DNA of 62,241 nt, filler included, from Porpidia crustulata (Eukaryota), in the NCBI GenBank assembly GCA_964255105.1. It is 5 parts of 5 records of this genome, joined end to end, with 100 filler letters (N's around TTAATTAATTAA, not from the genome) between each part and the next. Parts side by side here need not be neighbours in the genome. Positions count along the whole stretch, not along the records: positions 49,893 to 62,241 come from CAXUWE010000545.1; 4 more parts are not named here. One strand, 5' to 3'. Below are positions 1 through 62,241 of this stretch, piece by piece. Position 1 is the stretch's first letter. Each line of letters begins with the position of its first letter. The notes beneath the pieces were generated by a model. The model saw only the letters and a program-made list of their open reading frames with translations, ran no database searches and was not told the origin of the DNA. The position numbers were made by a program, and so were the translations under genes.

Positions 1-392
1 TCACTAGTGTGAATTGGCGAGAGAAAAAGGATTAGGATGGAATGGGATGGCATGATTGTGGGTGAGAATTGGAAGCTTAGGTCGGCTTGAGTGGGTACTG
101 AGGTTTTTTGATCACAATAGCTATGTCTGCAGTATTAAACCATATTGCTCGTCCTGTTTAGAAGTTTCTGGTTGGTATCAAGCCTTTATTGGGCCTTAGA
201 TCTAGCTAAGGGTTGCATCACATATTGCTGATGTCACGTTTAAAATCGGCTCTTCGGCTGCCATCCAACGTAACTCACCATCGAAAAGCACGCCCCTTTG
301 CCGCGGATCTGAAAGCTACTAAACAACAATCGACAAGTCCATCAATCCTCCGAAAATTCCCATCGGAATCACTTTTCCACCTCTCGTGGACC

Positions 393-3300
393 TCAAGTAT
401 CCTGCGCCTCGCTCCTCATCGGCTTCACAAGGGATTCCTCATTCAAACGTATAAACTCATCGCAATGCGCAACCAGACCCAGCGCGTTGGCATCCCGGGC
501 AATCTCTCGAACCGCGTCGACGTTGTCCGCCCTGACAAGGATTTCCGCCTTGTCGAGGATAACGTCCTCGGTCATGACGTGTAGGGTTTTCAGAAGCCAT
601 CGATCGGTCGCGTGCAGGAGATCGAGCAACTCGTCCAATGTTTCGGCGACGTCGTCCTTGTCCGGGGGTGTCTGGACTGAGGGCCAGTCGACTGTACCGG
701 TGTAGGCGAAATCGACCATTTGCGAAAGAGTCACGAATCTCATGTCCTTAATATGGATTGTCGCGCCGTGCTCCAGCGAGACACCCCATTCACCCGAGAA
801 CTGGGCTTTGCAGTAGTCAGACACAGCCGCCACGAAGATTCTGTGGGCTGGCTTTCTACGGCCTTCTATCTCGAAGACAACATCAATGAGCTGTTGTTTA
901 TCGCGAAGGTTGAGGATTTCATTCAAAGCTTTGGTCATTGGATACTCATTCTGATCAGAGGAATTTTGGGGCACTCTGGCTGCAGGCTGAATTACCGCAT
1001 TGCAGCCTAGAGCCTGGATAAGTTTTTCATAAGACACAAGAAATCTCCTGGCGACTTTGATAAGACCAAAATCTACGGGCGAATTAAGGTAGAGCCGATT
1101 CGCTGACGTTAGACTGAGCTCTAGACTCTCAGCTGAAAATGTATCTGTATCTGTCTTATCGATGTTGAAGAAGATTTTGGCCTGTCTAATGCCTGGGATA
1201 TGCTTTGCGTACTCGGAATCATCTTGGAGGTAATTGTAAGATGCCTGGATATCTTTCACATATTCTGGAAGCTCCTCATCGTTGATCTGCTTGCACTGGC
1301 CAACCACATACTTGAGATGCTCGTAAACAGTCTTGGCGGTGGCTTTACCTCGTCGAGGGAGGCTTTCAAGGAACGTTGATACAGGATCTTTTTTGAGAAT
1401 AGGAAGTTGGCTCCAGATAATTCGCACATCGGCCGTTCTGCCTAGATCGAGAAGACAACGGTGGTCCTTGTCCGTTGCTAATTGGAGCATTCGGCTCTGA
1501 CGATATGTTGGCTGCTTCGAAACATCACAGTCTATGCGGAACAGTTGAATCCTTGCAAGCACTTTCCACGTCTCTCTCGACCATTCTCGGAAAGTTGGCT
1601 GATCCCAGAGAAGGTATGCTGCTACCTTTCCAGCATCTTTACAGAAATCCTGAGTCTGGCGTGACTCAGTAGACTGCCACCGTTTTTGGATTGCCTGGGC
1701 ACATGCAACGTAATCTTGTGATATATAAGCTCGGTTCGACTCGGATGATCGCAGACCGAGAGACATCCAATAATTGCGATCAGAATCAGACTTGGATAGT
1801 TTCTTGTGAAGAAATCGATTATCTTGTTCCATTCGAAAAGCAGATTGGAATAATTCATCTTGACTATCGTACAGCGATAATGGCTCACGAAATGTTCCAA
1901 GTCCGTCTAGGGCTATAGCTGTCACTGGTCGAATGTCAGAATTCGCGAGTTCTCGAATAAACTTTAAGTAATTGTCGATGCTAACGTCCCCAAGCGTTCG
2001 CGGTTGATGCTGTTGAGCAAGATTCCAGATCTCTTTGATCGACAGTACATGAACACCCAGAGCTTTTAACGAGGTCGCATAGTTATTAGCTATATCGGGA
2101 GAGACAAGGTTACCTAGGGCTTTCACAACCCAAGGCAGAAGTATGTTCGATGTCTTGCAGAACGTAGCATCTTTCGCAGGTATGTATTTTCGAACTTGTG
2201 CAGGCTTTGATGACAAGAAAGATGGCCACACAGGTAACAGTTGGAGTACTTCTTTTGATTCGATATAATTACCAGATCTTAGGTATTTCAGCAGAGCCAA
2301 TTGAAGAGCAATAATAGACGGCTCTTTGAGCCTTTCCAGCAGAAAATCCTGCGTTGGCATTTTGATTCGTTCTTCGATCCCAGACAGTACTCGTATCAGC
2401 CGCTCAAATGCAGCGCTACTTTGCAGGTCAAACTCGGCTTCTGCAAGAGCGTATGGTACAGCAGCTCGATCGACAATTTTCAATCCAGAGATTTCTTTGC
2501 AAAGAGTAGCATGAACGGTATTTTCGGGTTCCACCAAGTACGGATCTGCATCAAATTGACGTGGTGTTATATAATGCCAATCCTTGTCTGATTCGAATCG
2601 GTAAATTGGATGATCGTCAAGATTGCATTGACGGAGTTGCGCTGTAATTGTAATTGAAACTTCAGGGTCCTTCACTTTCTTCGATTTGCTCAGGACTTGA
2701 AGTCTTGGATTCACATAAGTCCAAAAGTTCAGGATCCATGAATCGCGGTCTTCTGGCGATTCTGGTTGAGCCAGCAACATGCCGAGATCTTCGATTTGCA
2801 GTGGTCGAATGTTGAATGGGCCTTTAACAATGTCTTCAGTTGGGTTCCTGAGGATTTCAGAGCTCGTGGTGGTCAATTGCCGTCGAAACGGCCTTGTGTC
2901 AACCATGGAATAAGCAGCAAAGTAAAATAGCTGCTGCTCTTCGTCTGTTGTCGCAAAAGTCCATACCTTCGCTTCAATCTTCGAGCTAAGCATTCCTAGC
3001 GATCCATCGAGCTTTGGCAATATCCGGCAACCTAACAACATCTCTAAAGAAGATGGATCAATCCCAATCGTGGGCACAATGGTCAGCATGACTTTTTCGA
3101 GTGCATCTTGTTTACTTCGTTGCCCTTCATCTGCAGCTATTGAGCCTAAGAACTCTTCTAGTAGAATGCAATTATCGTCTTTAGCAAACAGCTGACAAAG
3201 ATATTGTGAAGTCAATGTGACTGTATGCTGAGCAACGTCCGCGTTCTTGAAATTTGGCAGGAGTTTACTGGAAGGGCGTACAAGATGCGGACATATCTTG

Positions 3301-6300
3301 TTCCATAGCGGACGAAGTTTTTTCGACGTCGATTCGGGAAGGAGATCGAATTGGGCCGACTTCAATGAAGTAACTGCATGTAACTTTCTAGTTCTGCCAA
3401 TAGCCCTCTTCTTTGTCGCAGTAGAGCCAATCGGTACAGATTCTAAAGCTATCTTTGGGTAGATTTCGGACGCTATATGCTGAGCGTCAATAAGTTTCTG
3501 CCAGAAAGCTTTGGCCACGATTAAAGACAAGGGGCTCAAGGACAAGCCGGATACGGAATTAGAAGGCCAAAATTGAAACGTTGCGGCACCAAGCTTCGGC
3601 GCTAGATCTTTTAGAAAATCCAAATAGAATTCTGGAAGACAATTTGTCAGAAGCCAGTAGTTCCACCTAGAAAAGGTTGCATCTCTCCGTTGGTCTTCCC
3701 AAGGAATTGTTCGCCGATCACCAGTTATGGCAAAACTGGAATGGAAGGAGATAGGAAGCCGTGATTCGAACGGAGTTGGTAATTTACAAAAGACTCTATG
3801 ATCGTTTACCACATGCGATAGGCAAGCGGCAACGCCACATTCGGAGATCTTCTTTGACCCCCTTCCAGGATTGACAAGGTCAGTGGGAAAGTCCTCAATA
3901 TCTGTTGTACCAATGCGCCAGACCTCTTCTGAAGTTTTTTGATTCTCCATCGCAGCCGAGAGCTTTACCCGCCAGAAAATGTCGTCCTCGGATTCTTCCG
4001 AGCGGTCCGCCGAGACCGACCAACTACTCAACGTCTTGCCTCGAACCTGGAACAAAATTGATTTGATGTTACGTAGGAACAGTAGGGCCTTGCGAGCATC
4101 CGTGTAATACTTTTCCAGGAGCGTTTTGACTCGAGCTGAGTCCACGAATGTTGAACTCTCCGTCAAAAGGGTCATCTTCCCAGCAGGCCTGAAGGGCAAT
4201 CTGAACAGGGTACCATTGTAATATTCAAGGTCTTTGCTGTAGTCGCAAAGACCATCGAAAGGGATGAGTTGGTCCGGGCACAGGCGACGAGCTGCTTCTA
4301 ATGGTATTTTGACGCCAGCCTTATGTTTACGATGTCTGTTCTTTGGCAACATCTCTTGTTGAGGATCGAGGATGAGCATGAATCTCCCAGATACAAGTGC
4401 AGGCACATCTGTGAAGTGATACATGCTCAAAGCTCCCCTTCCGAACATGCCTGTCGTGGTAACGTCGTTGCTCTTACCACCTTGCCCGATCTCCTTGAAT
4501 CCAGCATAATTTGTCTCCGTAAAGACTATCAAATGCATTAGTACCCATGAAGAGAATAGAAACTTGACATAGCACATAGGAGGATAAGCGACCTACCTCC
4601 ATCATTGTGAGCGAAAAGCGCAGCACCTTGCAAAGGCTGTAAGTCAGCCGTCAGCAATGCCAACGATTGATGTGGACCATTTTCGCATTCGTCTAAAATC
4701 CAAGACATAGAAGTTGCGCGACAATCATCAGCATTTGCAAGAAATTCATTGAAAGTGCTCTCGATAGGATACTGCCCTAATGTGTCTGAGATGACTGTGG
4801 CAAGCGTTTCGCGTGGAGTGTATTCGTCTTCATCCTCGTCCTCAAATTCTATCTCCAGCCTAGTAGCACGGTCTAGCGAGTGTTCAACTTCAAGTCGCTG
4901 GATTAGGTCCGCAGATATGGCAGGGTGAGCAAAATTGAACGTAGCGACTGTCTCTGTTACATTGAGATCTCCATAAACTATGTCAGATATTGGTCTCAAG
5001 ATGGATCTTGTGTCTGGGATCATGATATTAACAGCCTGCCGATTTTTATTCAAGCGAGCAAGGATCTCGAGCGAAGAGATGGCCACGTCGAGATCTGAAC
5101 CTTCGAGCAAGCCTTGATTGCTATCCTTGAGGAGGGCTTGGACAATCACGATATCTTGCAAGGTCACCTCATTGCGGACACCCAATTCTGATAGTATCTT
5201 CGAGTGTCGACGCTTAAAGTCAATATCTACCTCATCAAGATAAGGCTCCATGGGATATTTTGGTAAAAGTTTACTTTTGGTAAATACTTTGTCTGGGACA
5301 AGATAATTCTTTCGAACGCCTAGCACGCAGCGCTTGGCCTTCAACGCAGAGTATGCGGTGGGATCAAATTTATGGCCTAGATATTCGAGTATGTGATCGA
5401 TTTTGCCATGCTCCTGTTCTGCTAGGCAACAATCTAGCTGCCGCATGAGGATGTCTAAGTCAATGAGTTTGTCCCACCCTAGTAATTTCTTCCAGCCCTG
5501 GTTGACTGAGAAGCGAGAGGTTCTTAAAATGTGATCTACGAGGTCGCTCTCATCAGTGGCTCGGCATTCAGCAGGTGTAACAAGGATCGGACTGGATCCC
5601 GAAATCGAAATAGCAGGAAGCCATCTCAGCGTTTTGATCTTGGCAATCGAGGACTCAGAGGAGCTCAGATCCTGGTGGACCAGCAGCTGAAGCAAGCGCT
5701 TTACCTTGGCCTCAAGTTTAATTGCATCTACGCCACATTGAGAGTAGTGCTGTATTTGCTCCAGAGGTGTATCCCACTTCGGCTTAGTGCTGATACCGCA
5801 GAATTTAAGGGCCTCTTTATGCCGTCGGAAGAATTCGGGACATGGGAAAACCGATTCGCTCTCAAAATAGAGCTGTGATAGTGGAGAGGTCGGGTCAACC
5901 ATGCCTGACAAGCAGCGATACTCTCTGTCAAGACTGTTGTCAGAGACCGGAAGGGGAATGATTGGGGCTTCAGAAAATATCGGTTTAAGTGGCGTAGTCG
6001 CATAGCGCATTTGCTTGAATACAAATTCGATGAGCGCTGGCTTTGCAGCGATAAAAGTGTCATCCTTCGCGGACGTCGCCCAGGGTACTAAGTGATGTTC
6101 GAGTAAATCGGCAGTACTTATTTGTTCTACTAGATCAAACGATCTACCAAACTCTTATCGGCATGTTCTCTTAGATCATAAAATGAGACTCCGTTAATCT
6201 CAGGCAGGAGAGGGAGATTTTCCGGAGCTGCAAAAGCGTGATGAGGGAGAGAGGCGTTGCTGCAAGGCACTTCATCGAAACCCCCACTACCTTGGAGATC

Positions 6301-9048
6301 ACACATTGTAGTAATCCGTTGCGTGAAGGGGAATTCGGAGGAAACTCGACTAAATATAGGCAGGATTTTTAACTGAGTAGCAATCTCCTGTTTCCTAGTT
6401 GCGATTGAGCCTTTATTTCTTGCAGGCTTGTCGAGATGTTGCATTATGTATCGCTTCTGCTCATCGGATTCTGTTGAGAGAAGCTTCCTACCCGCGACTA
6501 ACCATGTCAATAATCCTTCGAGGTCATTAACTTCTGCAATACGTAGTCTTGGAGTTGACCTCGCAATTTTTTTCAATAGCTTTATAGCTTCTGCTGGCAG
6601 TAGCTCAGTGTCAAGAATTGGTGGAGCCATATCAGGATCCTTCAAACCCAGGTTTTTTGCAAGACCAAAGAGAGGCTCAGTCTTAGTAATTATCAATAGT
6701 TGTTGAGCTTTTGGACAGGGAACACATTGACGAAGCCGGAGGCTGTTAGTTGGGACGAGCCATAGATCGTCTAATTGGGGAGGCAATTGGCCCTCTTCTT
6801 CAAATCTCGCGCAGATCCATTCCCATATTTTATTGATAGTCGATTCTTTTTCCACGTTCGAGCGTAAGACCCAAGTCCCAAAGCCACCGGACGGTTCGAC
6901 CAAAGGATAGACGATCGGCCAATCTTCTGCAAGATCCGCCAATCTACGATATTTGACGTTTGCCAATTTAGAGACCATGTCTTTCATTAACGATTCTAGG
7001 GTCTGAGCTGTTAGACAATTGAGGTCAAGCGTTCGTCCTTTCATGCTATCAGCGAATAGATCCATTTCCTTGATGTTCCGCGGGAGTAGTAATTCCTTTT
7101 GTCCAGATGCCGAAACTGAGTTATCCAAGGTAGGCCAAAGAGCAATATCACCTAATTCATTGTAAACCTCTTTCGAGAGATGTCGTCAGATCTATGCTGC
7201 AAATCAGACAGGCAATATTCTAGAAGTAGCGCTGAGAGTGCACGAGGTATCTTGAGTAGTGTGAAAGTCTTATCGGAATGCAAGTATGTTCGCACCGCTT
7301 TTGAAGTCGTCCACATTATCGCTGTGGGGTCTGCAGTTCTGTGCTGCAACTTCTCAAACAAAGGCTGTTCAAGATAAATTACCGCGACTCCTGCTTCAGC
7401 CAGGGCCGCCGCGTATTTGGTAATCTCACGTTTCGTTTCAGAGAAGAAACCTTGTTGAATAGTGACGCATTTCTTCAAGGTAGGTAACCGATTCTCTATT
7501 GCCATATCGATTATGTGATCGTCCAAACGATCCCATTGATTGATCGATACTTCTGTTACCTTTGGCCAAAGACTAAAACGTTCCGTGAAACAAGAAGTCG
7601 AGCTTTGATGATGTAAAATTTCCGTCCAAGCTGAAGAGACGCAGCTTGCAAACAGGAAATCATGCCATTTTGTAGCAAAGTCATCAGATCCCGAAACTTG
7701 TCCCGAAGAAGTCAATCGACCACGATCCGGAGTTATGGAAAAGAGGCCATGTATATGTACAGGATGATTCGTCAAGATTGGTAGTCTTAAGGTGGAAAAG
7801 AGCCGTCCGACAAACGCCTCTTGGTGCTGTCTCATAATTGCTGTTAGTCATAAGGCCACAGGAAGGTAATCAACTAGGTCGCTGAGGCAAATCGGTACCA
7901 ATTGGAGTGGGTATAAACAGTTTGACTGACCTTGATAGGGGCTGCCACGGCTACCCAGGCGAAAAGCTTTCGATCTTGCGCCCACTGATCCAAATTCTTA
8001 TTCCCACTCGATCTAGTCATAGTATGATGGACTAAATATTGATAGGTTGTAGAAATCTTCTCCGCAGTGAATTCTATGTCGACATTGAAGGGCTTGGGTT
8101 AATCTCGTTCCGTGCCTTGATCTGAGGCCAATGTGAAGACCTTTGCAAAGTCCGAAGGTATCTGTTGACGTGCTCTATACGATATTAGAATTAACGAGGT
8201 ATTCGAAGGTCCAATCAATGATTACTGACTTCAAGCATTGCTGATGTACCTTCGCTTCCCAAATTACGTCGTCATCAATTCGGACAATAACCTTCTCAAT
8301 GTATCGAAGGAATAGCAATCCTCCTTCTCTAACTTCTCGCCCGAATTGATCTAGGGCATCTTTAATCTCTTCTCTTGTAATTTCGCGATTCACAGTCTTG
8401 CTTGTCATAGCCTGAGCTTTGGTGCGAAGCGGAATACGAATGATCGTTTCGTCAATCTCTCGTGAAACGTCTATATTGAAGGCTTGAAACGTCTTTAGAT
8501 GATTCTGAATCTCCTGACAATTCTGCTCTCTAACGACATCCCAGGTTGGGCCCCCAGGTTGACCTGACTCTATAGACCATCGCTCGTGAGGATCGAGCAA
8601 TAGAAGCCATTTCCGAGAATATACCCATGGTCCGTCCGTCTAGTGATAGATAGAATTGAACCCTTGGCCGAACTTGCCGGTAGAAGTCGCGTCATGTCTC
8701 TTTCGGCTGTCTCCAACCGAAAAGAGGCTGGCAAAGTCTTCATCTCTAAACACGCTGTTGTTTCGGGCCAGCAGAGCTGGACCGTGATACTCACTCAGGC
8801 TCTCATAGAGTAATGGGGAATCTGAATAAGTGTTCGTATCCAGCACATACTCCATGACTGTAGCTTTGGCATCGTCTGCATTCTGTAGTAATTCTCTGAG
8901 ACAGGTGTCAGACAAATAACTCTCACAGATGCTCCTTAGCCCAGTAGTGATCGGCTGTTGCTATTGGTATCTGTCAGTCGATGGCAGATCCTGATGAGAT
9001 TACCTCACTCACCTGATGGAAATTCTTTGTTACTAGTGGGGGTGCCAT
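393..9048 (-). pseudogene. Giant sacsin-like protein (two GHKL/Hsp90-like sacsin ATPase modules plus C-terminal BTB/POZ domain), ~2,800 codons, disrupted in its 5' third
   Basis: ATG at 9048; GT-AG introns at 9012-8961, 8229-8175, 7930-7827 and 4596-4526. Module 1: LRELLQNADDAKA, NNSVFRDEDF, TGKFGQGFNSIYH, KLFAWVAVAAP, GRLFSTLRLP-PVHIHGLFSITPDR. Module 2: FNEFLANADDCRA, HNDGVF, TGMFGRGALSMYHFTD, LPISFHSSFAITGDRR. BTB: DVVFEIEGRRKPAHRIFVAAVSDYCKAQFSGEW. Lesions: in-frame TAG 8642-8640, in-frame TAA 8101-8099, apparent 1-nt deletions at ~7172 and ~6138. Confidence 0.85.
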
Positions 9049-9956
9049 GTTCTGATGATCGGATAGAAGCTTGAGAAGTAAGGTAGAAAAATGGTATGAT
9101 GGATGAATAAGCCGTGAGGCCCAAAAAGGAGGAGACTTGATCTATATGTTGAGGTATGGGCAACGTATGAAAAGCGAGCGCGCTGTTGTGTCGCCAGATA
9201 GCAGGTAAATAAGAGGTTCAGTGAGACACGAAAAAAAGTGAAAGTTTTCATTCAGATCGGAGTGTTGAAAGATTACTTGATTCACTGCAAGGGAACCTGC
9301 CTAACTTCGAAATGATCAAGGACTAGAATGGGAAGCTCTGCTACAGACAGCTGCCACATCCTCCGTAACCAAACTTCATGGTACTGGATTCTTTCTTGTA
9401 GATGCTCTACGCGTGTTTTAGTTCCCCCCAAAAGGCAGAAACGCCTTTACTACTTTCAAGGTCTCATCAGCCTTTTCATGCATTCGTCATCGGGATATCT
9501 CATTCAGCTTGCATATAAAGGAATGCATTTTGAAAAGTCCTTGGCTTGGAGAGTGCAACGACCCGGGACCACCTGTGTGTCCCAGCCTTGCTGCACAGTA
9601 GCTGTGCCCCACTAACATGATGCTTGGGGTCGAGAACAGGTGGAAGGCTGTTTTATTTATAGTCATATCAAAAATGAGAGTTATAGGTCAGCGAAGTAAG
9701 TCCAGAGAGACCAAGCCAAATGATGTAAATGAGTCGTGAGGTCCAGCTACGATCGTTCATGGAGGTGTTGAGAAAAATCTTGGTGTCAGTTTACCGTACA
9801 CTATCCGCGTCAGCCTTACACATCATGACGGCAAATACCGAGCAACAAGCAGTGCTGCTGTCCGCTGCACCAACGAATCAAATTTGATTCGTGTTTGCTC
9901 AACAGGCATCTACTGGGCCAGGAAGTGGCGTGCATCATCAATGAGACCCTTGCGAA

Positions 9957-10627
9957 ATGTCTTTGACCAATATCTGGCATCTGCGAAAAGTAGCAGAGGC
10001 ATCAGCAAAGCCATGCGAAATGATATGCTTCAAAGCGACTTCAAGCGTCTTGATTACCCCGGACAACAGGGTCTACAACGCAAACCCTTGAATACATCTC
10101 CTCCAGCTTACAGGTTTCTTAGGATCATTTCTACGTTTGCCAAGGCCATCTGAAGGACAAGGGTTTTGCTAGCCCGATCATTGATGAAAGTAGAGTGGCT
10201 GCCCAAAAGAAAGACGAAATGGATTGGGAGATCGAAGCAATCAAGAAAGAATATGAAGAGAAGCTGAAGAGGAAGAAGAAAGAAAAGGATAGTAAGACTA
10301 AAGAGAAAGAAAAGGACAAGAACGACGAAAAGAAGGAAGACGGAGACGAGAAGGAGGCAGAAAAGGAGAAAGACGATAAGGTGAGCATTCTGAGCGTGAT
10401 TGCTAGCGTCCATGGGTACTGACTGTGCGCTATAGATCAAAGCAAGGACTTCTGGGCAGCATGTTGCGTCTACAGCCGAAGATGTCCCCCGAATATACGC
10501 CCTTAACAAGGTTTTCTATCAGAAGCGACTGGATCGACTGAGAAATCTAGAGACTGCCAAGAGGAACAGGGAACGCCTCAAGAATCCTACATTGTTTCCA
10601 AGTGTACCCAGGAGCAATCCAGACTGA
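9957..10627 (+). CDS. VFA1: Vps4-associated protein 1-like (DUF1742), 3 exons
   Basis: Spliced translation MSLTNIWHLRKVAEASAKPCEMICFKATSSVLITPDNR/DHFYVCQGHLKDKGFASPIID, then a Lys/Glu-rich coil, then PRIYALNKVFYQKRLDRLRN...FPSVP. Introns at about 10071-10122 and 10381-10436. Confidence 0.85.
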
Positions 10628-12251
10628 GCTATCACTGTCCGCTGTATGGGCTACTCGTCTACCCCTAGAGACAGCGCCATACTTATAAAACCAAATACGA
10701 TGCATCAAGGTCCGTCATATCCCTCTAAGCAGTAGTTCCGTGTCCGGTGGTCGTCCCGCTTCCCTGAATATCCAGGGACTCGATGAATGTGAGGAAGGTG
10801 TCGTGAGCCAAGATAGTATGCATACCATCTCGGCCGATAATCAAAGGCTTCAAGCTGACGCACCCCCCCTACCCTTCACGCAGACCACGCCTTTACTGTC
10901 TCGGCCTTGTTTCTGGGACTTTTAAGAAGTATTCGCTACTAGCTCTAAAGATATTGGCAACGACTACTTAGTCTGCAGTGTAAAACGCCTGTATTGACGG
11001 GCGATGTGCATCGAAGAATATTGAAAACCCAAGAGTGTTGGTGGAACGCTAGGCAGAACGCTAGCGTCGACAATTGCAATTTGTCATGCATCATGAATAT
11101 TCTGATGTATCTTGATCAAAGTGTCGATGATCTCGGCAATTGTCCTCTATCTGTTAAGCAGAAAACACTACCTTTCGCAAGTACGATAGACTGCCTGGCC
11201 GACCAATGAATCATCATGTCCTTTTGGGCCTTGGTCCTGTCTGCTCTTGCTGCATTGAGTAAAGAAAGGTCATTCGGTGATAATACCACTGTGAATGACG
11301 TGGCTCACGTCTTCACACATCAATTGTCTTGTTAATCATGAGGTGTGGCATTATCTCAATCAAGGCACCAGTCACCAAATAATACCGAAGGGGCCTCAGA
11401 TAGCCAGCATTGCTTAAAGTCGTCTGGTGACTACGATCGACAGTCTTCATACATACATGTACGACGAAAGCCAATTTCACGCTGAATAATAATCCTCCAC
11501 GAACTCGCGAGTCTTCGAGTCCTAAAAAATGGTAGTCACGGCGACATGGGGGCTAACTACTGGATCAAGCGCTTAGCGAAACCCTTCGTTTTAAAATCCC
11601 TTTTTCGGCTCATTGTTGATCTGCCGCCAGATAGTCTTGCATAAGCTCATCCCAATCCAACAGCGGTAGGTGCCGTGATGTTCATTCCGCTATGGCGATC
11701 AACGACCTCGTTCGAGGGACATACCCTACTTCGAATGCAACTCAGTCTCTTACGATAAGGCATACGGGACTGTAAATTATCGCCAGCTTACGAAGCGAGA
11801 CGCCTTCATATATGCGAGTCTCACCTAAACTGGCAGGTACCAGGAAACCCTATGGCTTACAGACAACTAGACTCCAAGATGACGTTCGCAGCACTGATAT
11901 TGCATCACATCCGCAATAACAGAACGAGAGACCTTGAGGCCTGACAAACAGATTCTCACTCCTCCGAACCTTCTAGAATGTCCAAGTTCTACTTGCGGTA
12001 CTCGCCGACGTCAACAGTTGCCCCCGGAATTTCCTAGATCCCCGCACGAATATGGCCCACCATTCGCATTGCCCTTCCTAAAGTGTAGCTCTCCAGCAAG
12101 CCATGGGTCCGGAATGAAAATCCCTTGCTCTATTCTGAAAGGAGTTTTGTCGTTGGAGATACCGGGACGTTCCGGGCCCTCTTCCGCGACTCCGGCCAAA
12201 GCCTTGGCTCGTAGTTGGGCCGGTCCTTATAAATCCCGCAGGGCTGTTCGA

Positions 12252-12343
12252 TTCCTGGCTAGCATTTCTAATCCATATTAGAAGTATCTCTGGAAGGTTC
12301 TTGGCTAGCATTTCTAATCCGTCTCAGAAGCGCCTGTGGAAAA
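12252..12343. repeat. Degenerate 46-bp tandem duplication
   Basis: TGGCTAGCATTTCTAATCC occurs at 12256-12274 and 12302-12320; both copies are followed by N5-AGAAG-N6-TGGAA. Confidence 0.75.
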
Positions 12344-12385
12344 ATGCAGCGCTTCAAACGTCTCCATTACACACAGTATTACCTC

Positions 12386-12485
12386 NNNNNNNNNNNNNNN
12401 NNNNNNNNNNNNNNNNNNNNNNNNNNNNNTTAATTAATTAANNNNNNNNNNNNNNNNNNNNNNNNNNNNNNNNNNNNNNNNNNNN
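12386..12485. other. Artificial contig-joining spacer
   Basis: 44 N + TTAATTAATTAA (stop codons in all six frames) + 44 N. Confidence 0.98.
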
Positions 12486-13023
12486 AGGCGGTGGTAGTAG
12501 TGGGTAATGGGGGGAGATGGTGCACATTGGGGGAGATGGGGCAAATGGGGGGACAGGCGAGAAACGGTGGTGCTGAGATCATGGATGAGTGGTGAGATGG
12601 GAGTGGGGAGGGCGTGAGATGGGAGTAGTGAGTGCATAGGGAGATAGGGGGAGAAAGGTGGGTTGGATATTTTTCGATGGAAGAAACTTGTTGCGAGAAA
12701 CACAAAACACGAAATGGGCAGTTTAGTAAAGTTCAACGTGGCGCATAATTTGAAAGCCACTAGCGCTATCTCGCAATCGTGAAAACCTCCATCATCAAGC
12801 TCAGAGCTCGCAGGTCTAAATCGAAAACACCCAAGTAAACGACAACGACGACGACGGCGCCGAAGTTTCAAGCTGAGCCGGACGCCTCAGGAATGCAGAC
12901 TGCACGACGCATCGAAATGAAAGAACGCCAGGGTAGAATCAGTTGAGATATGCTTTGACGCTGGAAAGATATGTATTGAACGCCGCTGACCCCGCGAGCC
13001 ATCTCATCCGTGGAGAAAAGTCG

Positions 13024-16000
13024 TCAATTCTCAGTCACAAATTCCGCGGATTTGAACTCGGCTCTCCCTCTCGACGCGAGCGAGTGCATCGCACCGGCGC
13101 CGTCAAGCCGTTGCTGCTCACCACCGATGACGCCATCACTGTACTGATATGGAGATAGGTAAGCGCTTGCTCGCTTCGGACCCCCCGCCCTCGATCCTTC
13201 CCCATCCGCATGCGTCCCTTGCTGCTGCTGCAGCGCCTCAGCGGCGGCTTTCTTCTTTCGATTGTTCAGATCTCCAATGATCCCCACGATGTACTTCTTT
13301 GCCCTCTCCTTCAACTCTCCGGGTTCGTTGCTCTGCTTAATGGTTTCTAGTAGCACGCGGCATTGCGTAACAGAGTTGAGATGAGGGCAGATGCGCTGGC
13401 GGCCGCTGCCGTAATGAGCGAGGCCGCAGAGTGCGCAAGTGTCGACGCCGGCGAGCTTGAGTGGGCAGAAGCCGGTGGCGTGAAGTTCGTTACAGGCGAG
13501 GCAAGGGGCTTGAGTGGAATAGAGACTGAAGCCGTTCATCTGTGGGGTGTTGGTGGTGAAGAAGGGGGAGGAGCCGCCGTCGAGGTTGTGAGGTTGGGAT
13601 GGGAGTACTTGCGCGCGTTTGGAATCCGGCACTGCCAATGCATCAGCTCGAAGGGAAGGTACAGTGCTATGGGGAAAAGTATTACCTTTGCTATTCGTAG
13701 GCGACGACTGCGATCCGAGGACAGAACCTCGAGAAGCACGAATTTCCTTTGCAGGCTGTAGCTCTTGCAAGTCAATCTGCTCGTCGACTGTTTCCGGACC
13801 ACTCTCCTCGCCGTCGCTGCCAGCACCTCGGGCTTGGAAGTCGGTGTCACTATCTGAAGTATATCGGCGTGAATGATCCTTTCGATGCGAATCGCTGGGA
13901 AGACCGCTAAAAGTCTGCTTCGAATAATCGACAGTCTAAATTGATTAGCATGGGGAATTTCAATTTGGAAAGAGACCCACTTGGCGTGCACGTTTGCCCC
14001 TACCTAATGCCTCGGATTTGACAGCAGCCTCAAGTGCCACTTCATCCTCGCGCTCCTGGAGGATTTTGTCCCAAACCGATGGATCAGGTAAAGTTGCATC
14101 ATTTTCGGAATTGTTGCCAAGCGAATCTTCCATGACTCCTTTGTCATTAGCCCATACACGCGCAAAACTGAACTGCGATTCCGCAGAATTATCCTGCCCG
14201 GTCTGTGTATCCTCAATCTGACTTCTGTCTAGAAGCTTATCTATCGACGCAGAATCATATCGTACGTCCTGGGTATCATCATCTTTGAACAACGCCGCAG
14301 TACCGTGGCGAAGGATGGACTCGAGATCCACACCAGCGTCTTCTTCAGCGTCCATCTGTTCGATTAGTACGTGGTCTAACGCCATCTTCTTCTTCCCAAT
14401 TTGCATAATCTTCTCCTCTGCCGTCGCACGAGTAGTCAGCTGAAAGACGAGCACCTTCTTCTTCTGTCCAATTCGATGGGCGCGAGACAAGGCTTGAATA
14501 TCCTGGTGTGGATTAAAGTCAGGATCCAAGATGATTACCGTATCCGCCGTGGCAAGATTAATTCCAACACCGCCGGCACGGGTTGATAGGAGAAATGCGA
14601 AAAGATTTGAGTCAGGTGCGTTGAACTCGTCAATTCGCTTTTGCTTCTGTAGAGAGCTCACATTTCCATCAAGCCGCTGGTAGTACAACCCCAGACCATC
14701 CATGAAATCTTCAACCATGTCAAGCATGTCTAGAAATTGACTGAATATAAGGACTCGATGACCGCGTTCTTGCAGCTTCGGTAGCATGATTTCGAGTAAT
14801 TGTAATTTAGATGACGCTTCAACAAGGTTGCGGTGAGAAATTGCAGCGTTTGAGCTTCGTTCTTCAATGGCTCTGCTGTAGACGAAAGGGTGACAAAGGC
14901 ATTTTCGGAGCTGCATAAGAATATTATTCAGATTGGCGCGTTCGTTTACCTTCAACGACCTCTGACTACCTCCAAAGATCGACTTGATCAATTCTGGGCT
15001 TTTTGCAAGTATCGACTTGTATAACTTTTTTTGAATAACAGTCATTGTCACAGGGATGATGATCTGAGCCATGGAAGGCAGAAACGTAAGCACTTGAGCT
15101 TTGGTACGACGCAAAAAGAATGGGCGAAGAAGAGAGTGAAGCTTTGAGACATTCTCTTTTGTCAACGTGGTATACTCTTCTTCCATGGCTTGTGCGTTGA
15201 TTGATCCGTCCAGGAATTGGAGGAGATTGAACAGCTCTCGTGGATTATTTTGAAGAGGCGTTCCAGTCAAAAGCACTTTGAAGGAGGTCCGAAGTACAGT
15301 GAGTGCTCCGTATAGGATATTCTTGTCGTTCTTCAGTCGCTGACCTTCGTCGACGATAAGTCCAGCCCAGTGTATGCCGCGGAAAACCTTTCTAAACTCG
15401 TCGTCTTGAGCCGCGTCATAAGAGGTAACCACGACATGACATCTCAGGTCTCTACCGCCTCCAAGCTCATGTTTCAGAGCCAACTTCCGAGCTTCTGCCG
15501 AGCCAAAATACATTACCACTCGTAAAGACGGCGCCCATTGTTTGATTTCGCGCCTCCAATTTGGGCAGGTTGAGTTGGGGACTACTATAAGAAAAGGCCA
15601 GCATCCGTGCGAATGCTTCAAAGTGGTGAGGAGAGCAATGATCTGAATTGTCTTGCCCAACCCCATTTCATCAGCAAGAAGAGCATTTTGACGTTTGTGC
15701 CATTGATAGTAAAGCCAATTCAAACCGTCCAATTGATACTGCATGAGCTTGCCGCCAACTAGAGTCTCAGGTTGCTCCCTTAGCTGAATTTTCTGCTCGA
15801 AATTCTGAGATCTGATTCGTTTCAGGTGTGCATTTAGACTCTGTTGCGCAGGGACATGGATGTATTTTCCCCGGACCCAGTCTTCGTAAGCTGAGGTAAA
15901 ATCTGAGCGTCGCTCGCTGTCTTCCGGATCTGGTGGAGCATCCCATACCACGTCTTCATAGCCAAGGCCCTTGAATTTCATAAGAGCCCGTTTGACTTCT

Positions 16001-18138
16001 CCGACTCGTGCTAAATCAACTTTTTCAACCTGCACCTGAACTACATTCGAGTATTCAACGTCAAACACAATATCCACACGTAGGTAATCTTCGGGTATCG
16101 CGTCTTCGGTTCTCATTTTGGGAAGGTTACTCTGATTTTCACGCCTCGAAAAGGCCTTTCGCATTGATGCAGATGTTACTCCCCATATCCAAGCGCCTGG
16201 CATCCATGTTGATTCAAAATAAGACCTATGCTTCCACTTTACCAAATACTCTTTACTATCCTCTTTGTTGAGTTCCGTTGAAGTGCCTAGGACATAAGTT
16301 TCTTCGTTGATGGGTCGCCAGGCAATAAGGGCGTCTACCGCCGCGGGCGCTGTCATACATTCCATACATGACCAATCTTGACAGTACTCCGTGAAACGAT
16401 CACTGGCGAGCTGCTCTTGATTTGTAGCATCCGAAGGATTGTCATCTCTTCTTGTAGGAAGATGGTACATATGAAAGCCGCGATAACACACGACACAGCG
16501 AAATAGTAGATTGTCGGCGTTGTTGACAAGATGAGGCGCTATTATGGTAGTCGGATCCTCGCCATCATTATCTTCCCGATATTTCTGTTCCTGTATTATA
16601 GTTTTGCGGTCACGGAATGCCTGTGTTGACACACCAGCCACTCTACAAATCGAACACTCACCTTGATTAGGCGCCATGGGATCTTTCCTCTTTGCGGATC
16701 CAATACACCGTCTGCACTGGAGGATGAAGTCACTATCCCCAGCCTTAGTCACAAGGTGGTCTCTGGAATTCCTTGGGCCGAGACATCTTTGGTGATATGA
16801 TAGCGTACAGCCCTGGCACAAAACAAGTTCACCTTTCTCACCTTTCTCATCATGATAACCATAATCACCACAAGCATCGCACATCTGATTGTGACGAAGG
16901 CGAAAGTCATTGTCTTCTGGGATCCGGCGATAGTGCTCTTTGGCACCGACGGCCCTCGATGATTCCTTGTTGGGTATGCTGTCTGAAATCTCGTCCTCCC
17001 CTGGTTCGCGCATGTCAATTACTGTCTTCCTAGACCGTTCGGACCGCCGTTTGCCTTCAGCACGAGGTTCTTGCCGCTGAGGTCCGCGAAGCAGGACTCG
17101 AGCTCGACGTGTACTAGTGCTTCGAGATAAATTTCTTCTGCGTTTACCAAGCCGAGGCCGACTATCTTCACTCTCATCAACATCCGAGTCGTCCATGGGC
17201 GCAATCTCCCTGTAACTGATTGCCCTATTGCCTACGGATCGCATTGTTCGGGTAGTGTGAGGGCGCCCGACCGCACGATTGTACGAGGCTGGCCCAGAAG
17301 CATCACTGATCGAATCTTGAGAAGCTGTGGAGGATCGAGATGTTAGTGATTTTGAATTACGAGCACGGCCGCGCTTTGGTGCGCTTAGAAAGCCCCTCCT
17401 GTGCCTAATAGATGGCTGTGCGGTGGTCAGTTCGTCGTCAGATGACGAACCCATGTTTATGAGATCGACTAGCCTCCTTGACCGTCTGGGCTTGTCTTTG
17501 GCGGAGTAGAGTATGGCGGATTGCTGACTTGAACTAGACTCATCTGAAGCGTGGCGTGAAGAATTGAAAAATCGTTCTAGGGCAGCAGCACCATTCTGGA
17601 GTTTGATGAAGATGTTGTATTTTACCTAGAACAGAGTAATTAGAGGGGTCGTATTGAAGGTGATACTGTGAGGTGAGGCAGCCGTGGCGGCTCAAGGAGT
17701 CCTGATCAAGTACTCATGACCAAATGAGAAATCACTCACTCTTCGCTCACAGCCGTCGCGTAGCTTTACTAGATACTGGATGTCACCCCCATCATCATAC
17801 TCTTCCAGTACTTTTAATACAGGAGCTTCCTTGTAGGTCTGATACTCCCAACGTCGTTCAACAGGAGGTACATGTATTGATATATTCGAACTGGGGGCAT
17901 TATCCAAGTATGTAGCGTCGTGCATGGTCGAAGAAGGCCTCACAGGACTGTCTTGAGGTATAAATAGTGGTGAGTGGCGAGCTTGACTGCCGTTCACGTT
18001 GATCGTGCCCCTGGGCGTACTGTTTCTAATAGAAGAGGCTTCATCCTCTGTGTTTGACACCGTCTTGACAGGCTCAATCTCAAGTACATGCTTTTGCAAC
18101 GTCTCAGCGTCCCTTCCATCTCCAGCCTTCAGTGTCAT
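13024..18138 (-). CDS. MIT1: Mit1/Mi-2-like CHD chromatin remodelling ATPase (PHD-like fingers, chromo-like region, SNF2 helicase, C-terminal zinc fingers), 3 exons
   Basis: SNF2 motifs LLADEMGLGKT, IVDEGQRLKN, LLTGTPLQN, FLLSTRAGGVGINL, QALSRAHRIGQ. PHD-like CDAC...CQGC..YHQRC. C-terminal CLACNELH...CPLK...CALCGLAH...CPHL. Introns at ~17739-17626 and ~13980-13936 join ORFs 17692..18138, 13960..17454 and 13024..13770 in frame. Confidence 0.9.
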
Positions 18139-18678
18139 ATTGCGTTGGAACTAGGATCGGGGCAACCTAGCTTAGGCAAAAGAGCGGAAGGAACAGAAAG
18201 GACGCAATGAAAGTATTCTTCATCGATTGGGTGTTTGGATGCTAAATCCCTACACCTGGCAGGCGAATCAACAAATAGAGCTTCCACGGGCACTCGTTTG
18301 GCACCGCAGGATCATTCTCGTTTAGCAATTGACGCGTCCCGAGTACCGCACTGTATATCTAGGTACACTGATTGCTCGTCTATGCAATTCATAACGATGG
18401 GGTTAGGAGATTCTATTATTTGCAATGGTCTGACGCGCATTGCGTAACGCGGTAGAACTTCGGCATAGACGCGCAAGGGAGCAAAATTACAGGGATACAC
18501 ATTCGCACCCCCCAACGCGCCGCCCTACTCAGAGCTAGTCGATATAGCCCTAACCCTAGGCGTCGCGGACCGTTGGGGGGTGGGAACTAGGTAATCTCGG
18601 GATCCCTGCATAGCAAAATCTGGAAGCTGGAAAATTATCTGTCGTTCCAGATACTTACTACCGACTACACCGAATGTA

Positions 18679-21177
18679 ATGCTCAGAACCTCAGGATTCG
18701 CCGGTCAAAATTTCCTGAGTATAAGCTCTCATACGGCTCAATTTCGTTCAGCAAGGCTTAGTATCGCCCTACGCTCAGTCTCGACAAATTCTGCTATTCA
18801 TCGAGGGATCAGGAAATCAACTCGTGTCGCCAGTAGAGACGGGTCTCAATCACGCTATAATGGGGCTCAGGAACGAATGCTGGATGGCAGGCAGGACAGA
18901 TCTGGTGCAAGGGCTCGTGTCGCGGGCAGAGATCGTCCTCGGTCCCAGTATGATGCAGCACCTTCCGGCGGGATGGGAAGATTTGATGAAAGGACCCGGG
19001 CTACGACAAGAGACACTCCCAAATTCCGCTATAATGCCGATCGAGAAAGAATATCCTCTACTAGGACGGGAAGATTTGATGGAGAGACTCGTGCAATAAA
19101 TATGGAGGGACCCAAATCTCCCCACGATGGGGCTCGAGATGGAGCAATGCCCTACGACGGTCAAGGGTCGGGCGCAAGAGTGTCTAGACCAAACCATCAA
19201 CAGAAACAGGATGTTGATGATATATGGGAGTCTCAAAACCGCGCGGAAGGGAGATTGACCCCAAGACAGCGAAAATACATGCGAGGTGGAAGAGAAGAAC
19301 CTTTCGAATCGTCCCGGCGAAGTACGCCTCGGTTGTCGGGAACAGATTTTCATGACAGAGGGGCGTCTAGAACACCCGCTGAGTCCTCGAATCGCGGTAA
19401 AAGTGGAGTACCATTTTACGAAAAGACTCAACATGCTGTAGGGGGTGGAGGAGAACGATCAGGCATCTTTCGTAGGTATGGAGACAACGGTTCGTCAGAC
19501 TCATCTAGTCGCAAGATTGAGATACCTAATCGAGCACTTCGACGTGCTTCAATCTATGGGCATTATGAAAACCCGCCTCCTAATTTCAAAGTCCCCCTCC
19601 CGCACGAAACCGACAGCGGCGGGGATCTCGCTCCAAACACACGATTCCGGGATGAACCTTTGTCCCGAGTATCCAGTTCCTCGGACGATCGCCGACCAAG
19701 GTCTGGCTATCGTCCATCAGGTGACAGAGAAAACCACCTTACACAAAGAAACGGGAATGATATTCCAAGTCATAACGTGCGGGACCTTTCAAATTATAGT
19801 ACAGGATACTTAAGATCAGGAGTCCATGCAGAACGATCAAGTGAAACAGGTTTGTCTTACAGGGAGGGGCGCCGCGGTCCCGAAGACTTTGGAAATGGCT
19901 TTATACGCCAATCGCACCGAGAGCCGTCTCAATCTATTATACGTGAACGTTTGACGGAACCTGAACAGGAGTTAGTCAGACCTGAAGAAGATAGGCGACG
20001 GCCGGAGTGGAAAGCGAGGGCCCCCTTGAGTATACCATACACTACACCGGCATCGGAATTCCTTTATGGCACGTCTGTAATCACTGCCGCTTTGAAATCC
20101 GGGCGCAGGAAGATGTACCAATTATATCTTTATGATGGGGAAAACCGGGCAAATGCAGCACAAGATACAGTCATGAGGAAATTGGCTCTTTCGCAGGGTG
20201 TCGAAGTTAGCAGAGTACAAGGGGATTGGCTACGTATGATGGATAAAATGAGTGGAGGAAGACCGCACAATGGCTACATTCTTGAAGCTTCACCGTTGCC
20301 CAAGTTACCTGTCGTGGGGTTTGAATCTGTGCCCAGGCCCCAGGCATCGTTCAAGATATTACTAGACCATCAATCGCGCGAAGAAGAAGCAATCAACGGG
20401 ATTCAGCCGATGATCAAGTATCAGTCTGGATTCAGGAGATTTCCTTTCGTACTTCTCTTGGATGGTATCCTTGACCCAGGAAATCTTGGAGCTATCATGC
20501 GGACAGCCTACTATCTCGGAATTGATGCAGTCGCGATATCAAACCGCAATAGCGCTCCATTCACCCCAGTGACACTGAAAGCTTCTGCAGGAGCATCAGA
20601 GGATCTGCCTCTCATGTCAATAAGCCAGCCTGGTAGTTTTATTGATAATTGCCAGAGGAACGGCTGGAAGTTCTTTGCCGCAGTCGCTCCACGCAGCAAC
20701 TCCTCGGCAACTGTTCCTGTTCAAAGACCTTACTACTCCACATCGGCGCTAGGTAGTCCTATCAGAGATCATCCATGTGTTTTGATCTTGGGAGGCGAAG
20801 GCGAAGGACTTCGATGGAATATCCAGAAGAAGGCTAATTATCTCGTTGGCATAGAAGGCCATCGTGCTGGCCAGGGAGGGGTCGATAGTTTGAACGTCAG
20901 TGTGGCTGCCGGCCTCCTTTGTGAAGCATTCTTGAGGAAGCCTGTGCAACATACGAACGAGGCTTTCAAGAAGCGAATCAGTGAAGTTTGGAAGCCGGGC
21001 TCCGACACCATTCATCCCGGCACAGACACTTCGATCCACGCTGCATCTGTGGAAAGACAACCACACAGCAATGATGTCAACACTCCGAAGACCATTCCTC
21101 CCTATCTATTCAATGATACCTTGCGGCGCTCTGGTGCAGATGAGGGTGATGGGCTTAGCGAACACCGCTTGTTCTGA
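18679..21177 (+). CDS. MRM1: Mitochondrial rRNA 2'-O-methyltransferase (SpoU/TrmH family) with a long low-complexity N-terminal region
   Basis: IPYTTPASEFLYG, GRPHNGYILEASPLP, LLLDGILDPGNLGAIMRTAYYLG, ILGGEGEGL, VDSLNVSVAAG. The Arg/Ser-rich N-terminus resembles a mitochondrial presequence. Confidence 0.92.
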   Translation: MLRTSGFAGQNFLSISSHTAQFRSARLSIALRSVSTNSAIHRGIRKSTRVASRDGSQSRYNGAQERMLDGRQDRSGARARVAGRDRPRSQYDAAPSGGMGRFDERTRATTRDTPKFRYNADRERISSTRTGRFDGETRAINMEGPKSPHDGARDGAMPYDGQGSGARVSRPNHQQKQDVDDIWESQNRAEGRLTPRQRKYMRGGREEPFESSRRSTPRLSGTDFHDRGASRTPAESSNRGKSGVPFYEKTQHAVGGGGERSGIFRRYGDNGSSDSSSRKIEIPNRALRRASIYGHYENPPPNFKVPLPHETDSGGDLAPNTRFRDEPLSRVSSSSDDRRPRSGYRPSGDRENHLTQRNGNDIPSHNVRDLSNYSTGYLRSGVHAERSSETGLSYREGRRGPEDFGNGFIRQSHREPSQSIIRERLTEPEQELVRPEEDRRRPEWKARAPLSIPYTTPASEFLYGTSVITAALKSGRRKMYQLYLYDGENRANAAQDTVMRKLALSQGVEVSRVQGDWLRMMDKMSGGRPHNGYILEASPLPKLPVVGFESVPRPQASFKILLDHQSREEEAINGIQPMIKYQSGFRRFPFVLLLDGILDPGNLGAIMRTAYYLGIDAVAISNRNSAPFTPVTLKASAGASEDLPLMSISQPGSFIDNCQRNGWKFFAAVAPRSNSSATVPVQRPYYSTSALGSPIRDHPCVLILGGEGEGLRWNIQKKANYLVGIEGHRAGQGGVDSLNVSVAAGLLCEAFLRKPVQHTNEAFKKRISEVWKPGSDTIHPGTDTSIHAASVERQPHSNDVNTPKTIPPYLFNDTLRRSGADEGDGLSEHRLF

Positions 21178-23697
21178 ATCTGTATTTCCCACTCCGAGAT
21201 ACCCTGTATATTAGTACATAGATAGTGTATAATAGATCGGACCGGACCCGCTCGCGCTATTAGCAGGCGCTCCGGCCAATTTCGTTATACACCATGAAGC
21301 AATTAATTCCAATCACATGGAATAAATCTTCTCATCTTTTCCACGCATACAATGGGCCTTTCTTTAATAATAATTCTAAATTTCGCGTAGATGACTTCAT
21401 AATTATAATTCAAGAGACAACAACAAACATGCGTTGATTGTAGTGATTATTTCAAACCAGATATCGTACATATAAGAGTCTGCGAACCTTTCCGCTCTTA
21501 TTTTGTCACGTTGTTGACGGAGAACGATTCTAGAAAGTTACAAAAGAATCTAAAATAAATATCTACGTTTAATGAAATTTTTTGAAATACTTTGAAAGCT
21601 TTCTCAAGCACGATAGAGAAGTATATCTACACTATATCACTTGTACTCGCGATATAATTAAATAACTCGCAAGGACTATTCAGGTGTCGTGTCTAGAGAG
21701 AATCTTCCTTGGGATGAAATTATCATTCTAAAATGGACGAATTGGTATATCAAGCTCATCCAATGAGTCTATTGCGGCCGTCAACAACTCCTCCAGCAAA
21801 CCTGAAAATCTCGCGCCATGCCTGCGGTAAGCTCACCAAGCTATGCGCTGGAAGACTGCTGCATGACTCGTGGCACCACATATGATATCTTGTATATATA
21901 TATATGCTCATCCAAGAGGCAGACTCGGAGCTAAAGAGGCCTGGATTCAAATAGCGACGACAAGAGATGTTCAATCCTACCAGGTTCTCCTCAGCGAGAG
22001 CTCAGTGCGGGACTTGGTGGCAAGTCTACGCCAGAGAGAGCTCGCTACCAGGCTTGTTAGGTAACGCTATGTCTCTCCAGCGATTGGGAAAGAAGTACGT
22101 TAAGTATTACCTCGTCTGTGTGCGGCAAAGTTCAAGTTCCCTGAGATCAGCGGAGTAAAGGCAATAAATGGCTCACCAGCAACATTTATTCGCAATCGAC
22201 TAAAGGAGCTAGACCCCGATTGCAAGACTTGATAGGTAACGCTATATTTTTGATAGCATTTGAGAAAGAAGAATATTGAGCGTCTTACCATCTGATTGAA
22301 GAAACCAGAGCCAGTTGTATTAAAATAGTAGAAAATGTTCTGTCTTCGTCAGCGGATGGAATAAGGATAACAAGTATTACCTCCTGCCGAATAGATTGTC
22401 GTTGCACAAAGAAAGTGGAGTTAATTGCAAGATATGACAAGTAATACTACGTCTTGTACAGTGATGAGAAAAAGAGGGATACTTCGTATTACTCATCAAG
22501 GAAATCCATCGTTCAACCAAAAACGCTAGAGTCAGGATCGAGACACGGCGGGCTCTAGGTTGTCTTTAACAGCAATGCTTCCAAGAAGTATTTGGCACAC
22601 GAGAGGAAGGTGCATGAGAGAAAGATGTCACCGACTGAAGAAGAAGCCAGAGAAGATTTAACGACATGGTAGGTATTTGTTTCTATGCTCCGGCAGGGAG
22701 GGAGAGAAAATCGTTTTCAATTCTTGCTGCATTATGAACGACTTCCACTATTTGATTTTATCTTGGGTGTTAGGATTGAGTAAAGTTTAAATTTTATGAA
22801 ACCTTTGGTTCGAAATACTACAGGCCCATGCAGTATGAACCTGGCAATGAACTTTCATTCACGTCGATAGACGCGGGAGAGCTATATACCCGTCTTAGAT
22901 TTCTAAGAGAAATGATAAATGCGAAAGCATTTGGCATCATTGATCCGGGAGCATGCCGGCATGAGACCAGCATACCAGCACTGGAGTAGCAGCAGGTTAC
23001 CGTCGTGTAGATCTTGGATCACGGCTACCTACCTTGTGTTGACAATCCATGAAGTTTTCTCCGTCGAAACCATTGTCCTCTGGCACCAAAAACACGATGT
23101 TTGGTTGTTACTTGGGCTCTCAGCCCAATTACATCCTGAGTGATGCTCGCTTCCTAGGTTATATTGTCAATTTTGGTTCATTCACATTATCTCTCTTGTC
23201 ACTATTCGTACAGGATAACAGTGATGGTGAATTTGGCTTGATCGTTCCTGTTGCATTGAATTTTTAGACCTTGTTCATTACGGGGCACACATATTGTGCA
23301 CACAACAATCCACTTCCTTCCTCATACAACCTCAAGTTCGCAAGTTTTCTTACCAGACATCTACATTTTTCAATTTTTCCCAGCAAATATATCTAGACAG
23401 GCTGTTGGCACTACAAAGCTAATTTGCCGATATTATTCAAGTCTCACAGAGCAGGAATAGGTAAGCCTCCAAATCCTACAAATTGATCATGCAATTTTTG
23501 CTTTAGCCAGAGAGCGAATCGCACACAAGAATTGTTCACTATATACTCAACACAACTACCACTTTTGCTCAAGACACTCCCTCTTCCTGCGGCCACGTGT
23601 TTCAACCCCCGTACGCCAAAGAAATTCTTCTGACAGCTGACCAGTTCCATCAGTCGAAGTTTCAAATACAATATATCAAACAACCTCGCTCGCCACA

Positions 23698-24861
23698 ATG
23701 TCGGACTTTCCCCGTCCTCTCTACTTCCTTTCGCGTGGCAATGGCGTATTAACGCCCCTTATAGCAGCAGATGAACTGCCTAAACTCATCAAGATTGCTG
23801 GTGTACCAGCAACAATCTCCCTGGCAGACACTGCGAATATGCAGAGCCTGGGAGAAGTATACCATAGTGGGAAATTCTACGCCATTCAATTGACAGGCAC
23901 CTCGCCTATCAACGCTTTGGAGAGACTTTCTGCACAGACGGCGAGCACGCAGGCCGTCGAACGACAAGCGGAAGAAGATCACCTTCCGCACCAGCGCTAT
24001 CAGGCACCAGGCTTTGGCTCGGGTGCGGAAAAGTCAGCTCCCCCAGGAGCAAGGGAAATTCAAAATTGGCGCAACGGCGTCACAGCCGACAGCACTCAAG
24101 TATATACTTTTCATTCTTTTTCAGACGGGATCATCTTTGCTAAGAATTCCAAGGCCGCCATTGACTCAGTCATCGCTTTCAACCAGCAGCACGTCGCCGC
24201 TCCACAAGAGCCGATCCTCCCCCCGCCCGCCGGCTCCTCTCCCCCTCGAATCCAAGCGGCCAAGCCTGGCATATACGGCAAAAAAATATATTGCACGTAT
24301 TACCTCAAGACCGGCCACTGCATGTATAGCCAGCAGGGGTGTATATACAAGCACGATATGCCGGACCAAAAGACGCTGAGTGAAATCGGCATCCCGAGTC
24401 GGCCCGAGTGGCACATCAAGCAATTCGGGTTCAGTTGGAAGCCGGAGAAACAGGGGGCGGCTGAGCAGCCGTGGCGGGTTCAGACCCATCAAAAGGCCAT
24501 TGCGTACCAGCAGTCTCTTGCGCGCCACCAACAGGCTCCGGTACAAGAGCAGGTCCATATATACCAGCCGACTCCAATCGCCCAGTCTGCGGTAGCTAAG
24601 AGCTTCAGCCGGTTCGAAGCTGGCCAGGCGCAAGCGCCTACACAGCCTGCGCCTCGTCACCTACCGCTGAACGGCCAGCAAGGAATTGCCCCTGCTGCTC
24701 GCTTCCCTGGCTTCCTTGCCAACAATAATGCTGCGCAGCATGCTCTCGCCTCTTCCGGTTCGCCTCTCTCTCGTTCGCCATACATGCTGGGTGGTATGAC
24801 CCTTGATCCCCTTACCACAAAACCACGCCCTACCATCGCCAGCGATTATACGCCACCCACC
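23698..24861 (+). CDS. CCCH zinc-finger protein, 3'-truncated by contig end
   Basis: CTYYLKTGHCMYSQQGCIYKH (C-x8-C-x6-C-x3-H); N-terminal YFLSRGNGVLTPLIAADELP; probable in-frame intron at ~24100-24153; frame is open up to the spacer. Confidence 0.8.
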
Positions 24862-24961
24862 NNNNNNNNNNNNNNNNNNNNNNNNNNNNNNNNNNNNNNN
24901 NNNNNTTAATTAATTAANNNNNNNNNNNNNNNNNNNNNNNNNNNNNNNNNNNNNNNNNNNN
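24862..24961. other. Artificial contig-joining spacer
   Basis: N44-TTAATTAATTAA-N44. Confidence 0.98.
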
Positions 24962-24963
24962 CC

Positions 24964-25392
24964 CACCCCTCCCAGCCCACCATCCCCAGCCGCCGCCAAG
25001 CCCTGAGCAACTACTCCGCCTCCAACTACTCCCAACAAAGCCCATACCCCGAACCCCTCCGCATCCGCTACTCCCAGCCTCTCACCCACAGTTCCGGCAA
25101 GCGCCTCTCCACCATCCCGAGCACAAGCCCCCTCGCCTCCCCTCGGCCTCAGACCCCTTCGGGACTCACGTCTTGGGAACGCGCTGGGATCCGCAACTCG
25201 ATCCAGACTCGGGGATCCCGGGACCTGCAACGCGCCAGTTTCGAGCGGACGAACCCGATGAGGTCGAATTCGCAGAAATTGCACTTGCAGAGGACCAGGT
25301 CGCAGCTCATTTTCGACACGACGAATCTGCCGCCGAGTATCAAGGGGGGTGGGACGTGGAAGTTGAAGAGCCAGGAGGATCTCTTTGGGTGA
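24964..25392 (+). CDS. 3' fragment of an unidentified Ser/Pro-rich protein (5'-truncated by contig start)
   Basis: Frame is open from the contig edge (HPSQPTIPSRRQALSNYS...ERAGIRNSIQTRGSRDLQRASFERTNPMRS...SQEDLFG*) with many C/G-ending codons; no recognisable domain. Confidence 0.45.
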   Translation, partial: HPSQPTIPSRRQALSNYSASNYSQQSPYPEPLRIRYSQPLTHSSGKRLSTIPSTSPLASPRPQTPSGLTSWERAGIRNSIQTRGSRDLQRASFERTNPMRSNSQKLHLQRTRSQLIFDTTNLPPSIKGGGTWKLKSQEDLFG

Positions 25393-25853
25393 GTCGTGGG
25401 TCGAAAAGTTCACGGCGGAGGGGAGGCATCGAGGATAGATTGCTCTTTTGGATGGCATGGGGAAGGAGACGGAGGTTTGGGAGGGATTGTTAAAGGAGAT
25501 GCGAGATTGTCGTTCGAGCAGGCAAAGTTCTTAATGCAATTGGTGTTCAGATATTATAGACCAAAGATAAGGCGGAAAATTAGAAGGGTAGATCGTAGAC
25601 TTTTGAAGCAATATGTAACATTGGGTCATTTGAATTGATGCGCTCAAGTCTGCTATGGAAGTCGCTATCTGCTACTGATAATGACTGATATCTGATGAGA
25701 TTGGATGGATATCATCGGAATTCGTCCGTGATATCCTGACTGCATAACGATAGGTAAAACGTCTATGATTATAATTACATCAACTCCAACGCATGTACCA
25801 ATTGAGCATCTCCAAAGATAGGGAACAGTAGATATTACGACAAGAAAGTGATA

Positions 25854-26043
25854 CTCGTATTTGCCTAGCAACGAGCCAGTATCAGCAACGAACCACGCTA
25901 AGCCTGAAGGCTTGGGATTATGAAGATTTTAGGGTTAATTGAAGAATCTCGATGTGAAAGCTAACCTATTTCTCCACAACCTTAACCCTCAAGGCTAAGC
26001 ATGGCTCGTAGCTTATACTGGCTCGTTGCTGGGTAAATACGAG
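25854..26043. mobile_element. MITE (non-autonomous, Tc1/mariner-pogo type), 190 bp, ~57-bp imperfect terminal inverted repeats, TA target-site duplication
   Basis: Left end: TA|CTCGTATTTGCCTAGCAACGAGCCAGTATCAGC. Reverse complement of right end: TA|CTCGTATTTACCCAGCAACGAGCCAGTATAAGC (30/33 identical). Similarity continues ~24 nt further inward. TA flanks at 25852-25853 and 26044-26045; no coding capacity. Confidence 0.8.
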
Positions 26044-26224
26044 TACGCAACCAAAGTGTTCAAGTTCTATCATTCACTCTGGCCCGTAAAAAAAAAATAC
26101 CCCGCCACCCCGCTAGAATAGATCATGGTCGCGTCCGTAAGCATGATCTAGCGCACTCCTTGCTCATTCACATCCAACTTGAGATCAACAATCGTAGCAA
26201 CAACAAATACGGAACAACGTCACC

Positions 26225-27466
26225 ATGGTATTCAAGAAGCGCAAAGCAGATCAGGTAGAAGGAGATGCTGCTCCTGCGGCAAAGAGAGGGCGCGGACGTC
26301 CGCCAAAATCTGCATCTGAACCTGCATCGTCGGCACCTTCATCGTTGACTCAATCGAAACCACTGAAAGTTCAACCGACCGCGACTTCAGGCCGCCCAAA
26401 GAGAATTTTACCAGAGAATAAAACGCCGCAAACGTCGACGCGAAGTGCTATGAACGGAAGTGTAAGTAAGCCGGTATCCAAGTCTATCAAAACAACTGGG
26501 AACTCGAAAGCCAAAGCTGCGAAACCCATGGCGAAACCAGCGGCAAAAGAGAAAAAACCTGCAAAGAAGAGCAAAACCGGCCCGGTTGCTGTACCAGCAG
26601 CAAAAGTGAAGAAAGTTCCGAAAACGGCAAACGCGAGCCGTAGATTGACCAAGAGCCCACAAAAAGGAAGAAGAGATTCAAATATCTCAATCGAGATTCC
26701 CGACGTCTACACGACAACCGCCAATCATGTGAATGAAGCCGAAGATGACGAAGATCCAGAAGGTCCTGCCTACTGGCTCATGGAAGCTGAGCCTGAGTCA
26801 CGAATTGAGAAGGGCAAGGACGTCAAATTTTCGATTGATGATTTGCAGAACGCGACTGAACCAGAGGCATGGGATGGTGAGTCCCCAGATCTGCGAGATT
26901 TATAACGCAAAAGAAGACTTATTGACGATGTGTAGGTGTTCGTAATGCTTCAGGTTCGGGTTGAAATTTAAATGATACGGTGCTTTGCTAATCCTCCTGA
27001 CAGCCCGGAACAATATGAGAGCGATGATGAAAGGCGATCTGGCCTTTTTCTATCATTCCAACTGCAAGATTCCCGGTATCGTCGGTATCATGGAAATTGT
27101 TGAAGAGCATTCTGTAGACGGTAAGTGCCCCATGACAGGAAAAGCACTCCAGCATTGACATGAATCCTGGCCTTAGAGTCGGCCTTTGACCCTGGACATC
27201 CATATTATGACGAAAAGTCCACACGGGACAATCCCAAGTGGTGCTGCGTCAAGGTCGAGTATCGTCAGAAGTTTCCCGAGATCATCAAATTGAAGGAGCT
27301 ACAGGGCTTTGCAAAAGACGGCGGCACTCTAGCGAATATGCAGACTCTCAGAATGTCCCGTCTAAGTGTCTCCAAGGTAACGAAGAAGGAGTGGGACTTC
27401 ATCACAGGCTTGGTTGACCTCGATGATGGTGCAACATCGGCAGCCTTTCAGCCGTCTGTGGTATAG
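26225..27466 (+). CDS. AT-hook + EVE domain protein (THYN1-like), 4 exons
   Basis: AT-hook KRGRGRPPK. EVE domain YWLMEAEPESR...KFSIDDL...WDG/VRNAS/ARNNMRAMMKGDLAFFYHSNCKIPGIVG...AFDPGHPYYDEKS...RLSVSKVTKKEWDFI. Exons at ~26225-26876, 26936-26953, 27004-27120, 27177-27466. Confidence 0.9.
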
Positions 27467-27661
27467 TAAGCAGCTTTACGGGATGAGATGCGACAAATCT
27501 CAGCAGCCATAATTTACAGCGATGCACCGTCAGAGTCTTATGAGCAGTGTAGCTGAATAGACGTGGAACACTCTACTCGGCCACATCGATTGAGCACGAA
27601 GGTTTCGTGTTGAGGGATGAGTATCTGTCCTTTGTGCAGCCATCATGTTATATCCTCTTCG

Positions 27662-28372
27662 TCATAATCCTGGCCGAAGGGCATAGAATCGAACTGGGAA
27701 GAGGCCCTTTGGAAATCCCTTTTGTATTTCCGAAATGACGATCGTCAAGCCAGCTGCTTCAAAGAGCTTCCTGTAGCCACTGTCTGTTCTTGTGACGCCG
27801 TTGTCAACCTCGTCGAAGATGTCCTTCCCGTGTGGATCTGTACTCATGTTCTCCTTGACCACAATCCAGCCTCCTTCTGCAACGGCTGTCTTACACCTCT
27901 CGAAGTGTGTCACTAACTGCCTATCGGTAAGATAGCCCAAACACCATTGATTCCAAATGAGATCGTACTGGCCGTCTGGAATCCAGCTTTCCAGGCCTTC
28001 TATATATATTCTGCCTAATTTTCCAGTGCCAGTCATCTCCGCCTCCTTTATCGCCTCGGCGAACTTTTGAATCGGCTCAATCACATCGATAGTGTCACAG
28101 AATTTACTCAGAAAACCAGCAGTGACTCTTCCGATGCCAGCACCACAGTCAGCCCCTCTGGCGAACATTTCAAGGCTCGAGTCTGTTGCGTGCTGACGTC
28201 TGAGTTTCGTCAGGAAGTTTGCCGAGCCTCGCAAATCAATGCGTGAGATCTGAGGCAAGCCGCCTAGCATACCATGCACGGTAGGCGAGATTGAATTCCA
28301 GTAACCCATGTCGTTTGCAGAAGACATCTGCGAGTCTGTGGTGTCTTGGGTATCTTGTGGCGAGAGATGCAT
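27662..28372 (-). CDS. NTM1: Alpha-N-terminal protein methyltransferase
   Basis: YWNSISPTVHGMLGG, SAM motif DCGAGIGRVT, YDLIWNQWCLGYLTD, WIVVKENMST, FPVRFYAL. Start placed at the first ATG (28372); uncertain. Confidence 0.88.
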   Translation of the reverse strand: MHLSPQDTQDTTDSQMSSANDMGYWNSISPTVHGMLGGLPQISRIDLRGSANFLTKLRRQHATDSSLEMFARGADCGAGIGRVTAGFLSKFCDTIDVIEPIQKFAEAIKEAEMTGTGKLGRIYIEGLESWIPDGQYDLIWNQWCLGYLTDRQLVTHFERCKTAVAEGGWIVVKENMSTDPHGKDIFDEVDNGVTRTDSGYRKLFEAAGLTIVISEIQKGFPKGLFPVRFYALRPGL

Positions 28373-28778
28373 ATTCAAGCATGCCGTCGTGTGGTCTGCG
28401 GTTGCAGCCAATCGGATGAGAAATCTCCTAACCTCGGGCGAGAGAACGGGCTGCTAGGCTACACGGTTGGGCTGTCATGTCACGTCGGCTGTGTGGTCTT
28501 GCACTTCAAACTTGCTGTCTAGGTAGGTAGGTATATTGCGTGAGTACCTACCTCTCTTGGAACGATGTGGGGTCGCACAACGCCATTCCAAGACAGGAAA
28601 GTAGATGCCTCGGTCGTATCGGCGATTATTGATGTTTATCATCTTTACCCCTCCTTCCCTGATATCACATTGAGGTTCAGGTAATTGGAACTCTACTACA
28701 AATTCTTCTGCCTTGTGCCACAGCATCTTACAGCCTATCCAATCTTCGTTCTACCATCAAGTCAAAGCTTTTTCAAAC

Positions 28779-30401
28779 ATGTCTGACCTTTTCGTTGAGC
28801 TTACAGCCCCCAACGGCCGCAAATACAAGCAGCCTACTGGAATTTTCATCAACAATGAGTTTGTCAAGTCAAAGAAGGGAGAGATGATAACGAGCATCAA
28901 TCCGACGTAGGTTATTCCTCAGGCTTAATCTGGTTCTACGCTGACGTCTTCTCTCTATAGCGATGAGAAGGAGATCGCTTCAGTATATGCTGCCTCTGCC
29001 GACGATGGTAATTACTCGCGCTACCTATGACCTTTGTGTGAGACTATGGATATCTGATAGCTTCATACAGTCGACATCGCCGTTGCTGCAGCGCGTGCTG
29101 CATTCAAACATCCTTCTTGGCGAGATATGTCTTCAACAGACCGGGGTAACATGATGATGAAGCTCGCGGATTTAGTTGACGCCCACGCCGAGACCCTTGC
29201 CACAATCGAGACCTGGGATAATGGGAAACCCTACTCCGTTGCCCTAGGTGGGGACCTCGCAGAGGTCAGTGGTTGCCTCCGATACTACGGAGGCTACGCA
29301 GACAAGATCCATGGCCAGGTCATGAATACCCCTACCGCCAAATTTGCCTATACAATACGTGAGCCACTGGGTGTCTGCGGGCAAATCATTCCATGGAATT
29401 TTCCGCTTGCCATGGCGGCTTGGAAGCTTGGTCCTGCGCTAGCGTGTGGAAATACTGTTGTCATAAAAGCTGCCGAACAGACTCCTCTTAGCATCTTGTA
29501 TTTCGCAACCCTTGTCAAAGAGGTCGGTTTCCCTCCTGGTGTCGTCAACATCCTCAACGGCTACGGTAAAGATGCTGGTGCGGCCATTGCCTCTCATCTG
29601 GACATCGACAAGATCGCCTTCACCGGCTCCACGGCCACAGCTCGCCAGATCATGAAAATGGCCGCCGTCAACCTTAAAAACATCACACTCGAAACCGGCG
29701 GCAAATCACCCCTCCTCGTTTTCGAAGACGCCGACCTCGAACAAGCCCTCAAATGGAGCCACGTTGGTATCATGTCGAACATGGGCCAAATCTGCACCGC
29801 CACCTCCCGCATCTTTGTTCAAGACACCATCTACGACAGCTTCGTCGCCGGTTTCAAAAAAACCGTCCACGAAGTCTCCAAAATCGGCGATCCCTTCCAA
29901 GACGACACGTTCCAGGGCCCGCAAGTTACAAAGCAGCAGTACGAACGCGTCCTGTCCTACATCGACTCGGGCAAATCCGAAGGCGCCACCCTGCTGACCG
30001 GCGGCGAACCGCACAAAAACGCCAACGGCAAGGGCTTCTTCATCGCCCCGACCGTCTTCACCGACGTCAAGGACAACATGCGCATCTACCGCGAAGAGGT
30101 CTTCGGCCCCTTCGTCATCATCAGCTCCTTCAAGACCGAGGCCGAGGCCCTCGAGCGCGCCAACGACACCACCTACGGCCTCGGCAGCGCCGTCTTCACC
30201 CGTGACCTGGAGCGGGCGCACCGCGTGGCGCGCGGTATCGAGGCGGGCATGGTGTGGGTGAACAGCAGCAACGATGAGGATTATCGCGTTCCGTTCGGCG
30301 GCGTCAAGCAGAGCGGGATCGGCCGGGAGCTGGGAGAGGAAGGGTTGAAGGCGTATACGAATGCGAAGGCCGTGCATATCAACATGGGGACGAAGTTGTA
30401 G
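28779..30401 (+). CDS. NAD(P)+-dependent aldehyde dehydrogenase, 3 exons
   Basis: GQIIPWNFPL, IAFTGST, LETGGKSP (catalytic Glu), GQICTATSR (catalytic Cys), EEVFGP, PFGGVKQSGIGRELG. Exons at ~28779-28906, 28961-29006, 29071-30401. Confidence 0.96.
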
Positions 30402-31154
30402 ATGTTGTAGGGACCGGGGTTCGTGGTAGGTGCCGAGGAAAGGGGGATCGGGGGCGAAGGTTGGGAGCGGGAGTCGAGGAGGAAATCACAATGGAAGGAA
30501 ATGAAAAGGTTCAGGCTGTTGGGCATTGCGTAGATTTCAGAGATCTTGCATCCATGTCGCTAGAATTCGATTGACGATAGCGATAGCCAGGCATGCTCCG
30601 GTCATTTGGAATGAAATATTTACGACGAAAATGACACGGCCATTTCTCAAATATGTCTTAAGTGCGATCAATTGATCCAAGACCAACGGTATCCAAGAGC
30701 CTTATCACCCAACCTCGAATTCCTCCCCTACGATTCCCTCCCAGATTGACCTGACCGGAACCGATGCTGCTCAGCCACCGCTTCTGTAGCGGTGGGAGGC
30801 GTTGGGTGGAGCACGGTTGTTTTTGGGGGTTATTTTATCGAGGGGAAGTCCGGTGGCATTGGGGTAGCGGGAATTTCGTGATGACGTTCATGCGCGCATG
30901 GTTGCGGGTAGTGCATTTCCTTGTTATTGGTGATATCGGTCGTCGTCGTCGTCTGCTTGTTGGAGACTTCTTTCTTGCTGATTGAAAGAGGACGATGAGG
31001 TTTCGGGGATAGGTAGGTGGGCCGGGTTGAAATAGGAGCTGGTGCGGCGCTGCGGCTCGTCTGGGGGTTAGGAGGCTGTTGGAAGTGGTGCGAGGTAGTT
31101 TTGCTTTGCGAAGCGGTAGAGACTCATTTTTGGAAATTTCGGATCCAGGATATC

Positions 31155-32846
31155 TCAATCCATAATCTCGCTCGCAAAGTTGCTCCTCGCCCTGATTCTC
31201 GGGCCGTAAAAGACCAACACCCACGGCACGATCGTCAGCACCGCTCCCACACCCCCCAGGAAGCTTGACGCCCCCGCAAACGTCATGCGGTGGAACATCG
31301 CGGCCGTGACCAAGGGAAACACGCCGCCGAGCATGTTCCGGCAAAACGACTGCGCCGCCAGCGCCGAGCTGGCGTAGCGGTGGTACGTGTCGGCGAGGTA
31401 GTTGAAGACGGCGAGGTAGATGGAGAAGATGCCCATGGTGGCGCAGCCGAGGGCGAGGGCGGGGACAATCCAGTGGATGGAGGGGAAGGCAGTCCAGCCG
31501 AACCAGAAGAGGCCGATGGGCATGAGGGCGCTCTCGATGCAGCTGAAGTAGAGGCGGCCTTCGGGCGTGGCGGAGATTTTGCCGTAGTGGCGGGCGATTT
31601 TCTCTTGGTAGATGCTCAGGGCCGTGGAGAGGATGGCGCCAGCGCACATGGCGGCGAAGACGGCGCCGCTCTGTTGGGTGTTGAAGTTGTGGTTCGTGCT
31701 GAAGACGAGGGGGATGGAGGAGAAGGTTAGGTAGAGGACGGCCCAGCTGAAGGAGACCCAGAGGGAGAAGAAGAAGACGACGGACTCTGTGAGGAGGAGG
31801 TGGAAGGGGCGGTAAATGGAGATGCCGATCATTTTTGCGAGGCTCTCACGTTCTTCGTCGGATTTGACTTTCCATCTGATTCTCTGGCTTTCTTTTTTCA
31901 TCCCCTCGCCGCCGCCGACAGGCATGTCGAACCCTACAAAGCCGAGCTTTTCTCGTGCTTCGTACCAATTATTCAGAAGAGCTGCTCGGCGGCTGAGAAG
32001 CACGCTGCCGCGAGTTTCCTTGAAGAACACGATCACCAAAAAGATAAGAAAGCCACAAGTCATGACTTGAACGTAAAAAACCCAGCGCCAAGAGATGTGC
32101 TGAGCTATGAATCCGGAACAGAGGGGTCCTAGACCGGTACCGAGTAAGGCAGCTCCGGAGAACAAAGCCATCGGAGTATTCCTGTCCTGTGTATGGTAAA
32201 TGTCGGCGACGACACCACCAACCATAGTGGAAAAGGTACTTCCGCCCACTCCTGCAAAGAACCTTGCCACCAGCATCCCGGGAAATGAGCGAGTGACTGC
32301 ACAGCACAGCTGGCAAATCACAAAGAGAATCCCTGTGACCACGAAGACTGGTTTCCTTCCATTGAGCTCGGAGAAAGGTGCCAGGACCATGGGAGCTATC
32401 GCGAAGCCGGTGGTGAAAGTCGTGATACCCACTAGGACCGCTATCTCGCTGACGTGCCAGTATTGAGATAATTGAAACGATGCAGAGCTGTAGGATCCTG
32501 CTGTATAGGCGGTGACAACAGTCACAGCACAAGAGAGCCACGTAGTAAAGGTCTTCTGGGACTCGGGCCAGGTGAAAGGGGATTCATAATTCTTTAGATC
32601 CGGTGCCTCTGGGGCGAATCCATAGCTGTCCTCTGGCGCCGTCAAGCGTGATGGCGTTGGTAACTCAGTCTCAAACGTCAGATAATGGTATGCGACGGGT
32701 CTGTCGTCCTGCTTTGCTGATAATGTGGATGGGACTCCCTCCTCAACGGTTTTCTCACCATTGGGATGCTGTGAGCCCACGCCAATTATGTCATGATCTG
32801 CAAATTCAGAAGGCTCAATTGGGAGTTTTATCTCTGGTGAAGCCAT
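31155..32846 (-). CDS. MFS transporter, DHA1 (12-TM drug:H+ antiporter) family
   Basis: Single 563-aa ORF with APFSELNGRKPV, ARFFAGVGGS, WRWVF, PEGRL, NYLADTYHRYASSALA and about 12 hydrophobic segments. Confidence 0.93.
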   Translation of the reverse strand: MASPEIKLPIEPSEFADHDIIGVGSQHPNGEKTVEEGVPSTLSAKQDDRPVAYHYLTFETELPTPSRLTAPEDSYGFAPEAPDLKNYESPFTWPESQKTFTTWLSCAVTVVTAYTAGSYSSASFQLSQYWHVSEIAVLVGITTFTTGFAIAPMVLAPFSELNGRKPVFVVTGILFVICQLCCAVTRSFPGMLVARFFAGVGGSTFSTMVGGVVADIYHTQDRNTPMALFSGAALLGTGLGPLCSGFIAQHISWRWVFYVQVMTCGFLIFLVIVFFKETRGSVLLSRRAALLNNWYEAREKLGFVGFDMPVGGGEGMKKESQRIRWKVKSDEERESLAKMIGISIYRPFHLLLTESVVFFFSLWVSFSWAVLYLTFSSIPLVFSTNHNFNTQQSGAVFAAMCAGAILSTALSIYQEKIARHYGKISATPEGRLYFSCIESALMPIGLFWFGWTAFPSIHWIVPALALGCATMGIFSIYLAVFNYLADTYHRYASSALAAQSFCRNMLGGVFPLVTAAMFHRMTFAGASSFLGGVGAVLTIVPWVLVFYGPRIRARSNFASEIMD

Positions 32847-33258
32847 GACGGGGAAATTGCCGCCACGGAAGTGAATTTTGATTGAGTGAAAAGAATGAGG
32901 ACATGTCTGGACTGAACACCAAACTGAGATTAAAAGTAATTAAGAGCCATTCTATGGAAAACTAGGTAGAGCTACGGCTAGATTGGAAATTCATCACACC
33001 CACCGCCGGCAGAAGTGTGCCGGACCAGTCCTGGAGATCATCAGCAGGGGTTCGTTGAATCTTTGGGGATGGGGGATATCCTCAGCCAAATAGTGATCCC
33101 ATCTTCTCGACATGTCCAATCTACCTCCCAACTCGCCAGTAGGTAGAAATGAGTGATAATGAAGTTTTATCTGGAATCTCCAGTGAGGAAATTTACGATA
33201 GGAGACATTACTTGCAGTATTCTCCTCGTCTATTCTTTCATGGTCACACTGAATGGGA

Positions 33259-33360
33259 TGACGTCACTTGAATGGTTCACTACCGTCATTGTCAGCCAAT
33301 CACATGCATTCTGCCGGTAGGCGGTCGGCCTTGCGTATTGCGTGCTCGACTCGGTATATA
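33259..33360 (+). promoter_or_regulatory. Candidate stress-responsive promoter of the peroxiredoxin: CRE/ATF site, CCAAT box, TATA-like element
   Basis: Perfect TGACGTCA at 33259-33266, CCAAT at 33296-33300 and TATATA at 33355-33360, in canonical order 125-225 nt upstream of the ATG at 33485. Confidence 0.5.
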
Positions 33361-33484
33361 TTGGCGAATGTTGATAAGCGCTGTCTCCTCATCAGAAAGT
33401 TTGCCTCGTCGCTCTCAAATCCTGCACGACTTTCCATAAAGCCCCCCTCGAAAACATCCAACAATAATAGAACAAGCTACAAAC

Positions 33485-34430
33485 ATGTCCTCTCACGACG
33501 AACGCCCTGCCCCGTGAGTCCAAAGCTACGACAGAAACTCCTTGGACGTGGTCGAGTTTCTTCATGGGCAGCAGCTAATGGGTGCTAAGCCTGCGTCTTG
33601 GTTCCATCGCACCCAATTTCAAGGCCGAAACTACACAAGGGCCGATCGATTTCCACGAGTTCATTGGCGATAAGTGGGTTGTGCTGTTCTCGCATCCGGA
33701 AGATTATACACCAGTGTGCGTATGCCAAAGTCATCGGTCAGATCTCCAATGAGTTGATCGAAACCCACAGATGCACCACTGAGCTTGGCGCCTTTGCGAA
33801 GCTTGAGCCTGAATTCACCAGCCGTGGTGTCAAATTGATCGGACTGTCAGCCAACACTGTCGAGAGCCATGGCGGCTGGGTGAAAGATATCGATGAGATA
33901 TCTGGAAGCAGGCTCAAGTTTCCAATCATTGGCGATAAGGTAGAAGTAGATTGTGACGAAGACACGCGATATTTATGCTGATAATTGTCATCGAAATATA
34001 GGAAAGAAAAGTAGCCTACGCATATGATATGCTTGACCACCAGGACATCACCAATGTTGACCAAAAGGGTATTGCTTTCACCATTCGAAGTGTGTTCATC
34101 ATCGACCCGAAGAAAACCATCCGCCTCATTCTGTCCTACCCGGCGTCAACTGGCCGCAACACCGCTGAAGTGCTGCGTGTGGTGGACAGTCTGCAGACCG
34201 GCGACAAGCACAAAGTCACCACTCCCATTAATTGGGTACCAGGTGAGTTCTGTTTGATAGTAGTAGATGATAGATGGACCTTGCTGATTGTAGTCATAGG
34301 TGACGACGTTATCGTACACCCCTCAGTCAAGACCGAGCAAGCGAAAGGGATATGGCCTGAGATGAAAATCGTCAAGCCATATCTCCGCTTTACACCCCTG
34401 CCCAAGGACAAGACAAGCGCAGCGGTTTAA
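33485..34430 (+). CDS. PRX1: 1-Cys peroxiredoxin (Prx6/PRX1 family), 5 exons
   Basis: Spliced LRLGSIAPNFKAETTQGPIDFHEFIGDKWVVLFSHPEDYTPV/CTTELG (the PVCTTE motif spans an intron), YPASTGRNTAEVLRVVDSLQ, TPINW, KPYLRFT. Confidence 0.95.
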
Positions 34431-35240
34431 AGGGGTATAATGGGTCAAGTAGAATTCTGGCGCATGGTTGAAGGTGATTCGAGCGTGGTGTTGCACATAG
34501 CTCTTAGCGTTCGCCCGAAGTGGCAGCTCTATTAAGCGTTTCGCCGTTCGATACGTTGCTGCCTTTTTGAGGCGTCACACTTTGCCAATTGTTTATGAGA
34601 TACTGCGTAGACCTGACAACATTGCCCGTCAGACAGAGAATTTTTTAAGTTGTCATACTTTAAGGATTGTCGACTAGAGCGGGTCTGGATCTAGGTACGG
34701 GATACCTCAATCCGTTAGCCTCGGCAGAGCACATTCGCTAAACGGGCTCGAGTCGGCATTGTGGAGAAACGCAAGAGAAAAGAATTTGAGAGTCAATACG
34801 CGGAACGAGAATCAACATCAACGTATAACGAGTCAAGCCGTTCGTACCACCTCCCTTGCAGAGACACTTTGGTTGTGCAAACTGCTTCTCCGTGGCACGA
34901 CGTAAGGAGTTTCCGACTGCATCCTCGATCAATTGCAGTGCAACCGCATGTGTAACTTCTGCTTCTTTGGTGCGCAAGGGTCTTAGACGTACATCCGTCG
35001 TAACGTCGGCAGCCGCGACACGAGTTGTAGCTTCCATGGACGGAATGCTCGCACTTACTCCATTTGTCAGTGTGAAACGTATCTGACCGAAAGGTAGGGA
35101 CAGTGAATCCCTGCTCTGGTCGAGGGTTGGAAATATGTGCTGGTGTTGTTCTTTATGTCCAGGGGGCCCTCTTCCAGACACCCTTTTTCGTCTCTTTGCT
35201 TTAATTGTCGTTCTGTAAAAGCATTCTAGAGGAAGATCCA

Positions 35241-37336
35241 ATGCTCACGATGATCTCTATAGGTGCTCAGCGCTCCGATTGGGCACCGAAGCCTCCGGTA
35301 GCACACAGATTCGGCCACAGCGATCTCCAAAAGATCTGGCCAGGAGGAACACCTGCCACATCCAACCCTCCAAACATCACCGAAAAACCCTTATTCTCCC
35401 CCAAGAGTCCTGAAACCTTACGGTCTCTAGGATTGGGCCCTCGATCGAATAATACCTCGTCAGTTGGCATTTCTCGCAAGTCCAGCTCGAGTAAGCGCAG
35501 GCCTAGGCATGTGCCCATTGTATTATCCCACAATATCATCACGTCTGTGCTGAGTGGCTTTCCCGACTCGCCGAACTCTCAAGAGGACGAACGCAGATCA
35601 AGTTCGCCTTCGACCTTGGGATCTGAAAAGTACAAAAACGGCACGATACAGAGCCATAAAGCAAGGCATCGACCCATTCTGATACCTGCTTTTGCGCAGC
35701 CTCACGGTCTTCTCCCGCCCACACCCTCGGCAAGCGAAAATAATACCCCACGAGCGTCACCCAAATCGCCCTTTTCGTGCGAGCAGATATTCTTGAAAAT
35801 GTCACGCCCTCCTACCAGTGATGGCAGAACAAGCACCTTAGACTCGAGTATATCAGTGCCATCACCAGAGCAAATGTACAGAGGAAACTTCCAGCCATCT
35901 TCGACAACATACCTTGCAGACATGAACAGCAGCCAATCGAGCCTGAACCAGATAGCCCAAGAGGAGCGCTCAAGCGCGGATCTAGCTTCGAGGCCACCGA
36001 GATCTGGCGAGACCGCTTCATATCCCGTGGCACAGTCGGCAGCACCGGGCCAACGGTCCCAGCCGACGAGTGGAACCACAAATCTGTCGGGCTTGGTGTG
36101 CAATGTACATAGAAGCACTGGCAAAGAACCGCATGCACTGGTTGGAGCAACCACGACAATTCTGGGCGATAAGCTATATGTATTCGGAGGCCGCGTAGTC
36201 TCACGGCGGCGGCCACAGCTGACTTCGGATCTGTATGAATTGGACCTTGTGCGACGGCATTGGACAAGGGTCGAAATGATGGGGGATATTCCACCACCAA
36301 GGTATTTCCATAGCGTCTGTACTTTGGGCGACACCAAAATGATATGCTACGGTGGAATGTCACCTGCATCTCCCAATTCAAATCATGCGCAAAGTGATGC
36401 GAACCAACAGGCCAATGGCTCCGAACAACTGCCAGCAGTTTCAGTGATGTCCGACATCCATATTTATGATGCCCCTACACGAACGTGGACGTACATAGCT
36501 ACTACAGATACACCGCAAGGAAGATATGCCCATTGTGCGGCAGTATTGCCATCGTCGGCTACTTTCACCTCCGCACACGCTCCCATGTCTGCTATACATC
36601 ATAATCCGGCTTCCACAAACCCAAACCAGGGATCAATCGGTGTTGCTCTTGATGGAACAGGAGGTGCTGAAATGGTCGTTGTTGGAGGCCAAGACAGTGC
36701 AAATCACTACATCGAGCAGATTAATGTCTTTAATCTAAGAAGCCTTAAATGGACCGCCACGCATACTCTTGGAAGAAGCTGTGGTGCCTATCGGAGTGTC
36801 GTTGCTCCTCTCACGAGTATGCCAGCTTCGAAGATTGGCAAAGGTCCAGCCTCAGAGTCTGCCACCGCACAAACAACACGGACTTCAGATCCAGCGGACG
36901 CGGGTTCTTGCATGCTGATATACTCGAATTACAATTTTTTAGATGTCAAGCTGGAGCTTCAAGTACGTTTAGCAGACGGTTCTTTGGTTGAGAAGCCAAT
37001 GAATGGGCAGTTTTCACCGCCTGGTTTGCGGTTCCCAAATGGCGGCGTGCTCGACAATCATTTTGTTGTCAGTGGAACGTACTTGACCTCATCGAAACAA
37101 GAATACGCTTTATGGGCTCTTGATTTATTAACACTGACTTGGAGCCGTATCGACGCCGGAGGTAGTGTTTTCAGCCAAGGAAGCTGGAATAGGGGGCTAC
37201 TGTGGGGTCGTCGAAACACCTTCGTAATCTTGGGCAATCGAAAACGAAGCCTTGTAGAGGACTATAATCATCGGCGCATCAACTTCTCCAATATTTGCAT
37301 GGTCGAATTAGAGGCTTTTGGTCTGTACGACAATCC
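35241..37336 (+). CDS. ral2: Kelch-repeat protein of the Ral2/Mds3/Pmd1 type, 3'-truncated by contig end (the expected C-terminal BTB region is absent)
   Basis: LSGLVCNVHRSTGKEPHALVGATTTILGDKLYVFGGR, PPPRYFHS, PQGRYAH, SNYNFLDVKLELQ, PPGLRFPNG, YNHRRINFS. Start uncertain (ATG 35241 or 35799). Confidence 0.82.
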
Positions 37337-37436
37337 NNNNNNNNNNNNNNNNNNNNNNNNNNNNNNNNNNNNNNNNNNNNTTAATTAATTAANNNNNNNN
37401 NNNNNNNNNNNNNNNNNNNNNNNNNNNNNNNNNNNN
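37337..37436. other. Artificial contig-joining spacer
   Basis: N44-TTAATTAATTAA-N44. Confidence 0.98.
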
Positions 37437-38052
37437 CCCCACACCCTTCATCACCCTACATCTCTCACCAAATCCTCCTCCCACTCCTTAACCACCCCTG
37501 AAAAAAAGGCGCAACCACAAACCAAAACCCCCCCAAAAAAAGGAAGAGTACCTAGATAAAGCGGAAAAAAAGAAGAAGAAAGAAGAAAAAACCGGGGGCA
37601 ACAGATTTATATATAAAAAAATTCCTAGAAAAGGATACACTACTCGAAGGGACCAGATAGTGATAGACAGGGAGATGATGAAATAGTAAATAGTATCCTA
37701 CGACCGACTCCTTTCACAACCCCATATCGCAGGCCCCAGAGCCCCTATTCAAGTATTATCAAACCCACTAGATGCTTAAGTCATTGCACTTCATCACCAT
37801 CACCACATCCGCTCAAGACATCCAATAATCATCCATCATTCCTACCTAAGGCTAATCTAACCCCGAGAAGCTCATCTTTCCTAAACGAACAAAAAACCAC
37901 GCATCTGAACACACAACAGCCTTTCCGTCATTCCCATCCTACTTGCTACTCATACTCGTGGTACTCCCTCTCACCTGCATATCTAACCTACCGCCACCTC
38001 TTCCCATTGCAAAGTCTCCCGCAAATACACTTCCCCTGGCCATCGCACATCC

Positions 38053-39920
38053 TTACCTAGGAGCATACTTGTGATAATGCCGATCGCGGCTTATGCTCCT
38101 ATCACGGGACCTGCTCCGCGCCCGAGCGCGACTGGAGCTTCGGGACTGGACGTACGGATACGGTGGCTCCGAGGCCTCGAGACTGGATGCTGCGAACACG
38201 CGGTTGAGATCGCGCTCCTCCTCGCGAGAGTTGAGGGTCATGACGCGGCGCATGGCGGGATAGGGGTTTGAATTTCTTCGGGCGCGGACGCGGTGGTATT
38301 TTTCTGTGGGCTATCAGTCGATGCAAGGGTTGATTGGTAGATGAGAGAAATACCTGGTGGAGTATACTCTTCGCTGCTGTCAGTCGATGGGTAACGGCCT
38401 CGGACTCGCCGGCGCCGCTCCCGTCTGTAAGGCGTTTCGTACACTGATGAGGTGGATCGAGCGCTCGATTCTACAAAGTCTCGTTCGACTACTGTCGGTC
38501 GAGATCGCGATCTCGTCTCGACCCGTCGTCCGCAAAGATGTGATGGTGAACGTGCCCTCCTTTCGATAATATGCCTCTCTGTCACCGGTGTTCGAGAGCG
38601 CCCTCTCCGTTCGACGACATGAGTCTCTGAAATTGATGGCGAAGAGCGCTCACCGCGATCGATCATGTGAGTCTCGGTGATAGGTGCTGCCCCAGTTTCC
38701 ACAATCTTGGTTTGGGTGATGGACTGGACCGCAGGCTCAACAATCTGCCTGGTGATAATAGGCGGTGGTCTTGGTTCGTAGTACACACTTTGGCCCCCAA
38801 CTGTCTCACTGATGCGGCGACGGTGGAAATTGTCCTGCATTTCCGGAGAGACTTGTACGATGCGTACAGTTCGAGATGGTGGACGCTCTACTCGTTCTGT
38901 GTAGGATGTAACCTCAACAGGCCGTTCGCTTTGATAAGAGTCCACGCCAAAGGGTCCAATCGGACTAGCAGCGTAGGTAGTGCCAGGTTCAACTATCATC
39001 GATTGAGATTGACGACGAATCGTGGATCTAATACCTGCACGATCGTCGTCGAGTTCAACCACCTTCTCTACATGACGAGGAATATGCTCATAATCATCAT
39101 CGAAGCTGGAAGTATCCCGGGACCTCACGATCCGTAGCGGTCGCCTGGAGACCACGCTCCTTGATCTAGATCGCAATGGTATTCGTCGGACTCGGATTCG
39201 AACACGATGATCATCCGAACTGGAAGTCTCGTCATGCCTGCTCCTCCGCCGATAATGTCGACGGCTCATACTCCTGGATCTAGAACGAGATCTAGACAAC
39301 GAGCGCCCCCGGCCATCGACATATTTGATACGCCTGACAAGACGTACTCTTCGTCGCTCAGGTGAGTATTCGCTTGTCCTCCTCCTCGACCTTGCTCCGT
39401 CATAGGATACTACAATCTGTGGCTTTGTATCCAGGCTTGATCGTCTTGAGTTGCGATCTCCATCTGCCTTTCTTGCCGAATGAAGAGGTCGACCTTTTTC
39501 GAATTCACTGACTCTATCTCCCGTCGATGAAGTCCATCTCCGGCGTAATCGGTAATGCTCGATTCTGTCTCGCGACTTTCCCTGGTTGTCGCTACGGTTA
39601 CATGATGTCCGTTTCTTTGCGCAGCTGCTGCATAATTTTGGCTTTGGTAACTCTCCTGGAGCTAGAGGATGGTTTTTTTGATAGCTAGGTGATCGAAATT
39701 GGCCGCACGAAATGCATTTGTGTTTCAGAGTCGCATCTGTGACTTGATGCGGGCCCCGTGTAATGTATGTCGTGGTCGTAGGTTGTATTACTTCCGCGAT
39801 AGCTGGCTCAGACAGCCTTGTTTCCCGGACAAGCACTCTTTCAGGTTCAATCGTCCTCGTCAGCATCGTCGGCTTGTCCGGTCTTTCTTGCTCAATGCGC
39901 GCTCGATTCGGCCTACCCAT
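38053..39920 (-). CDS. Uncharacterised Arg/Ser-rich disordered protein with an N-terminal CxxC...CxxC motif, 2 exons
   Basis: 560-aa ORF with CISCGQFRSPSYQKNHPLAPGELPKPKLCSSC and RSRSRS tracts. An intron at ~38354-38305 joins the RS-rich terminal exon (frame of ORF 38053..38253). Confidence 0.7.
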
Positions 39921-40800
39921 CTCGTACTTTAGTACTCAGAGGTATTGAAAGTCGCTTGTGTAAATGCTTAGTCGTTCGATTGACTATACAATATGAAATA
40001 ATGCTGGCTAAGGGCTTCGCCAAGTTGCAGGGTTCTTTTTCCAGCCCAGCTTGAAGCCTCCTCTTTCTGGTGAAAATTAGGCCGCTCGTACAACCTTGGA
40101 AGTATTTAAGGAAGTCGATCTAGGTTTCGGTCAGCTCGGAACTCCAAATATGATCTTATTTAGTAAAGGTGGAATGTATGACCTGCATTGTCATCGACGT
40201 ATCATCTACCCTCTCGTACAATAATGATTGGGGTAGCCTAAGTACAGGTGAAGCCGCAGTTAAGACCGTGTAGACTTGCGATTCTAATACATAAAAATGA
40301 AGGTGTAGCGGTGAAAATGTTGAAGGCACTTCGGGATTAAGAGTTCATAGGGATAGTAAAGAGTGAATGAGACCTGTCAAGCAACAATGCCCCCACTAAG
40401 GTATGTCAATCACGAGAAAATTCGCATATAGAGAGACCTTTTCAATAAAGGTACAAGTTGGCCTCTATTTTGAGCTACTGGTTTGGGAAAGAATCACCAA
40501 CACGACAGATAAAATCTGATGACTTGGAAATTGACCCACAAAAAAGCTACTTTACCCAAGAAACCCCTTTCCAATGACGCGTGTAAGGACTCTCCAATGC
40601 ATATTTCCCCATCCCAGAATCTCAAACAATGCATTAGGGTACTATCCAACCTATTTTATCCACCTGATAAATTGATCAGGTGTATATCCTCCACCCTGCC
40701 TTCCTCTCCATTTCACCATCCAGGATCTCCATGCTCGTCCTCCAATGGGGGTGTCTAAAGAACAACGAGTTACTGTCTTTGTTCAAAAAGATCAGCGATA

Positions 40801-42171
40801 CTAATGTACCTTCCGTCCTAGGTCAGGCCAAAAACCACACATCATTGCCTCGGCGATATCAATTTGCTGGGCCTCCCATTCGGAAGACCCAATTTCCGTA
40901 TCTGGCCAAGAGATGCCAGAAAACCCAGGATCGACGAGAGCATCCGCAAAAGCGTTCTGGCACGGGACTTTCTCGCCAGGAGCAGTGATCGCCAAAGGAG
41001 AAGGTTTGGGTTGAAGAATTTCGAAGTTGAGAACCTCTGGTGGAGGAAAGCGGATAGGGCGGGGAGGAGGAGGGTTGTTGAGTTGGGGAGTACGGGATTT
41101 GGCGAGATATGGATGTGAATGGGTGGGATTGAAGATGACCACCAGAGTCAGAGCGGTCAAGAGGCTTAAGGTCTTGTTCTTACTTACAAACGTAACGCAG
41201 GCTAACACAGGTGCTTTAGTAAGCTGCCATAGGCTGTAGGCGACGGCAAAGACAAACCGCCACATAGCATTAGGGAAGACAAGGAGGATGCCAAAAGTAG
41301 GGCGAGTCCAGCTGGACGCGTGCCTTGAGTTCTGGATAGGAGGAAGCATCTCGTGTTGGAGTTGTGCATTCAGTATATCTTCGTCCGAACGCCTTTCTTG
41401 TGGAAGGAGTGTTGCTGGGACATCATACTCTTGGTATCGGTTCCAAAATGTAGTCGCAGCATAAGCTGAAAGATGTGCCAAAGTCCGGACCACAATCAAC
41501 ATGGTGCCAATTATAAGTAATAAGCTCCATCTCAAAAATGTCCTATCTTTCTTACTATACTTTTCCATTGCATGCTGACGTTCTATTGTCGCCTGTTGCG
41601 TCTGTCTGTCGGCCTTCTCGGATTGATGCGGTTGACATTCTCGCTGGTGTTGATACGCGGAATAGCCAAAGGCTTCCAGATTCTTTCTTGTCTTTGGCTC
41701 TGCCTGTTCTCTACTAAGTCTCTCTCGAAGTATATCCTGTTCATGCTCATCGTCTCTTGCTATCTTACGACGCGTCGCATCCAAGCTAGCAAAGCGAGAA
41801 TGTTCATAAAATTCTTGATCATAACCATAGAGATGGACGTTAGCCAGCTTTGCGGCATATTGCTCGTTTCTTTTCCATAGCGCTTTCTCTTGACTCGTAG
41901 CCCGCTCTCGGCTGATTTCAAACATTTCAGCAGAGTCAAGCGCGTTCATTTCATTTTCAAGCATTTGTTTGGGCGTCAATAGGTCGGCGTTCTTGTAAAC
42001 CCCTCCATGGATGGGCGGCCCTGGATAGAAATGAGGTGTGTGTGTGACCACTTGTGAACCTGCCCACTTGCAACTCCAGTCCTTATCAGCAAGATACTTG
42101 TTAATGACTTTCCGATTTCTGGAGCCTTGATCGTACATGGTCTGGACGCTTGCCGATCTTCCGAAGCTCAT
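40801..42171 (-). CDS. Uncharacterised 456-aa protein with a charged coil region and 2-3 hydrophobic segments
   Basis: Long uninterrupted ATG ORF; hydrophobic stretches WSLLLIIGTMLIVV, FGILLVFPNAMWRFVFAVAYSLW, LSLLTALTLVVIF; no family recognised. Confidence 0.6.
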   Translation of the reverse strand: MSFGRSASVQTMYDQGSRNRKVINKYLADKDWSCKWAGSQVVTHTPHFYPGPPIHGGVYKNADLLTPKQMLENEMNALDSAEMFEISRERATSQEKALWKRNEQYAAKLANVHLYGYDQEFYEHSRFASLDATRRKIARDDEHEQDILRERLSREQAEPKTRKNLEAFGYSAYQHQRECQPHQSEKADRQTQQATIERQHAMEKYSKKDRTFLRWSLLLIIGTMLIVVRTLAHLSAYAATTFWNRYQEYDVPATLLPQERRSDEDILNAQLQHEMLPPIQNSRHASSWTRPTFGILLVFPNAMWRFVFAVAYSLWQLTKAPVLACVTFVSKNKTLSLLTALTLVVIFNPTHSHPYLAKSRTPQLNNPPPPRPIRFPPPEVLNFEILQPKPSPLAITAPGEKVPCQNAFADALVDPGFSGISWPDTEIGSSEWEAQQIDIAEAMMCGFWPDLGRKVH

Positions 42172-42937
42172 CTCTGATTATGAAAGTGAGTCTGTGAATG
42201 ATCTTCTGTGGGTTCCTCCTTCAAATATCTCTGGAAAGCGGCTTGCTCTTAATGGAGGAGGACGTTGTGGGGTAATCTGTAGACAGAGTATGTAGACCAA
42301 TTGGCCAGGGACAATCCGAGAAGTGAGTAGCTAACGTACGTGAACACGGCGACAAGGATGTGAGCTAGTAAGGCGAGACCCAAGAAGACGTGATTGATAG
42401 TGTCTGAATTGAGCAATGTAAAGTCGAATTAGCAAGAAGCGGCTCAAGCAGAGCGTCGCTGACAGGAATCAAAAAACATCACCCAAGGCAGGATAGGTAA
42501 GAGTGCTTCCAGGAAGACCGTTGTTGACCGATTCTGGAGGGCCAATGCGTCGAACTGCGTTGACACAACTGCTGTTATTGTGGTGCAGCAAAGCGTTCCA
42601 AATAGCGAACACGGTCTCCTTCCGTGTCAAAACAATGGGAATATTTTGTAAGAAGATACAATGAGAATAGTTAGTAAAATGTGTTATACAGTGATAGTTC
42701 AAGGCAGTCGCAAGAATTGTCATCAACAAGGACATGTCTCCACCCAATTTTAAATCAAGATAAATATCAAAGGCGATTTACAAATGCTTTCAGGAAGTGT
42801 GGCAGCGTGTAGGACTTCTCATTGACAATTGTCAATTGCTGATTATAAGCTACGAAAACGTTGTTTACTACCGTATGTACAGTAGATCCGATGACTATTC
42901 ACAATAGCAACACTACATTCATTCTTGCTGTTGTCAG

Positions 42938-44150
42938 TTACATTGCCGCTGGCTGCACTAAGATGTTACCTTGACACATCATTAGCTATGAGAACTCCGT
43001 GGGTAGGCAAACACTCACCCCCATCTGGATACAGAACCTGCGCGTTGAAAAACAAGCCGCCTGGTCCTGCTAGGAACAGTATACAAGCAGCCATATCCGC
43101 ATCAGTACCGGCCCGCCCTTTGGCATAATTAGGTCTATGCGCCTTGAAAATCGAAAAGGCGATTTGATAATTTCTTACCTGCAGGATTTGACATCTGCAT
43201 GTCAAGAGAAGATTTCTGGTCATTACCAGATGAGCCAGCAGTCATTTCACTTGGGAAGATGCCAGGCGCTATACAATTAACACGAATCTTCGCCTCGGAA
43301 AAGGTGGTTGCCATCATTCTCGTCAGATGTATAAACCCTATTTATTGATAAGCATGGATCGACAGATACAAGCCAACTGGAAGGCAAAGCTCCAGTCGAA
43401 CCACTAACCAGCCTTTGATGTCGCATATGCAAATTGCCCACCACTGCTACCTTTCATAACCCCTGAGATTGAAGCCACGTTGACGACTGATGAGGTATAA
43501 CCAGGGGTAGAATCCCTCCCTTTGGCCAACAATGGCAGGAAAGCCGCTGTGTCCCGTGATATTGGTTTGGAATGTATCTTGCCAATTCTCAGGCTCGCTC
43601 TTCATCAGGTGCTCGGAAATACTTTCGGCACTACTCAGGTCTGGCCTGCCTATCTTGGAGTAGCTGGTATTATCGTCACGTGCAATGCCAGCTGAGGAAG
43701 TCGTCAGGAAAGAAAGAGGCAAAGGGACTGATCATCCAACCATCGTTGACAAGCAGATTGATTCCTTTAGACTCCTTCTCACCAAGCTCTTTTGCAAGGC
43801 GCTTAATGTCGTCCTTGTTACTAATGTCTCCCCTAAAGAAGCTCAGATTTCATGGTGCCGACAGAGATTGGATTACGACCTACGGGAGCCTTTGGAGATT
43901 AGATAGACCTTCCATCCATGAAATATTTGGCTTACGCTATAATCTTCCCCGGTCCATTGTTGTATTGGTCCACCACGCTCTCCAACGCTTCATGTCGCCG
44001 GCCTGTGATATAGACCTTCGCTCCATTCGACACCAATGCTTGAGTTATCATAAGGCCAATACCCGTGCCCCCACCAGTCACTACAGCAGTGAGATGGGAG
44101 ACATCGAACAGCATAGTGTTCTTAAGGTCTTTGTTTGCCTTCGACGTCAT
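42938..44150 (-). pseudogene. Short-chain dehydrogenase/reductase with a frameshift at ~43549 (7 exons, including a 6-nt microexon)
   Basis: TGGGTGIG, LVNDAG, catalytic VVNVASIS and YATSK, RVNCIAPG, LYPDGG. The frame changes between ...TNITG and AAFLPLLAKG... with no splice signals; the unshifted frame stops at 43447. Confidence 0.75.
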
Positions 44151-45401
44151 ATTTCTCGTGGGTGAAATGATCGATGGTTTGAAGTAGACTTTTCTTGTTG
44201 AAGGTGCAGCTTGTGTGGTAAAATGAAACATCGCATAAACTGTCCCTTGCACAACCAATGTCCACAGCGGCTGTGGTGCCTTAGGATGAGCCAGATCGAT
44301 GACGCTAGGGTCGCCGATGACGTCTCCAGAACATAGATGCATTTGTAGCACTAGGTCGGTCCAGCATAATTGATCGATAATACATATAAGACGTGTTTCC
44401 TACTTGGTTATTTGGATCATAGAAGCTGGGAGCCGCACTCTCAGCCATAAATGTAGGTAGGCATTCACAAATAATCAATGCCGCGTACCCTAGTCAGCAT
44501 ATTATTGTTGATCAATAGGTAAGTATATTGACATGGATACCGGGCTAAGATAGCCTTGTGTGTATCGAAAGATTGCCGTCTCTACTCCTTCTCGCTCTCT
44601 CTTTGTAGACATTTCCTATGGCATTCGCAACTATTAGAATTTCATAACTGCCACTAGTTGCTGGTCTTCATGTCTGTATCGTCGTTTTTTCAGGATCTTG
44701 GCCTGCAGAACCATCATGAGTTGGTTCTCGCACATGCGCTCTTGTGCAGAACCCCTGTCAAAGGAATTGGCGAGTTGGCCTTTGCTCGTGGGCGGGTCCG
44801 ATGCCATTCTTAGCATTATCGTATCTACTTCTTTACTGAACGTCATAACAATTTTTATCTCGTTATTTTCTAAGTTGAAGTCGAATTGGTCCTCTTTGTC
44901 TTTGTGGACCTTGGTTTGCGGACGCTTTACTCTTGTTCATTACAAATCAATTCTTACTCATACTCTACGTGGCCATGACCGACTCTAATCTGATACAAAC
45001 ATCGTCCTCTAGTCATGGGCATATTCTCTGCGATGATCTATAATGGAATCCATCGCTAGCCAGAACAATTGAGAAAATCGGTGAGCAGTCATGCATCCCA
45101 CTTCTCTGCTATCGTATGGTCATAAATTGTTTCTTGAAGCTATGGATATCCTAAACACACATGTGGCTCATCTCCTTTACCCCAACATCGGCGAATTATA
45201 ATCTCCATCGTCTACAATCATAACGAGCGAAACCATACAACCAAAAAATGTGGCGGATCCGTGTCCTGCATCTCAAGTTAAAAATCTCCCGCATCTGCAA
45301 TGTCCTCCTTATTGAACCTTAGTATTGCGTTTGGTTGCTGGTTGACCGCTCTATTAGCGCTTCTCATTACTTTGGTACCAGCTAGCCTACCTCTCAAACT
45401 A

Positions 45402-45727
45402 TCAACATGGAGTCGAGCATTTGGGGCAGTGTTTGCCGGGCAGTACCCACTGCTCTACACCCTTTTCCTCGCATTTTGGGCATCTGATACCTGGCATCTA
45501 ATGGTAGCGCAGGTTAGCATAAATGCAAACACAGAAGTAGCACGGTTTGTCTAGGCCAAAAGTCCAGACATGGAAGAAATGAGCTGGTAGAAACTGACCG
45601 GCAAGTGGGCTGTTGGTGTCCCGTCCACGTCACTATTACGGAAAAAGACGGGCACGTCGGATCCCGGGATAGGCATTGGGAAAGGGCTGTGGTCATGAAC
45701 GTCGGTGAAGTCTGGAGTGAAAGACAT
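45402..45727 (-). CDS. Small two-exon zinc-ribbon-like protein (74 aa), absent from the ORF track
   Basis: Exon 1 45727-45599: MSFTPDFTDVHDHSPFPMPIPGSDVPVFFRNSDVDGTPTAHLP. Intron 45598-45498 (GTCAGT...GCTAAC...TAG). Exon 2 45497-45402: MPGIRCPKCEEKGVEQWVLPGKHCPKCSTPC*. TATATAA lies ~120 nt upstream. Confidence 0.8.
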
Positions 45728-47737
45728 TTGATCTGGAGGATAGGGAAAGGGTAATGATTCTGATTAGTAGTAAGTTGCTTTTTCTGTTGCGAGGTTGTGC
45801 AGCTTCAGTGGTATTGGGTTGAGCTTTCGAAACTGTGGAATCGACTGATTATATAGTCATCCAGGAGCGCGCGACCTTTACTGTGGAACATTGACCTCGG
45901 CGGCCATGTCGAGCACCAATGCAAGCTTCCTCGTTGCAGAGTTTACTTTGACATGAGAACCTTCCGCTATCTACATCTTAGCGTCAGAGTCTCACAAATG
46001 ATACTATCTGCAGTGGTCATGAGACCCAGCGCACGCCGTTAGGGTAATCCGAGCATTTCGAAGGAAGATATCTGAATGCAAGTTATGGAGCTAATGGTTT
46101 CAATGAAGCTACGAAGCCATACGAATTGCAGGCCACTGCTAGTTTCAGAAAGAATTTCCCGACTATCCGCATCGCATTTCCGCATTACTAGCGTACTTCT
46201 GCAGGCTACCAGGACGCGGAAGCTTTGGCTGGCTACAGAAGGAAATGAGACAACTCGGCTTACGGTCAGTTTCTTGGGCGTTTGGGCAAATTCTTAGGGA
46301 GCACTTTACCAGCAGGCAAGATCGCCACGACCCGTATATATCGAGAGTGGTTGAAGTACGGGAGAGCATCTCTAACCGGCATTGCTTTTCAATTTTTGCC
46401 CCAAGCATTTCCTCATTCGTCTGGAGACTCTCAGCGATATTCGTAGGGCCGTTGCAGTATCATTCGCGTATTAGATCTAAACAAAACCTCGACACAGCGC
46501 ACCGTATCTAAAACTTTGGATCAAGCAACTTGTTGCCCGGGTCTGAGCGAAGACAGAAGCGTGCCTTCGATTTGAGAGTGGTGTGACCTACACGGCGTCC
46601 ACTTGCATTGTGCTTGCCGAAACGCCTTCATATCTGCGTGGATATTTCCATACGGGTCTAGAATCGCAGGGAAAATACCCAAACGCTCGCGGCTGGGTAC
46701 CTTGCTTTATGAGAAGATTCTGGTCTCGAGTGCGAATATATGATAGGACCCAGACAATGCATCCCAAGACATTGGTAGCCAATCACGACCTTACAAAGAC
46801 CCGGGAAACACCGACACATCACCCTTGCTTTCATCTGAGATCGCACAGGCCTTGCAAACCAATGAAACGATATGATATGGTCTTATGACCATGAGTCTGC
46901 CCAGCACATTTTGAGTTCGCAATAAGCACGGCGAAAACCCATTGCGGGCCGCCACATTGCGACCGAGAATGTTTTGGTATCGTCAACTTTCAACGGATAC
47001 TTGCAGATTGCGATCCTCCTATTGTCCGAGACTTTCCTTTGAACTGCCGTCCCGCTTGTCAATCTACGCCATATACATAGACTTGCACAGAAACAGAGCC
47101 GATGGGTACACCATGTCGGAAACCTTCCAAGCAGTCGCGACTCGAAGTCATATGGGTGTTTACTATTCCTGTGAATTGCATCGCAGACTTCGCGCTATCA
47201 TACCTTGATACGTATAGAATTGCGCGCCTGACTAGGTAGGTCTACGGCGGTGCATGATAATTGCATCTATACTCTTGCTTCACCCCCTAGCCCGATTGTA
47301 TATCCCATGTTCTCTTGCCGATTCCAATAGCGGAATCGCTACGGAGCTGAAGGAATCACTACCTGTGTATCTTCGTTTCCACGTCAGGGACTTGCACATC
47401 CTACAACCTTCCGCCTCAATTGCAAATGCTGACGGTGAGTACTGTATGGCCAAACAACTCTGTACACCGTCTCAGGTTTGCGCTTGCCGGCTGTCATATC
47501 TCACAAATGACCTGCTATTGTAGCGAATACGTACCAAGGACACATCGACAACGCACCAAGACATCCCACATTCATGCGCTTGACATATGCAAGTGGATGA
47601 TGGTACGATACGCAATGCATTTATGGCTACTGCGTCACCAATGTATGGCCCGTCGCACGGTGAAAGGATGACAGTTTCAGTCCTAAACAGGCCGAGAGGA
47701 GAACTAGCACATCGAGATTGACTACACCGCTGCTACA

Positions 47738-49792
47738 TCAACCAATGCTTTTGTCGATCTTTACCAAGAGTATACCTTGGCCTGCAGTACCGTTGGCGTT
47801 CAATAGACGAACAATACGATACCCAGGCCGCAACCTATCGAGTCGTATACACGCCCAAGCAGCCAAGTCATCTTTGCCCATCTCATCGTCCTGGATTTTA
47901 AACCTAGCCAAACAGCGCAAGATCAGCCGTCTGATGCCACATTACTGTCGGATCTCCAATTCTCCGGGTTTCGTCACGCTACTGCGTGAGAGAGGATACC
48001 AATTATGCAGGGCAACGCTATTGCAGACAGAGCCATGGTTGAAGAAATGCTGTGTGACCGCAACTACCATTCCTCAGGGTAGAGTCGTACCCGCCGGAAG
48101 GGAGACGTCGCACCCTTACAATCGTATTGCAGCAGTCGACGGAAACCAAAAAGCTTAATCGAAATCATGTACGTACCTCACAAAACTGAGCTCTTCCACA
48201 ACTTCTGGTATGCCCACAAATTCTACCTTCTCACCGCCATAATCAGGTTCGACGCCTCGACTCGTCTTGGTGCGGCGCTTGTACTGCCCATCTTTACTCT
48301 TGCCATCACCTTCGATCGGAGCTCCAGTCCGCTCTTCGGGTTTCTCAACGTGCAGCTCACATTTGATATATGGTTTAAAGCGATCTGGTTTGTGGTCTTT
48401 CAGCGGTAGAGGTATGTTCTGACCGGCAAAGATCTCGATTGACAACGTCAGAGCTCTGTGAGCAATGGCGTCTGCTTGCGATTCTTGTGACAAGGCTTTA
48501 CTGCTCCCACCAGATTCGCCTCGATATGCTTTGGGTTTCAATACCCAGCCTCCATGATTAGCAAACATTCCTTCGTTGAGCATCATTCCCGCGTCGAATT
48601 TTTGCCAGTTTAGTGCCACCATCTGAACGCCTTTACGCCAAAATACCGACGGGTCGAGATTCGACGATGAGACTCGCATTCCCGATGGGAAAGCCCTCAT
48701 CAAGAAATTTCGGTTATGCGAAAACAAAGTCGGTCCTTGGCTCTGATGAACCTCCATCAGCTTCTTCTCCGATAATGAGAAAACGTGTGTCGGTTCCGTA
48801 GCTTCTGGTTGCGTGAGATTCTTGAAATGATAACTTCGAGTATACACGCCCAGAGCGCCCAAGGCACCGATGATGGCGCTTTTTTTGACCTTCTTTCCCT
48901 TCGAATCTGCCAAGCTCTCAGACCCAGATGAGGAAGATGAGCGCGTCCGTGGGATTGGCGCAGGTGCCAATTCCTTTTTCGCTACCCCAGGCGGTACGTT
49001 TTTGACCTTGACAAGAATCTTCTGCCGCAACTCTCCGGGGCAGGGTAGATTTGTGGAGTTGTCAACAGGGAATCTGACCAGCATATTTCCCCATAGGGTC
49101 TCCATGATGTCGACCATTATTTCCTGCTGTACAGTCCCGGCGTGTATCTCTAAGCTGACAATGACCGGCAGATCACTATCGAGTGCAGATTAGCCCATGT
49201 AAATCTGGGAATCGGGCATCTCTGCAGCGGTGTGCAGTTGCTTTTGCTATCTGCGGAAGCGCGCTCACCTATTCACAAATGCAGCGTCCCGAATCGCAGT
49301 ACACACCTCCCGAAAGGACACCTCTTTCGTCAACGTATACCCATGCAAGACTCTCGGTTCCGCCTGCATTGTCGTGGACGCCGTTGTCCACGGCGTTGGC
49401 ATGCTCACGATATTGCTGCCCTCCATACCTGTGGAACCCGTAGGCTCAGGTGACTCGTTATCGGCTTCGTGCTTTTTCGAGTGCAGCCGGGGGAGATGCG
49501 GGCGGAATCGGTGATGTTTCTTCTCGCCAGCTTCGTCTTGCGAATCCTTGTTGGCTCTAGGTAGTTCACCATCCCACACGTCGATTTCAATGCAGCGGCA
49601 GTTGCGGAGGAGGACCTTTTTGATTTCTCAGCCTTTGCTCCTCACGTACTAATCTATCCATTTATCTCCTGATATATATAGAGTATACATATTCTAACAA
49701 GTAATCTAACCGTCCCGATATGTGATCCACCCCCAACACCAAAATAAATGGCACTTACACTCCTATAAGCCCCAGTACTACTCTCCCCATAC
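47738..49792 (-). CDS. Phosphoinositide-specific phospholipase C (X, Y and C2 domains), 5'-truncated by contig end
   Basis: X domain YGESSTGAYRS/VLLRNCRCIEIDVWDG, EPRVLHGYTLT, DLPVIVSLEIH. Y domain HVFSLSE, LMRAFPSGMRVSSSN, GVQMVALNWQ. C2 domain LSFVR/FKIQDDE...AWACIRLDRLRPGYR. Introns at ~49758-49616, ~49268-49186 and ~48175-47904. Confidence 0.92.
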
Positions 49793-49892
49793 NNNNNNNN
49801 NNNNNNNNNNNNNNNNNNNNNNNNNNNNNNNNNNNNTTAATTAATTAANNNNNNNNNNNNNNNNNNNNNNNNNNNNNNNNNNNNNNNNNNNN
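49793..49892. other. Artificial contig-joining spacer
   Basis: N44-TTAATTAATTAA-N44. Confidence 0.98.
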
Positions 49893-51002
49893 GGGCATGT
49901 ATTGGCGGACCTCCTCGCGCAGACGGGATTGAATCTCGGGATGGGTGGAGAGGAGATGCAAGGTCCAGGCGACGCCGGTGGCGGTGGTGTCGTGGCCGGC
50001 GCCGAGGAAGGTCATGACCTGGTCGCGCATGGTTTCGAAGCTGAGTTTGTCGCCCGAGGCGGCGTCGGTCTTCATGTTATCCTTGACAATCAACGCGATA
50101 ATATCCTTATCCTTGGCGTGGGTTGCCGTCTGCTTCTCCCGGATGATCTCCGTCGCTTTGCTAAGAATGATGTTGCGGGATGCGAGCATATCGCGGTTCA
50201 TCTTGGCCGGCAGGTATTTTGTCAAAGGGATGAAGGCGGCCAGGCCGTGCAGGATGCGCGAGGAAATGTCAAAGGCGAAGACGAGGCGGTAGGCTTCACG
50301 GATGGGGGTTTCTGGGTGTTCGAGGGAGTCGAGGTGGGTGCCAAAGCCGGCTTCGCCGATGATGTCCAGGGTGGTGCGGTTGAGCCATTCGAGTACTTCA
50401 AAGGCTTTGCTGCTGACACCTTCCGCGTCCATGCTTTTTTCCCAAAGATGAGACAGCAGTAACGCCTTTCTTTGGAACACCGGTGCAAGAGCCCGAATGC
50501 TCTGAATACTGAAGCCGGGGGTAAGTGCTTTTCGTTGGCGTACGTGTGCGTCTCCTTCAGCGAGGAGCACACCTTCACCAAGGATACGGACCATCCATTG
50601 CTTGGCTCTATCCGGCTTGGGGTAGTTGTAGGGGTTTTTGACCGTCATTTGCTTGAGAGCTTCATCGTCGGCAATGGAGAGACGTTCGGCACCAAAAGGG
50701 AAGAAGTAACGAATGATGGGCCCATGGGTTTTGTGCCAGTCGCGCTGGGGAACACCGATTTCGGAGGTGATGATTGTGCGGAATTGACCCCATAGCGGAA
50801 AGCCAGGGACAGTTGGGACTTTCCGTAGTTCAGAAACGTAAAATGGGAAGATGTAAGAGACCCATGTCAACCAAATGGAAAAGGCAATGGCTGTCGAATA
50901 AGTGAGTGCGACGGCGGGGAGGATATCTGTGAGTCTAGTGACGAGGAGAGCCGAGAGGGAGGAGATGAGGAGGAGAGGTACTAGAGACACTTGGATAGCC
51001 AT
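49893..51002 (-). CDS. Cytochrome P450 monooxygenase, 3'-truncated by contig edge (ExxR and heme-binding Cys not in window)
   Basis: N-terminal membrane anchor, PTVPGFPLWG, GEGVLLAEGDAHVRQRKALTPGFS, TTLDIIGEAGFG, I-helix TFLGAGHDTT, HPEIQSRLREE. Confidence 0.93.
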
Positions 51003-51017
51003 GACGAACAATTGTTG

Positions 51018-51142
51018 CTGGATCGTGGTACTGGGATTTGTGAATGAAGATAGAGGAGGAGAGAATTGGAGAGATATTACTGGATCCTGGTACTGGGATT
51101 TGTGAGATGAGGGTAGAGGAGGAGAGAACTGGAGACATATAA
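51018..51142. repeat. 62/63-bp tandem duplication immediately upstream of the P450 start codon
   Basis: Copies at 51018-51079 and 51080-51142 (CTGGATCsTGGTACTGGGATTTGTGA...TAGAGGAGGAGAGAAyTGGAGAsATAT) differ by about six substitutions and one indel. Confidence 0.88.
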
Positions 51143-53672
51143 ACAAAATCCCCACAAGTCCATGGAGACAGGAAAGCAACCGAACTTCGCTACAATGAGT
51201 ATCCGAACCAAAGCAGCAAAAAGAGCTACCCTAGGAAGTCCCTAGCGCCGTCGTCCGTCGAGCACTCGAGCAAGCCACCAAGTCGTCACTTGGCATCCAA
51301 AGCAGACAGTATCACATGGAAACAGCACCGAAGAGAAGCCCCCAACGTAATCAGACTTGGCTACGTCAATGGCTCACTTCGTGTTTCGGGCCAGGTCGCA
51401 CCAGTTCAGTTCCCACATCAAGGAATGGCCCTGGATGAACCCGTCCCACCAGCGCCACCAGCACCGTCGGATCTCCCAAATGGTAAAGCAGCAGTCCCAA
51501 AGCATGCGGGCATGGGGAGAATTTCTTGATACGATACGTGATCCTCCATCTGCCGACACTAAACACGAGTGTCATGCGCCTTGGGGGCATTCGGGACGCT
51601 TGCCAAGAGACGTGCATCGGACAATATGCCTCATCAGTCGTTGCATAGATCAGACAGGAAGCGCTGGTGCACAGATGCAGCTAAGGTGTCTGTGCCGACG
51701 TTGAGATGCAGTGGAGATCAGGGGGGGGGGGTAAGGTGGTTGGGTAGGCTGGATGGGTGACAATTAGCATGATTGTGGGAATTTGAGTTGGTAGAGAATT
51801 AGAGCTCAAAAGAGGCTTAAGCCACCATTTTTGGCCTTGGTTCTCAATCTCACCGAATCGTAGACTTTGTCATCACGACATCTGGACTGGTTCCCCAAGA
51901 TGATTTGGCCACGTTTACCCGCCGATTCTCATCAGGCTTCAGCGCCAATAAGTAGCTAGTCTGAAGTAAGGTTGACCAAGCTTGAGCAAGGTTGGAGCTG
52001 ACGGATAGAGTGAACTGCAGGGTTCGCCTACTGTGATAAGAGATGCGGATCAATCTCCTGCTTGAGCCCTTCGCTCTTATTCCGCAGTGGAAGTGGGGGT
52101 ATTGGTATGGGTGGGCATGTGTAAGTATGTCTTGTCTGGTATCATTGTATCCCTCCGTACCGAAACCGAAACCGAAACCAATACCGCCTGTTTCACATGT
52201 TTGATGGATGGCTATGAGGCAGCAGCCTGATTGCCCAAATTGCCCAATTCGGCTGTTGCGCTGTAAGCGGGGTCGCCAGCAGTCCGGAGTCACACACTTT
52301 GGCTGACTCGGGACTGTGTATGGCAGGCAAGGACCGCGGCTCGGGAACCCGATGGGTGTGGCTGATTTAACGATGAACACCAAGTATGATCGAGAGGAGT
52401 CGAGTTGGAGAGTCAGCAGTCATACAGGCTATTGGCCTATCACAAGATGTCGGCCCGCTTGATTTGATTGGTGTCGATTAGGATTGCGGGAATGCTAGCC
52501 GGGATTAACATCTTAATCTTGTTCCTTTGCACGTATGTCTATGTAGTCAGTATCTTCACTCTATGATGAAGGAACCACGGCTGAACAACAACTTCCCCGA
52601 TCTAATCTCCTTTGAGTTCCCGGCATCAGTCTCGACGTTCCGAGCAATGTGAATTTGTAATCGATCGAGCTAGTCCGGGGGGGCGAGATGGGTCTCTCAC
52701 ATTAGAAACACCAACAAACAATGTCGTTTCAGTGGTAGGGACGATGGTGTCATTTCCATTTGGACCATCTACTCAACTATTAATCCAAGTAGACAGAGCG
52801 CTTACCATACTTCCATTGGGGATCCACTGTGAAGCGTAATCAGACATGATTCACCAACCGTGAAGAGTCACGGGTATCAACAACCGACTGTGCCATCCGA
52901 GCACATTGACAGGCTGCCACATGTGACCGAGGGAAATATGGCGGGAAGACTCGACTATCAATTACTCATCGACTCTTTCTCGGAGTTTCTCGATTCTGTT
53001 CCAACTAACTTTCAGGGCGTATGCAGGGAGCGAAGTCAAATTAAGGTTCTTTTCACTCTAGTTCTTAGTTGCACTTTAGACTTCTTATCGGTCGTTCAAG
53101 GCTTGGGATAGGATGGGTTGGTAGGGGAGGGAAATGGTGGTGTGTCGTCTGCGAAATGGCAGGGTTTTCATGACCGCGTATTGTACGCTTAGCGGTATCA
53201 TGAGGTCGCTAGCATGCTCCCTGTTGAGATTGACAGGAACGGTCCGCCCTCCCTTATCTTGCCCCAGCTGGCTGATCTTATCCGCGGCCGCTTCCCCATT
53301 CGGCCATATCATGGCACCTTATCTTTGCGGCGCAAGCCACAGTGATTTGAGCAGGGATTCACCAAGGTAAAGACGGTGTATTGTTCGTTATTACACCACA
53401 ACCGCCTGTTAATATCCTCTTTCCAGAATAATTCTTGTGTCAGGTACGCTTGTATTTATGTAACATAATTAATATTTCCTCCCCCACTACACCATTACAA
53501 ATACCCCACAACGTGAATGTCAATACAAGGCAGACGACCGAGGTCTAAAAATAATACTCCTACAAACTCCAACCCCTCCAGATACCCGCGTGATTCCGTC
53601 CGTCGTGGAATCTTCCGTCGCTTGCTTGACCTTGTCTCCCGCTCCGACGCATGCGCAATCGTCGCACAGACT

Positions 53673-54871
53673 TCAGTCCTTCTTCATTCCCATCATCGGC
53701 ATTTCAGAGCCGGTGACCACGGCACTCGCGTGCTTCAGTGCCGCATTAGTTGCCTTGAGTGCGGTAATGGCAGTGTCGTCAATCTCTGATAAGGTCGGGA
53801 TTTGCGTATGCTCCATGTCCGACACCGCATGCACCGTGACAGCCACTTGAGTATCTTTCTTGCTCGACTTCTTGTATGTCGTTGCGTAGAAAGAGAGGAA
53901 GAGGAAGAGGTACGATGACAGAATGGCGCATCCGGTCAGAGCGGCGAACGGCTCCCCTGCGCATTTGCCGACGTGGGGGAGTGCTTGGAGGTATGTGCTG
54001 GCGAGGTAATTGTACGTCGCAAAGTACACGAAGCCTGGTACATGGATTAGTCGATGACAAGGTATATGTCAAGATTTTTGGTTGCTCACCGAGATCAATG
54101 ACGAATTGGATGATCTGAAGCCGGGTGATCCACTTCTTCCATGTAATGCGGATGCCCCGTGCGCTCTGGAAATAATACCAATACATGACCACATGAACCA
54201 TGAGGTTCAGTGTAATCGGGACCCAAGAGACCGGGGTGTGACCAATGAGTTGCGTGTAACAGAGTAACGCAGTCGCTCCATGGTGGTAGCAATGGAGAAA
54301 GGCTAGACGATGTCAGTGGACATAACCTCCAGGGAAGGCCAGACTTACTCAATGGCTTCTTCTTGAGAACCAAAAACACTGTATCAAGTAGTTCGACATA
54401 TTTGGTGAGGTAATTCAACTATTTCGGTCAGCGGATGGTCTATTATGGGAAGGTATCACCAACATAGTACAAAGTCGTTAATTCCTTTGTCCACCCCGAG
54501 CCGCCACAAATAGCATCATAAACACCGTAACTCCACAGAGATGGAACCAGCTGTTCAATGAAGAGTGCCAGCAGAGACCCACTGATAACAGTCAAGTAGA
54601 AATTGTGGATGAGGAACAGGTCGTTGAGTTTGTAGGCCGGCCGACTTCTCATGACTTCTCTGCCGCCAAGGATAATGATGTAGTATAGTGTGATGGTAAT
54701 GGCGGTTTCTTTGACCGTGGTCATGGGAGTTTTGCCCTCGTTGATCCGGAAGCTGGCCGCTGGATATCCCATGGCGGCTTGCCATAACTTGTCGAATGAA
54801 GCCCATGGCGAGCTGAGAGTAAGTCCTGCAGACTTGAGATCGAATGGGCTTTGAGCGTGACTGAAAGACAT
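53673..54871 (-). CDS. Fatty-acid elongase (GNS1/SUR4, ELO family condensing enzyme), 4 exons
   Basis: [28 protein letters not shown], histidine box [42 protein letters not shown]-terminus ends KKD (ER-retrieval-like). Confidence 0.95.
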
Positions 54872-56160
54872 GTTGGATGGAGATGGATATTGACTTGCTA
54901 ATTGAGAATGTAATCTAGAGGACAGGGACTTTGTCAAATATGAAGAGATCTTGAAAGTGCAGGGGACCAGATGAACCTATTGCCAAGAAAGCGATAGTCT
55001 CCTAGCCAAGCGAAAAACAAGCCCTCGAGGTATAACACAACGCCAATGATGGCAGTGGCTTTCCTTCTGAGATAGCCCCCTCCCGCGAATGCTCCGAAAG
55101 AGAACAGTTCCGGCGTTGTAGCCTCTCCGGGTACCCGTGCAGCCAGTCCAGATGTCGGATTCAGACATAGTCTGCTTCTGTTGGGTCCAAACATTTAATC
55201 TTACCGCCTGACTGGGACCCACATTTCGATCGTCATTCATGTAACCCTAATCGTATGAGAAAACGGGACCACCGTAGCAGGGCCAACAGGCTAAGGTATG
55301 AAGAAAGGTTTGAGAAAGTCAGGGCAGAGGCCTTGCGCTAATGCAGTGGTAGATCTATAGGGAATTTTTTCAGTTCAGGTCTAATGATTGTATCTAGCCG
55401 ATAAGAAAAGCTGACAAGTACATTTGAACCGAAGCCGAAGACATGCTTTTCGAGTGAGGTGTCCATAGGCGGAAATGTGTCGGATATCGGTACCGTAGCG
55501 GCTATAGCATTGACTGAGTTCTTGTGTAACACAAACAAGAGAACGAGATATGCTGAACACGCATTTCTTCTGCATCCTTTCCGCTTACAAGAGTCTCCAG
55601 GATCAGGCGCCGCTGACGGATGTATCTGGTTGGGTACCAAGGACCCGAAGATCGAGACAAGTGTCCCATGGATATGCATTGCGTGCATTGTCGGTGATAC
55701 CATGATCCCCGACAAAGCATGGTGGTTGTTATGCAAGAGCGCAGCTGGGGACAACACGAGGTGACTGCTGCAGGAAGAGCTTTGTTGTCGGACTTCTCCA
55801 TTCACATGCAGTGCTAGTGAGTAAACATTAAACACAAATCATACCACCATCGACCAGTATTGCAGTCATATCAGAGGCCGGAGCCTTGTCCTCCATCCAG
55901 CGCAAGAAGCGGTTGGGGCGTCGCGTACTAGTAGCATGGTAGCTGGAAGGCTTTGGGTTTGAGATCTCCTAGTCGTCGACTACTCTGGTGGTGTTGCGGA
56001 TGGCTTGTAAGCTGGCTGATACGGCTGAATTGGCTTGGTGAGGTAGCAAATCGTGAGGGTGTTCAAGCGCCCGATATCATTTCAGGATGATTTGGCTGGT
56101 GGGCTTTTAGACCGGGCTAACCCGATCGGGTAACTCTAACTTCATTGGCCATCCTCTCGT

Positions 56161-56190
56161 TGGTTGCATTTGGTTACATTTGGTTGCATG
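56161..56190. repeat. Three copies of a 10-bp tandem repeat (TGGTTGCATT) in the divergent ELO/thioesterase intergenic region
   Basis: TGGTTGCATT TGGTTACATT TGGTTGCATG. Confidence 0.8.
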
Positions 56191-56640
56191 GGTTTCACTA
56201 TCCCCGGCTCGTAGTTGTGGCTGCTCGGTGCTGAACCATTTTGCCCTAACATGTCGATCTTTCCCAGGAGTGATCATCATCCCTGGTCGGTCTTACTCGA
56301 AATTAGTACGCTTCGGTGTCAATTTCATGGCCGCTTGAGCGAGCATGTCTCCAAACGCCGCATCAGATGATGGTTTCCAAGCAAACCACAGCGGAACTGA
56401 CTCGGCCTGCAGCCCCCTAATGAAATCCGTGGAAAGGGAAATTTACTAGTCGCTACTATGGGGTCCGTATCAACCGTGACCGGTTGAGGTCATGGGAAAT
56501 GGACCCGTAACTTCGACCAGTCCCTATCTCTCTACTACTTTATACCACTCCGGTCCTTCCATTACCTTGTTCCTTGTTGTAGACTTGATCTTTAAAATCC
56601 CACCTCCCCGGTCCTGGAGTCACTATCAAGCCTTTGCACA

Positions 56641-57860
56641 ATGAATTCCTCTATCATGTACTCAAGCTTTGACATACCCGTTGCTGGAGAACCTGTTACC
56701 CAAAGTCTCTCTCAAGCCTTGACCTTGTCAACGTTATGGAAGTTGCTGTTTGTGCTATTACTACTCGGCAACCTTAAGAACCTGCCTTTGGTGTGGCATG
56801 TAAGTACTTCAGCTCTTGTCATATGGGACCTATCTAATTCGAGATACCAGACACGTCTTCTCAATGGGTTCCGATTTGTACTGCGTTCGGAACGGGCGAG
56901 GGCTGGTCCTACGCCCGCTCAGCTCTTCCAGCCCATGATTACCGCTTCGCATGCTCCCCTAACAGAAATCGATTATAATATCCACAGTGAGTTCTCACTG
57001 CCTGTCCTATTGCAAACACCAGTGGCTGATATCATCTGCCAGAATCCAATAGCACATACTTTTCTGATTTAGACATTGCTCGTAGCCATCTTTTATGTAC
57101 ATTATTCTCCGTTGGCATCGAAGAAGCACGAAAAACCAAATCCTCCGGCATCATTGGCGGCGGTAACAGCTCATTCGGAGTCGCACTTGGTGCGGTCAGC
57201 TGCTCATTCCGAAAAGAACTCCGACCTTACGAACAGTACGAGATGTGGACTCGAGTCTTATCTTGGGATCGAAAATGGCTCTACCTTGTCACCCACTTTG
57301 TACGCAAGGATAAAGTCAAGCCCCGCGCATTTACTCTCTACCCCGGTCAAAAGAACGACAGCAGTGATATGAAGCATCTCGACCGGAAAGAAGACGCCAT
57401 CGTGGCCTCGGCTCTCAGCAAATGCGTATTCAAGAAAGGTCGGTTAACCATTGCGCCCGAGACGATGCTACAAGCTTCTGGTCTACTGCCACCTCGACCG
57501 GGCGACAACAGTCATTTGGCGACTATCGAACTTCCCATCCCAAGCAAGCGGAAATTGTCCACCGAGATTCTCGACGTACCGTTCCGTGCCTTTGAGGCGG
57601 CCGATGCAATTTGGGATGCGGCCAAGCAGAGTCTGTTCCCACAGCCAGCGGTGGCGACGGATGATGGGTTTGCCAATGGGCTAAAGAAAGAAGAGGCCGA
57701 GGAGTGGACGTGGCGGAAGATCGAGGACGAGCGTGCCCGTGGAATGGAGTTGGCCAATCTACTACGAGGGCTCGAGGGCTTGGAACAGGAGTTCACGGCA
57801 GATGCAGAAGCATTAGGGAGGCATAGTGATTTGTGGTGGCTATTAGGATTGACTTACTAA
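56641..57860 (+). CDS. Hot-dog-fold thioesterase (THEM6/LcsJ-like family), 3 exons
   Basis: NLKNLPLVWH, PLTEIDYNIH/KSNSTYFSDLDIARSH, LGAVSCSFRKELRPYEQYEMWTRVLSWDRKWLYLVTHFV, ASALSKCVFKKGRLTIAPE. Exons at ~56641-56799, 56851-56986, 57043-57860. Confidence 0.88.
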
Positions 57861-59385
57861 TTACTATTGTAGCGCTGGTGTTTAGTCCGGTTCTTGTGTT
57901 TAGTTGCCTTGTTTAGACTCGATATTCCCCAATCTCGTACGGGATCTAGTATAGTGACCATATCCACTATTTACACTTCACACACCATTAGAGTCTATCA
58001 GTTTAAAGTACCATATCATGACTCGAGGGAGAATTCTGACTGCCTCCATTGGATTGATGGGTCTTCATTTGGAGACCAAAGTTGGATTAGTAAGAGCAGC
58101 GTGGTCAAGCGTCGGGTGTTAGTGCTGCTGTCTATTGATGTCATCGATCCAGGATGCTGACATGCGACCGAGCCAGGGGGACCGATTAAGCTTTTATTCG
58201 CCTGTGATTATGCATAATCTGTAAGATTACAGCAGGGATACCGTAATAAATACTTGGCAGGGATTTTTGATACAGGTATCGCCCTGGTATGCATCCCTGA
58301 TCACTGTTGCATACGATCGACATAATCGACGAGACTTCAACGTGTTTCTTAATCTTTATCATGCTCTCCGATTGGCTGTTTAACCAGCCAGCCACCACCC
58401 AGGCTAACTTCCTTGGCGACTGCTCGTATTCCGCAGTGTATGATTCAGTATCTCAATCTGTCTGATCCCTCTATCCCACCCTGTTATCTACTGGCTCGCT
58501 GTAACCACGGCATCTCACTAGTACGGAACACAATACTCCCACTATACTCTACTCACTCTACTTACTCAAAGGAGAGACCGCCCGAGAGAAACCATGTACC
58601 CAGTACATCTACACTATCTTCATCTAGTGTCTTTCCCTGGCCAAGCACTCCTCGAGCCTTGCTTTCTATCCTATCCTGATTTTTCCGACAACAGCCGTCT
58701 ACCAGATCATGTCTCGGTACATCAAAGCGAAGTCGAAATCTACCACGCTGGTTTATGCACGTGCAGATATGCATCCGCAATAGATTACATGCTGGACTTG
58801 GGAACCAGTACGACTCTCCGCCGAGCATCGACCATCTTATCCTCTATCCGCTCGAATAGGCCAATTGCGAGACGAAACCCACTTTCGCTTCCTTATTCCC
58901 AAAGCAACGGACACCACAGCACCGAACGCTGCCAACCCTCAGCACCTACGCCTTGTACATACGCTCCCTCTGACTGGCTCGTATCTCTCAACCCTCCAAC
59001 CCTTGGAAATTCAACAGCCTGTCTCTTGCCTTCCTCGTGGCCGCTTGATTGCCTTTGGTGGCTTGCATGCCAGCGGAAAAGTTGGCAGGCAAAGGACGAG
59101 AAGCTGATCAGTGGCCACGTAATGCTATGACGCTACAGAGATTGAAGTGCTTTTCGTCGAGGACTGCAAGCACGTCTCCCCTAGCCGTGGTGGCCCGATA
59201 GCCTGTTGCGGGCAAGCTCGAGGCGGCATCCTCGACCCAAGAGACGCCGACCCATCGCCCGTCATATTGCCCACAGTGAGGCACGAACCCGATCTTGTGG
59301 CAAGGGTCTGATCTTGACAAACAGCGTCATAGTTGTTCCGGCGACAGCGACGCTGCTCTGGATGCTGTGCTGCGGTCACTGAACC

Positions 59386-62185
59386 ATGTCTGGTGTCTCT
59401 GGTCCACAAGCGTCGGTGCCTGATTCTGTTAATACCCTGAGGGCAATTCGTGACAGCAGTTCCACGATAGGGAATCAGCACAGGATGAATCGAGCAAGCG
59501 CCAAAGCAAGCAGGAGCACCTCGCTCAGCGAGGTGACTTCGTTGTCCAGGTTCAGCGATTCGGCGTCAGATATGGGCGATCCGGAGAAACGTGTCATGTC
59601 CCATGACAGTTTGGCTTCCAGGGCTCAAGACATGAAAATTGAAGGACTGACAATGAAGCGAATGATGACCCCAGATCTGGAGGAGAATAGAACGCCTAAC
59701 GAAGATGTCTCGAAGCCAGCAGACAGTGGCGAATATCCTGGACCATTGGCACTTTCTCTCCTCACCATTGGTATATGCTTGTCAGTGTTTCTGGTGTCAC
59801 TAGATAGGACCATTGTGGCCACGGTATAAAATCTCATCCATCGACCGTACTACGCTAATCTTACTACTCAGGCTATTCCTCGAATTACCGATGAATTCCA
59901 TTCTTATGCCGACGTGGGCTGGTATGGCAGTGCCTATCTCGTCACTGCCAGCGCCCTCCAACCCACTTATGGTCGAATCTTTACACTATTTGACATCAAG
60001 TGGTCTTTTCTCGGTGCCATGGCCACCTTCGAAATCGGAAGTCTCATCTGCGGTGTTGCGCCAAACTCCGTCGTTCTTATAATTGGTCGAGCTATTGCTG
60101 GATTTGGGAGCGCAGGCATTGTGACTGGCTCTTTTGTGGTGGTGGCACATAGTGTTCCGTTGGTGAAGAGACCTGTGTATACCGGCATGGTCGGAGTCAT
60201 GTGCGCAGAGTCCATATGCTACATGAGAGGATTGCTGACGCGATATACAGGTTCGGCCTTGGAGCTGTCGTTGGACCTCTACTCGGTGGTGTTTTTACGG
60301 ATCGTCTGACATGGCGTTGGTGGTATGACTCGTCACCCTGTCTGATTTTCGACTAGATTCTGACAACATCAGCTTCTATTTCAATCTTCCTGTCGGGGGT
60401 TTCACTGTTGCTGCCATGGTATTTCTATTTAGGCCTCAAAAAGAAACTTCCGAAAATATTCCACTGCTGCAGAAAATCTTACGACTGGATCCCATGGGAA
60501 ATGTCTTATTACTGGTAGCATCGGTAATGTTCTTTCTATCATTACAATACAACGAATTAGGCTTTGCATGGGGCAGCGCCCGGATAATTGGCTTACTTGC
60601 CGCTTCTGGTGTCGTTGCAATCATCTTCATCGTCTGGAACCGTTTCAAAGGCGATGAAGCCCTGATACCACCAAGAATTATCAACCAGCGCAGTGTTGCT
60701 GTCAGTTGTGTGGCTGCTTTCTTCATTTACGGCGTCATGTTGATCCATTCGTACTTTCTACCGATTTATTTCCAAGCCATCAGAGGTACCAGCCCAATTG
60801 GTTCAGGCGTCGACATGATCGCATACATGCTCGCGAATGCCTTCTTGTCGCTATTCACTGGTATTTTCGTCTCAAAGGTTGGCTATTACACCCCACCGGC
60901 TATCGTCGGCGGTGCCATTGCAACTGTCGGTTGTGGACTTTTGAGCACGCTCCAGATTAACACGCCAACTTCTCAATGGATCGGATATGAAGTGCTAGTT
61001 GCAGCAGGACTTGGAATGGCCATTCAGCAAGGTTTCATAGCTGTTCAAACCGTTCTTCCCTTGGAACAAATCCCCATAGGTGTCGCGGCAATAGCATCGT
61101 TCCAAAGTCTGGGTGGTTCGGTCTTTGTTTCGGTTGCCAACAGTATTTTACAGAATGCACTGCTCAAGGCTTCATCTTCCAATCAAATACCCGGCGTTGA
61201 CATTCATCATGTCATTTCTGCCGGGGCAACCATGTTTCGGACTTTTGTCCCTTCCGCGTCTCTTCCTGCGTTATTGAGCGTCTACAATGCCGCTCTACAA
61301 AAAGTCTTCGTCACTCCAATCCCACTAGCAGGCCTAGCCTTTGTTGCGGCTCTGGGCTTGGAGTGGAGGAGCGTAAAAGGGGGTAAGGAAAAGGCGATGG
61401 AGACTTTACAAGAAATACAAGACGAAACGGGAGATGATCCATTACGAACAAGCGAAAGCCACGATCCAGAAAAGACCATCAACCCGTTCGACTCTGAGCG
61501 GGCTTCCAGAATATGTCCAGAACCTGGCAGCCAAGATCCAAGCATTGTACGAAAACGAGGAAGCGTCAAGAGCGCCCGAGAATCTCTCGGAGCGTCCAGA
61601 GAGTTCATAACCGACCTTCATGGCATACTGCGAAGCAGTAGTACCACCCCACGACCCGAGCTCTCTGAAAAACACGACCATGGCACGATCTCGCCAGACC
61701 CACGTAGACTCTCACCACACTATTTATCGGAAACTTCCGAAACCTCGCACGAACCACGAAGCGAAGAGGACCCTGCGCTCGTCAGTGAGACTGACGCACG
61801 AGAATTCTGGGTCGCGCCTAAACAAAGCCGAAAACCCTCACCTAAGAAAGCACAAGATTCCATACCCCTTCCGCCCGACCTCGAGCCTTCTCCCGTTCGC
61901 GACTCACCTTCATCTGGATCCCCCGCACGAGGCCGCCAGCCCTTGAAAGCCCTCCATAGTCCCTCCGCCAACCCTGAGCCATCAACCAACCCCAAAACTC
62001 CAACAACCTCCAAAGAATCCCGCCCCGACGAGAAGACGTCGAAACTACGGAAACTGCTTGCCTCGGAGACGTACGAGGCGCTATTGAAGGCGCGCAGGGA
62101 GATTGACGAGGAGCTGCAGAGCCGAAGGGGGGTTGATGTCATGGATCGCGTGATTGAGAGTTTTGGGTATCAGCGGGGTGTTTGA
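59386..62185 (+). CDS. MFS efflux pump, DHA2 (14-TM; AflT/GliA-like) family, with a long C-terminal tail, 4 exons
   Basis: LVSLDRTIVAT/AIPRITDEFHS, WYGSAYL, GRAIAG, WRWC/FYFNLP, LPIYFQAI, EWRSVK. Exons at ~59386-59823, 59871-60200, 60251-60321, 60373-62185. Confidence 0.93.
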
Positions 62186-62241
62186 GTGGAGGTTTTTGGG
62201 TGGTAGGGCGAGGGGGTGTTGGGGTGTTGGGTGTTGGGTAG

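What the first reader, a model, noticed from the sequence alone, without database searches (positions are those of the whole stretch)
49893..62185. Candidate elongase-centred biosynthetic gene cluster with no visible PKS/FAS: P450 + ELO + THEM6/LcsJ thioesterase + DHA2 exporter
Seen: all four recognisable genes on this 12.3-kb contig fit one pathway logic of chain extension, oxidation, acyl-CoA release and export, and the elongase and thioesterase are divergently transcribed from a shared 1.8-kb region. Established: ELO proteins are condensing enzymes; LcsJ/AtnL-type thioesterases occur in the leucinostatin and aspercryptin clusters; DHA2 pumps are typical cluster exporters. Inference: an elongase may be the core enzyme for a secreted oxidised long-chain fatty acid, a cluster type that backbone-based BGC finders would miss. 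The contig ends inside the P450, so more genes, possibly a PKS or NRPS, could lie beyond it.
Basis: partly seen in the sequence, partly recalled or inferred. Interest (0 to 1): 0.78.

Follow-up and report, generated by a model that had tools for sequence, protein, structure and literature searches.

The report
Elongase-centred fungal lipid gene cluster
Many lichen, plant-pathogenic and root fungi keep four or five neighbouring genes that probably lengthen a fatty acid, cut it free, oxidise it and pump it out, using a spare copy of a household fat-lengthening enzyme where such clusters normally have a large dedicated synthase; the product is still unknown.

Summary
The four genes are real, intact and under purifying selection; the contig ends inside the P450. 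The order MFS-thioesterase-elongase-P450 is conserved. Of 27 distinct metagenomic P450 orthologue groups, 9 have the elongase next door, 8 have only the MFS, and 10 are too short to tell. Adjacent gene numbers link the genes in 15 named genera, e.g. Botrytis BCIN_15g04780/04790/04800. No PKS, NRPS, FAS or terpene cyclase appeared in 67 flanking ORFs, nor in a Botrytis key-enzyme census of this region. The elongase is a second copy that forms its own clade (100/99) apart from the household ELO. A CYP52-like second P450 is a variable fifth gene, probably on contig C1413 here. Published tables show the orthologues rising together in Monilinia and Sclerotinia, and a 9-base promoter motif recurs in held-out loci. 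Best reading (0.6): an ER pathway exporting an oxidised very-long-chain fatty acid, with ELO as the chain builder. No product or activity is shown, and a detox/resistance role remains open. Ten literature searches found no description.

The parts
49893..51002 (-). Cytochrome P450 'CYP-A', first 370 of about 540 aa; cut by the contig end; N-terminal membrane anchor, I-helix AGHDTT
   Evidence: best 120 orthologues are 65-91% identical
53673..54871 (-). ELO/GNS1/SUR4 elongase, 350 aa; exons 54871-54464, 54418-54349, 54302-54090, 54034-53673; cluster-specific paralogue of the household ELO2-type gene on C451
54872..56640 (.). Divergent intergenic region between ELO and TE, with a conserved non-coding block at 54953-55262 (71% to L022)
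55228..55236 (-). Candidate cis-element ATGACGATC, about 360 bp upstream of the ELO start; the only exact copy on this contig
56641..57860 (+). Membrane-anchored hotdog (4HBT_2, THEM6/LcsJ-like) thioesterase; exons 56641(56656)-56799, 56851-56986, 57043-57860
59485..62185 (+). DHA2-type MFS exporter (start uncertain); exons ..59823, 59872-60200, 60251-60322, 60373-62185; about 250-aa hydrophilic C-terminal tail
49793..49892 (.). Artificial linker between contigs (N44, PacI sites, N44); marks the contig start

Best explanation
An old, vertically inherited gene cluster of filamentous ascomycetes that makes and exports an oxidised long- or very-long-chain fatty acid without a cluster synthase. 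Step 1 (inferred): the cluster ELO condenses malonyl-CoA onto a fatty acyl-CoA from primary metabolism and borrows the household ER reductase, dehydratase and enoyl reductase to finish each cycle. Step 2 (inferred): the membrane-anchored hotdog thioesterase releases the chain from CoA, taking it out of the sphingolipid pool and helping to set its length. Step 3 (inferred): CYP-A hydroxylates the chain; where present, the CYP52-like CYP-B oxidises the far end to an alcohol or acid. Step 4 (inferred): the DHA2 pump exports the hydroxy- or dicarboxylic acid. I think a surface-coating or surfactant lipid is a more likely role than a narrow toxin. Shown here: gene integrity, synteny, dedicated paralogues, lack of a neighbouring synthase, a shared promoter motif. 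Not shown: all chemistry, the product and its role.
For: Synteny: 7 of 27 dereplicated groups show all four genes in the same order and 2 more show ELO (one with TE) as far as their DNA reaches. P450, ELO and TE carry consecutive numbers in B. cinerea, S. sclerotiorum, S. nivalis, Stromatinia cepivora and five more Botrytis species. P450 and TE (or ELO) lie within three numbers in Psora, Protoblastenia, Mycoblastus, Letharia, Trapelia, Lecanora, Oculimacula, Cadophora, Phialocephala, Hyaloscypha, Monilinia laxa and Paecilomyces. No core synthase: 0 of 67 flanking ORFs of at least 120 aa from 11 loci hit a PKS, NRPS, FAS, terpene-cyclase or glycosyltransferase Pfam; 19 of 67 hit other families. 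The B. cinerea census PMC11173184 names only an acyltransferase, Bcin15g04760, between Bcin15g04500 and 04999. ELO and TE are both second copies; the household copies lie on C451 and C565 among housekeeping genes. Cluster ELOs form one clade of 17 rows (100/99) against 25 household rows, and this genome and Lecanora helva each have one of both. The catalytic ELO motifs are intact. ELO and TE are present or absent together in all 16 groups where both can be judged. Expression: in axenic Monilinia cultures ELO is 315/16.5/31 and P450 189/17/20 RPKM in three species, both among 65 M. fructicola-high transcripts (PMC5987419); SS1G_13907/08/09 all rise 2-3.4-fold at 1-6 h of infection (PMC5372324 supplement). 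Motif ATGACGATC: 6 exact hits in 17.2 kb upstream of 13 held-out P450s, P 4e-8 against a background of 3 in 288 kb; the genome has 259 in 22.9 Mb. One locus (L034) has a TSC13-like enoyl reductase directly after CYP-B.
Against: No metabolite, enzyme assay or RNA data for this organism. Eight of 27 groups keep MFS+CYP-A with no ELO or TE between them, so CYP-A and the pump can persist without the cluster elongase. One of these (L058) falls in the Leotiomycete clade, with only 0.6 kb of its other flank visible. The MFS side is under-sampled: 0.8-2.4 kb beyond the MFS in six loci. The link to C1413 is inferred from one relative, not bridged. The expression evidence is coarse: TE and MFS orthologues are not in the Monilinia main-text table, SS1G_13905/06/10 are not in the Sclerotinia list, and the Sclerotinia changes are only 2-3-fold. 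The motif was picked post hoc (6 of 9 discovery loci, shuffles reach 5), has no exact copy in the cluster intergenic DNA of L032, L034 and L037, and in this window is absent upstream of the P450 and the MFS. The TSC13-like gene is adjacent only in L034; it is about 4 kb away in L050 and absent from L047. Monilinia vaccinii-corymbosi locus tags (002120, 002704, 002760) are not adjacent. ELO was not seen in the Paecilomyces locus, only a one-gene gap. An old Botrytis model grouped with the Sclerotinia TE (BC1G_06146) is two numbers from Bcdtc2 (BC1G_06148), a diterpene cyclase since dropped from databases; I could not map these numbers to Bcin15g.
Confidence: 0.6

Rival explanations
1. The P450 and the pump are the real core. 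CYP-A oxidises an ordinary fatty acid and the MFS exports it; ELO and TE are optional boosters of precursor supply, not determinants of the product.
For: MFS+CYP-A persist alone in 8 of 27 groups, six of them in the Sordariomycete clade, and CYP-A stays 53-68% identical there.
Against: The CYP-A tree (FastTree only) nests the MFS-only loci inside lineages with the full cluster, which points to loss. Several of them have long branches, and none of the 8 Sordariomycete-type held-out loci has the promoter motif. The cluster ELO has its own clade and its own residues around the luminal loops.
Confidence: 0.15
2. A defence or detoxification cluster. ELO is a resistant or extra copy of the target of an outside inhibitor of very-long-chain fatty acid synthesis; TE frees CoA from the inhibitor, the P450s oxidise it and the MFS pumps it out.
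For: A duplicated essential enzyme beside a pump is the usual sign of a resistance gene (established knowledge). The ELO is such a duplicate. The Sclerotinia genes rise early in infection. P450+MFS remnants look like detox pairs.
Against: ELO and P450 are strongly expressed in plain culture media in M. fructicola. The set is kept in lichens, root fungi and thermotolerant moulds, which are unlikely to face one inhibitor (inference). Two searches aimed at elongase as a resistance gene found no such case.
Confidence: 0.12
3. These are tailoring or resistance genes of a PKS, FAS or terpene pathway whose synthase lies beyond the sampled MFS side or elsewhere in the genome.
For: 4HBT_2 thioesterases and P450s accompany PKS/NRPS genes in the leucinostatin cluster. 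This genome has 55 ketosynthase matches on 27 contigs. The MFS flank is thinly sampled, and the BC1G_06146/Bcdtc2 numbering is unresolved.
Against: No synthase in 67 flanking ORFs. Flanks differ between loci and are housekeeping or repeat DNA. No key enzyme is listed near Bcin15g04780-04800 in B. cinerea. None lies on C545 or C1413.
Confidence: 0.1
4. Chance neighbours or a conserved housekeeping block without shared function.
For: None found.
Against: The block moves as a unit between different flanks, survives an internal inversion of ELO, consists of paralogues rather than household copies, and shares a promoter motif.
Confidence: 0.03

Closest known systems
Sophorolipid cluster of Starmerella bombicola (CYP52M1, UGTs, acetyltransferase, ABC transporter) and the ustilagic-acid cluster of Ustilago maydis (both recalled, not read here)
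   Same: P450 hydroxylation of a fatty acid followed by export; the sophorolipid cluster also lacks a PKS or NRPS; two P450s act on one chain in the ustilagic-acid pathway.
   Different: No glycosyltransferase, FAS or ABC transporter here. Instead an ELO elongase, a hotdog thioesterase and a DHA2 MFS.
Leucinostatin (lcs) cluster with LcsJ (passages of PMC4946873); aspercryptin AtnL, oxaleimide PoxG and wortmanamide TwmA systems (recalled)
   Same: A 4HBT_2 hotdog thioesterase beside P450s that process an acyl chain.
   Different: Those clusters build the chain with a PKS or FAS and pass it to an NRPS or C domain. Here none is present and ELO sits in that place. Orthology to LcsJ or AtnL was not tested.
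Household ER elongase cycle (ELO2/FEN1-ELO3/SUR4, IFA38, PHS1, TSC13; mammalian ELOVL7, PDB 6y7f)
   Same: Same family and catalytic motifs; 49-56% identical to this genome's C451 copy over the two matched pieces.
   Different: A separate, faster-evolving clade that travels with TE, P450 and MFS; the household copy is retained.
Yeast DIT1-DIT2-DTR1 spore-wall system (recalled)
   Same: A P450 and an MFS pump that make and export a building block for a surface layer; a model for a structural role.
   Different: Different chemistry (dityrosine), no elongase or thioesterase. Analogy only.

Membership tests
ELO/GNS1/SUR4 elongases | PF01151 above the curated cut-off | tested here: met
ELO/GNS1/SUR4 elongases | HxxHH box and the KYxELxDT, HxxMYxYY and QxxQ motifs | tested here: met
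   [26 protein letters not shown] in the window model; aligned with ELOVL7
ELO/GNS1/SUR4 elongases | Condensing activity and product chain length | not testable with these tools
   needs an assay
THEM6/LcsJ-like 4HBT_2 hotdog thioesterases | PF13279 above cut-off | tested here: met
   30.9 bits against 25.5; LcsJ is listed with the same domain
THEM6/LcsJ-like 4HBT_2 hotdog thioesterases | Single hotdog fold with an N-terminal membrane helix and conserved E-x-D-x-N-x-H | tested here: met
   model of the Mycoblastus orthologue, pLDDT 76.5, best matches SgcE10, Lpg2867 and CalE7 at E 5e-5 to 2e-4; invariant columns; hydropathy
THEM6/LcsJ-like 4HBT_2 hotdog thioesterases | Orthology to LcsJ or AtnL | not tested
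   those sequences were not fetched
DHA2 (14-TMS) MFS exporters | 14 membrane segments and best match to the DHA2 model | tested here: inconclusive
   14 segments at threshold 1.1, 11 at 1.6; TIGR00711 is the best model for both exons tested but below cut-off
Backbone-defined fungal BGC (PKS, NRPS, FAS, terpene cyclase, DMATS) | A core synthase in or beside the cluster | tested here: not met
   0 of 67 flank ORFs; none listed near the B. cinerea orthologues; MFS side thinly sampled
Lipopeptide clusters of the leucinostatin/aspercryptin kind | NRPS plus PKS or FAS | tested here: not met
Sophorolipid/ustilagic-acid glycolipid clusters | Fatty-acid hydroxylating P450 of the CYP52 kind | tested here: inconclusive
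   CYP-B carries sequence hallmarks that I recall for the CYP52 clan; no nomenclature database was available
Sophorolipid/ustilagic-acid glycolipid clusters | Glycosyltransferase and ABC exporter | tested here: not met
   none among 67 flank ORFs; the exporter is an MFS
Self-resistance-gene clusters | Extra copy of a household target | tested here: met
Self-resistance-gene clusters | A synthase for the inhibitor in the same cluster | tested here: not met
Self-resistance-gene clusters | The extra copy resists the compound | not testable with these tools
   no compound known

The most novel reading that the evidence does not exclude
A class of fungal natural-product cluster whose chain-building enzyme is a membrane ELO elongase rather than a PKS, NRPS, FAS or cyclase. 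It is invisible to backbone-based miners, older than the split of Lecanoromycetes, Leotiomycetes and Eurotiomycetes, and makes a cutin- or suberin-like oxidised very-long-chain fatty acid that coats or wets the surfaces of lichens, root endophytes and grey and white moulds, under a shared ATGACGATC regulatory element.
Probability: 0.45. Interest if true: 0.85.

Novelty: new variant of a known kind. Interest (0 to 1): 0.72.

Why it matters
It would add elongases to the enzymes that can define a fungal biosynthetic cluster, and would mark a blind spot of backbone-based genome mining: the B. cinerea copy is absent from the two key-enzyme lists read here. The cluster lies in tractable fungi with named genes (BCIN_15g04780-04800, SS1G_13907-13909), so one deletion plus lipidomics could identify the product. 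It may point to an unrecognised extracellular lipid shared by lichens, root endophytes and major plant pathogens, and to enzymes for making long hydroxy- and dicarboxylic acids.

Tried and rejected
Search for the P450 C-terminus in the own genome: two contig-start candidates (C1152, C1762) were fetched and rejected; the best was 33% identical. Search of the metagenome records behind L022-L047 for ketosynthases: these records are not held. Sequencing runs: one holder, probably the source sample, and no RNA holder listed; its contigs did not extend either end. ELO-TE complex prediction on the Botrytis pair: no answer, alignments not used. ESM Atlas gave only generic P450 clusters. PDB sequence search with the TE gave only spurious repeat-protein hits; NCBIfam gave nothing useful for the enzymes. 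The 18 Bcin15g04 rows in the PMC7719232 supplement first looked like a predicted BGC but are secretome and effector orthogroups. P450 family names were sought in PMC4122930 (3 of 4 supplement files searched) and PMC3158057 (12 of 45 files) without result. The eLife table in PMC6557632 gave only lesion correlations; the supplements of PMC5124961 and PMC5987419 had no hits. Recalled FarA (CCGAGG) and SRE-like motifs showed no consistent pattern. The CYP-B flag at L059 was discounted as a probable cross-match to the same P450. L064-L069 (6 of 48 loci; no CYP-A match of at least 45%) were dropped before the synteny count. One intended outgroup (C1472) gave no ORF and the other (C178) aligned poorly in the CYP-B tree. 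Five look-ups in earlier scan findings returned nothing related.


Full report
What is there. The window is five contigs joined by artificial linkers; the finding is all of contig G000:C545 in a fragmented 22.9-Mb fungal assembly. It holds four genes: a P450 cut at codon 370 by the contig end, a four-exon ELO elongase, a three-exon 4HBT_2 thioesterase and a four-exon MFS. Pfam confirms all four. All are under purifying selection against the closest relative, dN/dS 0.04-0.12. The rest of the P450 is missing from the assembly, and the one run that holds this DNA does not extend it. The P450 groups with Psora and Protoblastenia and the genome has ketosynthase matches on 27 contigs, so the organism is probably a lichen-forming Lecanoromycete (inference).

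Synteny in metagenomes. One scan with a P450 alignment gave 48 loci. Six were distant P450s and were dropped; the other 42 form 27 groups at 96% DNA identity. Nine groups have ELO next to the P450; eight of these also show the thioesterase and seven show all four genes in the order MFS-TE-ELO-P450. Eight groups have the MFS directly beside the P450 with no ELO or TE. Ten have under 2.8 kb upstream and tell nothing.

Synteny in named genomes. Consecutive numbers join P450, ELO and TE in Botrytis cinerea (BCIN_15g04780, 04790, 04800), Sclerotinia sclerotiorum (SS1G_13909, 13908, 13907), S. nivalis, Stromatinia cepivora and five further Botrytis species. P450 and TE, or P450 and ELO, lie within three numbers in six lichen genera, four other Leotiomycete genera, Monilinia laxa and Paecilomyces: 15 genera in all. 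The gene between P450 and TE in Paecilomyces was not seen.

Is a synthase hidden next door? I scanned 67 ORFs of at least 120 aa from the flanks of 11 loci; 19 hit Pfam, none a PKS, NRPS, FAS, terpene cyclase or glycosyltransferase. Beyond the P450 lie repeats, VPS9, catalase, bZIP or DOCK genes. A domain census of B. cinerea key enzymes names only an acyltransferase, Bcin15g04760, between Bcin15g04500 and 04999 (PMC11173184, passages); a review table has no Bcin15g04 entry (PMC9920419, passages). Limits: only 0.8-2.4 kb beyond the MFS was visible in six loci, short exons were not scanned, and an old model number grouped with the Sclerotinia TE (BC1G_06146; PMC4039746, passage) is two from Bcdtc2, a diterpene cyclase since removed from databases. 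I could not map those numbers.

A fifth gene. A second P450, CYP52-like by motifs that I recall, follows CYP-A in four groups and lies beyond the MFS in the lichen group L032/L053. In this genome C1413 ends inside the last intron of a P450 that is 88% identical to the L032 fragment, against 65% for its paralogue on C587. That is the position and orientation expected of the right-hand neighbour of C545, but no sequence bridges the two. Upstream on C1413 lies a ferritin-like gene and no synthase. CYP-B was not seen within 9-10 kb downstream in L022, L037 and L039; L022 does not reach past the MFS.

The elongase is a dedicated copy. The genome has three ELO genes. C451 sits among housekeeping genes and groups with household ELO2-type proteins. 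The cluster ELOs form one clade of 17 rows (100/99) against 25 others, and Lecanora helva also has one of each (midpoint root, so only the split is supported; locus rows are tblastn projections with some mis-spliced stretches). The catalytic motifs are intact. The thioesterase too has a second copy, on C565 among housekeeping genes. An orthologue folds as a single hotdog domain behind a long N-terminal helix, nearest to the chain-releasing SgcE10 and CalE7 and to Lpg2867. ELO, P450s and a membrane-anchored thioesterase are all plausible ER proteins (established knowledge and hydropathy).

History. The CYP-A tree follows fungal classes: Paecilomyces, then lichens, then Leotiomycetes with Sordariomycetes (FastTree only). 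Six of the eight MFS-only groups fall in the Sordariomycete clade, one (L058) among Leotiomycetes, and one (L060) was not placed. Removing TE and ELO from the full order gives exactly the MFS(-) P450(+) pair seen there. Loss from an ancestral full cluster is the simplest reading (inference).

Co-regulation. In three Monilinia species grown in plain media, the ELO and P450 orthologues show the same pattern, 315/16.5/31 and 189/17/20 RPKM (PMC5987419, passages); TE and MFS are not in that table. In S. sclerotiorum TE, ELO and P450 are all up 2-3.4-fold within 1-6 h on Brassica, while SS1G_13905, 13906 and 13910 are not listed (PMC5372324, passages and supplement rows). A 9-mer, ATGACGATC, came out of a k-mer search in 6 of 9 cluster loci, only just above shuffles. 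In 13 held-out loci it occurs 6 times in 17.2 kb upstream of the P450, P 4e-8 against background; the genome has one per 88 kb. All six hits are in 5 loci outside the Sordariomycete-type set; the other 8 have none. The background includes coding DNA. The window has one copy, upstream of ELO.

Mechanism. I commit to elongation of a primary acyl-CoA by the cluster ELO with the household reductases, release by the thioesterase, hydroxylation by CYP-A, end oxidation by CYP-B where present, and export by the MFS. Every chemical step is inferred. One CYP-A orthologue is annotated as FUM15-like, an enzyme that I recall as acting on a long aliphatic chain. The wide spread across lifestyles, and HsbA genes near two loci, make a surface lipid or surfactant my preferred role. 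The rivals are a P450-centred pathway with optional supply genes (0.15), a detox or resistance set (0.12), a distant synthase (0.10) and chance (0.03).

Against what is known. It works like fatty-acid-tailoring clusters of the sophorolipid and ustilagic-acid kind and like the 'synthase + hotdog thioesterase + P450' modules of lipopeptide clusters (mostly recalled; the leucinostatin table was read as passages, PMC4946873). It fails membership of both: no glycosyltransferase, no PKS, FAS or NRPS. Ten searches, including the Botrytis and Sclerotinia gene numbers, returned only expression tables and lists, no description of the cluster. The library lacks most subscription journals, and many supplements were not seen, so prior description cannot be excluded. 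Other papers touched: PMC5124961 (passage; supplements without hits), PMC7719232 (passages and supplement rows), PMC6557632 (supplement rows), PMC3158057 (12 of 45 supplement files, no hits), PMC4122930 (passages; 3 of 4 supplement files, no hits).

Verdict. Observation confirmed; interpretation partly supported and extended. A conserved, apparently undescribed cluster without a canonical synthase, testable at once in named fungi. New variant of a known kind; interest 0.72.

Noticed in passing
G000:C1413:5480-6968 (L074): CYP52-like P450 cut at the contig end; 88% identical to the P450 fragment that flanks the MFS in L032; probable fifth cluster gene. A ferritin-like gene lies upstream.
   Followed up: partly
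G000:C587:1-4020 (L075): A paralogous CYP52-like P450 (54% to C1413) beside an ORF that looks by eye like a CAT/TRI101-type acyltransferase; possibly another small lipid-tailoring locus. B. cinerea has an acyltransferase (Bcin15g04760) two genes from CYP-A.
   Followed up: no
G000:C565:10540-11592 (L078): Second THEM6-like thioesterase (44% to the cluster type) among housekeeping genes (SEY1-like, eIF2D-like by eye).
   Followed up: partly
G000:C1489:3927-5112 (L013): Third, divergent ELO-family gene with a long hydrophilic insert and tail.
   Followed up: no
window 53673-54871: The ELO has about half the synonymous divergence from L022 (dS 0.70) of its three neighbours (1.4-1.9); unexplained.
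   Followed up: no
window 61400-62185: The MFS has a roughly 250-aa Ser/Pro/Glu-rich C-terminal tail, conserved in the closest relative (dN/dS 0.14) but much shorter in other orthologues.
   Followed up: partly
L034:15764-17737 and L058:6011-6550: A TSC13-like enoyl reductase follows CYP-B in L034; HsbA (hydrophobic surface binding) genes lie near the cluster in L034 and L058.
   Followed up: partly
L040, L041, L046, L051, L056: The MFS+P450 pair sits in one conserved housekeeping neighbourhood (cysteine-synthase-like and TFIIS-like genes, by eye) across Sordariomycete-type loci.
   Followed up: no
P0413 (Trapelia coarctata MMC30_006815): An 1802-aa model that runs CYP-A into a VPS9-ankyrin gene; probably an annotation read-through.
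   Followed up: yes
window 393-8639 (-): Very large multi-exon gene that looks by eye like a sacsin-like protein with a C-terminal BTB domain.
   Followed up: no
window 13024-18150 (-): CHD/Mi-2-type chromatin remodeller (PHD, chromo and SNF2 parts, by eye).
   Followed up: no
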